Shown here: positions 1 to 64,000 of the stretch, in pieces | Numbering within the stretch: position 1 is the first letter of the stretch | Layout of the letters: every line of letters begins with the position of its first letter | DNA from: Deltaproteobacteria bacterium | Lineage (GTDB): Bacteria > Myxococcota > Kuafuiibacteriia > Kuafuiibacteriales > Kuafuiibacteriaceae | Length of the DNA stretch: 64,000 nucleotides | Reading direction: 5' to 3' | Assembly (NCBI GenBank): GCA_040218735.1 | Contig: JAVJQW010000057.1 | Span: 96,001-160,000 of the forward strand | Program-made: the position numbers and the translations under genes | Notes under the pieces: model-generated | The model's database searches: none | Told to the model about the DNA's origin: nothing | What the model saw: only the letters and a program-made list of their open reading frames with translations

Positions 1-1
1 C

Positions 2-2002
2 CTCAACCAGATCTTCCTCGGGAACCAGGCCTACGGCGTCCAGTCCGCGGCCGAGTACTACTTCCGGAAAGACGTCGCGGACCTGAACGTCGCGGAGATC
101 GCGCTGCTCGCCGGCCTGCCGCAGGCGCCGTCGCGGTACTCCCCGTTCTTACACCCCAAGCGCGCGAAGTCGCGCCGCGAGTACGTGCTGCGACGCATGC
201 TCGAGGAGGGCATCATCACCGAGACCGAGCTCCTCGAGGCCAAGGAGACGCCGATCGTCGTCTACTACGCGCCGAACGTGTCGCGCGAGGTGACGCCGTA
301 CTTCACCGAGCACGTCCGCCGCGAGCTGTTCGAGCGCTTCGACGAAAAGCAGGTCCTCACGGGCGGGCTGCAGGTCTACACGACGGTCGACGCCGAGCGG
401 TACCGCGCCGCCGAGGACTCCGTGTACGACAACCTCCGCATGGTCGACAAACGCCAGGGCTACCGCGGCCCGCTGGCGCGCATCCCGACCAAGGAGGGGC
501 GCGACAAGTTCCTGGAGGCCTACAGCGAGGAGCTGCGACACCTCGACCGCTACGCCAAGCTCGAGGACGGCGAGCTGTACGTCGGGATGATCACGAAGGT
601 CGACCGCAAGTCGAACAACATCGCGGTGAAGATCGGACCGCACGACGCGATCCTCCCGCTCGCCACGATGCGTTGGGCGCGCAGCGTCGACCCGCAGGTT
701 TGGTTCGAGCGCGGCCTCAACGACAAGATCCCGAAGAAGCGCCGAGAGGACGGCAAGTGGGTGAAGGCCTTCGAGCGCGGTGACCTCCTCCTCGTCCGCA
801 CCACGACGATGGAGGTGATCAAGAAGGATCGCTACGCGTACCCGTACCTCAAGTCGATCCCCAAGGACGCCGGACAGCTCGTCGCGCTCGAGCAGGAGCC
901 GAACCTCGAGACGGCCCTCCTCTCCGTCCACTCCGAGAGCGGCTACGTGATGGCGATGATCGGCGGCTACGCGTTCGACCGCAGCGAGTTCAACCGCGCG
1001 CTGCAGGCGTGCCGGCAGCCGGGATCTTCGTTCAAGCCGGTGGTGTACAGCGCGGCGCTCGCGCTCAAGGGCTGGACCGCCTCGACCAAGGTGCTCGACG
1101 CCCCCGTCGCGTTCGACGACCCCGAGGCGAAGCGCCGCTGGAAGCCGAGCAACTTCGACGTGAAGTTCATGGGCGAGGTCACGCTGCGGACCGCGCTGCA
1201 GAACTCGATGAACATCCCGGCCATCCGTGTCCTGGACGCGGTCGGCCTCGACGAAGCGATCACCTACGCGAAGCGCCTCGGCATCAAGAGCGAGCTGCGG
1301 CCCGAGCTGGGGCTCGCGCTCGGCGCGTCGTGTGTGACGATGGGTGAGCTCGCGAACGTCTACCAGCTGTTCGCCAACTACGGTCGGCGCGTCCCGCGCC
1401 GGTTCATCACCCGCGTGGTCGATCGCGACGGAAAGGTCCTCTTCGACGGCGGTTGGTACGGCGACCCGTGGTCGGGCGTCGCGCTCAAGATCGAGCGCGC
1501 GGTGCGGGAGACGGACGAGCCGCCGGAGCAGGTCATCGAGGAGCAGGTCGGCTTCCTCACCACGAAGCTCATGCGCAATGTGGTCCTCGGCGGCACCGGC
1601 ACCGGCGCGCAGCGCATCGGGGTACCGGTCGCGGGCAAGACCGGGACGACGAACGACAGCTTCGACGCCTGGTTCGTCGGCTTCACCACGGAGATCACCA
1701 CCGCGGCGTGGGTCGGCTACGACGACTACGTCATCCCGATGGGCCGCTACGAACAGGGCGGCCGCGCGGCGCTCCCGGTGTGGGTCGACTACATGAAGGC
1801 GGCGGTGAAGAAGAAGACCGACGAGTTCGAGCCTCCGGAGGACATCGTGTTCGTGCGCATCGACCCGAAGACCGGCATGCGCGCGCGCGCCGACACCGTG
1901 GGCTCGGTGCGTGAGGCGTACCGACGCGGGAGTGAACCCGAAGAGTTCGTCGCGAAGGCCGGTGAAGCGCGGCCCGACGAGTTCTTCATGCTCGACAACT
2001 GA
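2..2002 (+). CDS. mrcA: Penicillin-binding protein 1A family (transglycosylase/transpeptidase), 5'-truncated by the window edge
   Basis: Frame is open from base 2 (LNQIFLGNQAYGVQSAAEYYF...LAGLPQAPS, transglycosylase motifs). Transpeptidase motifs RQPGSSFK (SxxK), SMN (SxN) and KTGT are present. Confidence 0.93.
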   Translation, partial: LNQIFLGNQAYGVQSAAEYYFRKDVADLNVAEIALLAGLPQAPSRYSPFLHPKRAKSRREYVLRRMLEEGIITETELLEAKETPIVVYYAPNVSREVTPYFTEHVRRELFERFDEKQVLTGGLQVYTTVDAERYRAAEDSVYDNLRMVDKRQGYRGPLARIPTKEGRDKFLEAYSEELRHLDRYAKLEDGELYVGMITKVDRKSNNIAVKIGPHDAILPLATMRWARSVDPQVWFERGLNDKIPKKRREDGKWVKAFERGDLLLVRTTTMEVIKKDRYAYPYLKSIPKDAGQLVALEQEPNLETALLSVHSESGYVMAMIGGYAFDRSEFNRALQACRQPGSSFKPVVYSAALALKGWTASTKVLDAPVAFDDPEAKRRWKPSNFDVKFMGEVTLRTALQNSMNIPAIRVLDAVGLDEAITYAKRLGIKSELRPELGLALGASCVTMGELANVYQLFANYGRRVPRRFITRVVDRDGKVLFDGGWYGDPWSGVALKIERAVRETDEPPEQVIEEQVGFLTTKLMRNVVLGGTGTGAQRIGVPVAGKTGTTNDSFDAWFVGFTTEITTAAWVGYDDYVIPMGRYEQGGRAALPVWVDYMKAAVKKKTDEFEPPEDIVFVRIDPKTGMRARADTVGSVREAYRRGSEPEEFVAKAGEARPDEFFMLDN

Positions 2003-2799
2003 TGCTCCGCCGGGACACCAGGTTCGAAGCGCGCCGCGCGGCGGAGCGTCCCCCGGGCGGCGGCGGCCGTTCGCGTCGGATCGAGATGATCCAGTACGAG
2101 GAGGACGTCCCGCTGGTCGACCACAAGGGTCGCAGCAAGCCGCTCTACAAGGCGTCGCGCCCGAAGCCCGCGTCCTGGCGCCCCTCGCGCTTCACGCGTC
2201 TGATCCTCGGCTTGTTCCCCGGCGTCCGCGCGATGGCGCTCGCCGACATGAAGAACGGGCTGTTCTACGCCCTCCCCGGCATCGCGGTCGCGGTGACGGC
2301 GGTGCTGCTCTTCAACGCGTGGGCGAAGAGCTACGAGACGTTCCAGGTCCTCGCGATGAAGGAGAAGTGGCTCCTGTACCACGCCGCGGCGTTGCTCGGT
2401 GCGGTGCTGCTGTTCGAGCTCCTCCGCATGCTCGCCGCGCTCGACGAGAACATCCGCGGGCCCAGCGCGCCGCGCGCCCTCGCGGCGTTGTTCGTGCCGA
2501 GCCTCGCGGTCCTCTACGCCGCGCCGAAGGTCGTCAGCTTCTGGCCGCGCCTCGTCGAAGCCGCTGCGCTCGCCAGCGGCGTGCTCCTCCTCGGCGCCCT
2601 CCCCGCCGCGGTGTGGTCGATCGGTATGGCGTTCGCGCGCTCACCGCGCGCCGAGAAGATCTTGCGATGGACGTGCGTGGGCATCGGCGCGGTCGGCTTC
2701 CTCGCGGCTGGCGTCGTGTTCACGACGATGGGCGACACGGTGGCCGCTGCGCTCACGCGACGCGGCTTCGAAGTGCTCCCCGCGCTCCTCCTCGGCTAG
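2002..2799 (+). CDS. Hypothetical multi-pass membrane protein
   Basis: TGATG overlap with the PBP1A stop; about 5-6 hydrophobic segments; GC3-biased codons. Confidence 0.7.
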   Translation: MLRRDTRFEARRAAERPPGGGGRSRRIEMIQYEEDVPLVDHKGRSKPLYKASRPKPASWRPSRFTRLILGLFPGVRAMALADMKNGLFYALPGIAVAVTAVLLFNAWAKSYETFQVLAMKEKWLLYHAAALLGAVLLFELLRMLAALDENIRGPSAPRALAALFVPSLAVLYAAPKVVSFWPRLVEAAALASGVLLLGALPAAVWSIGMAFARSPRAEKILRWTCVGIGAVGFLAAGVVFTTMGDTVAAALTRRGFEVLPALLLG

Positions 2800-2807
2800 T
2801 CACCTGA

Positions 2808-3854
2808 CTAGCGCTTGGCCTTCCGCCCCTGGATCCGCGTGCGCACCTCGCCGTGGACGAGGTCCAGGACGTTGTCGCTCCGCAGGAAGTCGTTCGGGAA
2901 CAACAGCGGCGCCTCGCTGAGCGCGTCGAGCTTCGCGACGTGCTCCGGCGTGAGCTCGACGTCGACGCAGCCGAGGGAGTCGGTGATCTGCTCGACCTTC
3001 CGCGCGCCGACGATCGGGATGTAGCGGTAGCCGCGGCTCCGCACCCACGCGAGCGCGACCTGCGCGGACGTCTTGCCGAGCTCGTCGGCGGTCGCGTCGA
3101 CGGCGCGGGCGATCGTCAGGTTCTTCTCCGAAGTACGGCCGCGCGCTTCGTTCGAGCCCTTCCTCAACGAGTCGACGTCCGTGCCCCGGGTGTATTTGCC
3201 GGTGAGCACGCCGCCGCCGAGGGGGCCCCACGCGACGACGGAGAGATCGAAGTGGTCACTCATCGCGAGGAGCTCTTGCTCCACCGTGCGCTGCAGCAGG
3301 CTGTACTCGATCTGCAGGCCGACGTACTGCGTCCAGCCGCGCAGCTCCGCGAGGACGTTGCTCGCCGAGACGACCCATGCCGGCGTGTCACTCACGCCGA
3401 CGTAGAGGACCTTGCCCGAGCGCACGAGATCGTCGAGCCCGCGCATCGTCTCCTCGAACGGGGTGTACGGATCCCAGGCGTGCACCCACAGCAGATCGAT
3501 GTAGTCGGTGCGCAGCCGCTTCAAGCTCCCCTCGACCGCGCGCACCAGGTTCTTGCGCTGGTTGCCGGCGCTGTTCGGGTCAGCGTGGTCCATCGCGAGG
3601 GTGTACTTCGTCGCGACGACCTGGCCGTCCCGCTTGCCCTCGAGCCACCGGCCCACGATCTCTTCGGTCTCGCCGTTGTGGTACTTGTTCGCGGTGTCGA
3701 GGAAGTTGCCGCCCGCCTCGGCGTAGGCGTCGAGGACGGCGTGGCTGGTCTTCTCGTCCGCGCCGAAGCCCCAGTCTTCGCCGAAGCTCATCGTGCCGAG
3801 GCAGACCTCGCTGACGCGGAGGCCGGATTTTCCAAGGAGTCGATAGTCGAGCAT
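2808..3854 (-). CDS. Aldo/keto reductase
   Basis: LGKSGLRVSEVCLGTMSFG, DTANKY, ATK, SLKRLRTDYIDLLWVH, GKVLYVGVS, QIEYSL and PIVGAR motifs. Confidence 0.95.
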   Translation of the reverse strand: MLDYRLLGKSGLRVSEVCLGTMSFGEDWGFGADEKTSHAVLDAYAEAGGNFLDTANKYHNGETEEIVGRWLEGKRDGQVVATKYTLAMDHADPNSAGNQRKNLVRAVEGSLKRLRTDYIDLLWVHAWDPYTPFEETMRGLDDLVRSGKVLYVGVSDTPAWVVSASNVLAELRGWTQYVGLQIEYSLLQRTVEQELLAMSDHFDLSVVAWGPLGGGVLTGKYTRGTDVDSLRKGSNEARGRTSEKNLTIARAVDATADELGKTSAQVALAWVRSRGYRYIPIVGARKVEQITDSLGCVDVELTPEHVAKLDALSEAPLLFPNDFLRSDNVLDLVHGEVRTRIQGRKAKR

Positions 3855-4050
3855 CGGCCCCTCGAATCACCTCGCGGGGGGCCGTGCAACCCGGACCGCG
3901 CGTGCGTCCGGCCGACCGGACCGCGGTCTCGTTTCCGACGGGACAAACGGCCGCTTCGAGCGGGGTCGGCGCGGATCCGATCCGGGGGCGGCGTCGTAAC
4001 GTGACTGGACGAACCGTCGTAGTCCACCTTACCTTGGAGTACCTTCCCTG

Positions 4051-6063
4051 ATGAGCTCGTCGATCCAGCCCCAGCAGCCCCGTGTCCCCATTCCGGCCGT
4101 CGAGCTGAAGCCGATCGAGCCGCCGTCGAACAGCGTGGTGCAGGCTGCGGTGTCGGCGCCGGGCTTCGGGCCGGTCGTTTTCGCGCACACCGCCGAGGCG
4201 CAGTCGGTGCGGTCGACGCTGTACGGAGTCGGGCAGCAGATCGCCGGTGCGATCCGCGGCGCGAACGATCTGGGCGGGAAGACCTCGTACACCCAAGTGC
4301 TGAGCCGGCTGCGCAGCCTCGAGAAGGCGTTCAGCTCGAACGCGCTCTCCGGGGCCTGGTTGCAAGGCACGTTGACGCACGAGGAGCAGTGGGCGACCGG
4401 CCTCGACTTCGGTCGGTCGCTCCGCGCGCTGTCGCAAGCCATGGCGGGGGCGATGGACAAGCTGACCCCCGCGCAGCAGACGGAGATCGAAGCGCAGTTC
4501 AAGAGCCTTCGCTCCGCGATGGCGGACGGCGTCGGTGCGCTGCCGAGCGTCCGGCTCCCGCCGCCGCTCGCGACGACGAACGCCCAGGGGATGCGGCTCG
4601 AGACCAACGACGTCGAGCTGCTGAAGTTCGCGGCTTCGGTGCCGAAGGAGCTGTCGCCGATCCTGCAGGAGATCCTGCACGCGAACCCGGGTGACCCGAT
4701 GAACGTGCTCGATATCCTCGCGGCGAAGGACGAGCCGCTGGTGGAGCTGAAGCGCCTCGCGCTGATGTTCGGCCCGGGCGACGCCAAGGAGCTGCGCGCG
4801 AACCTGAGCGGCGACCTCGGCTACCGCGGCGCGACGATCGAGTCGGACGCCAAGTCGCTGCTCGACGGCTTCGGCGTGAAGGACACGGAGCCGCTCTTCG
4901 ACATGTACGCGACCGCGCGTGAGGCGTTCAAACGTGGCGCGGCGGGTGCGGAGGGTGTCGACGGCAACTCGATGGATCAGCCGGGCTGGATCCACACCCG
5001 CCTCGAGATGCCGCACAGCATGGAGAGCCTCGGCGTGGTGCAAGACGCCTTGCCGGCGGATCAGCAGAGCGCGGTGAATTGGCCGCGCCTCGCGAAGTCG
5101 GTGTGGTTGGGGACGCTCGGGTCCGACCTGTTCAAGAAGCAGGGGCTGCAGAGCGTGCTGACCCACAACCGCGACGGCGCGGAGCTGATGGTGCCGCTGC
5201 TCGCGGCGCGACACCTCGGTGACCTCGACGAGCCGGAGAACCACGTCGTCGTGAGCCAGGGGAAGCGGTTCGCGCACGACCACCAGATCATGCCGGCGGA
5301 CATGATGGCGATGATCGCGAACCTCGAGTACGGCTTCGGTCGTGAGGACACCGCGTCGCTCCGCGCGAAGATCGCGGACCCGTTCGCGGCGCCGAGCAAG
5401 AACGGCGAGCTGATCTTCGACGACGCGGAGCAAGCTCTGTTGCGCGAGAAGGGCATCTCGGGCTGGGCGGTGCCGTCGGCCGAGGGTGACATCGAGCGCC
5501 TCGTCGGTGGCCTCGCGGTCATCCTCGGCGACGCGATGCAGTACGGCAGCTCCGACGCCGGCTACAAGTACGCGGTGTCGCTGCGCGGGCCGGACACGTT
5601 CCTTCACAACCCGATCATCTCCTCGCGTGCGTTCGAGCAGCTCCACCCCGACCGGATGGGTGAGCTGGAGGCGGGGGCGAGCATCGAGGACCAGCGCGGC
5701 GGGCTCGAGTCCGCGTTCGACGGGAGCCACGCCGACTGCATCGCGACGTTGAAGAAGGGTGAGTCGGTGTTCGGCGCGCACCTCGCGAACGCGGCGGCGC
5801 AGCACCTCGACCAGGCGCGGGAGCGGTTCGCCGCGCGCATCCCCGAGGTGACGAAGTTCGTGGACGAGCGCGTCCGCGCGCAGACCGGGGATCGGCCGGT
5901 GCACTACTGGGACACGTTGGTCCCGCCGGTGCCGAAGGGTGAAAAGCTCGCGCCCGAGGTCGAGGCCGATGTGAAGCTGGTGAAGGAGGCATTCGCGGCG
6001 GCGATCGACGAGCTGTTCCAGGTGCCGCCGAAGCCGTTCGAGCTGGAAGGGAGCGCGAAGTGA
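4051..6063 (+). CDS. Hypothetical 670-aa protein with a possible HD-like metal-dependent phosphohydrolase core
   Basis: Long ORF with host-like codon bias. Low-complexity S/P/Q N-terminus; spaced motifs WIHT...GSDLFK...THNRDGA...AHDHQ...ILGDA. Confidence 0.75.
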   Translation: MSSSIQPQQPRVPIPAVELKPIEPPSNSVVQAAVSAPGFGPVVFAHTAEAQSVRSTLYGVGQQIAGAIRGANDLGGKTSYTQVLSRLRSLEKAFSSNALSGAWLQGTLTHEEQWATGLDFGRSLRALSQAMAGAMDKLTPAQQTEIEAQFKSLRSAMADGVGALPSVRLPPPLATTNAQGMRLETNDVELLKFAASVPKELSPILQEILHANPGDPMNVLDILAAKDEPLVELKRLALMFGPGDAKELRANLSGDLGYRGATIESDAKSLLDGFGVKDTEPLFDMYATAREAFKRGAAGAEGVDGNSMDQPGWIHTRLEMPHSMESLGVVQDALPADQQSAVNWPRLAKSVWLGTLGSDLFKKQGLQSVLTHNRDGAELMVPLLAARHLGDLDEPENHVVVSQGKRFAHDHQIMPADMMAMIANLEYGFGREDTASLRAKIADPFAAPSKNGELIFDDAEQALLREKGISGWAVPSAEGDIERLVGGLAVILGDAMQYGSSDAGYKYAVSLRGPDTFLHNPIISSRAFEQLHPDRMGELEAGASIEDQRGGLESAFDGSHADCIATLKKGESVFGAHLANAAAQHLDQARERFAARIPEVTKFVDERVRAQTGDRPVHYWDTLVPPVPKGEKLAPEVEADVKLVKEAFAAAIDELFQVPPKPFELEGSAK

Positions 6064-6230
6064 TGACGAACCTCGAAGAACTCACGACCGAAGAGCTGAG
6101 GACGAAGCAAGAGGTGTTGTCGTCCGCAGGCACGCAGGCGGCGGCGCACGGCGTCGAGTTGCCCGAGACCGCGCGCGACGAGTACGATCGCATTACGGCG
6201 GAGCTGTTGCGGCGGAGAGCCGCGAGCTGA
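6063..6230 (+). CDS. Small 55-aa helical protein (absent from the ORF track)
   Basis: ATG overlaps the upstream stop (TGATG at 6061-6065). Translates MTNLEELTTEELRTKQEVLSSAGTQAAAHGVELPETARDEYDRITAELLRRRAAS*. Confidence 0.65.
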   Translation: MTNLEELTTEELRTKQEVLSSAGTQAAAHGVELPETARDEYDRITAELLRRRAAS

Positions 6231-6288
6231 ACGAATTCCGGAGGCGTTCGCCTTGACCGCGTGAAGTCGGCTTCGCCAACGTGAACGT

Positions 6289-6591
6289 ATGGCCGACGAG
6301 CTGACGACGCAGATCCTCATCGAGATCCGCGACGCGACCCGCGCGACGAACGAGCGCCTGGACCGCGCCGTGGAGCGCCTGGACGGGCGCCTCGACGAGA
6401 CGAACCAGCGTCTGGATCAGACCAACGAGCGCCTGGGTATCCTCGCCAAGCTCACGCAGAGCATCGACGGCCGCCTCGAGAAGATCGAGGCGCGCGAGCC
6501 CGACCGGCTCTTCCTCCCGCGCCGCGTCGACCGCCTCGAAGCCGACCGCGACGATCACGAGGCCCGGCTCGCTGCGCTCGAGCGCGGTTGA
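6289..6591 (+). CDS. Hypothetical coiled-coil protein
   Basis: Heptad-like repeats TNERLD/VERLD/TNQRLD/TNERL; TTGACC -35-like hexamer upstream. Confidence 0.75.
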   Translation: MADELTTQILIEIRDATRATNERLDRAVERLDGRLDETNQRLDQTNERLGILAKLTQSIDGRLEKIEAREPDRLFLPRRVDRLEADRDDHEARLAALERG

Positions 6592-6633
6592 ACGCTTGCC
6601 TCCCGCGATCGGCGGACATAGCCTCCGCCGCCG

Positions 6634-6888
6634 ATGAACACCCGTACCCTCTTCGTCCTCGGCCTGTTCGGCGCCACTTTGGCCTGCGCCTCCCTCGACT
6701 CCGCCGCGAACAGCGGATCCGACATGGCCAAGAAGAACCTCGGTCACACGGACACGGCGACGAAGGCCGCCGTCGTCGACGAGAAGAAGGAAGCCGCCGA
6801 CATGGAGAAGGCCGCCGAGTCCGGGATGGAGAACGCCGAGGAGACGACCGAGGCGGAGACCGAGGCCGGCGCCGACAGCGGCGAATGA
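6634..6888 (+). CDS. Small acidic lipoprotein
   Basis: Signal peptide with lipobox (MNTRTLFVLGLFGATLA-C); E/A-rich tail. Confidence 0.7.
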   Translation: MNTRTLFVLGLFGATLACASLDSAANSGSDMAKKNLGHTDTATKAAVVDEKKEAADMEKAAESGMENAEETTEAETEAGADSGE

Positions 6889-6998
6889 ATCGGGAGCCCC
6901 CTTACTCCTCCTGAATTCTCGGAGCGTGGGGCGCGGCGCAATTCGCGCCTACCGAGTTTCGGTGACGATCGCGCATCCCTGCGCTACAACCTCCTTCG

Positions 6999-9185
6999 AT
7001 GAAGCCATCGATCCGCGGGTTCCTCGCGTGGGCGATGGCTCGCGCGATCGAGCGACCCGGCCTCGCGTTCGCGGGGCTCGCGGGGATCATCGTCCAGGTC
7101 GCGTGCTCCCTCGCGATGCCGCTGACGATGGAGTACCTGATCGACGACGTCATCCCGACGCAGGACTACGGGGCGCTCGCCGTCGCCGTGGGGATCGTCG
7201 CCGCCGCCACCCTCTCCTACTTCCTCGGCGGCCTCACCGTGGACTACACGACCTCGCGCCTCGCGGCGGCGATCGTTGGTGATGTCCGCCTGACGATGTT
7301 CCGCCGGGTGCAGACCGCGCCGGCGTCGTTCTTCGCGACGCACAGCGAAGGGGAGATCGTCACCCGCTTCGGCACCGACGCGATCACGATCGAGACCACG
7401 ATCATCCGCGCCCTCCCCGTCGCGATTCGCCGGTTCCTGAAGATCATCTGCGCCGGCGTGATCCTCTTCTCGATGGAGTGGCGCGTCGCGCTCCTAGTGT
7501 TCGCCGCGCTCCCGTTCACCATCCTCTTGTCGCGCCCGTTCGGGAAACGCGGCACCGCCGCCGACATCGAGCGCAAGGACGGCGAAGGCGAAGTCACGAA
7601 GCTCGTGCAAGAGAGCTTCGCTTCCCACATGGTCGTGCGCGCGTTCGAGCTCGAGGCGCACCTGGCGGATCGCTTCGGCGCCGCGCTCGAACACGTGCGC
7701 GCGACGAGCGCGCGGAGCAACATGCTCTACGCGACGACCGGGTCCGTCAGCTCCCTCGGCATCGCGGTCCTCGAGCTCGCGGTGATGGGGACGGGCGCGC
7801 TGGTCGTGGTCGGAGGCGGCATGACCGTCGGGCTCCTCGTCGCGTTCCTCGGACTGTTCCGCAACGTCTCGGCGGCCGCGCGCGGGCTGACCGAGATGAT
7901 GCCCACGCTCCTCAACGGGGCGACGAGCCTCGCGCGCACGTCGGACCTCCTCGCGCTCGTTCCCCCGGGCGTCGACGAGGGCGGAACGAAGCCGCTCGGC
8001 CCGCTCGCGAACGCCATCCGCTTCGAACGCGTGGACTTCGCATACGCGACGAGCAACGCCAGCGGTTCGAGCCCGCTCACCCTCGCCGGCGTCGAGCTGG
8101 AGCTCCCGGCCAAACGGCGCGTCGCTTTCGTGGGGCGCTCCGGGTCCGGCAAGTCGACGACGCTGTCGCTGTTGATGCGGCTGCAGGCGCCGACCGCCGG
8201 CCGCATCACGTACGACGGCGTCGACCTCGACGAAGCGCGCCCCTCCAGCCTCCGCGCGCAGACCGCGGTGGTCCTCCAGGACACCGGGCTGTTCGACGCG
8301 ACCATCCGCGAGAACATCCGGTGCGGTCGGCTCGACGCCGACACCGAGGCGATCGAACGTGCGGCGAAGCGCGCGCGCATCCACGACGTCATCGAGAGCT
8401 TCGAAGACGGCTACGACACGATCGTCGGCGCGCGTGGCGCACGACTCTCCGGCGGACAACGCCAACGTGTCGCCATCGCGCGCGCGCTCGTGCGTGACCC
8501 CTCGCTCCTCCTCCTCGACGAGGCGACCTCCGCGCTCGACCCCGCCGCGGAGGCCGAGGTGAACGACACCATCCGCGACGCGTGCGACGGCCAGACCGTG
8601 GTCGCCGTGACCCACCGTCTCAACTCGGTCGTCGACTACGACCTGATCGTGGTCTTCGACGGCGGGCGCGTCGTCGAGCGCGGCACACACCAGGAGCTCC
8701 TCGAATCCGGCGGCGTCTACGCGGACCTGTGGCAGAAACAGAGCGGCTTCGTCGTCAAACCCGACGGCAGCGACGCGCGCGTCAGCGCAGAGCGCCTGGA
8801 GCTGATCCCCTTCCTCGCGTCGGCGCCGCTGGAGGCGCTCCAGATCCTCGCCGACGATCTCCGCACCGCGCGCTTCGCTGCCGGCGAGGTCGTGTTCGAG
8901 GCCGGCGACCCCGGCGACCGCTTCTTCCTCATCGCGCGCGGACGCCTGGAGGCCTACCTGGGCGAAGGCGACGAAGCGCGCATCCTCAGCGTCATGGAGG
9001 ACGGTGACTTCTTCGGCGAGATCGCGCTCGTCGAAGCCGGCGTGCGCACCGCATCGGTGCGCGCGGTGACCGACAGCCTGTGCCTCACGCTCACGCGCGC
9101 GAAATTCGAGCGCCTCCTCGCCGAGCACCCGGCGCTGTCGCGTGAGGTGCTTCAGACCGCGCAGCGGCGACTCGCCAACGGGTAG
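6999..9185 (+). CDS. ABC exporter (TMD-NBD, MsbA/MdlB-like) with a C-terminal cyclic-nucleotide-binding domain
   Basis: N-terminal TM domain; Walker A GRSGSGKS, signature LSGGQRQR, Walker B LLLLDEATSALD, H-loop VTHRL; C-terminal GDPGDRFFLIARG...GDFFGEIAL...VRTASV. Confidence 0.92.
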   Translation: MKPSIRGFLAWAMARAIERPGLAFAGLAGIIVQVACSLAMPLTMEYLIDDVIPTQDYGALAVAVGIVAAATLSYFLGGLTVDYTTSRLAAAIVGDVRLTMFRRVQTAPASFFATHSEGEIVTRFGTDAITIETTIIRALPVAIRRFLKIICAGVILFSMEWRVALLVFAALPFTILLSRPFGKRGTAADIERKDGEGEVTKLVQESFASHMVVRAFELEAHLADRFGAALEHVRATSARSNMLYATTGSVSSLGIAVLELAVMGTGALVVVGGGMTVGLLVAFLGLFRNVSAAARGLTEMMPTLLNGATSLARTSDLLALVPPGVDEGGTKPLGPLANAIRFERVDFAYATSNASGSSPLTLAGVELELPAKRRVAFVGRSGSGKSTTLSLLMRLQAPTAGRITYDGVDLDEARPSSLRAQTAVVLQDTGLFDATIRENIRCGRLDADTEAIERAAKRARIHDVIESFEDGYDTIVGARGARLSGGQRQRVAIARALVRDPSLLLLDEATSALDPAAEAEVNDTIRDACDGQTVVAVTHRLNSVVDYDLIVVFDGGRVVERGTHQELLESGGVYADLWQKQSGFVVKPDGSDARVSAERLELIPFLASAPLEALQILADDLRTARFAAGEVVFEAGDPGDRFFLIARGRLEAYLGEGDEARILSVMEDGDFFGEIALVEAGVRTASVRAVTDSLCLTLTRAKFERLLAEHPALSREVLQTAQRRLANG

Positions 9186-9191
9186 GAGGGA

Positions 9192-9677
9192 TCAGCGCCG
9201 GAGCGCGGCGCGGATCTCGGCTTCGCTCGCCTGCAGCGACAGCGAGAGCAGGACGCCGTTGAGGCGCTGAACGTCCTTCGCGAGCTGACGCGCGACCGCG
9301 AGCTGGAACCGTCGCGACGCGGGGACACCGCTCTTCGCGAGGATGTCGAAAGCCGCCTTGCGGAGCGTGGCCGCGCGGACCGGCTCCATCGCGGTGCAGG
9401 TCGCCGTGCGGCGGCCGCCGTCGATGAGCGAGACCAACCCGAACAGCTGCCCGGGCCCGAGCTCGCCGAGGCGATCGACGCTGTCGCCTCGGCGCTGCGT
9501 GACCGCGACGCGGCCGGAGAGGATCAGGTACGCCTCGTGGCCCTTGTCGCCCTCCTCGGAGAAGACGTGGCCGGCGGGGTGGTTCGCGACCTCGAGGAGC
9601 GGCGCGAGCGCCGAGAGCTCCTCGGTCGAGAAGTCGGCGAGCAGCTCGCTCGCGACGAGCAGATCGTAGTCCTTCAC
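9192..9677 (-). CDS. Stand-alone cyclic-nucleotide-binding domain protein (no HTH)
   Basis: GTG start overlaps the upstream stop (GTGA, 9674-9677). VFSEEGDKGHEAYLILSGRV...GPGQLFGLVSLIDGGRRTATC. Confidence 0.85.
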   Translation of the reverse strand: MKDYDLLVASELLADFSTEELSALAPLLEVANHPAGHVFSEEGDKGHEAYLILSGRVAVTQRRGDSVDRLGELGPGQLFGLVSLIDGGRRTATCTAMEPVRAATLRKAAFDILAKSGVPASRRFQLAVARQLAKDVQRLNGVLLSLSLQASEAEIRAALRR

Positions 9678-10204
9678 GACGACGCGCCTCCCAGGAGCCG
9701 ACCGAACAGGCGGGTGACCCAGCCTTCGGACGGCGCTTCGTCGGCGGGCGCCTCGACGTGCACGGCGCCGTCTTCGCCCACGCCGAGCGTCGGCAGCCGC
9801 GCGGTGCGCAGGCGCGCCGCGAGCCGGGCGGAGAGCCCGGTGAGGAGCGCCGAGGCGGCGACGGGGTTGTCGGTCATCAGCGCTTCGAGGCCCGCGGCGT
9901 CGAGGGTCCACAGCGCGGTGTCGGCTTCGGCGGTGAGCGTCGTCGTCGACGGTCCGGGCTGCAGCAAGTCGACCTCGCCGACCCAGTCGCCCGGCTCGAC
10001 CGGCGGGAGCACGACGGTGCGCCCCTCCCGCTCGAGCGAGACCGTGAGCCGCCCGGACTCCACGAGGCACAGCATCGACGTGTCGGCGTTCGCGGCGACG
10101 ACCACCGCGCCCGCGGCGAAGGTCTGGCGCGTCAGGCTCGCCGCGACGGCGTCACGCTCGGCGCCGCTCGCGTTCGGCAACAGACGGTCGAGCTGCACGC
10201 TCAT
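9674..10204 (-). CDS. Stand-alone cyclic-nucleotide-binding domain protein
   Basis: Internal ATG at 10204 (MSVQLDRLL...). FAAGAVVV...LCLVESGRLTV...EPGDWVGEVDLLQPGPSTTTLTA. Confidence 0.8.
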   Translation of the reverse strand: MSVQLDRLLPNASGAERDAVAASLTRQTFAAGAVVVAANADTSMLCLVESGRLTVSLEREGRTVVLPPVEPGDWVGEVDLLQPGPSTTTLTAEADTALWTLDAAGLEALMTDNPVAASALLTGLSARLAARLRTARLPTLGVGEDGAVHVEAPADEAPSEGWVTRLFGRLLGGASS

Positions 10205-10238
10205 CGGCGGCGACCCTAGTACAGTTGGTCGGCATCGG

Positions 10239-11003
10239 CTACAGCGCGAAGCGCTGGCCGGGGCGCGCGAAGCCGAGGAAGCCGTCCGCCGCGGCGTCCG
10301 GCAACGCGCCGGGTGGATAGCCGTACAGCCAAGTCTTCGCGCGCACGTTCTTGGGGAGCTCTTCGACGAGCGTCGCGTACGTAGGGTGCGCCCCGGTCGG
10401 AGGCCCGCTCGTCTCGCAGTCGTGGAGCACGACGTCAGCCGTGTCGAACGCATCGTGCCACGCGTAGACGGTGTCGGTGGTGAGGAACACGGAGCGCTCG
10501 GCGCCGGTGATGAACAGCCCGTAGCTCGTGATCGTCCCCGCCGAGCCGATGATGTGCGGCGTCGGCACGAGCGACAGCTCGACGCCGTCCCACGTGAACG
10601 ACCCGCGCTCCGCGAGCGGCGCGAGCTCGAAGTACGTCGACAGCGTGCCCTCGGCGCCCACGGTGTGGCGCATGCCGCCGGACAGCACGTTGTTCCACAT
10701 CGGCTCGATGAGCGGTTCGGCCGCGAAGAGTGTGAGGCGCGGCGCCGAAGGATCGAAGTGCGTCGTGAAGCCGAGCCACTCGAGCCCGCCCGCGTGGTCC
10801 GCGTGAAGGTGGCTGATGTAGACCGCTTCGAGATCACGCGCGTGGACGCCGCGCACGAAGAGCGCGCGCCGGACGTCGCCGCCGCAGTCGACGAGGAGCC
10901 GCCGCCCGCTCGCGCCGGTGAGGAGGAGGTTCGACTGGTAGTTGTCGGGGTCCGTGGTGAACGCGGAGCCGGTACCGAGGAACTCGAGCGTCGGTGAGGT
11001 CAT
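10239..11003 (-). CDS. Metallo-beta-lactamase-fold hydrolase, Apyc1-like putative cNMP phosphodiesterase
   Basis: FLGTGSAF, LLVDCG, SHLHADHAGGLE (HxHxDH), PTPH, TTDT, HDCE and GAHP motifs. Confidence 0.85.
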   Translation of the reverse strand: MTSPTLEFLGTGSAFTTDPDNYQSNLLLTGASGRRLLVDCGGDVRRALFVRGVHARDLEAVYISHLHADHAGGLEWLGFTTHFDPSAPRLTLFAAEPLIEPMWNNVLSGGMRHTVGAEGTLSTYFELAPLAERGSFTWDGVELSLVPTPHIIGSAGTITSYGLFITGAERSVFLTTDTVYAWHDAFDTADVVLHDCETSGPPTGAHPTYATLVEELPKNVRAKTWLYGYPPGALPDAAADGFLGFARPGQRFAL

Positions 11004-12697
11004 TTGGTCTCCAGCTTCAGTACGGCCGGCGCCGTCGGATCCGTCTTTGCGCGTTCGACGTTCCGGGCGAGGAGACGCGACGGACCGTCATGGTCGGGCA
11101 ACGTCTCCAATACACGCTCTGCCTCCGCATAGTCTCCCGCTCCGAACGCATCGATCGCCGTTTCGTAGAGATCCCGCGTCGGTCCCCACTCCGCGGCCGA
11201 CCGCAGCTCGTACAGCTCGATCGGATCGTCGACCCCCACCACCTGCGTCGCGCCGACGTGACGCGTCGAAAGCTCCGTCACCGACGCGTAGAGCGTCGCC
11301 TGCGACAACAGGATCGCGACCCCCGCGTGTTTCGTCGCGCCCTCGATCCGGCTCGCGAGGTTCACCGTGTGCCCGCGCGGCCCATACTTCTGACGCATCT
11401 TGCTCCCGGCGTTGCCCACGAGCGCGGACCCCGTGTGGAGGCCGACGCCGATCGACAGCGGCGTGCCGATTCGATCGCGCCAGGTCGTGTCGAGCGCCGC
11501 GACGTCGTCGACCATCGCGAGCGCGGCGTGGCAGGCCCGCCCCGCCGGGTCGTCCTGGGGGAGCGGCGCGTTCCACATCGCGGCCATGCCGTCGCCGTAG
11601 TAATCGATCACCACGCCGCCCGCCTCGTGCACGCGCGCGGTGAGCGCGTCCATCACCTCGCCGACGAGCGCGAAGATCTGCGTGGGGTCGAGCCGCTCGG
11701 ACAGACGCGTGAAGCCGCGGAGGTCCGTGAACAGGACGGTGATGGTGCGCTCCGCCGGCTCGAGCATCGTGGGGTCGCGCTCGAGCTCGCGGACCAGCTT
11801 CGGCGAGAAGACCCGCTCGAACTGCACGCGCAGCCGCCCGGCCTCCGCTTCGCGTTCCATGCGCGCGAGCCCCGCGGACACCGCCGCCGCGAGGACCTGG
11901 ACGACCTGCGCTTCGAGCGGCTCGACCGCCGGCAGGTGCACCCCCGGCTTTCGATCGCGCGCACCGAAGACCGCACCGATCGGCTCACCGCCCGCGCCGA
12001 AGATCGGAGACGCGACGAACGCGTCGACCGCGACGAGGCTCGCCGCCGCTTGGTTCGGCCGGTGGTAGACGGTCTGCTGCGTGCGGAGCACTTCGTTCAG
12101 GACGGTCTGGCTGAAGGCTTCACCGGACGCACCGTCGGCGGCGTGCGCGGCGGCGACCTTCCACGCACCGTCGTCCTGGAGCAGGACCAGCCCGCGGTCG
12201 AGGCCGATCAGATCGACGATCGCGCGTGCCGTCTCGGCGTAGAACGCCGCCGACCCCGCCGCCGCGCGCTGCACCGACAGCAACGTCTGGAACCACTCCG
12301 CGAGGCGCTCCACGGTCGGCGCGCGTTCGAGGGTCTTCGGCGACGCCGCGCGCACGATCGTCCGCAGCACCATCGAACCCTCGGACTGTTCCGGCAGCTC
12401 GGTCGCGTAGATCTCGATCTTCGTGCCGCCCGCGAGCACGGTGGCGGGGAGCGCGAACGTCCCGCTCTCGCCGGTCGCGAGCGCGCCCTGCGCTTCGATC
12501 GTCAGGGTTGCGCCGTGATTGGTGAGGCGGACGCCACCTTCCGCTTCTTCGACGGTGAGCTGCACGCGCGAAACACGCGGATCACGCACGACGAAACAAC
12601 GACCCGCACCGACGGGAGCGCGCCCCAGGAGGAGGGGCCCGTCGTCGTGGCGGAACGTCTGGACCTGCTCGACGTTGCTGACGGTCAGCTCCAGCAC
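11000..12697 (-). CDS. FHA-like + GAF + class III nucleotide cyclase
   Basis: N-terminal LGR...VSR (FHA-like), central GAF-like region, cyclase motifs VLFTDLRGFT, DYYGDG, GLHTG and TVNLASRIEG. ATGA overlap with the downstream gene. GTG start. Confidence 0.92.
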   Translation of the reverse strand: MLELTVSNVEQVQTFRHDDGPLLLGRAPVGAGRCFVVRDPRVSRVQLTVEEAEGGVRLTNHGATLTIEAQGALATGESGTFALPATVLAGGTKIEIYATELPEQSEGSMVLRTIVRAASPKTLERAPTVERLAEWFQTLLSVQRAAAGSAAFYAETARAIVDLIGLDRGLVLLQDDGAWKVAAAHAADGASGEAFSQTVLNEVLRTQQTVYHRPNQAAASLVAVDAFVASPIFGAGGEPIGAVFGARDRKPGVHLPAVEPLEAQVVQVLAAAVSAGLARMEREAEAGRLRVQFERVFSPKLVRELERDPTMLEPAERTITVLFTDLRGFTRLSERLDPTQIFALVGEVMDALTARVHEAGGVVIDYYGDGMAAMWNAPLPQDDPAGRACHAALAMVDDVAALDTTWRDRIGTPLSIGVGLHTGSALVGNAGSKMRQKYGPRGHTVNLASRIEGATKHAGVAILLSQATLYASVTELSTRHVGATQVVGVDDPIELYELRSAAEWGPTRDLYETAIDAFGAGDYAEAERVLETLPDHDGPSRLLARNVERAKTDPTAPAVLKLETK

Positions 12698-12826
12698 ACT
12701 TCAGACCTACTGCGGCGGGCCCTCGCGCGCAAAGTGCGCCTGATTCCGTACTTCGGCGGGGCAGGTGCGTTTTTAGGCGCCAAAAAATGGCGGCTTCCCC
12801 CGAACGACGCTACGACGCCCGGCGTC

Positions 12827-13213
12827 ATGAATGGACTCGAGACGAACGGACTGCCGCTCCTCGTCGGCGCGGCCCTGCTTCTCGCCTGGGCAGCCACGGC
12901 GATCTTCGTGACGCGGACGTCCTCGCTGCGAACGAGCGCGCGTTACCTGCACGCGGTGCTGAGCTTCCCCGTCGCGCTGCTGCTCCTCCCGCTGGTCGCG
13001 TGGGGCGCGGCGACGATCGCGCCGCACCTGGAGCCGATGCTCCTCGCGCAGCCCGCGTTGATCGCGTCGATGTCGGTCGGCGGCCGCTCCTTCCTCACGG
13101 AGACCCTCGCCATCGGCCTCGCCGGCGCGCTCCCGGCGCTCCTCTTCTGGCGCTACTGCCGCTTCATCGAACACCGCGAGGCGCGCACGCTCGAACGGCT
13201 CCGCACCGAGTAG
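12827..13213 (+). CDS. Hypothetical membrane protein
   Basis: C-terminal part of the track ORF 10994..13213, starting at ATG 12827 (MNGLETNGLPLLVGAALLLAW...); three hydrophobic helices. Confidence 0.7.
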   Translation: MNGLETNGLPLLVGAALLLAWAATAIFVTRTSSLRTSARYLHAVLSFPVALLLLPLVAWGAATIAPHLEPMLLAQPALIASMSVGGRSFLTETLAIGLAGALPALLFWRYCRFIEHREARTLERLRTE

Positions 13214-13216
13214 CGC

Positions 13217-13271
13217 GTTCGAAAAGTCCGAACGAAACTCCGAAAATCGGACGCCGCATTCGGTTTTCGGA
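13217..13271. promoter_or_regulatory. Three phased imperfect palindromes (candidate activator-binding sites)
   Basis: GTTCGAAAAGTCCGAAC (13217-33), TCCGAAAATCGGA (13239-51) and TTCGGTTTTCGGA (13259-71); centres 20 bp apart. Confidence 0.45.
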
Positions 13272-13309
13272 CGAACGCCCGCACGCAGGGCGAAAACCTG
13301 CGGATGTCG

Positions 13310-13326
13310 TTGGCCCGTCGCGTGCT
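13310..13326 (+). promoter_or_regulatory. Putative sigma54 (-24/-12) promoter
   Basis: TTGGCCCGTCGCGTGCT has GG-N10-GC spacing and ends 12 nt before ATG 13339. Confidence 0.55.
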
Positions 13327-13338
13327 CTTACGCCGGGC

Positions 13339-13770
13339 ATGATGAACCTCGATTCGTTTTCCGCTCGCCCGCCGCGCGATCGTGATGTGTTTGCAAAAGC
13401 ACACCTCGATCGCCTCGCGGGGGAGTTCATCCGCACCACCCTTCAACGCCTGCCGGGGACACGCGAAGGCACCGTCATGTCGCCCGGCCCCAAACCCTAC
13501 CGACGCCTCGACTGCGACGGGCGGGCCCTCGTCTACATTCGGTCGCGGCCGCGCAAGGGCGCGGTGCGCGTCGACGTCTCCGGGCTGTGGGCCGTCCCGC
13601 GCACGCACCCGCTGTGGAGCGCGACGGCGAGCGGGAGCGCCACGCTGTTCCTCGAACGTAAGGAGGACCTCGCCGGCGCGGTCGAGTTCCTCGGGCAAGC
13701 GATACGCATGACCCGAGAGGCGGAGGCGGCACAACGCGCCCGCAAGAGACACGTGCGCGCGGTGGAGTGA
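13339..13770 (+). CDS. Hypothetical basic protein
   Basis: ATG at 13339/13342 directly after the sigma54-like motif (MMNLDSFSARPPRDRD...); about 143 aa. Confidence 0.65.
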   Translation: MMNLDSFSARPPRDRDVFAKAHLDRLAGEFIRTTLQRLPGTREGTVMSPGPKPYRRLDCDGRALVYIRSRPRKGAVRVDVSGLWAVPRTHPLWSATASGSATLFLERKEDLAGAVEFLGQAIRMTREAEAAQRARKRHVRAVE

Positions 13771-13799
13771 CGGTGCGTTCGATTCCGTCCGCCGCGCCG

Positions 13800-13827
13800 G
13801 TTCGCCCGGCGCGGTGTGCGGGCGAAC
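13800..13827 (+). terminator. Stem-loop, possible terminator
   Basis: GTTCGCCCG / CGGGCGAAC 9-bp stem about 30 nt after stop 13770; only a weak U-tract follows. Confidence 0.3.
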
Positions 13828-13869
13828 GTTCCCTTGACCGGTCACGCACCGGGCGAAAGAACACGCGCC

Positions 13870-14841
13870 GTGGGCGCGGACCTCATCACGGGCGCGAGCG
13901 GCTTCATCGGGCGGCACCTCAAGGGGACCTTGCTCGAAGGGGGCCGCGACGTCGTCGCGATCTGCCGTCCCTCGTCGCCCGAGCCCGAGGCCGGCCGGTC
14001 GGTGCGGGTCGACTACGCCGACGTGGACGCGCTGACGGAGGTGATGAAGACCGAGCGACCGGAGCGGATCTTCCACGTCGCGGGCGCGACGAAGGGCGTC
14101 ACCTACGACGACTTCCGGCGCGCCAACGTGATGCCGACCGAGAACCTCGTCGCGGCGCTCGCGCGCGCCGAGCACACGCCGCGGCGCTTCGTGCTGGTTT
14201 CTTCGCTCGCCGCGTACGGCCCCTCGTCGGAGGAACGCCCGAAGCAAGAGTCGGACGAACCCACGCCGATCGAGCACTACGGCAAGAGCAAGCTCGAAGC
14301 CGAGCAGGTCCTGGCTGCGGCGAACATCCCGTACACGATCCTCCGCCCGGGCGGCGTCTACGGCCCGGGCGACGTCGACTACTTCGAGCTGTTCAAGCAG
14401 GCCGAGAAGGGCTGGTCGGTGTTCTTCGGCAACCGCGACCGCTGGTTCTCGGGGGTGTACGTCGACGACCTCGTGGAGGCGACGCTCGTCGCGGCGGACC
14501 ACGACAAGGCCGTCGACCGCGGCTACTTCATCTGCGACGGCGTCCCGATCACCTGGCAGTCGTTCCAGCGCACGATCTCGGAGGTCAGCGGCAAGAAGGT
14601 CCGCGAGCTCGACCTCCCCGAGGCGCTCGTCTCGATCGCCGCGTGGGGCGGCGAGCTGCTGTCGTCGATCGACAAGAAGCCGCGCCTCTTCAACCGACAG
14701 AAGGCCTTGATGGGCAAACAGATCGCGTGGACCTGCACGCACAAACGCGCGCGCGAGGACTTCGGCTACGTGCCGAAGGTCGACGTCGAAGCGGGCGCAC
14801 GCCTCGCCCTCGATTGGTACCGCGACAACGGATGGGTTTGA
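13870..14841 (+). CDS. NAD-dependent epimerase/dehydratase (extended SDR); candidate ceramide reductase
   Basis: ITGASGFIG, FHVAG, VSSLAAYG, YGKSK (YxxxK) and LRPGGVYGP motifs; GTG start at 13870. Confidence 0.88.
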   Translation: MGADLITGASGFIGRHLKGTLLEGGRDVVAICRPSSPEPEAGRSVRVDYADVDALTEVMKTERPERIFHVAGATKGVTYDDFRRANVMPTENLVAALARAEHTPRRFVLVSSLAAYGPSSEERPKQESDEPTPIEHYGKSKLEAEQVLAAANIPYTILRPGGVYGPGDVDYFELFKQAEKGWSVFFGNRDRWFSGVYVDDLVEATLVAADHDKAVDRGYFICDGVPITWQSFQRTISEVSGKKVRELDLPEALVSIAAWGGELLSSIDKKPRLFNRQKALMGKQIAWTCTHKRAREDFGYVPKVDVEAGARLALDWYRDNGWV

Positions 14842-14845
14842 ACGA

Positions 14846-16150
14846 ATGGTGACGACCGTGAAGCAAGAAGACTCCGGCATCGAGAGCCCCGAAGCGCTCC
14901 GCCGCCGACTGGCCGAGCTCGGCGGCGACGCCGAGGACGCCTACCAGTTCGGCGCCCCGCCCGAGGATCTGCCGAGCCTCGAGCCGGCCGTCCCCACGCG
15001 CGTGACCGACGCGCCGGGCGTCCGCATCGAGGAGGTCAACCTGCGCGACAAGAAGGCCCGCGCACGTTTCATCGACATGCCCGAGCCGCTCTACGTGGGC
15101 GACCCGAACTACATCGCGCCGCTGAGGATGCACCTGATGCGCTTCCTCAACCCGTACGCGAACCCGGCGTTCAAGAACCTCGAGGTGCGCGCCATCCTCG
15201 CTTACCAGGACGGCAAGTGTGTCGGTCGCATGACGATGCAGATCGATCGCGCCTACGACGCGTACCACGAGACGAAGGCGGGCTTCTTCGGGTTCTTCGA
15301 GTGCGTGAACGACAAGAAGGTCGCGCACAAGATGTTCGACGACGCGGTCGCGTGGCTGAAGGAACGCGGCGCGCGTGAGTGGTACGGGCCGATGAACCTG
15401 ACCACGAACCACCAGGCGGGGCTCCTCGTGGAGAACTTCGACCGGCCGCCGTTCATCGAAGAGGGTTACAACCCGAGCTTCTACGAGGAGCTGTTCACGT
15501 CGTACGGCTTCGGCAAGGCGAAGGACCTGCTGGTGTGGTGGATCGAGGTCTCCAACGGGATGGAGACCAAGAACCGCAAGCGCGTCAAACGCATCGCGGA
15601 GCGGATCATGAAGCGCGAGGGGGTGGTGTTCCGCAACATCGACCTCGCGGACGCCGACGGTGAGATCGACCGGATGTTCGAGCTCTACCTGAAGGCCTGG
15701 CAGAAGAACTGGGGCTTCGTGCCGCTCAGCAAGGAAGAGTTCACGTGGCTCGCGCAGGACCTCAAGCAGGTCGCGATCCCGGAGCTCGTGTTGTTCGTCG
15801 AGCTCGACGGCAAACCGGTCGGCTTCTGCGCGACGCTGCCGAACGTGAACGAGGTGCTCCCGAAGGACGGCAAGCTGTTCCCGTTCGCGTGGATCAAGCT
15901 CCTCGGCGGACGCATCAAGAAGACGAAGCACGCGCGCCTCTACACGCTGGGGATGTTGCCCGAGTATCGAAAGCGCGGGCTCGAAGCGATGATGTTCTCG
16001 GAGACGCTCGAGCGCGCGCAGCGCATCGGCATCAGCGCCGGGGAGATCGGTTGGACGCTCGACGACAACACGCTGATCAACCGGGCGATCGAATCGATGG
16101 ACGGCTACGTCGACCGCCGGTACCGCATCCTCGGCATCAACCTGGACTGA
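14846..16150 (+). CDS. Tandem-GNAT acyltransferase, YghO / bacterial ceramide synthase-like
   Basis: LYVGDPNYIAPL, NPAF, VGR, GFFGFFEC, GPMNLTTN, GLLVENFDRPP, YNP, AWQKNWGFVP, LGMLPEYRKRG and EIGWTLDDN motifs. Confidence 0.8.
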   Translation: MVTTVKQEDSGIESPEALRRRLAELGGDAEDAYQFGAPPEDLPSLEPAVPTRVTDAPGVRIEEVNLRDKKARARFIDMPEPLYVGDPNYIAPLRMHLMRFLNPYANPAFKNLEVRAILAYQDGKCVGRMTMQIDRAYDAYHETKAGFFGFFECVNDKKVAHKMFDDAVAWLKERGAREWYGPMNLTTNHQAGLLVENFDRPPFIEEGYNPSFYEELFTSYGFGKAKDLLVWWIEVSNGMETKNRKRVKRIAERIMKREGVVFRNIDLADADGEIDRMFELYLKAWQKNWGFVPLSKEEFTWLAQDLKQVAIPELVLFVELDGKPVGFCATLPNVNEVLPKDGKLFPFAWIKLLGGRIKKTKHARLYTLGMLPEYRKRGLEAMMFSETLERAQRIGISAGEIGWTLDDNTLINRAIESMDGYVDRRYRILGINLD

Positions 16151-16154
16151 CGGC

Positions 16155-17618
16155 GTGAGCAAGTCCGCCACGCCCTCCGAGGCCGCCTCGATCCTCCTCA
16201 CGACGGCGGACGGGACCGTGCTCGTCGGGCAGCGCGCCCGGTCCATCCCGTTCCTCGGGAGCTACCTGTCGTTCCCGGGCGGCCGCGTCGAGGACGAGGA
16301 CCACGCGCTCGCCGCGCGGCTCTTCCCGGGTGACCCGCTCGCCGTCCGCAAGATCGCCGGGCTGCGGGAGCTGGAGGAAGAGACGGGGCTCACGGTCGAC
16401 GGGCCGCACGCCGTTCGCGCGGAGGGGGACTTCGCAACGCGTCTTGCGAACGTCGACCTGTCGCGCTTCGTCCCCGCGGGGCGCTGGGTCACGCCGGACT
16501 ACTCCCCCGTCCGCTACGACACGCACTTCTTCCAGTACGTCGTCGACGACTTCGACGAACCGACCGTCGGCGTCGAGAGCCCCGAGTTCGAGTGGCTCCG
16601 CTTCGAGCCCGCGGACAAGCTCGTGCGGGAGTGGTACGCGCTGCAACACCTGCTGTCGCCGCCCGCGCTCGTCGCGCTCGAGTGCCTGCAGTACGGCGCC
16701 GCCGAGGCGCCGCGCCGAATCCTGCAGCACCCCGGCGCGCGCGCCGAAGACCACCACGAGTTCGAGGCGCTCCCCGACGTCCGCATCTACGCGTTGCGCA
16801 CGCCGACGCTCCCGCCGGCGGAGACGACCAACGCCGTCGCGATCGGACGCGAGCGGATCCTCGTCGTCGACCCCGCGACGTACGACGACGACGAACGCGA
16901 CAAGCTCCTCGTCCACCTCGAAGCGCTCACGGCGCGCGGCGCGACGATCGAGGCGATCGTCCTGACGCACCACCACTTCGATCACGTCGGCGCCGCCAAG
17001 TGGCTCGCGCCGCGCGTGGGCGCGCCGGTCATCGCGCACGCCATCACGAAGGAGCTCCTCGGCGACAAGATCCGCATCGACGCGACGATCGAGGAGGGCC
17101 ACGTCTTCGACCTCGGCACCGACCGCCGCGGTGAGCCGTTCACGGTCGAGGTCCTGCACACGCCGGGTCACGCACCCGGGCACGTCGTGCTCGTCGACCG
17201 GCGCCCCGGCGCGCGCCTCATGATCGTCGGCGACATGGTCGCGGCGATCGGCACGATCATCGTGGACCCGCCCGAGGGCAACATGGCCGAGTACCTGCGA
17301 CAGCTCGAACGGCTCGCGGCGATGGACGAGTCGATCCTCATCCCGGCGCACGGCCCGCCGATCGTCGAGGGGCGCCGACACCTGAAGCGGTACGTCGCGC
17401 ACCGGCGCATGCGCGAGAGCAAGGTCGTCGCCGCGCTCGAACACCACGGCCGAGGCTCGGCGTCGGAGCTGCTCGACGTCGCGTACGACGACACGCCCAA
17501 ACACCTGTACCCGCTCGCGGCGCGTTCCTGCCTCGCGCACCTCGAGAAGCTCGTCGAGGATGGTCGCGCGATACGCGAGGGGGACCGCTTTCGCCTCGCG
17601 AGCGATTCCGGCGCATAA
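16155..17618 (+). CDS. NUDIX hydrolase + LACTB2-like MBL-fold fusion
   Basis: FPGGRVE...RELEEETG (Nudix box), WVTP...RYDTHFF; then TLPPAETTN, THHHFDH, HTPGHAPGH, GDM, PAHG. Confidence 0.9.
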   Translation: MSKSATPSEAASILLTTADGTVLVGQRARSIPFLGSYLSFPGGRVEDEDHALAARLFPGDPLAVRKIAGLRELEEETGLTVDGPHAVRAEGDFATRLANVDLSRFVPAGRWVTPDYSPVRYDTHFFQYVVDDFDEPTVGVESPEFEWLRFEPADKLVREWYALQHLLSPPALVALECLQYGAAEAPRRILQHPGARAEDHHEFEALPDVRIYALRTPTLPPAETTNAVAIGRERILVVDPATYDDDERDKLLVHLEALTARGATIEAIVLTHHHFDHVGAAKWLAPRVGAPVIAHAITKELLGDKIRIDATIEEGHVFDLGTDRRGEPFTVEVLHTPGHAPGHVVLVDRRPGARLMIVGDMVAAIGTIIVDPPEGNMAEYLRQLERLAAMDESILIPAHGPPIVEGRRHLKRYVAHRRMRESKVVAALEHHGRGSASELLDVAYDDTPKHLYPLAARSCLAHLEKLVEDGRAIREGDRFRLASDSGA

Positions 17619-17684
17619 CCCGCATTTCGCGTCGGTTCGGTGAACGCCACCGGTTTGGGCTGACAGCACGTCCGAGGTCGCGCT

Positions 17685-18935
17685 ATGGACCCGGCGATGG
17701 CGGAAGCCGCCCATCCCCACATCCCGTTCTGGGCGGTGATCCCGTTCGTGCTGATCCTCCTGGGGATCGCCGTTCTGCCCCTCGTCCGCCACCACTGGTG
17801 GGAAGAGAACAAGAACAAGGCGATCTTCGCGGCGATCATCACGGTGCCGACGGTCGGCTACCTGATCACGCTCGACTGGCACATGCTCCTGCACGCCGGT
17901 GAGGAGTACATCTCCTTCATCGCGCTGCTCGGCAGCCTCTACATCGTCTCCGGCGGCATCGTGCTGCGGGGCGAGCTGAAGTCGAGCCCATTCGCCAACT
18001 CCGCGCTGCTCGCGGTGGGGTCGGTGCTCGCGTCGATGATCGGCACGACCGGCGCGTCGATGCTCCTCATCCGCCCGATGCTCCGCGCGAACCGGGTGCG
18101 CGACTACACACGGCACATCCCGATCTTCTTCATCTTCTGCGTGTCGAACGCGGGCGGCCTGCTGACGCCGCTCGGAGACCCGCCGCTGTTCCTCGGCTTC
18201 CTCCGCGGCGTGCCGTTCACGTGGACGTTCCAGCTCCTCCCGGAGTGGGCGTTCGTGAACGCGGTGATCATCGGCATCTTCTTCCTGATCGACTACCGCA
18301 CGGTGCGTGGCTCCGGGACGGCGAAGATCGAACGGCAGCCGGTGAGCCTCGCGGGCGCGCACAACTTCCTGTTCCTCGGGATGGTCGTGGCAAGCGCGGC
18401 GCTGTTGCCGCTGTGGTGGCGCGAAGCCGGCATGGCGATCGCGACGGTGCTCTCGCTGGTGACGACGAAGAAGGACCTGCGCGCAGAGAACGGGTTCACG
18501 TACCACCCGATCGAGGAGGTCGCGATCCTGTTCGCGGGGATCTTCGTGACGATGCAGCCGGCGCTCGGGCTCCTCCAGGAGTACGGCCCGCAGATGGGGC
18601 TCGAGTCGCCGAAGGCGTTCTACGCGGTGACCGGCGTCCTCTCGAGCTTCCTCGACAACGCGCCGACCTACGTCACCTTCTTCACCGTCGCGCAGTCGCT
18701 CCCGCCGGGCGACATGACCGTCGTCGCGGGGGTCCCGGAGCCGTACCTGATCGCCATCTCGCTCGGCGCGGTCTTCATGGGTGCGAACACCTACATCGGG
18801 AACGGCCCCAACTTCATGGTGAAGTCGATCTGCGACGAGTCGGGTTTTCAGACCCCGACGTTCTTCGGCTACATGGCCTGGTCGTTCGGCATCCTCGGCC
18901 CGATCTGGCTCCTCGTCGCCTTCCTGTTCGTCTGA
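17685..18935 (+). CDS. Ion-transporter superfamily membrane protein (putative Na+/H+ antiporter)
   Basis: Multi-TM protein; IGTTGASMLLIRP, NAGGLLTPLGDPPLFLGFL, SSFLDNAPTY and GANTYIGNGPNFMVK motifs. Confidence 0.85.
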   Translation: MDPAMAEAAHPHIPFWAVIPFVLILLGIAVLPLVRHHWWEENKNKAIFAAIITVPTVGYLITLDWHMLLHAGEEYISFIALLGSLYIVSGGIVLRGELKSSPFANSALLAVGSVLASMIGTTGASMLLIRPMLRANRVRDYTRHIPIFFIFCVSNAGGLLTPLGDPPLFLGFLRGVPFTWTFQLLPEWAFVNAVIIGIFFLIDYRTVRGSGTAKIERQPVSLAGAHNFLFLGMVVASAALLPLWWREAGMAIATVLSLVTTKKDLRAENGFTYHPIEEVAILFAGIFVTMQPALGLLQEYGPQMGLESPKAFYAVTGVLSSFLDNAPTYVTFFTVAQSLPPGDMTVVAGVPEPYLIAISLGAVFMGANTYIGNGPNFMVKSICDESGFQTPTFFGYMAWSFGILGPIWLLVAFLFV

Positions 18936-18940
18936 GCAGT

Positions 18941-19071
18941 CTTCAGGCTTCAGCCGTCAGCCGGCAGCCGGCAGCCGGCAGCGCGGACCCGTGCCCCTGC
19001 GTCCCGCGGCCCCAACCAGGGACGGCCGCAGGTCGGGCTGCGGGCTGCAAGCTGAAGGCTGCCAGCTAAAC
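18941..19071. repeat. Heptamer-periodic inverted repeat
   Basis: Six NNNCAG(C/G) heptamers (18941-18982) face five GCT(G/A)NNN heptamers (19037-19071). Confidence 0.7.
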
Positions 19072-19072
19072 C

Positions 19073-19088
19073 GATTGACGAATCAATC
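19073..19088. promoter_or_regulatory. Operator-like palindrome upstream of fadI-fadJ
   Basis: GATTGA-CGAA-TCAATC perfect inverted repeat, AT-rich, containing a TTGACG -35-like hexamer. Confidence 0.6.
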
Positions 19089-19127
19089 ACCAGGAGCGAC
19101 AACGCAATGCGTCACCAAGGAGGCTCC

Positions 19128-20432
19128 ATGGTCCATTCCGTCGAAACCCCCACCTCACTCCCGCGCGTCGCGATCGTCGCCGGACTTCGGACGCCGTTCG
19201 CCAAGATGGGCACGGCCTACGCGAAGCTGTCCGCGCTCGACCTCGGCACCGAAGCGGTGCGCGAGCTCATGACGCGCTCCGCGTTGAAACCCGTCGATCT
19301 CGACCTCGTCGTCTACGGCCAGGTCGTCCCGTCGCTCGTCGGCCCGAACGTCGCGCGCGAGGTCGCGCTGCGGCTCGACCTGCCGAAGAGCGTCGACGCC
19401 TTCTCCGTCACGCGCGCCTGCGCGACGAGCACGCAGGCCACCGCCTCCGCGGTGATGGCGATCCAGACCGGCCAAGCGCAGATCGCGATCGCCGGCGGCG
19501 CCGACTCCGCGAGCGACGTCCCGATCACTGTGAGCAAGGGCCTCGCCGAGGCGCTGATCACCGCGTCGCAGGCGAAGAAACCCGCCGACAAGCTCAAGGC
19601 GTTCTCGAAGCTCGCCCCGAAGGATCTCCTCCCCACGCCGCCCGCGCTGCGCGAGCTGTCGACCGGCCTCACGATGGGTGAGTCCGCGGAGAAGATGGCA
19701 CAGGAGAACGGCATCACCCGCGAGGCGCAGGACGCCTTCGCCCACCGCAGCCACACCCTCGCCGCGAAGGCGTACGCCGAGGGCATCTTCGCCGACGAGG
19801 TCATGACGGTGCGGGCCCCGCCGAAGTACGCCGGCTACGGCGAGGACAACCTCGTCCGCAAGGACTCCACGCTGGAGGGCTACGCGAAGCTGCGCCCCGT
19901 CTTCGACAAGAAGTACGGGACGATCACCGCCGGGAACAGCTCCCCGCTCACCGACGGCGCTTCGGCGCTGCTGCTGATGCGCGAGGATGTCGCGAAGGCG
20001 CTCGGCTACACGCCGCTCGCGTTCGTGAAGTCGTACGCGTTCGCCGCGCTCGACCCGAACGAGCAGCTGCTGATGGGCCCGGCCTACGCGAGCCCGCGCG
20101 CGATGGACGCCGCAGGTGTCACGATGAAGGACCTCGATGTCGTCGACATGCACGAGGCCTTCGCCGCGCAGATGTTGTCGAACCTGCAGGCGTTTGCGTC
20201 GAAGAAGTGGGCCGAGGAGAAGCTCGGTCGCAGCGAAGCGATCGGCGAGATCGACGACGCGAAGCTCAACCTCTACGGCGGCTCGATCTCACTCGGGCAC
20301 CCGTTCGCAGCGACCGGCGTCCGTCAGATCAACACGGTCGCGCGCGAGCTATCGCGCCGCGGCGGCGGGCTTGGGCTCGTCACGCAGTGCGCCGCCGGCG
20401 GCCTCGGCGCCGCGATGATCCTGGAAGGCTGA
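19128..20432 (+). CDS. fadI: Acetyl-CoA C-acyltransferase (3-ketoacyl-CoA thiolase)
   Basis: AAGGAGG SD then ATG 19128. GLRTPF, RACATS (catalytic Cys), GNSSPLTDGA, HEAFA, GHPFAATG and CAAGG motifs; directly upstream of the fadJ-type gene. Confidence 0.92.
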   Translation: MVHSVETPTSLPRVAIVAGLRTPFAKMGTAYAKLSALDLGTEAVRELMTRSALKPVDLDLVVYGQVVPSLVGPNVAREVALRLDLPKSVDAFSVTRACATSTQATASAVMAIQTGQAQIAIAGGADSASDVPITVSKGLAEALITASQAKKPADKLKAFSKLAPKDLLPTPPALRELSTGLTMGESAEKMAQENGITREAQDAFAHRSHTLAAKAYAEGIFADEVMTVRAPPKYAGYGEDNLVRKDSTLEGYAKLRPVFDKKYGTITAGNSSPLTDGASALLLMREDVAKALGYTPLAFVKSYAFAALDPNEQLLMGPAYASPRAMDAAGVTMKDLDVVDMHEAFAAQMLSNLQAFASKKWAEEKLGRSEAIGEIDDAKLNLYGGSISLGHPFAATGVRQINTVARELSRRGGGLGLVTQCAAGGLGAAMILEG

Positions 20433-20443
20433 AGGAGCAAGAC

Positions 20444-22618
20444 ATGAGTCAGCAAAAACGAGCCATCACCCTCGAGACGCGCGACGACGGCGTCGGCGTC
20501 ATCGTCATCGACATCCCCGGCAAGGTGCAGAACACCCTCGGCCGAAGCCTCGAAGAAGAGTTCGTGCGCGTCCGCGCCGAAGTCGAGCGCGCCGGCTGCA
20601 AGGCCGTCGTGATCACGTCCGGCAAGGAGACTTCGTTCATCGCCGGCGCCGACATCGAGATGATCCAGGAGATCAAGACCGAGGCCGACGCCTTCGAGGG
20701 CTCGCGCCGCCTGCAGCGCGCCTTCGACGAATTCGAAGAGGCCAAGATCCCGTACGTCGCGGCCATCCACGGCGCGTGCCTCGGCGGCGGGATGGAGCTC
20801 GCCCTCGCCTGCCGCGGGCGCGTCGCGTCGAACCACGGCAAGACGAAGCTCGGCCTCCCCGAAGTGCAGCTCGGCCTGCTCCCGGGCGCCGGCGGCACGC
20901 AGCGCCTGCCGCGCCTCGTCGGCGTGGAGGCCGCGCTCGACCTCCTCCTCACCGGCAAGCAGCTCGACGCCCGCCGCGCCAAGAAGATCGGGCTCGTGGA
21001 CGAAGTCGTTCCGCGCGCGATCCTCGTCGACGCCGCCGCGAAGCTCGCGCTGAAGCTCGCCGCCGAGCACAAGAGCAAGTCGTTCGCGGACCGCCTCAAC
21101 GACTTCGCCGATCCGAAGGCCCTGCGGGAGCTCGCGCTCGCGAAGAACCCGGTCGGCCTCAACATCGTCTTCTCGCAAGCCGAGAAGACGCTGCGGAAGA
21201 AGGCCGGTGACCACTACCCCGCGCCGTTCGAGATCCTGGAGGTCGTCAAACACGGGCTGGAGAAGGGCCTCGAGAAGGGCCTCGAGCGCGAGGCGAAGGG
21301 CTTCGCGAAGCTCGTGATGACCGACGTGTCGCGCCGCCTGATCGACGTGTTCTTCGCGCAGACCGCGCTCAAGAAGGACAACGGGACACGCGCCGGAAAC
21401 GTGCAGCCGCGCGAGGTGACGAACATCGGCGTCCTCGGCAGCGGGATCATGGGTCACGGCATCGCGTACGTGACGACCGGGCGCGCGAAGATCCCGGTGC
21501 GCATGAAGGACCGCGACGACGCCTCCGTCGCGCGCGGGCTCTCCGCGGTGCACGACATCGTGCAGGGGCGCGCCAAGAAGAAGCGCATGACCAGGCAGGA
21601 GGCGACCGAGCAGCTGATGCGGCTGTCCGGCACGACCGACTACTCCGGGTTCGCGCAGTGCGAGATGGTGATCGAAGCAGTCTTCGAGGACCTCGGCGTG
21701 AAACACGCCGTGCTGAAGGAGATCGAGGCGGTCTGCAAGCCGGACACGATCTTCGCGTCGAACACGTCGTCCATCCCGATCACCCAGATCGCGGAGGGCG
21801 CGCAGCGGCCCGAGAACGTGATCGGGATGCACTACTTCTCGCCGGTCCACAAGATGCCGTTGCTCGAGGTGATTCGCACGAAGCACACGAGCGACGAAGC
21901 GATCGCGACCACCGTCGACATCGGCAAGAAGCAGGGCAAGACGGTCATCGTCGTGAACGACGGCACCGGCTTCTACACGAGCCGCATCCTCGGCCCGTAC
22001 ATGAACGAAGCCGCGTGGCTCCTCTCCGAGGGGGTGCCGGTCGAAGTCATCGACCGCGCTTCGAAAGCGTGGGGCTTCCCGGTCGGTCCGATCACGTTGC
22101 TCGACGAGGTCGGCATCGACACCGCAGCGAAGGTCTCGAAGGTCGCGCTCGCGGCGTTCGGCGACCGCATGGACACCCCCGGCAGCCTCGACAAACTCGT
22201 GGCCGACGGTCGCACCGGGCGTAAGGGCAAGAAGGGCTTCTACGTCTACAGCGACAAGAAGGGTAAGAAGAAGGAGGTCGACGCGAGCGTCTACGGCGTC
22301 ATCGGCGTGAAGCCGAACGAAAAGAAGTCGTACGATGAAAAGGCGCTCGGCGAGCGCATGGGTCTGCAGATGGTCGCGGAGGCGATTCGCTGCTTCGAGG
22401 AGGAGATCCTCCGTCACCCGCGCGACGGCGACATCGGCGCCATCTTCGGCCTCGGCTTCCCGCCCTTCACCGGCGGGCCGTTCCGCTACGCGGACGCCAT
22501 CGGCCCGGCGGAGCTGCTGCGCCGCCTCCGCGCGCTCGAAGAACAACACGGCAAGCGCTTCGCACCGCCCGCGCTGCTCGTGGAGCGCGCGAAGAGCGGG
22601 CGTCGTTTCCACGACTGA
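20444..22618 (+). CDS. fadJ: Fatty acid oxidation complex alpha subunit (enoyl-CoA hydratase / 3-hydroxyacyl-CoA dehydrogenase)
   Basis: AAGGAG SD then ATG 20444. FIAGADI, CLGGGMELAL, LPEVQLGLLPGAGGTQRLP, GSGIMG, EAVFED, SNTSS, GMHYFSP and GLGFPPF motifs. Confidence 0.93.
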   Translation: MSQQKRAITLETRDDGVGVIVIDIPGKVQNTLGRSLEEEFVRVRAEVERAGCKAVVITSGKETSFIAGADIEMIQEIKTEADAFEGSRRLQRAFDEFEEAKIPYVAAIHGACLGGGMELALACRGRVASNHGKTKLGLPEVQLGLLPGAGGTQRLPRLVGVEAALDLLLTGKQLDARRAKKIGLVDEVVPRAILVDAAAKLALKLAAEHKSKSFADRLNDFADPKALRELALAKNPVGLNIVFSQAEKTLRKKAGDHYPAPFEILEVVKHGLEKGLEKGLEREAKGFAKLVMTDVSRRLIDVFFAQTALKKDNGTRAGNVQPREVTNIGVLGSGIMGHGIAYVTTGRAKIPVRMKDRDDASVARGLSAVHDIVQGRAKKKRMTRQEATEQLMRLSGTTDYSGFAQCEMVIEAVFEDLGVKHAVLKEIEAVCKPDTIFASNTSSIPITQIAEGAQRPENVIGMHYFSPVHKMPLLEVIRTKHTSDEAIATTVDIGKKQGKTVIVVNDGTGFYTSRILGPYMNEAAWLLSEGVPVEVIDRASKAWGFPVGPITLLDEVGIDTAAKVSKVALAAFGDRMDTPGSLDKLVADGRTGRKGKKGFYVYSDKKGKKKEVDASVYGVIGVKPNEKKSYDEKALGERMGLQMVAEAIRCFEEEILRHPRDGDIGAIFGLGFPPFTGGPFRYADAIGPAELLRRLRALEEQHGKRFAPPALLVERAKSGRRFHD

Positions 22619-22626
22619 ATCGAGGT

Positions 22627-22650
22627 GCGGCGCCGCACCCGCGGCGCCGC
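22627..22650. terminator. GC-rich hairpin between convergent genes
   Basis: GCGGCGCCGC-ACCC-GCGGCGCCGC lies between stops 22618 (+) and 22652 (-); no U-tract. Confidence 0.35.
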
Positions 22651-22651
22651 C

Positions 22652-23296
22652 TCACTCCACGCTCGCGTAGAGCTCCACGTCCACACCCGAGCTGTCGATC
22701 GGCGTCAACCAGGGTTGCGGCGGCACGGGCAGGTTCACCGCACAGATCCGAATCGGACGCGCACGAGCGATGTCGCGCAGCGCCGCGAAGGTCTCCGCGA
22801 TTCGGTCGCCGCCGAACGGGCAGTACAGGAAGAAGACCGTCCCGATCTCCATCGAGGGGAGGGTCTCGACGGCGTCGCCGACCACGGTCGGCGCACGTGT
22901 CAGGCGCAGCCGCGCCGAGAGACGCTCCGCAGCGCGCGCGAGGTGCGGCTGGATCTCCAGCCCGACACAGCCCGCGCCGGTGACGAGGTGCACGAGCGCC
23001 GTGACGCGGCCGGCGCCCGAGCCGATGTCGACGAAGACGTCGCCCTCGGTCACGCCCAGCTCCGCGACGACACGAAGCACCGTGGACGTCGCGCACGGGA
23101 GATAACCGACGCACCCGCGCGGTAGGCTCTGGTCCTCCGCGATCCCGTCGAGGCCGAAGACCTCGTCGACCCACGCGTCGCGCACCTCGGTCGGCACCTG
23201 GCGTAGCGCTTCGACGAACACGTCGCGCCGCGCGGGTCCCCGCCCCGCGAGGGCCTGTCGTACCCGCCGCGCGCTCGCGCGGTGCGCCGCGCGCAT
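22652..23296 (-). CDS. Class I SAM-dependent methyltransferase (DOT1-like motif arrangement)
   Basis: VGYLP, VFVDIGSGAGRV, GLEI, VGDA and FFLYCPF motifs. Confidence 0.8.
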   Translation of the reverse strand: MRAAHRASARRVRQALAGRGPARRDVFVEALRQVPTEVRDAWVDEVFGLDGIAEDQSLPRGCVGYLPCATSTVLRVVAELGVTEGDVFVDIGSGAGRVTALVHLVTGAGCVGLEIQPHLARAAERLSARLRLTRAPTVVGDAVETLPSMEIGTVFFLYCPFGGDRIAETFAALRDIARARPIRICAVNLPVPPQPWLTPIDSSGVDVELYASVE

Positions 23297-23298
23297 CG

Positions 23299-24162
23299 TC
23301 AGGCCTCCTCGATGATCACGTCGGCGTCGACGTGCACCACGGCGTTCACGACGTCGCCCTCCTCACGCAGGCGCCGTTCGATGGTCTCGCCGAGGTCGTG
23401 CGCCGCGCCCACCGTGAGCGACGGGTCGACGAAGATCTCCACCCACACGTCCAGATCGTCGCCGAGGTGCCGCGCGCGTAGCGCGCCCACGCGACGTACC
23501 CCCTCGACCGACGCGACGACCTCCCGCAAGGCAGCTTGCCGCTCCTCATCGGGCGCCGCCCCCATCAACAGCTGCGTGCTCTCCCACCCGAGCATGAGCC
23601 CGGAGGCGAAGATCCACAGCCCGACCGGGACCGCGAGGTACGCGTCGAGGTGCGACCACCCCTGGTACTTCGCAGCGAAGAAGCCGACCAACGACAGCCC
23701 ACCGAGGAGCGCGTCGTTGCGCGCGTCGATCGAGAACGCGCGCATCGCCTGCGACCGCTTCGCGCGGCCCGCGAAGACCATCAGCGCCAGCTTCAGCAGC
23801 ACCTTGGCCGCGAGCACCGACGCGAAGCGCCACCCGAACGTGACCTCGTCCGGCGAACGAATCGCGCCGACCGCCGAACCCAACACCTCGACCGCGAGGA
23901 CACCGACCAACACCGCGACCACGAGCGCGGCGACGGGCTGCGCGGTATGGTGTCCGAACGGATGTGAGGCGTCGGCGGGGCGGCGGCTCACCCTCAGCGC
24001 GAACAGGAGCGCGCCGCCCGTGAGCGCATCGGCGAGGCTGTCGACCGTTTGCGCGAGCGCGAGCTCGCTCTGGCCCCCGAGGTACGCCGCGCCGAGGAGG
24101 ATGAAGAGCGCGACGCTCAGCGCGATCGAAACCGCGAGCAGGCGCGCGCCAGCGTCCTTCAC
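23299..24162 (-). CDS. Cation diffusion facilitator transporter (FieF-like)
   Basis: DSLAD, PADASHPFGH, DARND, RARHLG, AHD and VHVD motifs; six TMs. Confidence 0.9.
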   Translation of the reverse strand: MKDAGARLLAVSIALSVALFILLGAAYLGGQSELALAQTVDSLADALTGGALLFALRVSRRPADASHPFGHHTAQPVAALVVAVLVGVLAVEVLGSAVGAIRSPDEVTFGWRFASVLAAKVLLKLALMVFAGRAKRSQAMRAFSIDARNDALLGGLSLVGFFAAKYQGWSHLDAYLAVPVGLWIFASGLMLGWESTQLLMGAAPDEERQAALREVVASVEGVRRVGALRARHLGDDLDVWVEIFVDPSLTVGAAHDLGETIERRLREEGDVVNAVVHVDADVIIEEA

Positions 24163-24195
24163 GGCATGGCGTTTACCAAAGGCGTGACGTCTGCG

Positions 24196-26787
24196 TCACG
24201 ACGTCGCGCGACGACGGCGGACCCACAACACCAGGCCGAGCCCGAGCAGCCACACCGAAGCGCTCGGGTTGTTCCCGACGACCGCCGCGCAACCGCCCGG
24301 CTCGCCCCCCGGACGCTCGATCGGTGGCTCGACGACCCGAATGGACAGCGCGCGCTGCGCGGTGCGGCCCTCCTGATCCATCACGCGGACCAGGAGCGAC
24401 GCCTCGCCGGAGCTCATCGGCGTTCCGACGATGCGGAACGAACCGTCCGCGTTGGTGTCGCCGAGCAGCCCCTGCGGAAGTGCCCCCTCCACGACGTCCC
24501 AGACGTAGGGCGCCGCGCCGCCTTCCGCGTCGATGAGCGCCGCGTAGGCTTCACCGACGGTGCCGGCCGGGAGCGACGCGGTGACGATCTCCAGCGCGCC
24601 GTCGTCGCGGATGTCGATCGTGACGGCGTCGACGTCGCGACCCGCCACGCCCGTGGCGACCGAGTCGCGGACCCGAACGCCGAAGTAGTAACGCCCGGCG
24701 ACGCGCGGCGTGCCTTCGAGGAGGCCCGACGGGTCGAGGGTGAGGCCCGGCGGGAGCGTTCCGAACTCCGTCGTGAACACGTACGGCGCGACGCCGCCCA
24801 TCGCTTCGAACTGGTGAGCGAAGGACTCGCCGATGCGCCCGTCGGGGACGGCCTGCGTGACGAACGAGAGCTGACCCGATTCGATGACCTGCAACATGAA
24901 GACACGTTCGGCGGTCGACGTGCCGTCCGACGCCGTGACCGTGACCTCGAACGTCCCGACCTCGTACGGCGTCCCGACGACACGGCCGGTTTCGAGCATC
25001 ATGAGCGCGTCGGGCAGCCCTGTCGCGGACCAGGTGAACGTCCCGCCCTCACCGCCGGTCGCTACGAACGCGAGGTCGTACTCACGCCCGACGACGCCGA
25101 CCGGGACGCCGCGCGTGACGATCGTCAGCGGCTCCGCGGGATCCGCGACGCACAGCATGAAGGCCTGCTCGTCGGTACCGACGCCGTCCGCGGCGCGCAC
25201 CGTGAACGACTCGCATCCGACGTCGCTGGGGCGACCGAAGATCTCGCCCGTCGTTTCGACGATCCCGAGCCCGTCGGGGAGCTGCCCCGCCTCGATGGTG
25301 AATGCGAGCGGGCCCTCGGCGCCGAGGGTCTGGATCAGCGCGAGGTAGGGGACGGAGGCGAGCGGCTGCGGGAGGCGCGTCGTGACGATCGCGATTCCGT
25401 TGCCGCGGATGTCGATCGGGTTCGGCGCGGCTGCGGCGTTGTTGCTGCGGGACAGCTCGTCCTGCGTGCGCGCCGGATCCGCGACGACGCCGATCGTGTA
25501 GCGCCCACTCGCGATGCCCGAGGGGATCATCGCGTCGAACGTGACCTGCCGGACCTCGCCGGCGGCCAACGTGACCGGCTGGCGCGTCAGCTCGAGGTCG
25601 CCCGCGGTCACCGCGGGGTTCGAGGACAAAAAGACACCGACGTCGGCGGCCGCGCCCATGTCGGCGCCGACGTTCTCGAGTCGCGCCGTCACACGAATCA
25701 CGTCGCCGGCGGCCGCGGTGGTGGCGTCGACGGCGACGGCCTGCACCGCGACGTCCGGTTCCCCGCGGATGAAGCGCGAGCTGGTGACGACGACGTTGTT
25801 GTCCTCGTCGAACTCTGCGAGCGCGTCACCGGAGTCCGCGAACACGACGAGCGCCGCGGTCCCGACGCCGACGCTCGTGGGAGCGACGACCGGCACCGTG
25901 ACGATGCTCGTGGCGTACGCCGGCACGTCGACCTGCGCGACGCCCGCGGAGACGCCATTGCCGACGGTACCGTTCGGCGAGACGAACACCTCGACGTCGA
26001 TCGGCCCGGTGACGACACCGTGGCGGTTCGTGACCTCCACGTCGACGGTGCGGGCGACACCCAGCGGGATGAACGCGGGGGCGACGACGTCGGTCACCTC
26101 GATCTCGACGCCCGGGTCCTGGACGACGGTGATGCGGGTCCCGGACAGCGCGGTGAAGTCGGCGCCGGTGCAGTTCGTCGTGCAGGTGCGGAACAAGATC
26201 TCGCGTCCGCCCATGTCGTCCTCCATCGCCATCGTCGCGGACGCGGAGCTGACGCCCTGGTTCGGGCCGTAGTCGATCTCGATGCGCCCGGCCGAGCCCT
26301 CGTAGAGGCGAACCTGGAAGCTGACGAGATCGGCGGGGGAGCAGCCGCTGATGTTGAGGCGCTTCCACTCGAACACCGCGACGCGCGCCGGCGCCGTCCC
26401 GAGGATGGAGTAACCAAGCGAGCCGTTGTCGGCGGTGCAGAACTGCGAGGTATCCCAGAAGGGGGCGATCCAACCGTTCGGCGTGCTCGTAGATCCGGGG
26501 GTGGCGTTGACGTTGGAGACGGTCGATCCGGCGCCCATGATCATCGCCCCGTCGGTCCCGAAGCTCACGGAGTTGTACGTCCGGTCGTAGAAGAGGAAGT
26601 CGAACGGGAGGTTCACGTCGCCCGTGCTGGTCAGGGTGTTCGTGAACAGGACCGTCGGGCTCGTCAGCTCCGTATAGGTGATGGGCTGGGAGAAGCGGAC
26701 ATAGGGCGTGCCCGGTACGAGCTGGGCCAACGCCGTGGAGGGCAGCGCGAGCGCGCCGAGGGTCACCAGGGATGCGAATCGGTTCAT
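24196..26787 (-). CDS. Large surface protein with CARDB-like and putative Ig repeats and a MYXO-CTERM-like anchor
   Basis: Signal MNRFASLVTLGALALPSTALA-Q (ATG 26787); AEFDEDNN and DELSRSNN (CARDB-like); four Ig-like repeats of the LPxG(L)...I/VxGxP type; C-terminal GGC-AAV...WLLGLGLVLWVRRRR. Confidence 0.85.
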   Translation of the reverse strand: MNRFASLVTLGALALPSTALAQLVPGTPYVRFSQPITYTELTSPTVLFTNTLTSTGDVNLPFDFLFYDRTYNSVSFGTDGAMIMGAGSTVSNVNATPGSTSTPNGWIAPFWDTSQFCTADNGSLGYSILGTAPARVAVFEWKRLNISGCSPADLVSFQVRLYEGSAGRIEIDYGPNQGVSSASATMAMEDDMGGREILFRTCTTNCTGADFTALSGTRITVVQDPGVEIEVTDVVAPAFIPLGVARTVDVEVTNRHGVVTGPIDVEVFVSPNGTVGNGVSAGVAQVDVPAYATSIVTVPVVAPTSVGVGTAALVVFADSGDALAEFDEDNNVVVTSSRFIRGEPDVAVQAVAVDATTAAAGDVIRVTARLENVGADMGAAADVGVFLSSNPAVTAGDLELTRQPVTLAAGEVRQVTFDAMIPSGIASGRYTIGVVADPARTQDELSRSNNAAAAPNPIDIRGNGIAIVTTRLPQPLASVPYLALIQTLGAEGPLAFTIEAGQLPDGLGIVETTGEIFGRPSDVGCESFTVRAADGVGTDEQAFMLCVADPAEPLTIVTRGVPVGVVGREYDLAFVATGGEGGTFTWSATGLPDALMMLETGRVVGTPYEVGTFEVTVTASDGTSTAERVFMLQVIESGQLSFVTQAVPDGRIGESFAHQFEAMGGVAPYVFTTEFGTLPPGLTLDPSGLLEGTPRVAGRYYFGVRVRDSVATGVAGRDVDAVTIDIRDDGALEIVTASLPAGTVGEAYAALIDAEGGAAPYVWDVVEGALPQGLLGDTNADGSFRIVGTPMSSGEASLLVRVMDQEGRTAQRALSIRVVEPPIERPGGEPGGCAAVVGNNPSASVWLLGLGLVLWVRRRRATS

Positions 26788-26876
26788 TTCACCCCCAACG
26801 TTCCCGGCGGTCGCGAATTCCTTCACCACCTCCTGAGAACTCGCCCCGCCCGATGGGGCCTGGTATCGTCCACTGT

Positions 26877-27902
26877 ATGGGTGTGTCCGCACTCGTGCTC
26901 GTCGTGGGGCAGCTCGCCGTCGCGCAGCCGGAGCTCGTCGTTCTCCCGCCCTCGACCGAGGGGGCCAAAGCCTCGGACGGCCTCGCCGCGTGGAAGGTCA
27001 TCACCGGTCAGCTCGAGCGCGCCAAGGGGCGGCTGGGGGTGTCCACGAAGGTGCAGAAGACGCAGCACGACTTCCTCGTCGGCCCCGCGCGCGAGCAAGC
27101 GCGCGACTGCGCGATGAAGGTCGGGTGCCTGGCCGACGTCGGGAGCACCCTCGGCGCCGACATCCTGGTCGCGGGTCGGATCGAAAAGACGCAGATCGTC
27201 CTGACCGCGATCGACATCGCGGAGCGCTCGCGCGTCGGGGAGGTCCGGTCGCGCAAGAACCTGGCGAAGCGCGGGCTCAAACGCCGCGCGCGCGACGTCG
27301 CGCAGCGGCTGCGGCGCCTGCTGAAGACCGCGAAGAAGAAGGCGCCGCCCGCGGTCGCCGAGGCCCCGCCGCCGAGCGACACCCCGCCGACCGCCGGTGG
27401 TCCACCGCCCACCGACGCCGCCAGCGACGGTGCGATGGGCGCCAAGCTCGACGACCCGCCGCCGCCCCCCGCCGGCTCCGCGCTCGCGCTGGGCTCGGTG
27501 ACGATCCCCGCGGATCAACTGCGCGGCGTGAGCCAGGTGACGATCGACGGCGAGGTCGTCGCGTTCGCGGGCTCGGGCGCGATGACCTGGACGGGCGCGC
27601 CCGGCGAGCACACCCTCGTCGCGCAGCGGATCGACGGCCAGTCCGTGACGCGGTCCGTGCGCGTGAACCCGAACGACGCCACGCAGGTGACGCTCGACTT
27701 CCCGGCGGTCGCACCGGCGCCCGCCACCTCGGCGACGACGCGCGTGGAGCCGGCGACCCCCGTCACTTCGAAGTGGTGGTTCTGGACGTCGATCGGCGTG
27801 GCGGTGCTCGCCGGTACCGGCACCGCCGTCCTCCTGATCGGTGGTGACAAGGGCGGCCCGGCCCTGCCGCCGGTCAACGGGTCCATCACGGGGTCCTACT
27901 GA
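26877..27902 (+). CDS. Secreted PEGA-like domain protein
   Basis: Signal-like N-terminus; C...C.A.VG.TLGAD domain; Pro-rich linker; VTIDG...PGEHTL (PEGA-like); C-terminal KWWFWT hydrophobic tail. Confidence 0.7.
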   Translation: MGVSALVLVVGQLAVAQPELVVLPPSTEGAKASDGLAAWKVITGQLERAKGRLGVSTKVQKTQHDFLVGPAREQARDCAMKVGCLADVGSTLGADILVAGRIEKTQIVLTAIDIAERSRVGEVRSRKNLAKRGLKRRARDVAQRLRRLLKTAKKKAPPAVAEAPPPSDTPPTAGGPPPTDAASDGAMGAKLDDPPPPPAGSALALGSVTIPADQLRGVSQVTIDGEVVAFAGSGAMTWTGAPGEHTLVAQRIDGQSVTRSVRVNPNDATQVTLDFPAVAPAPATSATTRVEPATPVTSKWWFWTSIGVAVLAGTGTAVLLIGGDKGGPALPPVNGSITGSY

Positions 27903-30445
27903 TGCGCCGTTTCAGCCCACTGCTCGCCCTGCTCGCCCTCGCCTGCAGCGATCCCGGCACCGGCGGCCTCACGGCCCGGCTGGTCATCGACTACGACGGC
28001 GTCGGCCTGAAGCGCTCCGCGCTCCGCACCGCGGCGGTGCCGACGTTCATCGACCGTCTGCAGATCCTCGCGCTCGCCAACGGCTCAACCCTCGCGGAGA
28101 CCAACCTCTGGGCGAACGCGGGTGAAGGCCAACTCGAGCTGGTGCACGAAGGCGGCACCTGGCAGCTCGACAAGGTCCGCGCCGGCACGAACCGCACGAT
28201 ACGCGCCCGCGCGTTCCTCGGCCCGAACGGCAACCCGGACATCGATCGCGCGCTGGTCTTCGAAGGTTTCAAGGACGGCATCACCGTCACCGTCGGCCAG
28301 ACCTCGGACGCGGGTGAGGTGCGCCTCCTCCCCGCCGGACCTCGCATCCCGGAGGCGGACGAGACCCCGCCCGACGCCGTCGGCAACCTCTCCGCCCTCC
28401 CCGCGCCGTCGGGGCAGGCGCTGCAGGTGTCGTTCAGCGCGCCGGTGGCGGAGGACGCCGCGGGTTACTTCCTCGCGATCGGCACGTCGACCGCCGCGCG
28501 ATCCCCGCCGACGTTCGAGCGCGGCGAGGCGGTCTCCCTCGGCGACGAGATCGCCCCCGGCCTCGTCGTGACGAACACCTGGGCGATCGACGGCCCCGAG
28601 TTGGTGGTCGTGAACGGGCTCGACGACGGCGTGCAGTACAGCATCGTCGTCTACGCGTACGACGTGGATCGCGCGGGCCTGCCGCTGAACTACTCGCTGC
28701 CGGCGACGGCCGTCGGGACCCCGGCCGACTCCCTCGCGCCGTCCGCTCCGCTGAACCTCCAGGTGATGCCGGGCGGGACCGCCGCGACGATCGGGTTCCT
28801 CGCGCCGGGCGAGGACGACACCGCCGGCACGCCGGCGCGCTACGAGATTCGCACGGCGGCGGACGCGGCCACGGTGATGAACCAGTTCGACAACCTCCCG
28901 GCAATCGCCGCCCCGCCGGTTCAGGCGCCGACCAGCTCGGTGTCCTTCACGCGGACCTACGCCCAGCTGGGTTTCGACGCGAACGAAACGTTCTTCGTCG
29001 GCGTCCGCGCCGTCGACGCGGCCGGCAACGAGGGGCCGATCGCGACGGCGCAGCACAACCTGGACGTCCCGCTCCCGCCGATGATCACCGCGCTGGTGCC
29101 GACCATCGCGATCGCCGGTCTGGAGGTGCAGGTCGACGGGACGAGCTTCGGTACGCAGACCGGAACGGTGACGTTGACCGCGACGGAGACGTCCACGTTT
29201 GTGTTCACGCTGTTCGTTTCGCAGTGGTCGAACAACACGGTCTCGGTGGCGCTCCCGGCGGACGCGCGGAGCGGCATCCTCTCGCTCACGCGACCGGACG
29301 GCGAGAACACCAGCGCGTACCTCACGGTGCTGCAGCGGGTGGACGCACTGATCGACGACCACGAGTTCCCGTTCGAGATGATGGGGACCGGCACGACGAA
29401 CGACCAGTCGATCGCGGCGCTCTACCGCGAGGGCAACGACTTCTCGCCGTACGAGTCCGCGATCGAGCGGCTCTACGACGACACCAACGAGGGGATGGCG
29501 TTCGTCCCGTTCAACCAGCCGTCACGCTCGACGGCGGTCGGCGGGACGTACTCCCCGGGTTACGACCTGTTCATGTTCGTCGCGTCGAACGATCCGCTGT
29601 CCATGTCGACGTCGTTCGTCACCAGCTCGACGGTCGCGCCGAACCCGCAGCGTCAGGTCGCGGGCGTCGCGGCGGGAGACGCGGACGGCGTGTCGGTGGT
29701 GTTCCTGGACGGCGGCGTCGGCGGAAACGCGCCGGCGATGGTTGCGTTCACGCGGCTCGGCACCTTGCGCACCGCGACCGTCGCGGACGCGGTCACGCAG
29801 CCCTTCAACCAGTTCTACGCGTTCACCTCGACGAGCTCCGGGTACGAGAACGTGAAGATGGCGCGGTCCAACACCGGCGAGATCCTCATGGCGCACCGGA
29901 CCGTGACGGGCACCGTGTCGGAGCTGGAGCTGCGCTACAACACGATGGGTCAGCCGGACACGTTTGCGTTGGTGGACGGCGCGCTGAAGCCGCGCGTGGG
30001 CGAAAACTTCGAGGTCATCGCGATGCCGCAGATCCTCGGCGGCCCCGAGGTCTTCGTGATCGCGTACGAGGAGATCACCGAAACGGGCACCGACGTCCGC
30101 CTCCTGCGCTTCGCCGAGTACGGGCAACGCCTCGGTTACGCGCCGTTCGCGCCGATCAACGGCGACCGTCGGCTCGACGATCTCGGGCTCGTGGTGCGCA
30201 ACGGGCAGGTGTGGATCACCGTCGTGGCGACGCGCGTGAACGGGACCGCCGAGCTGTCGTACGTCGAGCTCCCGGCGACGGGCCTCACCACGCCCGACGA
30301 CACGCCGGGGATGTGGCCGGGTGTCGTGCTCGACAGCGCGCCCGACGACAGCCGCGCGCGGCTCGGCTGCAAGCCGTTCGTTCAGCGCGCGTGCCCGATC
30401 GCGTGGCTCGGCGACGACACCCGCGTGTTCTTCATCCGCCGCTGA
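27902..30445 (+). CDS. Large lipoprotein with FN3-like and IPT/TIG-like domains
   Basis: Lipobox LALAC; TGATG coupling; DETPP/DSLAPSAP FN3-like starts, VRAVDAAGN; PPMITALVP...GTSFG...WSNNTV (IPT-like). Confidence 0.8.
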   Translation: MRRFSPLLALLALACSDPGTGGLTARLVIDYDGVGLKRSALRTAAVPTFIDRLQILALANGSTLAETNLWANAGEGQLELVHEGGTWQLDKVRAGTNRTIRARAFLGPNGNPDIDRALVFEGFKDGITVTVGQTSDAGEVRLLPAGPRIPEADETPPDAVGNLSALPAPSGQALQVSFSAPVAEDAAGYFLAIGTSTAARSPPTFERGEAVSLGDEIAPGLVVTNTWAIDGPELVVVNGLDDGVQYSIVVYAYDVDRAGLPLNYSLPATAVGTPADSLAPSAPLNLQVMPGGTAATIGFLAPGEDDTAGTPARYEIRTAADAATVMNQFDNLPAIAAPPVQAPTSSVSFTRTYAQLGFDANETFFVGVRAVDAAGNEGPIATAQHNLDVPLPPMITALVPTIAIAGLEVQVDGTSFGTQTGTVTLTATETSTFVFTLFVSQWSNNTVSVALPADARSGILSLTRPDGENTSAYLTVLQRVDALIDDHEFPFEMMGTGTTNDQSIAALYREGNDFSPYESAIERLYDDTNEGMAFVPFNQPSRSTAVGGTYSPGYDLFMFVASNDPLSMSTSFVTSSTVAPNPQRQVAGVAAGDADGVSVVFLDGGVGGNAPAMVAFTRLGTLRTATVADAVTQPFNQFYAFTSTSSGYENVKMARSNTGEILMAHRTVTGTVSELELRYNTMGQPDTFALVDGALKPRVGENFEVIAMPQILGGPEVFVIAYEEITETGTDVRLLRFAEYGQRLGYAPFAPINGDRRLDDLGLVVRNGQVWITVVATRVNGTAELSYVELPATGLTTPDDTPGMWPGVVLDSAPDDSRARLGCKPFVQRACPIAWLGDDTRVFFIRR

Positions 30446-31229
30446 TCCGGCAGACCGTTCCACTCGGTAGAATCAACTCGTTCGCTGCGGCGTCGTGCAA
30501 TGCGCCCCGACGTGACGCCTCACCGACGAAGCGCGCGCGGCGGGCCTTCGATTCGAAGACGATCGTGCCGCGCTTCTTTCCGCTCGTGCGCGTGAGCGTG
30601 AGCGCCTTCGGAAGCACGGAAGCCGACGCCGAATCGACGAGCAGCCTAAGGTCGCCCTGCGCGTGGGCCGCGCGGCGATCGAGATCGGCGAGGATGGCCT
30701 GCTTCATCGACACCCGCTCGAGGCGTTGGACGCGGGCCGGGTCGTAACCCTTCGCGGCGAGCTTCGTGAGCGCCTCCTTCACACGCGGGGTCTCGGTCGA
30801 CGAACGCTGGAGCGTCCCGGGATCGAAGCTGTAACCGACGACGTCGATCGCCACGACGCCCTCCTCCCGACGGAGCGCTTCGAACACCCAAGGTCGCCGC
30901 ACCTTCGTGAGCCGGGCGACGAAGCGCGCGACCTCGTCCTCGCCGCCGGGGAACGTCGCGGTGACGGGCTCGGTCTTCACGACCCCGTTGTGCTCGGGCG
31001 CCTTCGTCCGTGAGAGCTGCGCGAGCTCGAACGGCGCGAGCGCCGCCGCGACCGTGGACGAAAACGCGACGTCGGGCCCCGGGAGGCGCGCCTCGATGTC
31101 GTCGGCGACCTTCTCGAGCTGCGGCAAGCGCTCGAGGACGACGAGGCGTCGGTGCTCGGTGTCGTCGGGCGCGTCGGCCTTGCAGCCGCCGAGCATCACC
31201 AGCGCGAGGATGATCAGGGGAAGGGGCAT
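30432..31229 (-). CDS. Hypothetical lipoprotein
   Basis: MPLPLIILALVMLGG-C lipobox at ATG 31229; overlaps the end of the upstream lipoprotein gene. Confidence 0.65.
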   Translation of the reverse strand: MPLPLIILALVMLGGCKADAPDDTEHRRLVVLERLPQLEKVADDIEARLPGPDVAFSSTVAAALAPFELAQLSRTKAPEHNGVVKTEPVTATFPGGEDEVARFVARLTKVRRPWVFEALRREEGVVAIDVVGYSFDPGTLQRSSTETPRVKEALTKLAAKGYDPARVQRLERVSMKQAILADLDRRAAHAQGDLRLLVDSASASVLPKALTLTRTSGKKRGTIVFESKARRARFVGEASRRGALHDAAANELILPSGTVCRISGG

Positions 31230-31648
31230 CGAACCCGCACCCCCTCGGTCGGGCTCGCGTTGCAGGACACGTCTGCGATCTGCGCACCGCACGGGGACTC
31301 GAGGATGACACACGGGCAACTCGTGCAGTTGGCGGGCAGGTCCACGCACGCGCGCGCGAGCGGCGCGGTGCACCCCTCGACGGCTTGGTCGCGGCACGCC
31401 TCCTCCTGCGCGCCGCACGTGCCGCCGTCGCGGGCTTCACACGGCGCGGACGGTGTCTCGCGGCAGTATTCGAGCGGGTGGATGCATGTCGCGTCACCGC
31501 ACGTCACGGCGACGACGCCGCCGTCGCGCCCTCCGTCCCGAACCGCGGCTTCGCCAGCATCACGCGGGGTGGTGTCCTCGTCATCGTCGCCGCCGCCGGA
31601 GCAGGCGACGGAGGACAGGGCGAGCGCGAGAGCGAGGAGCCACTTCAA
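31214..31648 (-). CDS. Cys-rich lipoprotein
   Basis: TTG start; lipobox SVAC; RDAG/RDGG linker; many Cys residues. Confidence 0.75.
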   Translation of the reverse strand: MKWLLALALALSSVACSGGGDDDEDTTPRDAGEAAVRDGGRDGGVVAVTCGDATCIHPLEYCRETPSAPCEARDGGTCGAQEEACRDQAVEGCTAPLARACVDLPANCTSCPCVILESPCGAQIADVSCNASPTEGVRVRCPFP

Positions 31649-31665
31649 AGCGGGCGCATTTTGCC

Positions 31666-32814
31666 ATGGCTCGTCAGGTTTGGCATGACGGGGTCGTGCC
31701 GCTGCTCGAGTCCTCTCACCTCGAAGAGATCCGCGCCGCGCTCGCGGACCGCATCCGCGACGGGCTGAAGGCGGACGGGCGCGAGATCAAGGCGCTCGAT
31801 GCGCAGCTCGCTCCCCCCCGAGTGCGGGACGGGCGCGCGCTCGTCGTCGACATCGGCGGCACGAACATGCGCGCGGCGGTCGTGTCGATCGTCGCCGGTC
31901 GCCCCACGGTCGAACGCGGCCCGTACAACCAACGGCTCGATCTCCGCGAAGGCGGGACGACGCCAGCCCAGTTCTTCGCGGAACAGGCGAAGCTCGCGAA
32001 GTCACTCGACCCCGAGCCCGGCCTCCCCGTCGGCTACTGCTTCTCGTACCCGTCCGAGGTGCTTCCATCGTTGGACGCGCGCCTCATCCGGTGGACCAAA
32101 GGCATCGACGTCCCGGGCGTCGAAGGCATGCTCGTCGGCTCCGGTCTCGCGGACGCGCTGCGCGACGAAGGGCTCGAACCGCCGTGTGTTCACGTCCTCA
32201 ACGACACGGTCGCGAGCATGCTCGGCGGCGCGTTGGTCCACGACGGCGCGCCGGAGGACGTCATCGGGCTCATCGCGGGTACCGGCTCCAACATGGCGGC
32301 CTTCTTCGACGGACGCGCGCACGAAAAACTCGCGGGCCACGACGACTTCGTCGCGATCAACCTCGAGTCCGGAAACTTCGACTGCCCGCACCTGACCGAG
32401 GCCGACGCGATCGTCGACCGGGAGAGCAACAACCCCGGCGCCCAGCGGTTCGAAAAGGCGATCTCCGGCTTCTACATGCCGTTCATCTACAAGGCGATGA
32501 CCGGTGATACGTACTTCGATCCCCTCGAAGGCTCCGCGCAGCTCGTGAAGAAACGCGAGGGAGGCGACGAGGTCGCCGCCGCGCTCCTCGAACGCGCCGC
32601 GCTCCTGATCGCCACCGGCCTCGCCGCCGTCGCCGACGCCCGCGGCGGCGAACGCCCCGTCGCCGTCATCGCCGAGGGCAGCCTGTTCTGGCGGACACCC
32701 GGCTTCCACCAGGCGGTGTACGGCGAGCTCGATCGCCTGGTCGATCGCGCCGCGTCGATCCGATCCCTCGAACACGCCAACCTCATCGGCTCGGCGTGCG
32801 CCGCCCTCGCCTAG
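31666..32814 (+). CDS. Hexokinase (eukaryote/Bacteroides-type family)
   Basis: DIGGTNMR, GYCFSYP, RWTKG, NDTVA, GLIAGTGSN, INLESGNF, FEKAISG and EGSL motifs. Start may be GTG 31696. Confidence 0.88.
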   Translation: MARQVWHDGVVPLLESSHLEEIRAALADRIRDGLKADGREIKALDAQLAPPRVRDGRALVVDIGGTNMRAAVVSIVAGRPTVERGPYNQRLDLREGGTTPAQFFAEQAKLAKSLDPEPGLPVGYCFSYPSEVLPSLDARLIRWTKGIDVPGVEGMLVGSGLADALRDEGLEPPCVHVLNDTVASMLGGALVHDGAPEDVIGLIAGTGSNMAAFFDGRAHEKLAGHDDFVAINLESGNFDCPHLTEADAIVDRESNNPGAQRFEKAISGFYMPFIYKAMTGDTYFDPLEGSAQLVKKREGGDEVAAALLERAALLIATGLAAVADARGGERPVAVIAEGSLFWRTPGFHQAVYGELDRLVDRAASIRSLEHANLIGSACAALA

Positions 32815-32824
32815 CTTCGAAGAT

Positions 32825-34279
32825 TCACCGCGCCCGGATGGCGTCGCAGTCGAACACCGGCCGGCCGTTCGGGTTCCTGTACGGTGACGCGCACTGACCG
32901 AGGAGCGCGCCGATGTAGCGCCAGAAGACTCCGTCCGCGTTGGGGTTGAAGGGGTACTCGCCGTCCGGGGTGTCGGGCGAGAAGACGTCGTACGCGAGCC
33001 GATGTTCTTCGGTCAGGTAGCCGCGCCAGGCCTTCTCGATCTGGCCGTGGAGGAAGCGGACCTCACGGGACGTCAGCGGCACGCCGACGTTCGCCGCCAT
33101 GATGACGAGCTCGGCGAGGTCCTTGTCGTGCAGCTTCTCCGGGTACTCACCGGCCTCTCGCGCGTCGAAGATGGTGTCGAGACGCCAGATGAGGCCTTCG
33201 ACCAACGTGTCCCCGAGCGCGACGTGTTCGCCGCGGTACGCGAGCGCGGTCGCCGCCTGGTGGAAGCTGCGCTCGATCTGGTGGAAGTCCTTCTTGAGCG
33301 CCCAGACCTCCGAGAGCTCGGAGATGCCAGTGCCACACGCCACAGTGCCGGGGTCGTCGTGGCCGAACAGGCGCGTGGCGAGCATCGCCGTGCACTCGAC
33401 GTCGAACAGCTGAATGTACGCCGCGAGCTGCTCCATCGGGTGATACGTCTCCCAGTCCTCGTCGACGGTCGCGATCCGCCAGTCGTCAGCCTCCACGCGA
33501 CGTGCCCACTGCCCGTAGCGCCTGTGCATGAGCTCCAGATCCTCGGCGAGGTCGGCGGCGGGTGTCTGCGTGCACGCAGGCAGATACGCCATCGCCTGGA
33601 GCATGTGTCCGACGTCGTCCTTCGATCGCTTGTTCTTGATCCAGATGTCGCCCCAGTGCGGGTTGTCGGGGTTGTGAACGTAGATCGTCGGAGGCTGCTC
33701 GAGCTCCCCTTGGAAGTACTCCCCCGGGAGGTTCTCGCTGTAGTCGATCAGAACCTCCACGCCATCGTCCGTCGACAAGACCGGTTCCACGTAGTGAACG
33801 CGCGCGAGCAACGCGTGGTCGCGGCTGTCACCCCGATCCATCGCCATCGACCAGCTGTTGAAGCCGCGGACGAGCTCCCGGAGCAACGCCTCCTGCCCGC
33901 CCCACAGGTTCTGCGCGAAGCACGTCCCCGCGAGGAGCGGCGCGGTCCTCAGCGCGTTGTTGTCGGAGCCCTTGGACTGATGGAAGAACCGAACGCGCCC
34001 GTCCTCCTTGAAGACGGTGACGCCGTTCCACCAGGTCCCGTACCAGTAGCGCCCCTCCGGATCGTTCCGCGGAACACCGTGGGTTCGCTCGGCGGTCACC
34101 CGGAAGTAGTCGGTGCCCGCCAGCAGCTCCAGGTACCGGTCCGTCGCCGTGGTGATCTCTTCCGAGGACACCGCTTCGCCGTGGTCGGCGCGTTCGAGAT
34201 AGACGCGGGTCGGTTCCGACGGCGAACCACACGCGGCAACCAACCCCGCGACGACCAGCGCGCTCGAGGACAAACGCAC
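32825..34279 (-). CDS. Hypothetical lipoprotein, 484 aa
   Basis: Lipobox VAAC; aromatic/acidic-rich, enzyme-like body (WYGTWWNG, SDNN, KDDVGH). Confidence 0.75.
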   Translation of the reverse strand: MRLSSSALVVAGLVAACGSPSEPTRVYLERADHGEAVSSEEITTATDRYLELLAGTDYFRVTAERTHGVPRNDPEGRYWYGTWWNGVTVFKEDGRVRFFHQSKGSDNNALRTAPLLAGTCFAQNLWGGQEALLRELVRGFNSWSMAMDRGDSRDHALLARVHYVEPVLSTDDGVEVLIDYSENLPGEYFQGELEQPPTIYVHNPDNPHWGDIWIKNKRSKDDVGHMLQAMAYLPACTQTPAADLAEDLELMHRRYGQWARRVEADDWRIATVDEDWETYHPMEQLAAYIQLFDVECTAMLATRLFGHDDPGTVACGTGISELSEVWALKKDFHQIERSFHQAATALAYRGEHVALGDTLVEGLIWRLDTIFDAREAGEYPEKLHDKDLAELVIMAANVGVPLTSREVRFLHGQIEKAWRGYLTEEHRLAYDVFSPDTPDGEYPFNPNADGVFWRYIGALLGQCASPYRNPNGRPVFDCDAIRAR

Positions 34280-34282
34280 TTC

Positions 34283-34708
34283 TCAGCTCAACTTCCGCGG
34301 CACGGTCGCCACCAGCGCGTGGGCCGAGAGTGAACCGGCCTGCGTCACCGCGCCGAAACGCGGGGCGCTCCGGGTCGGCGTCGAGAACCCGAGGCGACGG
34401 TGCGTCGAGCGCTGCGTCTCGGCACGTGATGCGTCGGCCGCACGGTTCCGCGCTGCGAGCCGCGGAGCCGCCGTGCTCGCGACGTCGGCGATCTGCGATG
34501 CCGCGCCGAGCTCGCCGGCATCCACCAACCACTTCACGAGGCACGCGAGGGCGTAGGCTTCACGTTGCAGCGTGTCGTCGTCGGTCGCGTCAAGCGCGTC
34601 GATCAGCCGCTCCGTCGTCGACGCGTGCAGCCGAAGTGGCGCTCCGTCGAGCCCCGCGAGAGCCTGGCGCGTCAGGGGAGTCAGGTCGGACATGTTCGCT
34701 TGCGACAT
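34283..34708 (-). CDS. Hypothetical protein
   Basis: ATG 34708 (MSQANMSDLTPLTRQ...) lies 4 nt after the stop of the preceding small ORF; helical composition. Confidence 0.6.
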   Translation of the reverse strand: MSQANMSDLTPLTRQALAGLDGAPLRLHASTTERLIDALDATDDDTLQREAYALACLVKWLVDAGELGAASQIADVASTAAPRLAARNRAADASRAETQRSTHRRLGFSTPTRSAPRFGAVTQAGSLSAHALVATVPRKLS

Positions 34709-34712
34709 CGAA

Positions 34713-34955
34713 TCAGCGCCCCGCCCGGAAGGAGGCGCCCATGCCGCCGAAGGCCGTGCCAAGCTCGTCGAGCAGCGCCTCGAACGCCGGCGATCCGGCG
34801 GGGAGCTGCTGAAGCGTCGAACGGAGCTCCGCCGCGTTGGCGGGCTTGGGGATCCCGTGCTGCGCGAGGATCTCCCCAGCGCGGTTCGAGAGGGCGGATC
34901 GATCGGTGGCGGTCGCCTGAGGCGTGGGGGTGTTGTCGACGTTGGTGATGGACAT
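34713..34955 (-). CDS. Hypothetical 80-aa protein
   Basis: ATG directly downstream of a near-consensus sigma54 promoter; polar S/T/N/P-rich N-terminus. Confidence 0.6.
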   Translation of the reverse strand: MSITNVDNTPTPQATATDRSALSNRAGEILAQHGIPKPANAAELRSTLQQLPAGSPAFEALLDELGTAFGGMGASFRAGR

Positions 34956-34967
34956 GCCGCTTCCCTG

Positions 34968-34983
34968 AGCAGGGCGCGTGCCA
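34968..34983 (-). promoter_or_regulatory. Putative sigma54 (-24/-12) promoter
   Basis: Minus strand reads TGGCACGCGCCCTGCT, against the consensus TGGCACG-N4-TTGCW. Confidence 0.7.
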
Positions 34984-35041
34984 GCGCAGCGGTGCGTGCG
35001 CGTGGGGGCGGCTGAATCCCGCCGGGGTTCGATCGCAGGGT

Positions 35042-35068
35042 TCGGTGGACCCTCGGAGGGTCCACCGA
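35042..35068. repeat. Perfect 12-bp inverted repeat (terminator hairpin or activator site)
   Basis: TCGGTGGACCCT-CGG-AGGGTCCACCGA. Confidence 0.7.
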
Positions 35069-35073
35069 CGCCG

Positions 35074-35736
35074 TCAGGCGCCGAGGATCGCGGTGATGAT
35101 CGCGGCGACCGCGGACAACCCGGAGACGCCGATCAGCACGAACGACACGTTGCGCCTCGTCGAAACGCTCGGGTCCGGCGGAGCGATCAGCGGGGAGACA
35201 TCCCGCCGCGACGCGTCGATGAAGACCGCCGACGCCGTCGCCGCGGCCGCCACGCTGAGGCCCGACAACACCAGGCTCGCGACGCCGCAGCGGCCACACT
35301 CGGGCTCAGCCGGCGCCAGGATCGGAGGCGCCAGCGCCACCGACGACGTTCGGATCTCGGGCACGAAGAGCTCCCGCACCATCGACCGAAGCTCCGTCTT
35401 CGTGTCCTCGGCCGACACGGGACGCGAGACCTCCGCGACGACGCGGCCGTTTTCGATGCGGGCCGCGACCACGAATAGCCGCGTCGGACCGCGATGCACC
35501 TGGACCATGAGGAGCCGCGCGCAACCCAACGCGTCATGGAGATCGCGCAGGCACTGTTCGTTGCGGGCACACTTCGCCTCGCCCTCGCGGACTCGGACGT
35601 CCGTCCCGGTCACGTCCTCCAGCGCCGACGCGATCTGACTTCGGACCCGAATCAAGGCACCGCGCTCGACCTGGCTCGACGCCTCGATCTGCAGCCCGAC
35701 TGCGGCAGCGATCAGTCCAAGGACAGCGACTTGCAT
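35074..35736 (-). CDS. Hypothetical secreted/membrane protein
   Basis: ATG 35736 (MQVAVLGLIAAAVG...); C...C.....LG domain and two C-terminal hydrophobic segments, like the proteins at 26877 and 63107. Confidence 0.6.
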   Translation of the reverse strand: MQVAVLGLIAAAVGLQIEASSQVERGALIRVRSQIASALEDVTGTDVRVREGEAKCARNEQCLRDLHDALGCARLLMVQVHRGPTRLFVVAARIENGRVVAEVSRPVSAEDTKTELRSMVRELFVPEIRTSSVALAPPILAPAEPECGRCGVASLVLSGLSVAAAATASAVFIDASRRDVSPLIAPPDPSVSTRRNVSFVLIGVSGLSAVAAIITAILGA

Positions 35737-35789
35737 GAGGAACCCGCGGAATGTCACCCTGCGTGAGGCCCGTGAGCAAGTGTCGTCCG

Positions 35790-37460
35790 ATGGCCGCGCT
35801 GGCAGTCGCGCTGCTCCACTGCGGCCCCCGAGACACGCTGAATCTGGCGCACGACCTCCCCGAGGACACACGCTGGGTGGTCGTCGTCGAGCTTCGTCCC
35901 GACGGCGCCGTCGAGGTCTCGCCGCCCACCCGCGCGCTCGATCCGCTGCACTGGACTCCGCACGTCGACAGCCGCGTGTTCGTACTCGCCTACGACGCCG
36001 ACGCGCTGATGAACGCAGGCGGAACGGACGAAGCGATCCGAGGGAGCCCCTGGTTCTTGGCGTCCGAGTGTGATCCCACCCTCCCCGCTCCCCGTGTCCG
36101 TCGTGAGTTGGTCGCCGGCGCGCTCGTCGAGACCGACGAGCCGCTCCCCGCGCTGACCACCGAGTGGCTCCAGTCGCCGACGTACCTCGTGGATGCAAGG
36201 TGCGTCCGATACCCGTGCGGGACGGCGTTCGAGAGCACCGGCCGCTGCACGTTCCGTTTGACGCACGGTTCCTGCCTCGCGCCCATCGTCGACGGGACCT
36301 ACGGCGGCGGGCGCGTCCCGACGCTCGACGGCGAGGGCTGCTCGACGACGACGCCACCACCGGATGCCGTCAGCGCCGCGGTGTGTCGCGACGTCCTCGG
36401 TACGGGGTCGTGCAACCTGACGCTCTACGAAGCTGCCACCCCCGACTGGACCGTCGAATCCACGGCGATCTTCGACGTGCCGTACCGCGCCGTCGCCGGG
36501 GACACACTCCGAATCTCGTACGGCCGCGGGGGCTACCTCGTCGACGTGCTGCCGCTCGACGACGAGATCATCGTCGTGTCGCGTGCGGGCGCCTTCACCC
36601 GACGCGTCGAAGAGGCCGACTGCACGACACAGATCCACACCCTCGACCCGGAACTTCGCGAGGTGTCGACGGCGACCGCAGCGTGCATTCGTGCCATCGC
36701 CCCCGACCAGAACCCAGGCACGTTCCTCGCCGCGCTGGACGATCGTGTCGTCCGGTTCGACCGCTCCGGCGTCCCGCTGCTGTCCTCGCCGACGATCATC
36801 GTCGACGGCACCGACGCGACGACCCACGCCATCGATCTCGTCCTCGACGCCGTCAACGATACGGTCGTCGTCGCGCTGGAGGCCGACGAGGAGGAGGGGC
36901 TCGCGGCGGTCGTCACGCTCGACCTCGACGACCTTCGGCCAGTCGGTGAGGTCTACGCATTCGTCGCGCAAGTCTCGTCCATCGCGATGGGTGAGCCCGG
37001 TTACCTGCTCATGGCCGACAGCGCCTCCAACGCCGTCCTGACCCTGGAGCTCGCCTCGGGCGCCCGCTCGTCCGCGCCGGTCCCCCACTCGCGCTCGATA
37101 CACACGGCGGCGGTCGGCTACGACCCGCTTCACCACACGACGATCGCGTTGGTCTCCGACGAGGAGCGCTTCGTTCAGTTCCAGGAGGCGAGCGAGCGGA
37201 GTCAGCGGGCGCCGTACGAGATCGACGTGGGTCCGATGGCCCTCGCGCCGTTCCGTGGTGCGTTCCTGGTCGCGGGCACGACCGAACCGGGGGACGCGGC
37301 GGAGTCCTACCTGCTTCGCCTCGACGTCGAGAATCGTCGGTTCCTCCCCGGCGTGACACGCGTCGGGCGCGGTCCCGTCGCCCGACTGAAACGCGCCCCG
37401 GACGGCAGCGTCGTCGGGATGCTCTCGTGGGAAGCGTCCATCTTCCGGGTGCGTCCATGA
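35790..37460 (+). CDS. Putative lipoprotein with a Cys-rich N-terminus and beta-propeller-like C-terminus
   Basis: MAALAVALLH-C lipobox-like sequence (start uncertain, 35751-35790); beta-strand-rich repeats; ATGA overlap with the next gene. Confidence 0.65.
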   Translation: MAALAVALLHCGPRDTLNLAHDLPEDTRWVVVVELRPDGAVEVSPPTRALDPLHWTPHVDSRVFVLAYDADALMNAGGTDEAIRGSPWFLASECDPTLPAPRVRRELVAGALVETDEPLPALTTEWLQSPTYLVDARCVRYPCGTAFESTGRCTFRLTHGSCLAPIVDGTYGGGRVPTLDGEGCSTTTPPPDAVSAAVCRDVLGTGSCNLTLYEAATPDWTVESTAIFDVPYRAVAGDTLRISYGRGGYLVDVLPLDDEIIVVSRAGAFTRRVEEADCTTQIHTLDPELREVSTATAACIRAIAPDQNPGTFLAALDDRVVRFDRSGVPLLSSPTIIVDGTDATTHAIDLVLDAVNDTVVVALEADEEEGLAAVVTLDLDDLRPVGEVYAFVAQVSSIAMGEPGYLLMADSASNAVLTLELASGARSSAPVPHSRSIHTAAVGYDPLHHTTIALVSDEERFVQFQEASERSQRAPYEIDVGPMALAPFRGAFLVAGTTEPGDAAESYLLRLDVENRRFLPGVTRVGRGPVARLKRAPDGSVVGMLSWEASIFRVRP

Positions 37461-38797
37461 AGAAGACCCTCCCGGTCGACGCGCGCAGTCGACAGATCGA
37501 GACCATCGCGATCGACGTCGTCGCCGGTCCGGACGCCGGACATCGCTTCACGGCGCCGCGGGACGAGATCTCCATCGGCACCGCACCGACGAACGACCTG
37601 ATCATCTCCGACGACACCGTCTCGCGTTATCACCTGCAGCTCGAACGAAAGCCCGACGGGATCCTGTTGACGGACCTCGACTCGACCAACGGGTCCGAGG
37701 TCAACGGCATCAAGGTTCGATGCGGGCTGATCCGACCCGACTCCAAGATCCGCATCGGTCGAACCGTCCTCAACGTCACGGACGGCGCTCGGCGCGAGCT
37801 CGAGGTCCACGGCACCGGTCAGCTCGGCCGCATCCACGGTCGAAGCGAGATCATCCGGACGTTGATGGCCCGCATCCTGCGCGCCGCCGCGTCGGACGTG
37901 TCGGTGCTCATCCGCGGTGAAACCGGCACCGGCAAAGAGCTGGTGGCGCACGAGCTCCACGTGCACAGCGCACGTCGAGACCAACCCTTCGAGGTCGTCG
38001 ACTGCGCGTCCGTCCTGCCCACGCTCCTCGCCAGCGAGTTGTTCGGGCACGAGCGCGGCGCGTTCACGGGCGCCGACACGCAGCACATCGGCGCGTTCGA
38101 ACGCGCCGACGGCGGCACGTTGTTCCTCGACGAGCTCGGCGAGTTCCCCACCGCGCTGCAGTCGGCGTTGCTCGGCGCGCTGGAGCGTCGTCGGTTCCAT
38201 CGCGTCGGCGGCCGGACGCCGATCGACGTCGATGTGCGGGTGGTCTGCGCGACGAACCGTGACCTCCGCAGCGAGGTCAACGCAGGGACGTTTCGGCAGG
38301 ACCTCTACTACCGCATCGCAGTCGTATCGTTGTGGGTGCCTCCGCTGCGTGAACGTCGCGAGGACATCGAGCTCCTCGCGCAACACTTCCTGGAGCGATC
38401 CGGACACGGCTCTGCGCTCCTCACGCCCGAGATCCTCTCCAGCTTCCAGAGCTACTTCTGGCCGGGGAACGTGCGCGAGCTGAAGAACACGCTGGAGGCT
38501 GCGGTCGCGATGGGCGAGGCACCGCGACTCACGTCGACGGACGGCGGCGCACCGCCCGCGGCCGCGGCGGACCTACCGAACGTGACGCTCGGTGACGCCT
38601 CGGAGCAGCCGTTCAACGAGGCGCGGATGTCCACGATCGAAGCCTTCGAGATCGCATACCTGAACCAGCTCCTCGGACGACACGACGACAACGTGTCCCG
38701 CGCCGCCGAGGCCGCGGGCATTCACCGCTCGTACCTCACGAAGCTCCTCCGTCGTCACAAGGGCAGAGTCCGTCGACCTCGTCGGGGCTCCGAATGA
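37457..38797 (+). CDS. FHA-domain sigma54 enhancer-binding protein (Fis-type HTH)
   Basis: FHA (VSRYH, DLDSTNGS); GETGTGKE, ELFGHERGAFTGA, FLDELGE, FRQDLYYR, WPGNVREL; HTH NVSRAAEAAGIHRSYL. Confidence 0.93.
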   Translation: MKKTLPVDARSRQIETIAIDVVAGPDAGHRFTAPRDEISIGTAPTNDLIISDDTVSRYHLQLERKPDGILLTDLDSTNGSEVNGIKVRCGLIRPDSKIRIGRTVLNVTDGARRELEVHGTGQLGRIHGRSEIIRTLMARILRAAASDVSVLIRGETGTGKELVAHELHVHSARRDQPFEVVDCASVLPTLLASELFGHERGAFTGADTQHIGAFERADGGTLFLDELGEFPTALQSALLGALERRRFHRVGGRTPIDVDVRVVCATNRDLRSEVNAGTFRQDLYYRIAVVSLWVPPLRERREDIELLAQHFLERSGHGSALLTPEILSSFQSYFWPGNVRELKNTLEAAVAMGEAPRLTSTDGGAPPAAAADLPNVTLGDASEQPFNEARMSTIEAFEIAYLNQLLGRHDDNVSRAAEAAGIHRSYLTKLLRRHKGRVRRPRRGSE

Positions 38798-40296
38798 CCA
38801 AGAACCCGTTCGAGCTCCTCCAGCCCGACCTCGGGTTCGATCCCCCGTCGTCGCCGACACCCGACGGGACCCGCGTGTTCGAGGAACAGACCGCGGACAC
38901 CCTCTCCAACTTCGAACCCTCGGACTCCACGTCCCCCGATCCGTGGCTCGGCCGGGTCGTGTCGGGATGCCGCTTCCAGAGCTACCTGGCGTCCGGTGGC
39001 CACGCGAACGTCTACCGAGGCGTGCACCTCGAAACCGGCGCGGCCGTCGCCATCAAGGTGCTTCGGCCCGACGCCGCCACGCGCGGCGAGCTCCGCCGAC
39101 GTTTTCTCCGCGAGGCGCAGGCCCTCGCGGCGCTCGCGTCCCAGCCGGGGATCGTGCGCATCCGTGACTTTGGTTCGAACGAGGTCGGTCCGTACGTGGT
39201 GTTGGACTTGGTCGCCGGCTCGTCCCTCGACGAGCACCTCCGCACTTCGGGTGCGCTGGAGCCAGAGCACGTCTTCGCGATTGGCGCGCAGATCGCGGAG
39301 TCGCTCGCGGCCGTCCACGCCGCGGGCCTCGCTCACCGAGACCTCAAGCCGGGCAACGTCGTCGTCGATGCCGAGCTGTCCCGCGCGACGCTCGTCGACT
39401 TCGGCTTGGTCTCACACGTCCACGACGAAGAGACGCGCCTGACCTTCGTCGGCGCGAGGATCGGAACGCCGGGTTTCCTCCCGCCCGAGCCTCGCACCGG
39501 CGACGCCGGCGATCCGGCGCGCGACTGCTTCGCGCTCGGGAGGACACTTCAGTGTATGGCGACCGGCGTCCGTGAGCCCGACGAAGCCGCGCTTGTCCCG
39601 CTCGATCCACGTCTGCAACGGATCGTCGCTCGGCTCGTCACTTCGAACCCCGCGGCTCGGGCAACGGCGCAGGATGCGCTCGTGGAGCTTCGGCGCCTCG
39701 CGCGTGGGCGGGTTCGACGCGGCGTCGGCGGGTGGACCGCAGCGATGCTCGTCGTACCCGTCGCCGCAATCGCCGTAGCGTATCTTTGGAGCCCCGAACG
39801 CGAAGAACGGCCCCGCCCCTCCGCACCGACGGCGCCCGCGCCCCGCGTCGAGATCGTCCCGCGCGAGCCGCCGACCGAACCCGTGAAGCTGGAGCCGAAG
39901 TCCGTCGAGGCGCCACCACGACGCCGACGACCCCGCGTGGCGCGGCCCAAGACCGAACCGGACAAACGCGCGTCGGCGCGCCGGGCGCTCCGCGCGCGCG
40001 GGCTCAGAATGGCCGACATCGAGCACCTACACCTGGATCCTGCGTCGGGCGCGTCGTTCGCCCGGGCGATCGAAACGCTGACGATCGATCGCCGTATGGT
40101 CGCGTCGCGCCTCGACCGCGTGGCCTCGAAGCTGTCGCGACTCGCGAACGCGGAGCCAGGCAAGGTGCAGCCCCTGGAGCTCATCTACTTTCGGCTCCGC
40201 AAGGCCTCCACGGAGAATGCCGTGCAGCCCGAGGCGTTGATGAGGGACGTCGACGCATTCGAGCGGCGCCTCGACACGTCCGGGTCCGCTCTCTAG
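38794..40296 (+). CDS. Membrane-anchored Ser/Thr protein kinase
   Basis: VAIK, RFLREA, HRDLKPGN, DFG and GTPGFLPPE motifs; TM WTAAMLVVPVAAIAVAYLW; ATGA overlap. Confidence 0.9.
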   Translation: MTKNPFELLQPDLGFDPPSSPTPDGTRVFEEQTADTLSNFEPSDSTSPDPWLGRVVSGCRFQSYLASGGHANVYRGVHLETGAAVAIKVLRPDAATRGELRRRFLREAQALAALASQPGIVRIRDFGSNEVGPYVVLDLVAGSSLDEHLRTSGALEPEHVFAIGAQIAESLAAVHAAGLAHRDLKPGNVVVDAELSRATLVDFGLVSHVHDEETRLTFVGARIGTPGFLPPEPRTGDAGDPARDCFALGRTLQCMATGVREPDEAALVPLDPRLQRIVARLVTSNPAARATAQDALVELRRLARGRVRRGVGGWTAAMLVVPVAAIAVAYLWSPEREERPRPSAPTAPAPRVEIVPREPPTEPVKLEPKSVEAPPRRRRPRVARPKTEPDKRASARRALRARGLRMADIEHLHLDPASGASFARAIETLTIDRRMVASRLDRVASKLSRLANAEPGKVQPLELIYFRLRKASTENAVQPEALMRDVDAFERRLDTSGSAL

Positions 40297-40334
40297 CCAG
40301 CGCTCGCGACGTTTGGCATGAAGCGGGCTGCACG

Positions 40335-40925
40335 ATGAAGAACACACACCGCCCCGACCTCTTCATGTGGTCGCGCTTCGACGAGGCGCGCAACGTCGAC
40401 TTCAACGCGCTCGCGTGGATCCGCGAGGGCGGAAACGTGCTGATCGATCCGCTGCCGATGAGCGATCACGACCGCGCGCACCTCGAGTCGCTGGGCGGTG
40501 CGAAGCACATCGTCGTGACCAACTCGGATCACCTCCGCGACGCCGCGGCGCTCGCGGAGGGCTTCGATGCGGAGCTCGCGGGGCCCGCGCAGGAGCCCGA
40601 CCTCGCCGTCGCGCGGCGCCTCGCGGAGGGCGACGAGGTCGTCCCCGGGTTGAAGGTCTTCGAGCTCGATGGCTCCAAGACGCCGGGGGAGCTCGCGCTG
40701 CTCCTCGAAGACCGCACGCTGATCACCGGCGATCTCATCCGCGCACACCGCGGCGGTGAGCTGATGATCCTCCCGCCCGACAAACTCACCGACCGCGACG
40801 CCGCGCGGAAGAGCGTGCGGCGGATGGCGGCGCTCGTCGGCCTCGATGCCGTGCTCGTCGGCGACGGCTGGCCGGTCTTCACCAGCGGCGGCCTCGCGCT
40901 CGCCGCCCTCGCCGCGATGCTGTGA
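40335..40925 (+). CDS. MBL-fold hydrolase with a variant metal motif
   Basis: ATG 40335; NVLIDP, VTNSDHLR, GSKTPGE, LITGD and LVGDG motifs. Confidence 0.8.
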   Translation: MKNTHRPDLFMWSRFDEARNVDFNALAWIREGGNVLIDPLPMSDHDRAHLESLGGAKHIVVTNSDHLRDAAALAEGFDAELAGPAQEPDLAVARRLAEGDEVVPGLKVFELDGSKTPGELALLLEDRTLITGDLIRAHRGGELMILPPDKLTDRDAARKSVRRMAALVGLDAVLVGDGWPVFTSGGLALAALAAML

Positions 40926-40929
40926 CCGT

Positions 40930-43900
40930 TCAGTCCTTCGTCTTGATGCGCGCGGAGCTCGGGTCGCGCTCCAGCTCCAACCCGGCGCGCTCCGCCTCCG
41001 CGATGATCGCCTGACAGCTCCACCGCTCGAGGTAACGCTGCCGGCCCTTGCGCTCGAGCCGGCTCGCGATGCTGTCGAGGTGATCCACGGCGCGGCGCAT
41101 GCGTTTCTTCACGTCCGCTGCGGAGGCCCCCGTCAGCTGCAGCACACGCGCGTCCGCGTAGAGGAGCCACGGCGGCTCGTCACCGTGGACCGCGCCCTCC
41201 TGCGCAAACCTCGCCATCGACGCTGCGCTCGACTTCTTCGCGCGCACGTCGTCGCCGCGGAGCGCGAGCACCACCGCGAGCGCCATCTGCAGCGCGACAG
41301 ACAGCGACGGCTCCTCGGTCGCCGCGCTCCCCAACGCACGCTCCAGGTGCGCCTCGACCGTCGCGAGCCGACGCGAAGTCGCGCGAACCTCTCCGCTCCC
41401 CGCGCGCGAGCGGAGCATCTGCCCCTGCACGAGCGACGAGAGCCGACGCACCGCCCCGAGCTGACGTACGTCCTCTGCGAGATCGTAGATCCCGTCGAGC
41501 CGCTCGAAGGCCTCCTCGTGTCGAAGCTCCTCCGCGAGGAGGCGCGCTTCGTGGACGCGGAGCAAGAGCCTACGCTCGCGATCGAACGCGACCCGCTTGG
41601 CGTCCTGCAGGTACTCGCGAGCGCGTGCGACGTCACCGACGAGGCGCGCGACGTCGGCCAGCCCGACGTTCGTCGTGAAGGTGAGGTCGTGGTCGCGCAT
41701 CGACACCGCGTGGACCAGCGATCCGCGGAAGCGGTTCTCCGCCGTCCGATAGTCGCCGGACGCCACCGCGATGCGCGCGAGACCGAGCGCGACCCGCGCC
41801 AGACCGTTTGCGTCCTCCTTCGGGTCGAGTTTGCTCTGCGCAACCAGATAACTCCGCAGCGCACCGCGCCCGTCGCCCAACGCCTCCGACGCCTCCGCGC
41901 GGGCGAGCTCGGCGGCCGCCAACCCGGACTCGTCGCCCAGCGCTGCGAAGGCCTCCCGCGCGCCGTCGGCCTCGACCACCGCCTCCTCGTAGCGCTTGGA
42001 CAGCCGAGCCAGACGCGTTCGCCTCAGTAGAATCTGGGCCTGCTGCGGGGACGAGGTGGCGAGATCCGACAGCCGGTCGAGCGCCTCCCGCCCCACGTCC
42101 CAGTCGCCGCTCACGATCGACACCTGCTCTTGGATGTCGAGCGCCTGCCGCACGAGGTCGGGCGCTTCGTGGCCTTCGAGGTTCGACAGCGCCGCTTCGA
42201 TCAACACCCGCGCCGACTCCGGATCGCCCAACTCCAGCGCGCGGGTCGCCGCCTGCATGTAGCGGAGCGCGGCGCGATCCGGCTGACCGCTCTGGGCGTA
42301 GTGGCCCGCGAGCACCGCGGAGTCGTGCTCACGCACGGACTCGAGGTACTCGATGACCTTTCGTTCGAACTCACGTCTTCGCGGGCGCTTGAGCCGCGCG
42401 AGCGCGACGCTGCGAATGACGGCGTGCGTGAACTCCATCTCCGTCGCGCCGCGGTAGCGCGACACCTGACGACGTCGAATGAGGTTCGCGAGGATCAGGC
42501 GATCGAAGTCGAGCTGCACCTCGTCGATCGGGCGGTCCAGCGCAGCCGCGACCCCCTCCGACCAGAACACCTCGCCGAACACCGCGGCGGCGGAGAGGAG
42601 GCGCTGCTCGCGGTTGCTCCGACCGAGGATCCGCTCGCTGACCGCGGCGGCGATCGTCTGCGGGAGGTCGCCGTCCGACGAGGTGTCCGAGAACCTCAGC
42701 TCGCCGTCCGCGAGCACCAACAGGCCCTTCGCCTGCGCGGCGTACACGAGCTGCTCCAGGTACAGCGGGTTGCCGCGCGCGCGCTGGACGAACGCCTCCA
42801 GGGCGTCGCTGTCGATCTCTCGGTCGACGACGCTCCGGACGAGCTCCCGCGCCGGGCGGTTCTCGAGCGGGTCGAGCTCGATCACCTCCGCCGTCATCTG
42901 CTCCACGTCGGCGAGCGGCCACTTGGGGCGTTCGTCGGCGTCGATGAAGTGCGGGAGGCTGAACCCGATCAGGCTGAACGGCACCGACGAGGTCGGGCCC
43001 AACATGTCCGCGAAGACGGCGGCGGTCTGGCGATCGAGGAGGTGGACGTCGTCGACGATCACGATCATCCCGTCCGGTGAAGACATCGCGCGGAGCACCA
43101 ACCCGATCGCGCGACGCAGCTGCTCACCGAGCAACCGTGCGTTGCCCTTCGCCGCGATGACCGGCGGGATCTCCGGGTAGTCGATGCCGAGCGCCTCACA
43201 CGTGAACGCCGCGACCGTCGCGCGCTCGGCTTCCGCGTCCTCGAGGAGGGCGTCGGACCGAGGTCGCGACGACTCGAGGTCGCCGCGGTAGAACAACGTC
43301 CGCCCGGCGTCACGCATGCCGATGCGTGGTCCGGCCGCCTCGGAGCCGGTCTCGACGTCGAGCAGCGCCGACAGGTGTTCGGGCGTGGGGACGATCGCGA
43401 GGATCTTGTCGCGCCGGGCGCGGTCGTCGTCGTTCGACTGAATTTGCGCCGCACGAAAGAGGATCTTCCGCACGTACCCGAACGGGGTGTTCTGCATCGC
43501 CTCTTCGGCGCGCCCCGCGAACACCCGCGGAGGTTTGGCGGTTCGCCGCACGAGCCGCGACAGCTCCGTGCGCACACGTGTCTTGCCGATCCCCGCCGGA
43601 CCGATAACCAGCGTGTACGACGGGCGCGCGGTCGTGAGCGGCGTGAGCGCTCGCGAGCGCAAACGCTCGATCTGATCCACGCGACCGAAGATCCGCGCGC
43701 CGGGGATGTGGTCGACGTACGAGAGCGGCTCCGGTCCATCGAGCGCGTCGATCGGTTGGGGCGTGAACGTCGGGTCGGACGCCTCGTACTCCAGCGCGTC
43801 GATGACGCTGAGGGTCTCCTCGCTCCCCGCGTCGAAGGACTGCGCCCCGATCAGCGGCTGCTCGCTGGTGCTGGCGAGGGCCTCCAGCGACATCGTGTCC

Positions 43901-44862
43901 GCGGCGTCGTCTTCTTCGTCGTCGTCCTCGACCGCGTTGGTGTCGGTGACGTCCATCGTCTCCGCGCGGAGCATCGACGCCACGGTGCGCGGAGCGTAGA
44001 CGCGGTCGAGGTCGGCGTCGGCGAGCGCATCGAGGCATCCGAGCGCGAGCTTCTGCACCGTGGAGGCGCCGTCGATGCGCGCGTCCGGGTCGCGCCGCAG
44101 CATCGCGTCGACGAGATCCTGCACCGGCTTCGGCGTATCCGGGCAGGCCACGGCGAGCGGCATCGCGTCGTCGATCAGGATGCGCGCGAGCCGAGCGAGA
44201 TCCGAGCCGCTGGTCCACGGGAGCTTCCCGGCGATCAGCTCGAACGCGAGCACCCCCAGGCTGTAGACGTCGGCGCGACCGTCGACCGTCTTCGCCGCGT
44301 TTGCCTGCTCGGGCGCCATGTAACTCGGCGTCCCCAGGATGGCGCCCGCGCGGGTGAGCTGCGCGATCGACTCCGCGACCTTCGCGACGCCGAAGTCGAG
44401 CACGCGGCTGTCCGGTTTGGCGCCGACCTCCGGGGAGAGCAGGTAGACGTTCGCGGGTTTGATGTCGCGGTGGATGATGCCCTGCGCGTGCGCCGTCGCG
44501 AGCGCGTCCGCGACCTGCTGCACGATCTCGAGCGACTGCCTCAGCGTGAGCGGCGCACGCAGGATGAAGTCGGCGAGGTCCTCCCCCTGAAGCCACTCGA
44601 GGACGAGGAACATCCGCGCCTCGCCGAGCTGGCCCGCGTCGTGGCACCCGACGATGTGCGGGTGCGACAGCGCGGTGAGGATCTCCATCTCCCGCTCGAT
44701 GCGGCGACGCAGCGCCTCCTCGGCGCCGTGCACGTTGATGATCTTGACCGCGACGGTGCGGCCGACCTCCAGGTCACGGCCGCGATAGACGACGCTGATG
44801 CCGCCCGTGCGGACGACGCCCTCGAGCTCGTACCGCCCCGCGATGGTCTCCTTCGGGCGCAA
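40930..44862 (-). CDS. Ser/Thr kinase - P-loop ATPase - TPR-like multidomain protein
   Basis: Probable TTG start (LRPKETIAGRY). VAVK, HRDIKPAN, DFG, GTPSYMAPE; Walker A GPAGIGKT, Walker B IVIVDDVH, GNPLYL, FTHAVIR; helical repeats at the C-terminus. Confidence 0.9.
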   Translation of the reverse strand: MRPKETIAGRYELEGVVRTGGISVVYRGRDLEVGRTVAVKIINVHGAEEALRRRIEREMEILTALSHPHIVGCHDAGQLGEARMFLVLEWLQGEDLADFILRAPLTLRQSLEIVQQVADALATAHAQGIIHRDIKPANVYLLSPEVGAKPDSRVLDFGVAKVAESIAQLTRAGAILGTPSYMAPEQANAAKTVDGRADVYSLGVLAFELIAGKLPWTSGSDLARLARILIDDAMPLAVACPDTPKPVQDLVDAMLRRDPDARIDGASTVQKLALGCLDALADADLDRVYAPRTVASMLRAETMDVTDTNAVEDDDEEDDAADTMSLEALASTSEQPLIGAQSFDAGSEETLSVIDALEYEASDPTFTPQPIDALDGPEPLSYVDHIPGARIFGRVDQIERLRSRALTPLTTARPSYTLVIGPAGIGKTRVRTELSRLVRRTAKPPRVFAGRAEEAMQNTPFGYVRKILFRAAQIQSNDDDRARRDKILAIVPTPEHLSALLDVETGSEAAGPRIGMRDAGRTLFYRGDLESSRPRSDALLEDAEAERATVAAFTCEALGIDYPEIPPVIAAKGNARLLGEQLRRAIGLVLRAMSSPDGMIVIVDDVHLLDRQTAAVFADMLGPTSSVPFSLIGFSLPHFIDADERPKWPLADVEQMTAEVIELDPLENRPARELVRSVVDREIDSDALEAFVQRARGNPLYLEQLVYAAQAKGLLVLADGELRFSDTSSDGDLPQTIAAAVSERILGRSNREQRLLSAAAVFGEVFWSEGVAAALDRPIDEVQLDFDRLILANLIRRRQVSRYRGATEMEFTHAVIRSVALARLKRPRRREFERKVIEYLESVREHDSAVLAGHYAQSGQPDRAALRYMQAATRALELGDPESARVLIEAALSNLEGHEAPDLVRQALDIQEQVSIVSGDWDVGREALDRLSDLATSSPQQAQILLRRTRLARLSKRYEEAVVEADGAREAFAALGDESGLAAAELARAEASEALGDGRGALRSYLVAQSKLDPKEDANGLARVALGLARIAVASGDYRTAENRFRGSLVHAVSMRDHDLTFTTNVGLADVARLVGDVARAREYLQDAKRVAFDRERRLLLRVHEARLLAEELRHEEAFERLDGIYDLAEDVRQLGAVRRLSSLVQGQMLRSRAGSGEVRATSRRLATVEAHLERALGSAATEEPSLSVALQMALAVVLALRGDDVRAKKSSAASMARFAQEGAVHGDEPPWLLYADARVLQLTGASAADVKKRMRRAVDHLDSIASRLERKGRQRYLERWSCQAIIAEAERAGLELERDPSSARIKTKD

Positions 44863-44956
44863 CCTTTCGGATGCTAGTGAAAAACCGAACGCGCCACAAA
44901 GGCGGCGCCCGCCGTCCTTGCCGTGGCCGACCCGAGCCGCTAACGCGGGGTCGTAG

Positions 44957-46297
44957 ATGTCCGAAGACGCCCTGCCCCCGGAAGGCGCACCGCCGCCCAT
45001 CCCCCCGGCCGAGCTCCCCGAGGAGGAGCTGCGGCGCCTCGTCGACGAAGGGCGTATCGCGGAGATCGAACGTGTCCTCCGCGAGCAGAACGTCCGCCTC
45101 CCGCAGGTCCTCGACCAACTCGAACGCGTCCTCGCCGAGGACCTCGGCAACCTCGCGACCGCGATGGTGTCGATGTTGATCGGCCGCTTCCACGTGGCGC
45201 GCGCGAGTCAGCTCGCGGAGCGTGTGTTGTCGCGGGCCGACACCGCCGGAGCGGACGCGCTCGCGGATCTCGCGGCGGCGCTGATGCAGCAGGAGCGCCT
45301 CATCACCGCGCGCAAGGTGGTGGACGCCGCGCTCGAACGCGACCCCCGCCACGACCGAGCGTTGTACCTGTCGGCGCGTATCTTCGCGCGACGCGGTCGG
45401 CTCGACGACGCCTTCACGTCCATCGCGAAGGTGAACCCGAAGGTGCTCGAAGCCCACGGCCTCTTGCACCAAGCGCGCTACGCCCTGCTCACAGGTCGCG
45501 ACAAGGCGTACGCGTCCGCGCTGTCGCTCGCGAAGAAGGCGGGCAAGAACGACGACACCTTCGACCCGTCCGGCGTGGAGGCGCTCGCGAAGCGCCTGCA
45601 GATCGCGTCGGTGGATCCCACGCAGCCGATGACGCTCCGAACGTCGATGGCGCTCGAGTACGGGAGCGCCCTCGTCGAGGTCGAGCGCTCCGGCGTGGAC
45701 GGCGGGCGCTTCGACATGGAGCCGATGGCCTACGCGGACCTCGGGCCGCTGGTGCGCCGAATGGTCTCGACGATCCGCGCGATGGGCGCGCCGCTGACGA
45801 TGTTCTACCACGCGACGGAGGACGGCGAGATCGTCGCTGCGGCGATGAGCCAGATCGCCGAGGTCCCGTACCGCGAGTGGGCGAGCACCCGCGACGTCGA
45901 GGACGGCGCGTGGCTCGTGATGGGCTCGGCGAGCACACACCCGCACCTCGACAACAAGTCGGTGCGCTGGCTCGGCGAAGCGTTGAGCGGCGGGATGCTG
46001 CGGACGGCGGCGCTGATCATGCCCTGCGGTTGGCGCGGTCCGATCGTCCCCGACGTCATCGGCCGCATCACCGGCGACGACGAGCTGCCGTGGGCGATCG
46101 ACGACGAAGTCGAGGACACCGTCGAGCTCATCTTCGAGCCGGACGACGACGCACGCGAGGACGCGGCGCAGGACGACGAGGTCCTCGAGCGACACCTCGA
46201 ACGGTTCGGCGGGATCTTCCGCGCCACGCAACCCGAGCCGCGCGACGGGCACGTGCCCTTCCACGACGAGACGCCGGTCGCCCGCCGCGACGTGTAA
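44957..46297 (+). CDS. Hypothetical TPR-like protein
   Basis: ALERDPRHDRALYLSARIFARRGRLDDA (TPR-like); acidic C-terminus; divergent from the kinase gene. Confidence 0.75.
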   Translation: MSEDALPPEGAPPPIPPAELPEEELRRLVDEGRIAEIERVLREQNVRLPQVLDQLERVLAEDLGNLATAMVSMLIGRFHVARASQLAERVLSRADTAGADALADLAAALMQQERLITARKVVDAALERDPRHDRALYLSARIFARRGRLDDAFTSIAKVNPKVLEAHGLLHQARYALLTGRDKAYASALSLAKKAGKNDDTFDPSGVEALAKRLQIASVDPTQPMTLRTSMALEYGSALVEVERSGVDGGRFDMEPMAYADLGPLVRRMVSTIRAMGAPLTMFYHATEDGEIVAAAMSQIAEVPYREWASTRDVEDGAWLVMGSASTHPHLDNKSVRWLGEALSGGMLRTAALIMPCGWRGPIVPDVIGRITGDDELPWAIDDEVEDTVELIFEPDDDAREDAAQDDEVLERHLERFGGIFRATQPEPRDGHVPFHDETPVARRDV

Positions 46298-46302
46298 TCG
46301 AC

Positions 46303-47628
46303 TTACTCGACGGCGACTTCGCCGAGCAGCTCCACGCGCCACCCGACGGCGAGCGTCACGGCGGCGTAGCCGGTCGCGTCGCCTCGGTCGCCGCCTTCGT
46401 TGCGCACGACGTCCGAGGAGATGACGCCGGTGAGCACGCGGAGCTCGGCGAAGGGGCGGCCACCGCGATCGCCGAGCGCACCGCCGACGCGGAACGCGCC
46501 GAGCGCGCCGAAGACCGCGGCGCTCTCGCGGCGGTCGATGTCGTCGACGGTGAACACACCGTAGAGCCCGCTCGCCCCCGCGCTCGCGTAGGCCTCGAAG
46601 CGCCCGGGGACGGTGTAGAGGACACGGCGAAGATCGAGGCCGGCGAAGGAGGTCGTCTGAGTCATCTGGACGACGGCGACCGGTGCCGCGCCCGCGCGCG
46701 CGACGACGTCCTGGGCGCCGTAAGCCAGATCGAAGGCGAGCCCGAGCGACCAGTTGCGCGCGTCGAGGCCGGGGACGGCGACGCGCGCGTCGACGCCGAC
46801 GATCGCCGTCGGCGAGCGCGCGAAGCGATTGAAGAGCGCTCCACCGCGCAGCTCGAACGCAAATCGCGGCGCGGTCACGGTGAGCGCGCTGCGCTCCGTG
46901 CGCACCGAGACGGGCGGCGCGAAGTCCGCGGGTTCCTCGTCGATCGCGGGCCCCTGGCGAAGCGTCGGTTCGACCTCGCCACCGACCTCCTCCGGCTCGT
47001 CCCACTCCTCCGCGACGCGCGCCTTCTTCGCGGCGTCCGGCTCGGCGACGAGCTCACCCTCCTCGCCGGCGATGCGTCCGACGTTCTCGACCGACTCGGA
47101 GCCCGTACGCGGAACGACCAGCCCACCGCGCGTCTCGAGGGGCGGCGCGAAGCGCGCGTTGATCAACAGGTCCGCGCCCGCGGAGTGGCGCACCGTCACG
47201 CGCTGCGGACCGTCGTCGAGGTTCACGAGGAACAGCTTCGCTTCGGAGGGGCGCTGGCCGCGCGGCTGGTCGGCGACCTGTGCGGCTTCGTCGACGTTCG
47301 GCTTCACGCGCGCGGTGGTCACGATGCGATCGGCGTCGCGGGTCCCGTCGGCCGGGCCGACCAACACGACGGCGACGCTGTCGACGTCGGTCTCACCTTC
47401 GACGATCGATCGAATCTGGATCAGGACGCGCCCGGGGCCCGCGACCGTGAACGCGGCGGGCTCCGAAGGACGCACGATGCGGTAGGCCTTCCACGCTTGG
47501 CCCTCCTCCGTGGAGGTCACGAAGACCAGGGTGTTTCGACTGACCGCGGTCAGATCGGCCAAGGCGTCCGAGGCCAAGAACGTGAGGAGGGCGCAGACCA
47601 GGGTCGAAGTCGCGCGCACCCCTGCCAT
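46303..47628 (-). CDS. Secreted protein with a probable C-terminal outer-membrane beta-barrel
   Basis: Signal ...LLTFLASDALA; alternating strands (FAFELRGG, WSLGLAFDLAYG, YASAGASG, TLAVGWRVEL). Start may be GTG 47619. Confidence 0.65.
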   Translation of the reverse strand: MAGVRATSTLVCALLTFLASDALADLTAVSRNTLVFVTSTEEGQAWKAYRIVRPSEPAAFTVAGPGRVLIQIRSIVEGETDVDSVAVVLVGPADGTRDADRIVTTARVKPNVDEAAQVADQPRGQRPSEAKLFLVNLDDGPQRVTVRHSAGADLLINARFAPPLETRGGLVVPRTGSESVENVGRIAGEEGELVAEPDAAKKARVAEEWDEPEEVGGEVEPTLRQGPAIDEEPADFAPPVSVRTERSALTVTAPRFAFELRGGALFNRFARSPTAIVGVDARVAVPGLDARNWSLGLAFDLAYGAQDVVARAGAAPVAVVQMTQTTSFAGLDLRRVLYTVPGRFEAYASAGASGLYGVFTVDDIDRRESAAVFGALGAFRVGGALGDRGGRPFAELRVLTGVISSDVVRNEGGDRGDATGYAAVTLAVGWRVELLGEVAVE

Positions 47629-47731
47629 TCTAAGGGGGCAACCCGTGCTCCAGCAATCGTAGGGCGCTTCGTTGTCCTTGACTCGATCCCGGACGCCTTC
47701 GAGACTGCCGCTCACCGTGGAACCTCCGAAC

Positions 47732-49015
47732 ATGGAGGCCTGTATCGGGCGTGCGCACCCGAAGCTCGAAGAGCTTCGCAAGCTCGCCCATGACAAGAAG
47801 TCGCTCCTCGCGCAGACCCACGACTACCCCGACCCCGACACCATCGCTTCCGCGCTCGGCCTCGGTTGGCTGCTCGGCGAGCTGGAGGGGATCGAGACGA
47901 CCATCGGCTACGGCGGCATCATCGGACGCGCCGAGAACAAGGCGATGATCAAGGTGCTCGGGATTCGGATGCGGCGGACTTCGCGCTCGGACTTCAAGAA
48001 GTACGACCTCGTCGCGTTGCTCGACACGCAGCCGGAGGTCGGCAACCACTGCGTCCCGAACGAGTTCACGCCGGACATCGTGTTCGACCACCACTTCCCG
48101 CGCGACCTCGAAGGGCCGGAGCCGGAGTTCTTCGACGTCGGCGGTAAGTACGGCGCGACATCCACGAAGGTCACCGAGCTGATCATGGCGTCGGGGCTGA
48201 CCCCGCCGACGGACGTCGCAACCGCCCTGTTCTACGGCGTGAAGTCCGACACCATGAACCTCGCGCGCGACGCGTCCGAGGCCGACGTCACCGCCTACCT
48301 CTATCTGTTCCCGCTCGCCGACAACATCCTGCTGTCCGAGATCGAGAATCCGCAGGTCCCGCTCGACTACTTCAAGGTCTTCAACAAGGCGATCATGCGC
48401 GGGAAGATCTACGGGAACATGATCGTGTCGGACCTCGGAGAGGTCTACACGCCGGACCTCTGCGCCGAGGTCGCGGACCGGCTCCTCGCCGTCGAAGGCG
48501 TCCGCCACGCGCTCGCGGTGGGCTGGTACGAAGAAGCGCTGTTCCTGTCGCTGAGGACCCGATCCCGCAACAAAAACGCGGGCAAGATCCTCCACGGGAT
48601 CGTCACGAACGCCAACGTCGGCACCGCCGGCGGCCACGGCCCGATGGCCGGGGCCCGCATCCCGGTCGAGGGCCGCTCGCAGCGCGCGCGCGCCGACCTG
48701 CGCCGCAAGATCGTCAACGCGGTGGTCCAGGCCTTCGGGCAGGACTACCGGCGCTTCCAGCGCATCGTCTCCAAGAAGGACCAGGAGACGACGATCGTCC
48801 CGCCGCCGCCGAAGGTCCCGCCCGAGGAGGCCAAGAAGGCCAAGGAAGACTCGCAGCGACCGGCACCCTCCAAGTCGAAGGACGCCAAGAACGGCAAGGC
48901 CTCCTCTAAGAACGGGAAGACCAAGGCGAGCAAGAAGAACGGCGAAGCCAAGGCGAAGAACGGCAAGGGCGCGCGGTCGAAGGACGAAGGCGCCGCCGAG
49001 AAGAACGCCTCGTGA
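47732..49015 (+). CDS. DHH-family phosphoesterase with a Lys-rich tail
   Basis: HDYPDPDTIAS, LLDTQ, FDHH, SDT, SLR and GGH...AG motifs; tail with KNG repeats. Confidence 0.88.
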   Translation: MEACIGRAHPKLEELRKLAHDKKSLLAQTHDYPDPDTIASALGLGWLLGELEGIETTIGYGGIIGRAENKAMIKVLGIRMRRTSRSDFKKYDLVALLDTQPEVGNHCVPNEFTPDIVFDHHFPRDLEGPEPEFFDVGGKYGATSTKVTELIMASGLTPPTDVATALFYGVKSDTMNLARDASEADVTAYLYLFPLADNILLSEIENPQVPLDYFKVFNKAIMRGKIYGNMIVSDLGEVYTPDLCAEVADRLLAVEGVRHALAVGWYEEALFLSLRTRSRNKNAGKILHGIVTNANVGTAGGHGPMAGARIPVEGRSQRARADLRRKIVNAVVQAFGQDYRRFQRIVSKKDQETTIVPPPPKVPPEEAKKAKEDSQRPAPSKSKDAKNGKASSKNGKTKASKKNGEAKAKNGKGARSKDEGAAEKNAS

Positions 49016-50157
49016 GCGGCGCGCGCATCTACCTCGACTACAACGCCACGACCCCCGTCCGGCCCGAGGTCCGCGACGCGGTATCGCCGCTGCTGTTCGG
49101 TGACGTCAGCGACGGCGCGTGGGGCAACGCGTCGAGCGTGCACTGGGCCGGGCAGTCCGCCCGCAAGGCCCTCGAAGGCGCCCGCGCGCAGATCGCGGCG
49201 CGGTTCGAGCGCAAGCCGAGCGAGGTCTTGTTCACCAGCGGCGGCTCGGAGGCCGACAACCTCGCGCTGTTCGGCGTGTTCGATCACCCGAGGTTCGACG
49301 GCGGCCACCTCGTGATCTCCTCCGTCGAGCACCCCGCGGTGCGCGCGGCGGCGTCCCGGCTCGAGGCGCGCGGCGTCCGGGTCGTGACCGTCGGCGTCGA
49401 TGGGCAGGGGCGCCTCGACCTCGATGAGCTCACGCGCGCCGCGAAGGGCGCGGCGCTCGTCTCGGTGATGGCAGTGAACAACGAGACCGGCGTCGTGCTC
49501 CCGACCGAAGAGATCGTCGCGATCGCGCACGCGGCCGGCGCGCTCGTTCACGTGGACGCGGTGCAGGCGGCCGGCAAGGTCGCCCTCCCCGTCTCGGCGG
49601 ATCTCGTCTCGCTGTCCGCGCACAAACTCGGCGGGCTCAAGGGGATCGGCGCGTTGGTGGTACGGGAGTCGATCCCGCTGCAGCCGGCGATCGTCGGCGG
49701 GCCCCAGGAGCGCGGCAAACGCGCGGGCACCGAGCACGTCGCGGCGGCGGTCTCCTTGGCGACGGCGATCGAGGTCGCGGAGGCGACCCGCGAAGCCGAG
49801 ATGACGCGGCTCGCGGCGCTGCGGGATCGGATCGACGCCACGGTGTCCGCGATCTCGGGGGCGCGCGTCCTCGGCGCGGAGGCCCCACGGGTCGGGAACA
49901 CCACGACGGTGGTGTTCGAGGACGTGGACGGCGAAGCGATCCTGCAAGGGCTCGACCTGGAGGGGATCGCCACCTCCAGCGGCAGCGCGTGCTCCAGCGG
50001 GTCGCTCGAGCCGTCCCACGTGTTGGTCGCGATGGGCGTTCCCGCGCGGGTCGCGTTGTCGAGCGTGCGGTTTTCGCTGGGGTTTTTCACCACGGAGGCG
50101 GAGATCGACGCCGTCCTCGCGGTACTGCCTCAGATTGTGATGCGCGCGCGCACGTGA
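49012..50157 (+). CDS. iscS: Cysteine desulfurase (NifS/IscS group I)
   Basis: YLDYNATTP, GNASS.H, FTSGGSE, EHPAV, NNETG, HVDAVQ, SAHKLGG and SSGSACSS motifs; GTGA overlap. Confidence 0.88.
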   Translation: MSGARIYLDYNATTPVRPEVRDAVSPLLFGDVSDGAWGNASSVHWAGQSARKALEGARAQIAARFERKPSEVLFTSGGSEADNLALFGVFDHPRFDGGHLVISSVEHPAVRAAASRLEARGVRVVTVGVDGQGRLDLDELTRAAKGAALVSVMAVNNETGVVLPTEEIVAIAHAAGALVHVDAVQAAGKVALPVSADLVSLSAHKLGGLKGIGALVVRESIPLQPAIVGGPQERGKRAGTEHVAAAVSLATAIEVAEATREAEMTRLAALRDRIDATVSAISGARVLGAEAPRVGNTTTVVFEDVDGEAILQGLDLEGIATSSGSACSSGSLEPSHVLVAMGVPARVALSSVRFSLGFFTTEAEIDAVLAVLPQIVMRART

Positions 50158-50226
50158 CGTTCGAACCGGACCGACCGATTGCTCTTGGCCGCAGGACTCG
50201 TTCCAATACGGAGAGACTTTCATTCC

Positions 50227-52200
50227 ATGCGTGCGCGTATCCGATGGCTATTGCTCGGCCTTTCCTTCGCCATCGTCTCGGGCGGTGGCTGCAGCTGCGA
50301 CGACGAGATCCTCGTCCCCGTGAATCCGGGGACGTGTGAGCCGACCTTCGAGTGTCCCGTCGGCACCCAGTACCGCAAAGGCGAGTGCCTCGCCGCGCGG
50401 TGCGTGGAGGACGGGGACTGTTGTCCCGGTCAGAAGTGCAACGCGAGCCTCGGGCTCTGCGCGGACCAGTACGTCTCGTGCTCCGACGACGAACAGTGCA
50501 CCGCGATCCCCGGCCAGGCGTGCATCGACTTCCGCGACGGCCAGTACTGCGGCTACCCGAACCTCGGCAACGCGCTCTCGGCCGCGGGCACGCAGCCGTG
50601 CGTGACCACCGCCGACTGCGACGGCGACCGCACCTGCTTCGGACGACGCTGCGTCTCGGCCGCGCCGTGTGAAGGCGGCTGTCCGGACGGTCAAATCTGC
50701 GACATCGACTCGAACCTCTGCTTCGCGCTCGACACCTGTGAAGAGACCTGCGGCGACGGCGAGATCCTCGTGGTCTCGGACCCCGACACGATGAGTGGCC
50801 CGCAGTGCTGCCTCGTCGAGTGCAAGTGCGAAGTCCTCCCGCCCGTGCCGCGCGGCATCTACGGCTTCTACGCTTCGATCGACGCGACCCGCGACATCAT
50901 CGCGGTGTCCGCCTACGACGAAAAGTATGGGGACCTCGTCGTCGTCCAGTACGACAGCGAAGGCCGCGAGCAGCAGGTCGACTACGTGGACGGGTTCCCG
51001 ACCACCGGGCCGATCGTCGCGAACCCGCAGGGCCGCCGCGGCGGGCGCTCCGAGCCCGGCGAGGACGTGGGTGAGCACACCTCGATCGTCGTCGACGCCA
51101 ACGGTGTCATCCACGTCGCCTACTACGACCGCGACAACGGTCGCCTGAAGTACGCGAACTACGCGGGCGGGATGTGGTCGACGTCGGTCGTCGACGAGAC
51201 CGCGCACGTCGGGCTGTACTCGAGCATCGCGATCGACGCGAACGGGAACCCAGCGATCGCGTACATGATGGTCGAGGGGATGCAGGCCCCCGACCCGACG
51301 CCGCTGACCGGACTGCGCTACGCGGTCGCCAACACGAACATGCCGGCGTCCGGATCCGACTGGACGATCGCGGACGTCGACGCGGCCGAAAAACCGATCC
51401 CGCTCTGCGAGGGCGGCTGCGGCAACGGCCGCGCGTGTGTGGACTTCGGCATGGGCCCGATCTGCGCGACGGAGTCGAGCACGTGCGCGACGAGCTGCGG
51501 GTCGGACGAGGTCTGCGTCGACGACGGCGCGGGCACCGCGAGCTGCGAGACGGAGCTCAACATCGTGCCGCTCGACGGCTTCATCGACGGCGTCGGCCTG
51601 TTCGCAGACCTCGCCTTCACGTCCACGGGCACGCCGGTCATCGCGTACTACGACCGCCTCGAGCGCGACCTCAAGCTCGCGACCGGCCTCCCCGCCGGCG
51701 GCTTCTCGCTCCGCACGTTGGACGGCGACGACGCGATGGATCCGACGGACACCGGACAACACGCGACGGTCGCGATCTCCCCGAACGACGATGTCGCCGT
51801 GGCCTACTTCGACGCGACGAACGACGACCTGATCTACTACGACGTACGCAGCGGCGTCCGCGAGATCGTCGACGACGGCGTGTCGCCGCCGGACCTGCGG
51901 ATGGTGGGCGCCGACGCGTCGCTGTTGTTCGACGCCTCCGGGAGCCCCGCGATCGCGTATCAGGATCCGACCCTCGTCGACCTCGTCTACGCGCGCCGCA
52001 TCGGCAGCCCGCCGATGTGGTCCATCGAGACGCTCCGCGGGGCGCCGCCCGCCGGCTCCGACGTCGGCACGGCCGCGGGCTTCTACGCCGCGCAGGCGCG
52101 CGTCGACAGCAACGCGTACGTCTGCAGCGTGGACATCGGCTTCTCCGAGGACAGCGACCTGCTCCTCGACCTCACCGTGACCGTGAAGTCGCTTCAGTAG
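50227..52200 (+). CDS. Cys-rich lipoprotein with beta-propeller repeats
   Basis: Signal ending GGG-CSC; multiple CxxxxDC modules; six repeats of the G.....I..D.NG...IAY.D type. Confidence 0.8.
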   Translation: MRARIRWLLLGLSFAIVSGGGCSCDDEILVPVNPGTCEPTFECPVGTQYRKGECLAARCVEDGDCCPGQKCNASLGLCADQYVSCSDDEQCTAIPGQACIDFRDGQYCGYPNLGNALSAAGTQPCVTTADCDGDRTCFGRRCVSAAPCEGGCPDGQICDIDSNLCFALDTCEETCGDGEILVVSDPDTMSGPQCCLVECKCEVLPPVPRGIYGFYASIDATRDIIAVSAYDEKYGDLVVVQYDSEGREQQVDYVDGFPTTGPIVANPQGRRGGRSEPGEDVGEHTSIVVDANGVIHVAYYDRDNGRLKYANYAGGMWSTSVVDETAHVGLYSSIAIDANGNPAIAYMMVEGMQAPDPTPLTGLRYAVANTNMPASGSDWTIADVDAAEKPIPLCEGGCGNGRACVDFGMGPICATESSTCATSCGSDEVCVDDGAGTASCETELNIVPLDGFIDGVGLFADLAFTSTGTPVIAYYDRLERDLKLATGLPAGGFSLRTLDGDDAMDPTDTGQHATVAISPNDDVAVAYFDATNDDLIYYDVRSGVREIVDDGVSPPDLRMVGADASLLFDASGSPAIAYQDPTLVDLVYARRIGSPPMWSIETLRGAPPAGSDVGTAAGFYAAQARVDSNAYVCSVDIGFSEDSDLLLDLTVTVKSLQ

Positions 52201-52204
52201 ACCG

Positions 52205-52897
52205 TTGAGCTACGTCTTCGAGCCCCCCGCGCGCCCCTCGGTCGCCGTCGTCGACTCGGGCGATCGGTTCTGGGTCCGCCGTATCTACTGCGTCGGGCGC
52301 AACTACGCCGCCCACGCCCGGGAGATGGGCGGCGACGATCGCGATCCCCCGTTCTTCTTCGCGAAGCCCGCCGACGCGATCGTCGAGTCCGGCGGCGAGG
52401 TCCCCTACCCGCCCGACACCCAAGACTTCCACTACGAGACGGAGCTGGTGGTCGCGATCGGGCGCGCCGGCGCGAACGTCGAGGTCGACGACGCGCTTCT
52501 GCACGTCTTCGGCTACGCGGTCGGCAACGACCTGACGCGCCGCGACCTACAGCGCGCCGCGAAGGAAGCGCGCCGGCCGTGGGATCTGAGCAAGGGGTTC
52601 GATCACTCCGCGGTGGTCGGCGCGATCCACCCCGCGAGCGCGGTCGGTCACCCGGCGAAGGGCTCGATCCGTCTGCAGGTCAACGGCGAGACGAAGCAGG
52701 ACGCCGACCTCGAAGAGATGGTGTGGTCGGTGCCGGAGATCGTCGCGTACCTCTCGCGCTCCGTGACGATCGCGCCCGGGGATCTGATCCTCACCGGCAC
52801 CCCCGCCGGCGTCGGCCCCCTCGCGGTGGGCGACAGGTGTCGCGCCGAGATCGCGGGGCTCGGCGCGCTCGACTTCTCGATCGTCGACGGCGCGTAG
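52205..52897 (+). CDS. Fumarylacetoacetate hydrolase family protein
   Basis: RIYCVGRNYAAHARE, PFFFAKP, HYETEL, DLTRRDLQ, KGFD and GDLILTGTPAGVG motifs. Confidence 0.93.
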   Translation: MSYVFEPPARPSVAVVDSGDRFWVRRIYCVGRNYAAHAREMGGDDRDPPFFFAKPADAIVESGGEVPYPPDTQDFHYETELVVAIGRAGANVEVDDALLHVFGYAVGNDLTRRDLQRAAKEARRPWDLSKGFDHSAVVGAIHPASAVGHPAKGSIRLQVNGETKQDADLEEMVWSVPEIVAYLSRSVTIAPGDLILTGTPAGVGPLAVGDRCRAEIAGLGALDFSIVDGA

Positions 52898-52904
52898 AAG
52901 ACGC

Positions 52905-53210
52905 CTAGAAGGTCAGCTCCTGGACCGGCAGCATCACGGTCTTTTCGGTGTCGAGGAAGTTCGGCTGGTCGGCGAGCGCCGTCTGACCCTCCGGTGATCC
53001 CAACGCCGCCTGGAACGCCTCGGCGGACGCGAACCACAGCTCGATCGCGCCGTCGTAGGCCGGCGCGTCGCCGACGCCGTAGTTGACCACGTACTTCTCG
53101 AGGCCGGGCAGCTTCAGGACCAACGGCGCGTGGGTGTCCGTGCTGTACGCCTGGTACGCCTCGCGGGTCATGTCGCTGCGCTTCGTGACAAGAAAGATGA
53201 TTTTGAACAT
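52905..53210 (-). CDS. EthD family protein
   Basis: GGAGG SD then ATG 53210. KR.DMTRE....Y..THAPLV..LPGL..Y, YDGAIELWF, D..NF. Confidence 0.85.
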   Translation of the reverse strand: MFKIIFLVTKRSDMTREAYQAYSTDTHAPLVLKLPGLEKYVVNYGVGDAPAYDGAIELWFASAEAFQAALGSPEGQTALADQPNFLDTEKTVMLPVQELTF

Positions 53211-53282
53211 GGGGTCCCCTCCCGTTGCAGATGCGAAAGGCATCCTCAGCGGATCCCTGCCGCGGTGCAATGTGGGGACAGC

Positions 53283-53984
53283 TCAGGGCTGGTGGGCCGG
53301 GAGGCCGCTGTTCGAAGGCGACTGCGTCGGCGGCGGCATCTTCAGGTGACTCGCGACGTCCGACACCCGCGGCGCGACGTCGTTCGAATCCAACGCGAAC
53401 TCGATCCCGAAGCCCCGGCGATCGTCACGCCCCGCCGTGCACGCGACGCGGCCGAGCAGACGCACCGGCTGGCGAGCGAGCGACAGCTCCATCTCGATCG
53501 GCGTGCCGGCGGGCTCCAGCTCCTCGGTGACGAGGTACGTGCCCGCGCTCGCGATCCCCACGAGGCGCCCCTTGGCGAACTCGCGATCCCCGACGCGACG
53601 GAAACGAACGCGCGCACCACCGTGGGCGCGGGCGTAGCGGCGCTGCGCGCAGAGGCTGTCGAAGAGCAGGTCCGAGAACGCAAACGCCAGGTCGAGGACA
53701 CTCGCCGTCGCGTCGAAGACCCGCGCCGCGCCGACGGCCCGGAAGCGCTCCAGCTCCGAGCTGCGCACCCGCCGCGGTACGACGACGACGACGGTCCGGC
53801 CGTCCTCGTAGACCTCGACCTCTTCGGGTCGGGAGGCCTCGACGACCGCGAGATCACACGCTTCGTGCACCTCGACGACATCGTGCCCCTGCGCTCTTGC
53901 CAGCGCTCGGGCCACGGAAGCGACACCGTCTCCGGTGATCCCGATCCGCTTGATGCGAGTCGCTGTCCCCCCCAGGACGCTCAT
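53283..53984 (-). CDS. PilZ-like domain protein with a degenerate receiver-like N-terminus
   Basis: QRRYAR (RxxxR); G.YL......AGT.IEMEL...GRVA...GFGIEF. Confidence 0.7.
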   Translation of the reverse strand: MSVLGGTATRIKRIGITGDGVASVARALARAQGHDVVEVHEACDLAVVEASRPEEVEVYEDGRTVVVVVPRRVRSSELERFRAVGAARVFDATASVLDLAFAFSDLLFDSLCAQRRYARAHGGARVRFRRVGDREFAKGRLVGIASAGTYLVTEELEPAGTPIEMELSLARQPVRLLGRVACTAGRDDRRGFGIEFALDSNDVAPRVSDVASHLKMPPPTQSPSNSGLPAHQP

Positions 53985-54082
53985 CGGGCGGCGTCATAGC
54001 ACATCCGTCCTCCAGCTTGACAGACAACTTCGACGCCCCGACTCTCGGCCCGCACGCGGCCCGTCAGGGCCCCGTCGACACC

Positions 54083-54799
54083 ATGATCGAGGTTCGCGGG
54101 CTCACGAAGCGCTACCGGGATCACGTCGCCGTCGAGAACATCAGCTTCGACGTCGCGCCTGGCGAAATCGTAGGATTTCTGGGGCCCAACGGCGCCGGCA
54201 AGTCCACGACGATGCGCATTCTCTCCGGCTACATGCCGGCAACAGCGGGCGAGGTGAAGGTCGCCGGGATCGACGTGTTCGAAGACCCGATTGGGGTGAA
54301 ACGTCGCATCGGCTACTTGCCCGAGATCCCGCCCGTCTATCTGGACATGACCGTCCGCGGTTATCTCGGCTTCGTCGCCGGCATCAAGGGCGTCGCCCGC
54401 CGCGAAGCCAAGGTGGAGATCGAACGCGTCGCAGGGCTGGCCGGCGTCGACCACATCCTGCCGCGCCTCATACGCAACATCTCCAAGGGCTACCGTCAGC
54501 GCGTCGGTCTCGCGCAGTCGCTCCTCAAGAGCCCGGACGTCCTCATCCTCGACGAGCCGACCGTCGGCCTCGACCCCATTCAGATCGAACAGGTCCGCAA
54601 GCTCATCAAGGACCTCGGCGCCTCCGGCAAACACACGATCATCCTGAGCACGCACATCCTCAGCGAGGTGAAGGCGACGTGCCAGCGGATCATCATGGTC
54701 GCGCAGGGGCGCATCGTCGCCGACGCCTCGCTCGAGGACCTCGAGAAGGAGCACGACGCTCCGCTCGAACAGATCTTCGCGAAACTGGCGGTGTCCTAA
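54083..54799 (+). CDS. ABC transporter ATP-binding protein (GldA-like)
   Basis: [37 protein letters not shown] and STHILSEV motifs. Confidence 0.92.
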   Translation: MIEVRGLTKRYRDHVAVENISFDVAPGEIVGFLGPNGAGKSTTMRILSGYMPATAGEVKVAGIDVFEDPIGVKRRIGYLPEIPPVYLDMTVRGYLGFVAGIKGVARREAKVEIERVAGLAGVDHILPRLIRNISKGYRQRVGLAQSLLKSPDVLILDEPTVGLDPIQIEQVRKLIKDLGASGKHTIILSTHILSEVKATCQRIIMVAQGRIVADASLEDLEKEHDAPLEQIFAKLAVS

Positions 54800-54802
54800 G
54801 GC

Positions 54803-55597
54803 ATGCGAAACATCTTCCTCATCGCGAAGAAGGAGCTGTCGATCTACTTCACCACGGTGATCGGCTACACCGGCTTCGGCGCGTACGCGTTCCTCATGGG
54901 CCTGGTGTTCGTGACCACCGTGAACAAGTACCAGCAGTTCACGCAGTTCTACGTCGCGCAGCAGCAGCCCTCGCTCCTCGAGCGCCTCAACTTCAACGAC
55001 GTCATCATCACGCCGATGCTCTCCACTGGCCTTTGGATGTTCCTCTTCTTCGTGCCGTTCCTGACGATGCGCCTGTTCGCCGAGGAGAAGCAGAGCCGCA
55101 CCTTCGAGCTGCTGATGACCACCCCCATCACCTCGCTGCAGATGGTGCTCGGCAAGTTCCTCGGCGTCGGCGCCATGATCCTCAGCCTCACGGCGATCCC
55201 GCTCGTCTTCCCGGTCATCCTCCACGTGTACGGCACGAGCAGCGGCCCCGGCTCGCCGGTCGAGTGGCTGCCCGTGTTGTCCGGCACCCTGACCGTGCTG
55301 ATGCTCGGCCTGGTCTTCTGCGCGATGGGCCTGCTCATTTCGTCCCTCACCGAGAGTCAGATCGTCGCCGCCGTCATGACCTTCGCCGCGCTGCTCCTCG
55401 CGTTCGTCCTCCCGATGATCGCGTCTCGCATCGAGGGCGACTGGCGCACCGCAATCGAGTACCTCTCGCCGATGAGCCACGTGCAACGCGGCTTGCAGGG
55501 GCGCGTGCTGCTCGCGGATCTCGTCTACTTCGGAAGCTCCATATTCATCCTGTTGTTCATGACTCTGCGGGTCGTGGAATCCCACCGGTGGCGCTAG
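54803..55597 (+). CDS. ABC-2 permease (GldF-like)
   Basis: IAKKEL..YF, LTMRLFAEEK...T.ELL.T.P, VLGKF and SSLTESQIVA motifs. Confidence 0.9.
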   Translation: MRNIFLIAKKELSIYFTTVIGYTGFGAYAFLMGLVFVTTVNKYQQFTQFYVAQQQPSLLERLNFNDVIITPMLSTGLWMFLFFVPFLTMRLFAEEKQSRTFELLMTTPITSLQMVLGKFLGVGAMILSLTAIPLVFPVILHVYGTSSGPGSPVEWLPVLSGTLTVLMLGLVFCAMGLLISSLTESQIVAAVMTFAALLLAFVLPMIASRIEGDWRTAIEYLSPMSHVQRGLQGRVLLADLVYFGSSIFILLFMTLRVVESHRWR

Positions 55598-55599
55598 AG

Positions 55600-57210
55600 A
55601 TGAGCGAGGAAACCAAGCAACCGAACGTCAAGTCGGCCGAAGGCGCGCTCGCCAACCAGACGAAGGGGCAGACCGTCGGCCTCGTCGCCGGCGTGTTGGG
55701 TCTGACCGCGATCATCTTCGGCTTCGTCCTCTACGCGCTCGACCCGGAGGTCGTGGACCTCGCGGTCGCCAACGGCATCTTCGGGCTGTTCGGAGTCGCG
55801 GCGTACGCCATCACCAACCGCACTTCGTTGATGCGAGTCGCGGGCGGTCGCTCCACGACCTTCGTGCTCTTGGAGATCGGCGTGATCATCGGCGCCGTCG
55901 CTTCGGTGTCGGTCGCGAACTATTACGTCGCGCAGAACCCCAAGGAGTGGGATCTGACGCGCGACGGGATCTACACCCTCCACGAGCAGTCGGTGCGCGT
56001 CGCGGCCGAGCTCGAGCAGGACGTCAAGGTGTACGGCTTCTTCCGCCCCACGGAGAGCGCGCGCTCCGTGCTCACCCAGGCGGTGGATCTGTACCGCATG
56101 CACACCGAGCGGATGGAGGTCGTGTTCATCAACCCCGACTCCCCGCCGCAGAACCTGATCGACAAGTTCGATCTCAACTCCAAGAGCCCCCGCATCGTCA
56201 TCGCGGCGGAGAACGGTCAGTTCACCAAGCTCCGGCAACCCACCGAGGAAGGGATGACCAACGCGCTGATCAAGGTCGCGGAGCGGCCGCCGCGCAAGGC
56301 GTACTTCCTCACCGGGCACCGCGAGCCGTCGATCGAGGATCTCACCGCCGAGGAAGGTTACTCCGCCGCCGCGTCCGCGTTGCGCAACGAGGGTTTCGAG
56401 GCGACGACGCTGTCCCTCATCGACCGGGAGAAGGTCCCCGAGGACGCCACGATCATCATCGTCGCGGGCGCGCAGTCACCGCTCTTCCCGAACGAGACCG
56501 AAGCGCTCAAGGAGTGGGTCAACCGTGGCGGGCGCGTGATGGTGCTGCTCGAGCCGGGCCTGGAGTACGGCATCGACGCCCTCTTCCGCCCGAACGGGAT
56601 CGACGTCGGCGACGACCTCGTCCTCGAACCCAACCCCGCCGGTCGCGCGTATGGATTCGGACCGGAGTCGCCGGTGGTGCAGAAGTTCGAGGCGCACGCG
56701 ATCACCAACAAACTCAGCGGCGGCGCGGCGATCTTCTACCGCGCGCGGAGCCTGAGCGCGAAGGTGAACCTCGCGCGGCTCGAGGTCGTCACCCTCATCC
56801 GCACCGGCCCCACGAGCTGGGGTGAGTCGAGCTTCCGGGAAGGTAACTTCGAGCGCGACGAAAACGACATCCCCGGACCGGTGCCGATCGCGCTCGCGGC
56901 CGAGCGCAACGTCGCGTCCCACCCGGGTAAGATCGCCGACCACGCGCGGCTCGTCGTGTTCGGCGACCTCCACTTCATCAACAACCGGTTCCTCAGCATG
57001 AGCGCGAACTCCGACCTGTTCCTGAACACCGCGAACTGGCTCGCGGGCGACGAGGACCGCATCACGATTCGACCGAAAGCGAAGTCTGGCGACCGGCTGA
57101 CCGTCACCCAAGCGGAGCTCACCGGCATCATGTTCTTCTCCGTGAACCTGATGCCGCTGTTGATCCTCGGGTTCGGCTTCTCGGTGTGGGCCGTCCGGCG
57201 CCGCAAGTGA
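55600..57210 (+). CDS. GldG-family ABC auxiliary component
   Basis: ATG 55600; WDLTRDGIYTL, YFLTGHRE, GGRVMVLLEP, RLVVFGD and N.DLFLN.ANWL motifs; C-terminal TM + RRRK. Confidence 0.88.
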   Translation: MSEETKQPNVKSAEGALANQTKGQTVGLVAGVLGLTAIIFGFVLYALDPEVVDLAVANGIFGLFGVAAYAITNRTSLMRVAGGRSTTFVLLEIGVIIGAVASVSVANYYVAQNPKEWDLTRDGIYTLHEQSVRVAAELEQDVKVYGFFRPTESARSVLTQAVDLYRMHTERMEVVFINPDSPPQNLIDKFDLNSKSPRIVIAAENGQFTKLRQPTEEGMTNALIKVAERPPRKAYFLTGHREPSIEDLTAEEGYSAAASALRNEGFEATTLSLIDREKVPEDATIIIVAGAQSPLFPNETEALKEWVNRGGRVMVLLEPGLEYGIDALFRPNGIDVGDDLVLEPNPAGRAYGFGPESPVVQKFEAHAITNKLSGGAAIFYRARSLSAKVNLARLEVVTLIRTGPTSWGESSFREGNFERDENDIPGPVPIALAAERNVASHPGKIADHARLVVFGDLHFINNRFLSMSANSDLFLNTANWLAGDEDRITIRPKAKSGDRLTVTQAELTGIMFFSVNLMPLLILGFGFSVWAVRRRK

Positions 57211-57214
57211 CCGC

Positions 57215-58603
57215 ATGAAGCGCATCCACAAGAACATGGCCACCGCGGCGGTCCTCCTCGTGGCCGGCCTGGGCTTCGGCTACTACACACTCGAGACGAA
57301 GGTGAAGACGCCGGAGGAGCGTTTCCTCGCCGACCGGGAGTCGAAGCGCCTGTTCCGCTTCGGTCGCGTCGACGTGACGCGCGGGAGCCTCCAGGCCAAG
57401 AACGCGACGGTGTCCTTCGAGCGCGACGGCACCGGTTGGAACATCACGAAACCCATCGCGTGGCCGGCGGACGACGAGGCGATCGACGCGGCGCTGGATC
57501 GGATGGCGTCGATCATCATGGAGCCGGTCACCACCGAGAACGCGACCGCGGAGGACGTCGAGCGCGAGGGGCTCGACAAACCCACCGTGACGATGACCGT
57601 CGAGCTCGCCGACGGCGTCGAGCACACGCTCCACGTCGGACGACGAAACCGGCTCACGGACAAGTATCCGATCACCGCCGGCGACAAGAAGCGCATCGGG
57701 CTGTCCGACTCGGCGTTCTACTGGGCGATGGACCGCCCGTTCGACGAGCTACGCGACAAACACCTCGTCCACATCCCGGAGGACGACGTCACCCACATCA
57801 CGGTGTTCGCGCCCGACGGCAGCGTTCGGTTCCGGCTCGAGCGGGACGGCGAGAGCTGGACCACGGAGGGGGCCGATCAACCCAAGATCGAAGCCGACCC
57901 CGGCGACGTGCTCCTCGCGCGCGTCCGCATCGTGAAGCGCCTGACAGCGGCGACGTTCGTCACCGACACGTACGAGGCCGCGCAGCAGGCCGAGTATGGG
58001 TTCGACGCCCCGAAGGCACGCATCGAAGTGCAGGCGAAGGACGGCGCGTCCACGAAGCTCGTCTTCGCGGAGCACCCCAAACAGGAGGGGCAGCACCTGA
58101 TTCACGTCGAAGGTACCGGCACGGTGGCGGAGGTCGCCGCCACGCTCGAGGAGCTGCTGGAGAAGACCGCGGTACAGTTCCGTGACCGCACGTTCTACTC
58201 AGTGGATCGACGCGCGGTAAGAACCGTCGAGTTCGAGCAGGGGACGGCGAAGTTCGTCGTGAAGCGCAAGGGTGAGGACTGGTTGGTGAACGGCAAACCC
58301 GCGAAGATCTGGAAGGTCGACAGCGTGCTGCGCGCGTTCGCTCACCTCAAGGTCGACGCCATCCACGCGAAGGACGCGACGAAGAGCCAGCAGCGCGAGT
58401 GGTTGATCAACCCCCCGTCGCGGCGCCTCGTGTTCCGCGACGCCTACGACAAGGTCCTCGCCGCCGTGCGCTTCGGTAAGTACGCGCGCGACGAGCTCAT
58501 CTTCGTGAAGTCCGAGAGCGACGATCGCATCGGGCTCATCACCGACAAGAAGGTCGACCTATTGCCGACGAGCGTCGAGGAGCTCGCCGACGAGGAGCGG
58601 TAG
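57215..58603 (+). CDS. DUF4340-like protein
   Basis: N-terminal TM; repeated W.I..P...AD, (Y/E)G(L/F)D.P and (L/F)RD motifs; usual position after gldG-like genes. Confidence 0.8.
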   Translation: MKRIHKNMATAAVLLVAGLGFGYYTLETKVKTPEERFLADRESKRLFRFGRVDVTRGSLQAKNATVSFERDGTGWNITKPIAWPADDEAIDAALDRMASIIMEPVTTENATAEDVEREGLDKPTVTMTVELADGVEHTLHVGRRNRLTDKYPITAGDKKRIGLSDSAFYWAMDRPFDELRDKHLVHIPEDDVTHITVFAPDGSVRFRLERDGESWTTEGADQPKIEADPGDVLLARVRIVKRLTAATFVTDTYEAAQQAEYGFDAPKARIEVQAKDGASTKLVFAEHPKQEGQHLIHVEGTGTVAEVAATLEELLEKTAVQFRDRTFYSVDRRAVRTVEFEQGTAKFVVKRKGEDWLVNGKPAKIWKVDSVLRAFAHLKVDAIHAKDATKSQQREWLINPPSRRLVFRDAYDKVLAAVRFGKYARDELIFVKSESDDRIGLITDKKVDLLPTSVEELADEER

Positions 58604-58605
58604 AA

Positions 58606-59778
58606 ATGAAAGACCGAGGTTTCTCGACACGTGCGGTCCACACCCGGATCGCCGAGACCGCGGTTCCGAGCCGCCCGCTCGCGGTGCCGATCTACCAGAC
58701 CGCGTCCTTCGAATTCGAGGACACCCAGGGCCTCGCGGTCGCGAGTGACGACCGTTCGATGGGACACTGCTACTCGCGCCTGTCGAACCCGACGGTCGAC
58801 GCCCTCGAGCGCGCCGCCGCGGACCTCGAAGGCGCGGAGGCAGCGCTCGCGTTCGGTTCCGGGATGGCGGCGATCCACGGTGTGCTCGTCGGGACCTGCA
58901 GAGCGGGCGACCACATCGTCGCGCCGGCGGCGGCATACGGCGGGACCTTCACGATGATGAAACACGTGCTCCCGCGCTTCGGCATCGAGACCACGTTCGT
59001 ACCCAACGGAGACCTCGACGCGATGCGCGCGGCGATTCGTCCGAACACCAAGGTCCTCTACGCGGAGACGATCACGAACCCGAACCTCGCCGTCGCGGAC
59101 ATCCCTTCGCTCGCGGAAATCGCGAAGGGCGCGGGGCTGAGGCTGATCGTCGACAATACTTTCGCGACACCGTACCTCGCGCGCCCCGTCGAGCAAGGCG
59201 CGGACCTCGTCGTGCACAGCGCGTCGAAGTACCTCGGTGGGCACGGTGATCTGCTCGGTGGGCTCATCGTCGGGTCGAACGCGACCCTCGCCGAGATGCA
59301 CCACCTGCTCGTCGAGATCGGCGGTCAGATGGCGCCGTTCGTCGCGTGGCTCGTGCTGCGCGGGATGAAGTCACTCGCGGTGCGCATGCGTCAGCACTGC
59401 GCCAATGCGCTGATCCTCGCGGAGTGGCTCGACGCGCGCGACGAAGTCGTCAACGTCCGGTACCCCGGCCTCCCCTCGCACCCGGACCACGCGCTCGCGA
59501 CGAAGAACCTCTGCCACGGCTTCGGCGCGATGATCGCCTTCGAGCTCGCGGATCCGTCGAAGACCATCCGGTTCCTCGACCGGCTCCAGCTCATCGCGCG
59601 CGCGGCGTCACTCGGCGACGCGCACTCGTTGGTCATCGCGCCTGCGCACACGACGCACCGTCAGATGTCGGCGGCAGAGCGCGAGGCGGCCGGCATCTCG
59701 GAGGGGTTCATCCGGTTCTCCGTGGGGCTCGAGGACGCCGACGACCTCATCGCCGACCTCGAGGGGGCGCTCGCGTGA
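58606..59778 (+). CDS. PLP-dependent trans-sulfuration enzyme (methionine gamma-lyase / cystathionine gamma-synthase family)
   Basis: [54 protein letters not shown] and RFSVGLED motifs. Confidence 0.92.
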
Positions 59779-60710
59779 CGGACGCGATCCTCGAGATCGA
59801 GGGGCTCGAGAAAACCTACGCGGACGGGTTCTCGGCGCTGAAGGGCATCGATCTGTCGATCCGCGAAGGTGAGATCTTCGCGCTGCTCGGCCCGAACGGC
59901 GCGGGGAAGACGACGCTCATCAACATCATCTGCGGCATCGTAAACCTGTCGAAGGGCTCGGTGCGCGCCGCGGGTCACGACGTGGTGCGTGACTTCCGCA
60001 AGACACGGTCGATGATCGGGCTGGTTCCGCAAGAGTTGTCGACGGACTCCTTCGAGTCGGTCATCGCGACGATGAAGTTCAGCCGCGGCCTGTTCGGCAA
60101 ACCGCCGAACCCAGCGCACCTCGAGCAGGTGTTGAAGGACCTGTCGCTCTGGGACAAACGCAACAACAAGATCATCACGCTCTCGGGCGGCATGAAACGA
60201 CGTGTGTTGATCGCGAAAGCGCTCTCCCACGAACCACGCATCCTCTTCCTCGACGAACCCACCGCGGGCGTCGACGTCGAGCTGCGCCACGACATGTGGA
60301 AGATGGTGCACGGCCTCCGCGAGCGCGGCGTGACGATCATCCTGACGACGCACTACATCGAGGAGGCCGAAGAGATGGCGGACCGCATCGGCGTCATCAA
60401 CAAGGGTTCGTTGATCGTCGTCGAGGACAAGGAGGTCCTCATGCGTCGCCTCGGCAAGAAACAACTCACGATTCGCCTCGGCGCGCCGATGTCCGCGCTG
60501 CCGGACACCCTCGTGTCGCCGGACGTCGAGCTGAGCGAGGACGGCACCACGCTCGTCTACACCTACGACTCGCAGAAGGAGGAGAACGGCATCTGCGATC
60601 TCCTCAAGGGGCTGACGGACCTCGGTCTCGAGTTCGCGGATCTACAGTCGAAGGAGAGCTCCCTCGAAGAGATCTTCGTGCAGCTCGTACGAGAGGAGAA
60701 GACGGCGTGA
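59775..60710 (+). CDS. ABC transporter ATP-binding protein (YadG-like)
   Basis: GTGA overlap; [27 protein letters not shown] and TTHYIEEAE motifs. Confidence 0.92.
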
Positions 60711-61468
60711 ACTGGTACGGCGTGCGCGCGATCTACCGGTTCGAGATGAACCGGACCTTCCGGACGATCTCCCAGAGCCTCATCGCGCCGGTGCTCTCCA
60801 CCTCGCTGTACTTCGTCGTGTTCGGCACGGCGATCGGCAACCGCGTCGGCGACATCGACGGGGTGAGTTACGGCGCGTTCATCATCCCGGGGCTGGTGAT
60901 GCTCTCGCTCCTCTCGGAGAGTGTGTCGAACGCGTCCTTCGGCATCTACCTGCCGCAGTGGACGGGCACGATCTACGAGCTGCTCTCCGCCCCGGTCTCG
61001 TACCTGGAAGCGGTCCTGGGTTACGTCGGCGCCGCGACGACGAAGTCCGTGATGATCGGCGCGCTGATCCTCGCGACGGCGCGGCTGTTCGTGCCCTACG
61101 AGATCGAACATCCGGTGTGGATGCTCGGGTTCCTCTTCCTCACCGCGGTGTCGTTCAGTCTCCTCGGGTTCATCATCGGACTGTGGGCCGACGACTTCCA
61201 GAAGCTGCAGATCGTCCCGGTCATGGTGCTGACGCCCCTGACCTTCCTCGGCGGCGCGTTCTACTCGATTGAGATGCTCTCGCCGACGTGGCAGAAGATC
61301 GCGCTCCTCAACCCGGTCGTCTACCTGATCAGCGGCTTCCGCTGGAGCTTCTACGGCATCTCCGACGTCAACGTGTACGTCAGCCTCGGCGCGATCAGCG
61401 GCTTCCTCTTCGTCGGCCTCGCCGCGGTGTGGTGGGTCTTCAAGACCGGCTGGAAGCTCAAGAAGTGA
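60707..61468 (+). CDS. ABC-2 permease (YadH-like)
   Basis: GTGA overlap; [24 protein letters not shown] and [11 protein letters not shown] motifs. Confidence 0.92.
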
Positions 61469-62129
61469 CGCCCGCGAGGCGCCGGATGTCGGCGTTCTCC
61501 AACACCGGATCTGCGTGTTCTCCCGTCCCGTCGATCGCCGCGATGACCATCGCGCGGGCGAGCTGGTCGGACGCGATCCCCATGTTCGGTGCGACCGCAC
61601 GGATCGCGGGCCACAGCGAACGGAACACACGGTAACTCAGGTTGGGTTCCTGGCGTGGCTCGACGGGATAGATGTACCCCGGCCGAAACAGGTGCACGCG
61701 CGCGAAGCCCTGCGCGCGCAACGCGTTCTCCGCGGCGCCCTTGTACCGGGCGAACGCCATGCGGCTCTTCTCGGTCGGGTCCGCGCCCTGCCCGCTCAAC
61801 AGACAGAACACCGCGCGTGGGTTCGTCGCGTGGAGCGCGGCGGCGAAACGTACGACGTGGTCCACGGTGATGCGTCGGAACGCATCGTCCGGCACCGAAC
61901 CGGTGTAGACCCCCGCGCAGTAGATCGCCGCGTCGTGGCCTTCGAACCGCTCCGCGATCGGCGTGAAGTCATCGAAGTCGGCGTGAACGACCTCGTCGAG
62001 TTTGTCGTGTCCAAGGCCCGTCGCGCGGCGACCGACGGTCGTCACGCCTCGTACGTCGTCGCGCCCGAGGCAGAGCTTCAGGACGTGGCCGCCGACCATC
62101 CCCGTCGCGCCGGTGAGCAGGATGCGCAC
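61458..62129 (-). CDS. NAD(P)-binding Rossmann protein (YraR/TIP30-like)
   Basis: [26 protein letters not shown] and FRPG motifs. Confidence 0.88.
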
Positions 62130-62203
62130 GCGCGGATGCTGCCCGAGCGCCGGGCGCAGGTCGAGCCGTGCGCGACGCTCGACGACGGGTGATACTCCCC
62201 CGC

Positions 62204-63064
62204 GTGAGGGTCGGTTGGTGGGCGGCGCGCGCGCGCGGAGGGACGCCGGGGCGAATCACGCCGGGGTTCCTTCGAGCGTTCGAGCTCGTCGCGGCGCCGG
62301 TCGTCCGCGTCGCGTTCCGTCCGACGATCGAAGGCGTCGAGCGCCTGCGCCGGGACCAGCCCGCGCTGATCGTCGCGAACCACTCCGGCGGGTTCGCGCT
62401 CGCGGAGATCTTCTCGCTCGTGACGCTCTACCTCGCCCACCTCCGTGGCGTGCGCATCGCCGCGCTCGGGCACCCGTTTGCGTACCACCTCTGGCCGATG
62501 CCCTACATCATGCGCGCGCTCGGGACGGTGCCCGCGACCTACGAGGCCGCGCGCCAGGCGCTCGAAGAAGGCGCGAGTGTCCTCGTGTTCCCCGGGGGGG
62601 ATTACGAAGTGTCACGTCCGTTCTGGCAGGCGGACCGCGTCGACTTCAACGGACGCAAGGGCTTCCTGAAGATCGCGCGCGCCGCGAACGTGCCGATCGT
62701 TCCCCTGGGCATCCGCAACAGTCACTGGTCGGTGCCCATCCTCTGGCGTTCGACCTTCGTGCTGCCGTGGGTGCTCGTGCTGCCGAAACTCTTCGGACTC
62801 AAACGGTATCCGCTCTCGTTGCTCTCGGTGGTCGGCGCGATCGTTCTGCTCGCGATCATCCCGGATGCGTACGGTTGGCCTTGGGCGATCGCTGCGACGT
62901 GGTCGTGGATGTCGTGTCCGGTGACGTTGATCCCGATCGTCCCCGTCACCGTGCGCTTCTTCGTCGGGCGTGAAATCCCAGTTTACGAATTGTCAGGTGA
63001 TGAAGATCTCGACGCGTCGTACCGACGCGTCGTGGGTGAGATTCAGTCGCTCGTTCGTCCCTGA
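62204..63064 (+). CDS. Lysophospholipid/diacylglycerol acyltransferase family protein
   Basis: LIVANHSGG, VLVFPGG..E, GRKGF..IA and VPIVP motifs. GTG 62204 follows a -10-like GATACT (track start 62168). Confidence 0.85.
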   Translation: MRVGWWAARARGGTPGRITPGFLRAFELVAAPVVRVAFRPTIEGVERLRRDQPALIVANHSGGFALAEIFSLVTLYLAHLRGVRIAALGHPFAYHLWPMPYIMRALGTVPATYEAARQALEEGASVLVFPGGDYEVSRPFWQADRVDFNGRKGFLKIARAANVPIVPLGIRNSHWSVPILWRSTFVLPWVLVLPKLFGLKRYPLSLLSVVGAIVLLAIIPDAYGWPWAIAATWSWMSCPVTLIPIVPVTVRFFVGREIPVYELSGDEDLDASYRRVVGEIQSLVRP

Positions 63065-63106
63065 TCACGTCACAGCTACGACGAGAGCCGACACCCACCA
63101 ACCACG

Positions 63107-63892
63107 GTGTTGTCTTGTGCTCTCCTCCTGGTCGCGATGCCGCACGTCGGCGGAAAGGTCGCGGTGTTCGACGTGCAAGCGACGGACGTCCGCGAAGCGT
63201 TGCTCCCGATCCTCACGGAGGTGCTCACGACCGAAGTCGCCAACGCACGCGTCTTCGACGAAGTCCTCGCCGGTCGCGACGTGCAGCAGATGCTCAGCTT
63301 CGAAGAGAAGAAGCAGATGGTCGGTTGCGACGACACGAGCTGCCTCGCCGAGATCGGCGGCGCGCTCGGCGTCGACCGGTTGATCGTCCCGCAGATCGCG
63401 CGGGTGTCTGCTTCGTGGATCGTCACGTTGAAGCAGATCGACATCCGGGGTGCGTCGACCGAAGGCCGCGTCTACGACACGTTCGAAGGTGACGAAGGCG
63501 CACTGCTCGCGGGCGTACGTAGCTCCGTCGTTCGACTCCTCGGCGGCGCCCCCGTCGCGTCCACGCTCACGACCACGGCACCGGAGTCGTCGTTCCCGAT
63601 CGTCCCCGTCGCGCTGTGGTCGACCGCCGCCGTGAGCGCGGGCGTCGGCGTCGCGCTCGCGCTGAAAGCGAAGGGGCACGAGGACAACGCGTACGACCCG
63701 AGCTTCGTCGGCGCCCAACACGAGATCGAACGGAGCCGCGACGCCGCGCTCGGCGCGAACGTCGCGCTCGCGACCGCAGGCGCACTCGCGGTGGGCGGCG
63801 CGCTCGCGTGGTGGCTCACCGGCGACGACGTGAGCGCGGGCGTCACCGCGAATGAAGGCGGCGCACACGCCGTCGTCGCGGGGCGGTTCTGA
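63107..63892 (+). CDS. Hypothetical secreted protein
   Basis: VAVFDV...GCDDTSCLAEIGGALGVD domain; two hydrophobic C-terminal segments; ends GRF. Confidence 0.72.
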   Translation: MLSCALLLVAMPHVGGKVAVFDVQATDVREALLPILTEVLTTEVANARVFDEVLAGRDVQQMLSFEEKKQMVGCDDTSCLAEIGGALGVDRLIVPQIARVSASWIVTLKQIDIRGASTEGRVYDTFEGDEGALLAGVRSSVVRLLGGAPVASTLTTTAPESSFPIVPVALWSTAAVSAGVGVALALKAKGHEDNAYDPSFVGAQHEIERSRDAALGANVALATAGALAVGGALAWWLTGDDVSAGVTANEGGAHAVVAGRF

Positions 63893-64000
63893 TGCGGCGC
63901 CCGCTCTTCATCGCGGCCCTCACGCTCGCGGCGTGCAGCGTCGACCCGCCCGGCGAGGGTGACCTCGAGTTCCCGTGCACCACCGACGACGACTGCGTCG
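63892..64000 (+). CDS. Cys-rich lipoprotein, 3'-truncated by the window edge
   Basis: TGATG coupling; MRRPLFIAALTLAA-CSVDPPGEGDLEFPCTTDDDCV. Confidence 0.7.
   Translation, partial: MRRPLFIAALTLAACSVDPPGEGDLEFPCTTDDDCV

Follow-up and report, generated by a model that had tools for sequence, protein, structure and literature searches.

Five genes for cyclic nucleotide signalling stand side by side at positions 6999 to 12697 of the window (the whole 64-kb stretch of DNA analysed here), where a four-gene run on the minus strand converges on an ABC exporter gene on the plus strand. We consider it reasonably likely that together they form a chromosomal, insulated cyclic-mononucleotide (cNMP) signalling cassette that gates an exporter, with a class III nucleotidyl cyclase as the predicted writer, an MBL-fold phosphodiesterase as the predicted eraser, and the CNB domain of the exporter as the predicted reader. 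The genes, domains and neighbouring features are as follows:

6999..9185, plus strand: ABC exporter (728 aa), an ABCB-type half-transporter with a C-terminal canonical CNB domain; proposed output
8871..9128, plus strand: CNB domain of the exporter (Pfam), canonical cassette FGEIALVEAGVRTAS
9192..9677, minus strand: cNMP2, stand-alone CNB protein without HTH (161 aa, GTG start)
9674..10204, minus strand: cNMP1, stand-alone CNB protein without HTH (176 aa)
10239..11003, minus strand: Apyc1-like MBL-fold (atypical class II) cyclic-nucleotide phosphodiesterase, putative eraser (254 aa)
11000..12697, minus strand: FHA-GAF-class III nucleotidyl cyclase of the Asp-Gly clade, putative writer (565 aa)
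11210..11749, minus strand: class III catalytic domain of the cyclase, residues 317-496 (Pfam PF00211 and PDB alignments)
11873..12241, minus strand: GAF domain of the cyclase, residues 153-275 (Pfam PF01590)
12398..12697, minus strand: FHA-fold N-terminal domain of the cyclase, residues 1-100 (AlphaFold2 and Foldseek)
12698..12829, no strand: intergenic stretch 5' of the cyclase gene, presumed operon promoter region from gene layout only
12830..13213, plus strand: small membrane-protein gene, divergent from the cyclase gene across 12698..12829

Layout and conservation of the block

The gene calls agree with the compact arrangement that an earlier note had read from this DNA: the cyclase and MBL genes share an ATGA overlap, the cNMP1 and cNMP2 genes a GTGA overlap, and the convergent stops of the exporter and cNMP2 (9185 and 9192) leave a gap of 6 nt, while 34 nt lie between the MBL and cNMP1 genes. 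Packed this tightly, the four minus-strand genes look co-transcribed and in part translationally coupled; the exporter gene, being on the opposite strand, is a separate transcription unit. A scan of 12698..12829 for the sigma-70 consensus returned no sites, such a consensus being uninformative for a genome of 70% GC. Because a phmmer search of all six-frame ORFs of the 64 kb gave no further cyclase, CNB or Apyc1-like MBL gene, all five cNMP-related genes of the window are contiguous among its approximately 50-55 genes, an arrangement for which back-of-envelope arithmetic gives random-placement odds of about 51/C(55,5), or roughly 1.5e-5. The surrounding genes are unrelated housekeeping genes, and no mobile-element or defence domains were detected among the 17 flanking ORFs scanned. 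The composition of the module (GC 0.69-0.72; GC3 0.89-0.92 for the three module frames listed) is like that of the rest of the window. All reported Pfam domains of the five proteins score above the gathering threshold, and none of the five contains an HTH domain by Pfam, in line with the same note.

For synteny we took the confirmed relatives of the MBL protein from species-representative genomes, 463 in all, and examined the loci of the best 80. One of these 80 loci (L001) has the full layout: gene content, order and orientation all agree, at 59-81% identity (cyclase 59%, MBL 73%, cNMP1 66.5%, cNMP2 81%, ABC 79%). A start-stop overlap of cNMP1 and cNMP2 is found there too, as ATGA, and the exporter and cNMP2 stops are 3 nt apart. 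A tblastx comparison of L001 with window positions 1-24000 detected homology over the module only, and the flanks of L001 hold different genes (for example, a Ser/Thr kinase-FGE-sulfatase gene). The five genes are therefore conserved together as one block between unrelated flanks in this one locus of the 80 sampled, which supports the self-contained module of the earlier note.

The MBL family is linked to cyclases more widely. A class III cyclase gene lies at most 200 nt away on the same strand in 38 of the 80 loci (pairs that are not independent, 30 of them being from records titled as cyanobacteria); 55 have such a cyclase or, within 2.5 kb, a CNB gene, and 25 have no cyclase or CNB gene nearby. 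Only 9 cyclase matches fell in the 1.07 Mb of flanking sequence lying over 1 kb from the MBL gene. Four partner architectures were identified: CHASE2-cyclase (Glu-Gly), MASE2-GAF-cyclase (Lys-Thr), kinase-STAND-GAF-cyclase (Lys-Thr) and FHA-GAF-cyclase (Asp-Gly), the kind present in the window. In 34 loci (33 intact and one split in two ORFs) a Glu-Gly cyclase of Cya2 type is directly upstream of the orthologous MBL gene, its CHASE2 N-terminus being seen by Pfam for one locus only (L024), and a CNB protein or MscS-CNB channel is often encoded next; the writer-eraser-reader layout is thus common to both kinds of locus.

The predicted writer and eraser

In the cyclase, Pfam detects a GAF domain at residues 153-275 (24 bits, cut-off 22.4), which is conserved across the cyclase family, and a Guanylate_cyc domain at residues 317-496 (63 bits). 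The earlier note had also called an FHA domain at the N-terminus; this has no Pfam match even at E<=1, yet structure prediction supports the call. AlphaFold2 was run on residues 1-135 (pLDDT block means of 91-94 for residues 1-100), and when the model was compared with the PDB by Foldseek, FHA domains made up 8 of the first 10 matches (3poa, 3oun and 3gqs among them). The other two were domains of FHA-like fold at the N-terminus of type III secretion proteins; TM scores, normalised to target, were 0.60-0.79 over these 10. Residues G25, R26, S43 and N60 of this domain are invariant or nearly so, and Gln stands where the SxxH motif has His. The start codon fits the family consensus 'ML'. The family comprises 1223 proteins at E<=1e-10 among 8000 candidates scored, and named members of it occur in the Planctomycetota and 'Deltaproteobacteria'.

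The catalytic domain has all catalytic residues (signature D..D..D..G..N..R), including the two Asp residues for metal and the Asn/Arg pair. Its closest solved structure is that of the Synechocystis guanylyl cyclase Cya2 (2w01, E 3.9e-25), and it also aligns to 3r5g and 1wc1. Like Cya2, it has Gly at the second substrate-specifying position; unlike Cya2, which is described as having a Glu-Gly pair and a Tyr that enhances guanylyl cyclase activity (PMC4215837), it has Asp for Glu, Ser for Tyr, and FHA-GAF in place of CHASE2. The Asp-Gly pair is shared by 109 of 121 family members, and in our tree the Asp-Gly clade is separate (support 0.997) and does not group with that of Cya2 as its sister (support 0.48). 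We found no description in the literature of the product of this clade. The cGMP suggested as a possibility in the earlier note is accordingly not established; an acidic residue paired with Gly comes closest to the guanylyl pattern, and the messenger is predicted from sequence to be a cNMP.

The MBL protein belongs to the Pfam family Anti-Pycsar_Apyc1 (PF23023, 77.3 bits against a cut-off of 50), with an additional Lactamase_B match, and resembles Apyc1, YhfI of B. subtilis and Rv1339 of M. tuberculosis in family, motif, metal ligands and length (about 250 aa). Judged by its PDB matches it is far closer to Apyc1 (7u2s, E 9.7e-24; also 7t28 and 7u2r) than to YhfI (6kns, E only 2.3e-4). On the NCBIfam equivalog NF041851 (cyclic nucleotide-degrading phosphodiesterase), presumably a model of the Rv1339 type, it scores 30 bits against a cut-off of 400. 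All metal ligands are present; H65, H67, D69, H70, H150, D177 and H206 do not vary among 25 homologues, and the sequence SHLHADH fits [T/S]HxHxDH, given as the motif of atypical class II MBL phosphodiesterases (PMC9293780). Bacterial Apyc1-like proteins have been reported to cleave cNMPs broadly (PMC9117128), and the fact that the family accompanies class III cyclase and CNB genes in several phyla makes the proposed role of eraser credible. Unlike phage Apyc1, the window protein is chromosomal, has no phage genes nearby and is translationally coupled to a class III cyclase, which points to a housekeeping rather than a counter-defence role.

The exporter and the stand-alone CNB proteins

The exporter consists of ABC_membrane (residues 26-288), ABC_tran (363-511) and cNMP_binding (625-710) domains by Pfam. 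Its translation contains GRSGSGKST, LSGGQRQR, LLLLDEATSALD and VTHRL, which we take to be the Walker A, signature, Walker B and H-loop motifs, respectively. Of the three CNB domains encoded here, that of the exporter is the only one with the canonical Glu and Arg contacts. An alignment of 101 ABC-CNB proteins, made up of the exporter itself and 100 homologues from the listing (among which the exporter appears a second time), shows both residues in 100. NCBIfam gave no hint of cargo, the matches being generic (MsbA-like, 359 bits against a cut-off of 780). On these residues the exporter is predicted to be a true reader, and it may be the output of the circuit.

Of the 'three readers' in the earlier note, only the exporter thus retains a canonical cassette. 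Both stand-alone proteins match cNMP_binding PF00027 (cNMP1 53 bits, cNMP2 62 bits), and each lacks one contact. The cNMP1 cassette (…GEVDLLQPGPSTTT…) has Ser in place of the phosphate-binding Arg in alignment to 2pqq and 5j3u; its L001 orthologue has Ala there and keeps the conserved C-terminal tail. The cNMP2 cassette (…FGLVSLIDGGRRTATC…) has Leu in place of the ribose-binding Glu in alignment to 3d0s, a loss shared by its L001 orthologue. As none of 42 stand-alone cNMP2 relatives has Glu at this position (mostly Leu or Ile), and most keep the Cys after R-[ST]-A-T, the cNMP2 cassette is taken to be a selected variant.

A model of the cNMP1-cNMP2 complex scores 0.87, and the best of three controls 0.01; of 157 solved complexes 116 attain this mark, as do 2 of 215 mismatched pairs, counts that hold only roughly because we used our own alignments. 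Three runs have at least 85% of contacts in common, with partner pLDDT at least 83, and place the interface at the C-helices and cassettes. The two proteins probably form a CRP-like heterodimer via the C-helices (the heterodimer alone was modelled), although the score may reflect likeness rather than prove binding, since CRP-type dimers are abundant among solved structures. They best match the CNB domains of CRP-family proteins (3d0s, 2pqq), and differ from CRP/FNR-type receptors in lacking HTH, in pairing as a proposed hetero- rather than homodimer, and in the one absent contact each. Most likely, they are low-affinity or altered-specificity accessory proteins and not classical receptors.

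Alternative readings and the proposed circuit

It is also conceivable that the block is a Pycsar-like anti-phage defence, in which infection would trigger a cyclic (pyrimidine) nucleotide, the CNB proteins and CNB-exporter would be effectors, and the Apyc1-like enzyme would be a brake for self-protection. The cyclase catalytic domain scores 79 bits on the PADLOC PycC model PDLC00734, the CNB domains match PycTIR/effector models (E 1e-7 to 4e-12), the Asp-Gly pair is non-canonical, and the MBL family is named after the anti-Pycsar protein Apyc1, with Hobbs et al. having considered that host Apyc1 might help to regulate Pycsar (PMC9117128). These PADLOC matches are, however, limited to common cyclase and CNB domains, and no TIR domain or Pycsar-type transmembrane effector was matched by Pfam or PADLOC; with a large sensor-domain (FHA and GAF) cyclase of an extensive family, a resident phosphodiesterase, housekeeping neighbours and native composition, we regard defence as highly improbable. 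Another view is that the cyclase-phosphodiesterase-CNB operon signals by itself, and that the exporter, adjacent by descent or chance, answers the general cNMP pool. The exporter would have its own promoter, its architecture is common (all three domains in 100 of the 120 best matches to the C-terminal region, from several phyla), and among the 80 loci this exporter type is paired with the MBL in L001 only. Against this, the exporter has stayed stop-to-stop with the operon in both genomes while the flanks are different and the cyclases have diverged to 59% identity, and a third five-gene case is suggested, though only suggested, by relatives with a common 11,054-bp longest contig (MBL P0003, cyclase P0127, ABC P0243); such independence is unlikely.

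The exporter might instead pump the cyclic nucleotide itself, either to remove it by a second route or to signal between cells, its CNB domain being a substrate sensor. The host probably belongs to the Myxococcota and is probably a myxobacterium, from a group with multicellular behaviour, and human ABCC4, treated as a cAMP exporter (PMC11948813), offers an analogy; the sequence gives this idea no support, the NCBIfam transporter matches indicating no cargo, and we judge it improbable. Somewhat unlikely, but of greater weight, is that cNMP1 and cNMP2 do not read the cyclase product and bind another ligand or none, with another function. The conserved absence of Arg and Glu fits this reading, as does the selected cNMP2 variant, and CNB domains can bind other ligands: that of Nostoc HetC is reported to bind ppGpp rather than cAMP (PMC10986499). 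On the other side, both genes follow directly after the cyclase and phosphodiesterase in the operon in both genomes, translationally coupled. The main explanation could still hold for the exporter, MBL and cyclase genes if this reading were right.

As in the earlier note, no named system was recognised in the five-gene architecture, all NCBIfam matches being below cut-off and the PADLOC matches falling on common domains. HetC likewise combines an ABC exporter and a CNB domain in one protein (PMC10986499), with the CNB domain N-terminal; the window exporter has it C-terminal, with a canonical cassette and no C39 peptidase domain. CNB proteins accessory to an ABC exporter are also found in cyanobacteria, as the TIGR03896 'bacteriocin-type transport-associated' proteins, a model on which scores here (29.7 and 23.2) are far under the cut-off of 161.

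In the signalling cassette that we favour, a phosphothreonine-dependent FHA contact and/or a GAF ligand would turn on the cyclase, which would produce a 3',5'-cNMP, its Asp-Gly pair fitting neither the Lys-Asp/Thr adenylyl nor the Glu-Cys/Gly guanylyl rule, and the co-expressed broad-specificity phosphodiesterase would limit the signal in time and space. The cNMP1-cNMP2 heterodimer, each pocket short of one canonical contact, may serve as a buffer, an adaptor, or a regulator of the cyclase, phosphodiesterase or exporter. The messenger would bind the exporter CNB domains (two per homodimer) and alter ATPase activity and transport, so that the output of the circuit would be export rather than transcription.

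Layout and conservation of the five-gene block

Five contiguous genes between positions 6999 and 12697 of the window make up the module, and their order, strands, overlaps and 6-nt gap are exactly as the earlier note had claimed.

Genes of the module (window coordinates)
11000..12697, minus strand: FHA-GAF-class III cyclase, 565 aa
10239..11003, minus strand: MBL (Apyc1-like) hydrolase, 254 aa
9674..10204, minus strand: cNMP1, a small protein with a cNMP-binding (CNB) domain, 176 aa
9192..9677, minus strand: cNMP2, a second small CNB protein, 161 aa
6999..9185, plus strand: ABC exporter with a C-terminal CNB domain, 728 aa

The stop codon of the cyclase gene overlaps the start of the MBL gene (ATGA) and that of cNMP1 the start of cNMP2 (GTGA); 34 nt separate MBL from cNMP1, and the convergent stop codons lie 6 nt apart. 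All Pfam-assigned domains of the five proteins exceed their gathering scores, and Pfam finds no HTH in any of the five, in agreement with the claim that the module contains none. No further cyclase, CNB or Apyc1-like gene was found in the window (phmmer, all six-frame ORFs), the neighbours are unrelated housekeeping genes (penicillin-binding protein, aldo-keto reductase, epimerase, GNAT, and citrate transporter), and base composition is uniform between the module and the rest of the window; the observation is thus confirmed, and the clustering goes far beyond chance. None of the five proteins reaches an NCBIfam equivalog (the cyclase has no NCBIfam match of any kind), and the five-gene layout corresponds to no named system in NCBIfam, PADLOC or the literature searched, which lay mostly outside the subscription journals, as the earlier note had supposed.

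Over positions 6500-13300, a sigma-70 consensus scan returned 0 promoter-like sites and terminator-like sites numbered 3 against 2.3 expected, both results being uninformative here. A prophage-borne MBL was considered and rejected for the window: phage domains are absent from the 17 flanking ORFs scanned. At 3.4 kb from the module lies a fusion of NUDIX, Lactamase_B and BLACT_WH domains (16077-17615, plus strand), which belongs to a different MBL family and has no evident link to the module, and further on a protein of ~930 aa (24199-26997, minus strand) carries He_PIG and CARDB Ig-like repeats with a weak C-terminal PEP-CTERM match.

Homologues of the MBL are numerous (1340 at E<=1e-5 among 4821 candidates), and the Apyc1 Pfam family is present in all 120 of those listed. 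An alignment of 25 homologues served as query against species-representative genomes. Of 599 matching stretches, 463 proved to be relatives; the 80 best loci (numbered from L001) were retained, and their six-frame ORFs were searched with the module proteins of the window. This synteny check upholds the co-conservation of the five genes, as one of the 80 loci, L001 (a MAG contig of 10.9 kb and 71% GC), carries the complete block in the order and orientation of the window, with identities of 59% (cyclase), 73% (MBL), 66.5% (cNMP1), 81% (cNMP2), and 79% (exporter), an ATGA overlap between cNMP1 and cNMP2, and convergent stops 3 nt apart. When L001 was compared with window positions 1-24000 (tblastx), homology was confined to the module, and its flanks carry other genes than those of the window. 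With layout conserved, homology limited to the module and flanks different, the five genes evidently move together as one block. A third copy, located on a single contig, is suggested by an MBL (P0003, 69%), a cyclase (P0127, 57%) and an exporter (P0243, 75% over the C-terminal region), homologues from the protein searches that each have a longest contig of 11,054 bp.

The putative writer and eraser

The MBL protein matches Anti-Pycsar_Apyc1 (PF23023, 77.3 bits against a cut-off of 50) together with Lactamase_B, and is much closer to the solved Apyc1 structures (7u2s, E 9.7e-24; 7t28; 7u2r) than to RNase Z or to YhfI (Bacillus subtilis 6kns, E 2.3e-4). Its motif SHLHADH fits [T/S]HxHxDH, which the accessible part of PMC9293780 gives as the motif of 'atypical class II' phosphodiesterases, and its metal ligands (H65, H67, D69, H70, H150, D177, and H206) are invariant in the 25 aligned sequences. 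Family profile, motif and metal ligands all being present, this putative phosphodiesterase is assigned to the Apyc1 type; it has no match in PADLOC. According to the accessible text of Hobbs et al. (PMC9117128), bacterial Apyc1-like proteins cleave cyclic mononucleotides broadly, and the cellular role of the family is left open. The genes that surround the MBL here speak for a housekeeping role.

Pfam assigns GAF and Guanylate_cyc domains to the cyclase, the latter (PF00211) at 63 bits against a cut-off of 21.9, and the solved structure closest to the catalytic domain is that of Synechocystis Cya2 (2w01, E 3.9e-25). The window cyclase and all 120 homologues listed keep both metal-binding Asp residues as well as the Asn and Arg of the transition state. 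Two further positions specify the substrate: class III adenylyl cyclases have Lys at the first and Asp or Thr at the second, and Cya2, a bacterial guanylyl cyclase, has a Glu-Gly pair together with a Tyr that enhances guanylyl cyclase activity (PMC4215837, in the part accessible). The window cyclase has Asp at the first position, three residues before the invariant GDG in a gap-free alignment, Gly at the second, and Ser at the position of the Tyr of Cya2. Its Asp and Gly do not follow the adenylyl cyclase rule, and it departs from the Cya2-type rule at two of three residues (Asp for Glu, Ser for Tyr).

The Asp-Gly pair is not an accident of one gene, since at least 1223 relatives of full-length type are found at E<=1e-10 (best 8000 candidates scored) and the signature D-D-D-G-N-S-R occurs in 109 of 121 sequences, namely the window cyclase and the 120 homologues listed. 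Those relatives that bear a name belong to Planctomycetota (Anatilimnocola, Pirellulales) or to MAGs labelled 'Deltaproteobacteria'. In a FastTree phylogeny of 62 catalytic domains, the Asp-Gly and Glu-Gly clades are each monophyletic (support 0.997 and 0.873, respectively), and the node that joins them also holds Lys-Thr and Gln-Thr/Ser sequences and has a support of 0.48, at which the tree speaks neither for nor against a sister relation of the two. The earlier note had proposed cGMP as the possible product; with Asp-Gly and Ser standing against the Glu-Gly and Tyr of Cya2, that proposal is not established. Of the two patterns, the guanylyl one comes closer to a pair made up of an acidic residue and Gly. 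FHA-GAF cyclases of the Asp-Gly clade are not described in the literature searched (subscription journals mostly excepted).

At the other end of the cyclase, no FHA or Yop-YscD family is matched by Pfam at E<=1, yet the fold of a predicted structure and conserved loop residues bear out the FHA domain that the earlier note had seen. Residues 1-135 were modelled with AF2 from an alignment of 52 sequences, with a block-mean pLDDT of 91-94 over residues 1-100. In a Foldseek search of the PDB, FHA domains account for eight of the first ten matches (for example, 3poa, 3oun, and 3gqs; probability 1.00), the remaining two are N-terminal domains, likewise FHA-like, from type III secretion proteins, and TM scores normalised to the target range from 0.60 to 0.79 over these ten. 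Among the loop residues, Gly25, Arg26 and Ser43 are invariant in the cyclase family and Asn60 is nearly so; Gln46 occupies the last position of the FHA motif SxxH, where His is the expected residue. In L001, a Ser/Thr kinase fused to an FGE-sulfatase domain (580-2535, minus strand) lies divergently beside the cyclase and is a plausible source of a phosphothreonine signal for the FHA domain. Kinase-like ORFs in the window are located at 38596-40293 and 40933-45207, neither adjoining the module.

Proteins with a cNMP-binding domain

Pfam finds ABC_membrane (PF00664, 127 bits), ABC_tran (PF00005, 116 bits) and cNMP_binding (78 bits) in the exporter, and the Walker A and B motifs, signature and H-loop can be read in its translation, all as expected of an ABCB-type (type IV fold) exporter. 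Its CNB cassette is canonical (FGE…RTA), and the Glu and Arg are kept in 100 of 101 aligned ABC-CNB proteins (the window exporter plus 100 listed homologues, one of them being the window sequence again). The C-terminal region matches 423 proteins at E<=1e-5 among 4343 candidates, and by a hand count from the table the three domains occur together in 100 of the 120 matches listed. No experimental study of ABC exporters with a C-terminal CNB domain was found in the literature searched, from which subscription journals were largely absent. The nearest studied exporter is HetC, whose CNB domain is N-terminal, whereas that of the window exporter is C-terminal; the HetC domain bound ppGpp and not cAMP (PMC10986499, accessible part).

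Both small proteins have the cNMP_binding fold (PF00027; cNMP1 53 bits, cNMP2 62 bits). In a CNB cassette, the Glu contacts the ribose 2'-OH and the Arg contacts the phosphate. Alignment with CRP-family structures shows Ser in cNMP1 at the position of the phosphate-binding Arg and Leu in cNMP2 at that of the ribose-binding Glu, and both losses are kept in L001. The earlier view of three cNMP readers therefore stands for the exporter, with its canonical Glu and Arg, but not in the same form for cNMP1, which is without the Arg, or cNMP2, which is without the Glu. CRP/FNR-type transcription factors were considered for the two proteins and rejected, as Pfam finds no HTH family in either and in NCBIfam they score 19 and 25 on the CRP equivalog, whose cut-off is 266.

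For cNMP2, a library of 1.84 billion representatives holds one close relative cluster (P0361, 68%), and 10 proteins are found at E<=1e-30. Among the best 150 matches, 42 (within P0361-P0504) are stand-alone relatives of <=210 aa; none of the 42 has Glu at the ribose-binding position, which is mostly Leu or Ile, and a Cys following R-[ST]-A-T is retained in the majority, the cassette of this subfamily of ~150-200 aa being mostly FG[LI]…R[ST]ATC. The uniform absence of Glu, the frequent Leu or Ile and the retained Cys indicate that the cNMP2 cassette is a selected variant and not the outcome of decay. As for cNMP1, it lies near CNB-only clusters of ~190 aa that are commonest in Myxococcota (ESM Atlas).

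A complex of cNMP1 and cNMP2 was predicted with a score of 0.87, the best of three controls scoring 0.01. Among solved complexes 116 of 157 reach that mark, against 2 of 215 among mismatched pairs; the calibration is a rough one, since the alignments made for this analysis were used. At least 85% of contacts are common to the three runs, with a partner pLDDT of at least 83, and in the model the two proteins meet through their C-helices and cassettes. Solved structures include many dimers of the CRP type, so the score speaks for a CRP-like mode of pairing and is not proof of binding; a heterodimer of complementary, half-degenerate CNB domains is possible on this model. Residues 161-176 of cNMP1 (window 9674-9724) form a short tail, GWVTRLFGRLLGG…, which closes the protein after a variable linker and is identical in L001. 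The interface residues named in the prediction do not include it, and the tail may serve to dock a different partner.

Cyclase-phosphodiesterase pairs across lineages and the reading of the module

In 38 of the 80 loci, the MBL has a class III cyclase on its own strand at a distance of no more than 200 nt (37 upstream, 1 downstream); these pairs are not phylogenetically independent, 30 of them coming from records with cyanobacterial titles. As background, the flanks at distances above 1 kb from the MBL, 1.07 Mb in all, hold only 9 cyclase matches. Such an adjacent cyclase, or a CNB-domain gene within 2.5 kb of the MBL, is present in 55 loci, and neither in 25. The partner cyclases are of four unrelated architectures.

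Cyclases adjoining the MBL, by architecture and substrate-specifying pair
Glu-Gly (Cya2-type), 34 loci, mostly cyanobacteria, one gene split in two ORFs; directly upstream of the MBL in L002, L008, L009, L015-L017, L024, L027, L028, L034-L036, L038, L039, L041, L042, L044, L046, L049-L051, L054-L057, L060, L062, L064, L067, L068, L073, L074, L076, L079; CHASE2 N-terminus by Pfam in L024, the sole example tested
MASE2-GAF-cyclase, Lys-Thr: Legionellales/Coxiellaceae, L072 and L078 (Pfam on L078)
Kinase-STAND-GAF-cyclase, Lys-Thr: chlamydial MAG, L023
FHA-GAF-cyclase, Asp-Gly: L001 and the window

In a Synechocystis MAG (L036), for example, a cyclase of 756 aa lies 26 nt upstream of the Apyc1-like MBL. 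An MBL next to a Cya2-type cyclase is a candidate cognate cGMP phosphodiesterase. In the accessible parts of two reviews (PMC4284465, PMC10117731), slr2100 is the only cyanobacterial cGMP phosphodiesterase named and an Apyc1-like MBL beside cya2 is not mentioned. Neither an MBL gene next to cya2 nor the pairing of class II phosphodiesterases with cyclases is described in the literature searched, which took in few subscription journals. In the same literature sll0646 is mentioned in only 3 papers, and sll0645, presumably the gene neighbouring cya2, in none.

The readers vary as well. Beside cyanobacterial pairs there is often either an MscS-type channel that carries a CNB domain (as in L021 and L062) or a CNB-only protein (as in L024 and L057), and a CNB gene lies within 2.5 kb of the MBL in 10 of 10 Burkholderiales/betaproteobacterial loci. 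The channels, with a C-terminal CNB domain, are encoded downstream of the pair (L021 10902-12383 and L062 4999-6477, the two tested with Pfam), and similar ORFs of ~490 aa are found in L014, L017, L038, L050, L055, L068 and L076; such a channel gives this cassette design a further output in membrane transport. In eight loci from proteobacterial MAGs, mostly Burkholderiales (L006, L007, L010, L013, L026, L029, L037, L066), the MBL stands between a divergent CNB protein of ~231 aa and another CNB protein of ~745 aa and has no adjacent cyclase; in L006, the sole such locus tested with Pfam, the smaller protein is a CRP-family regulator and the larger carries two CNB domains besides NTE-P-loop and patatin lipase domains, and a second CRP-family regulator is among the CNB genes within 2.5 kb. 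In a cyanobacterial MAG (L028 3697-5259), a protein of 520 aa joins a soluble ABC ATPase to two CNB domains, 4.7 kb from the cyclase-MBL pair, which shows a further mode of combining ABC ATPases with CNB domains. Given such varied partners and readers, the window cassette is one lineage-specific version of a recurrent design, in which a cyclase and an Apyc1-like phosphodiesterase are joined to a variable CNB output, and the writer-eraser pair is much older than the lineage of the window.

From its domain content, catalytic residues and conservation, we consider the module probably an insulated cNMP circuit. Its functional steps would be as follows: the cyclase would be controlled by its FHA and GAF domains, the translationally coupled phosphodiesterase would limit the signal, the canonical CNB domains of the exporter would read it and gate transport, and the cNMP1/cNMP2 pair would be an accessory whose affinity or specificity is altered. 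That the small CNB proteins bind something else is a possibility of some weight, though doubtful, and is compatible with the circuit for the other three genes. It is unlikely that the genes form two independent units, and highly unlikely that the exporter pumps the messenger itself. A Pycsar-like defence system has in its favour PADLOC matches on the cyclase and CNB domains, but these are confined to the shared domains (positions ~30-147 of models ~290-306 long, the TIR part being unmatched), Pfam finds no TIR, no Pycsar TM effector is present, the cyclase is not accompanied by a CNB-TIR or CNB-TM effector, and the surroundings are housekeeping genes; we regard this reading as very improbable.

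Every part of the insulated circuit belongs to a known family, and the module is therefore not a new kind of system. Its interest lies in the large uncharacterised Asp-Gly cyclase clade (>1000 proteins) and its product, in ABC exporters that may be gated directly by a cyclic nucleotide through a CNB domain, an architecture that is widespread, in the ligand of a possible CRP-like heterodimer with two complementary defective pockets, and in the cellular role of the Apyc1 family, here tied to class III cyclases, Cya2-type ones included, in 38 of 80 species. As a speculation to which we give a low probability, the Asp-Gly FHA-GAF cyclases might make a non-cAMP messenger (cGMP on a scale unrecognised in bacteria, or a non-canonical housekeeping cNMP), with the broad-specificity Apyc1-like enzyme as its native eraser and the variant CNB pair and CNB-exporter as dedicated receptors; if this were true, it is from such cellular circuits that the 'anti-Pycsar' enzymes of phages would derive.
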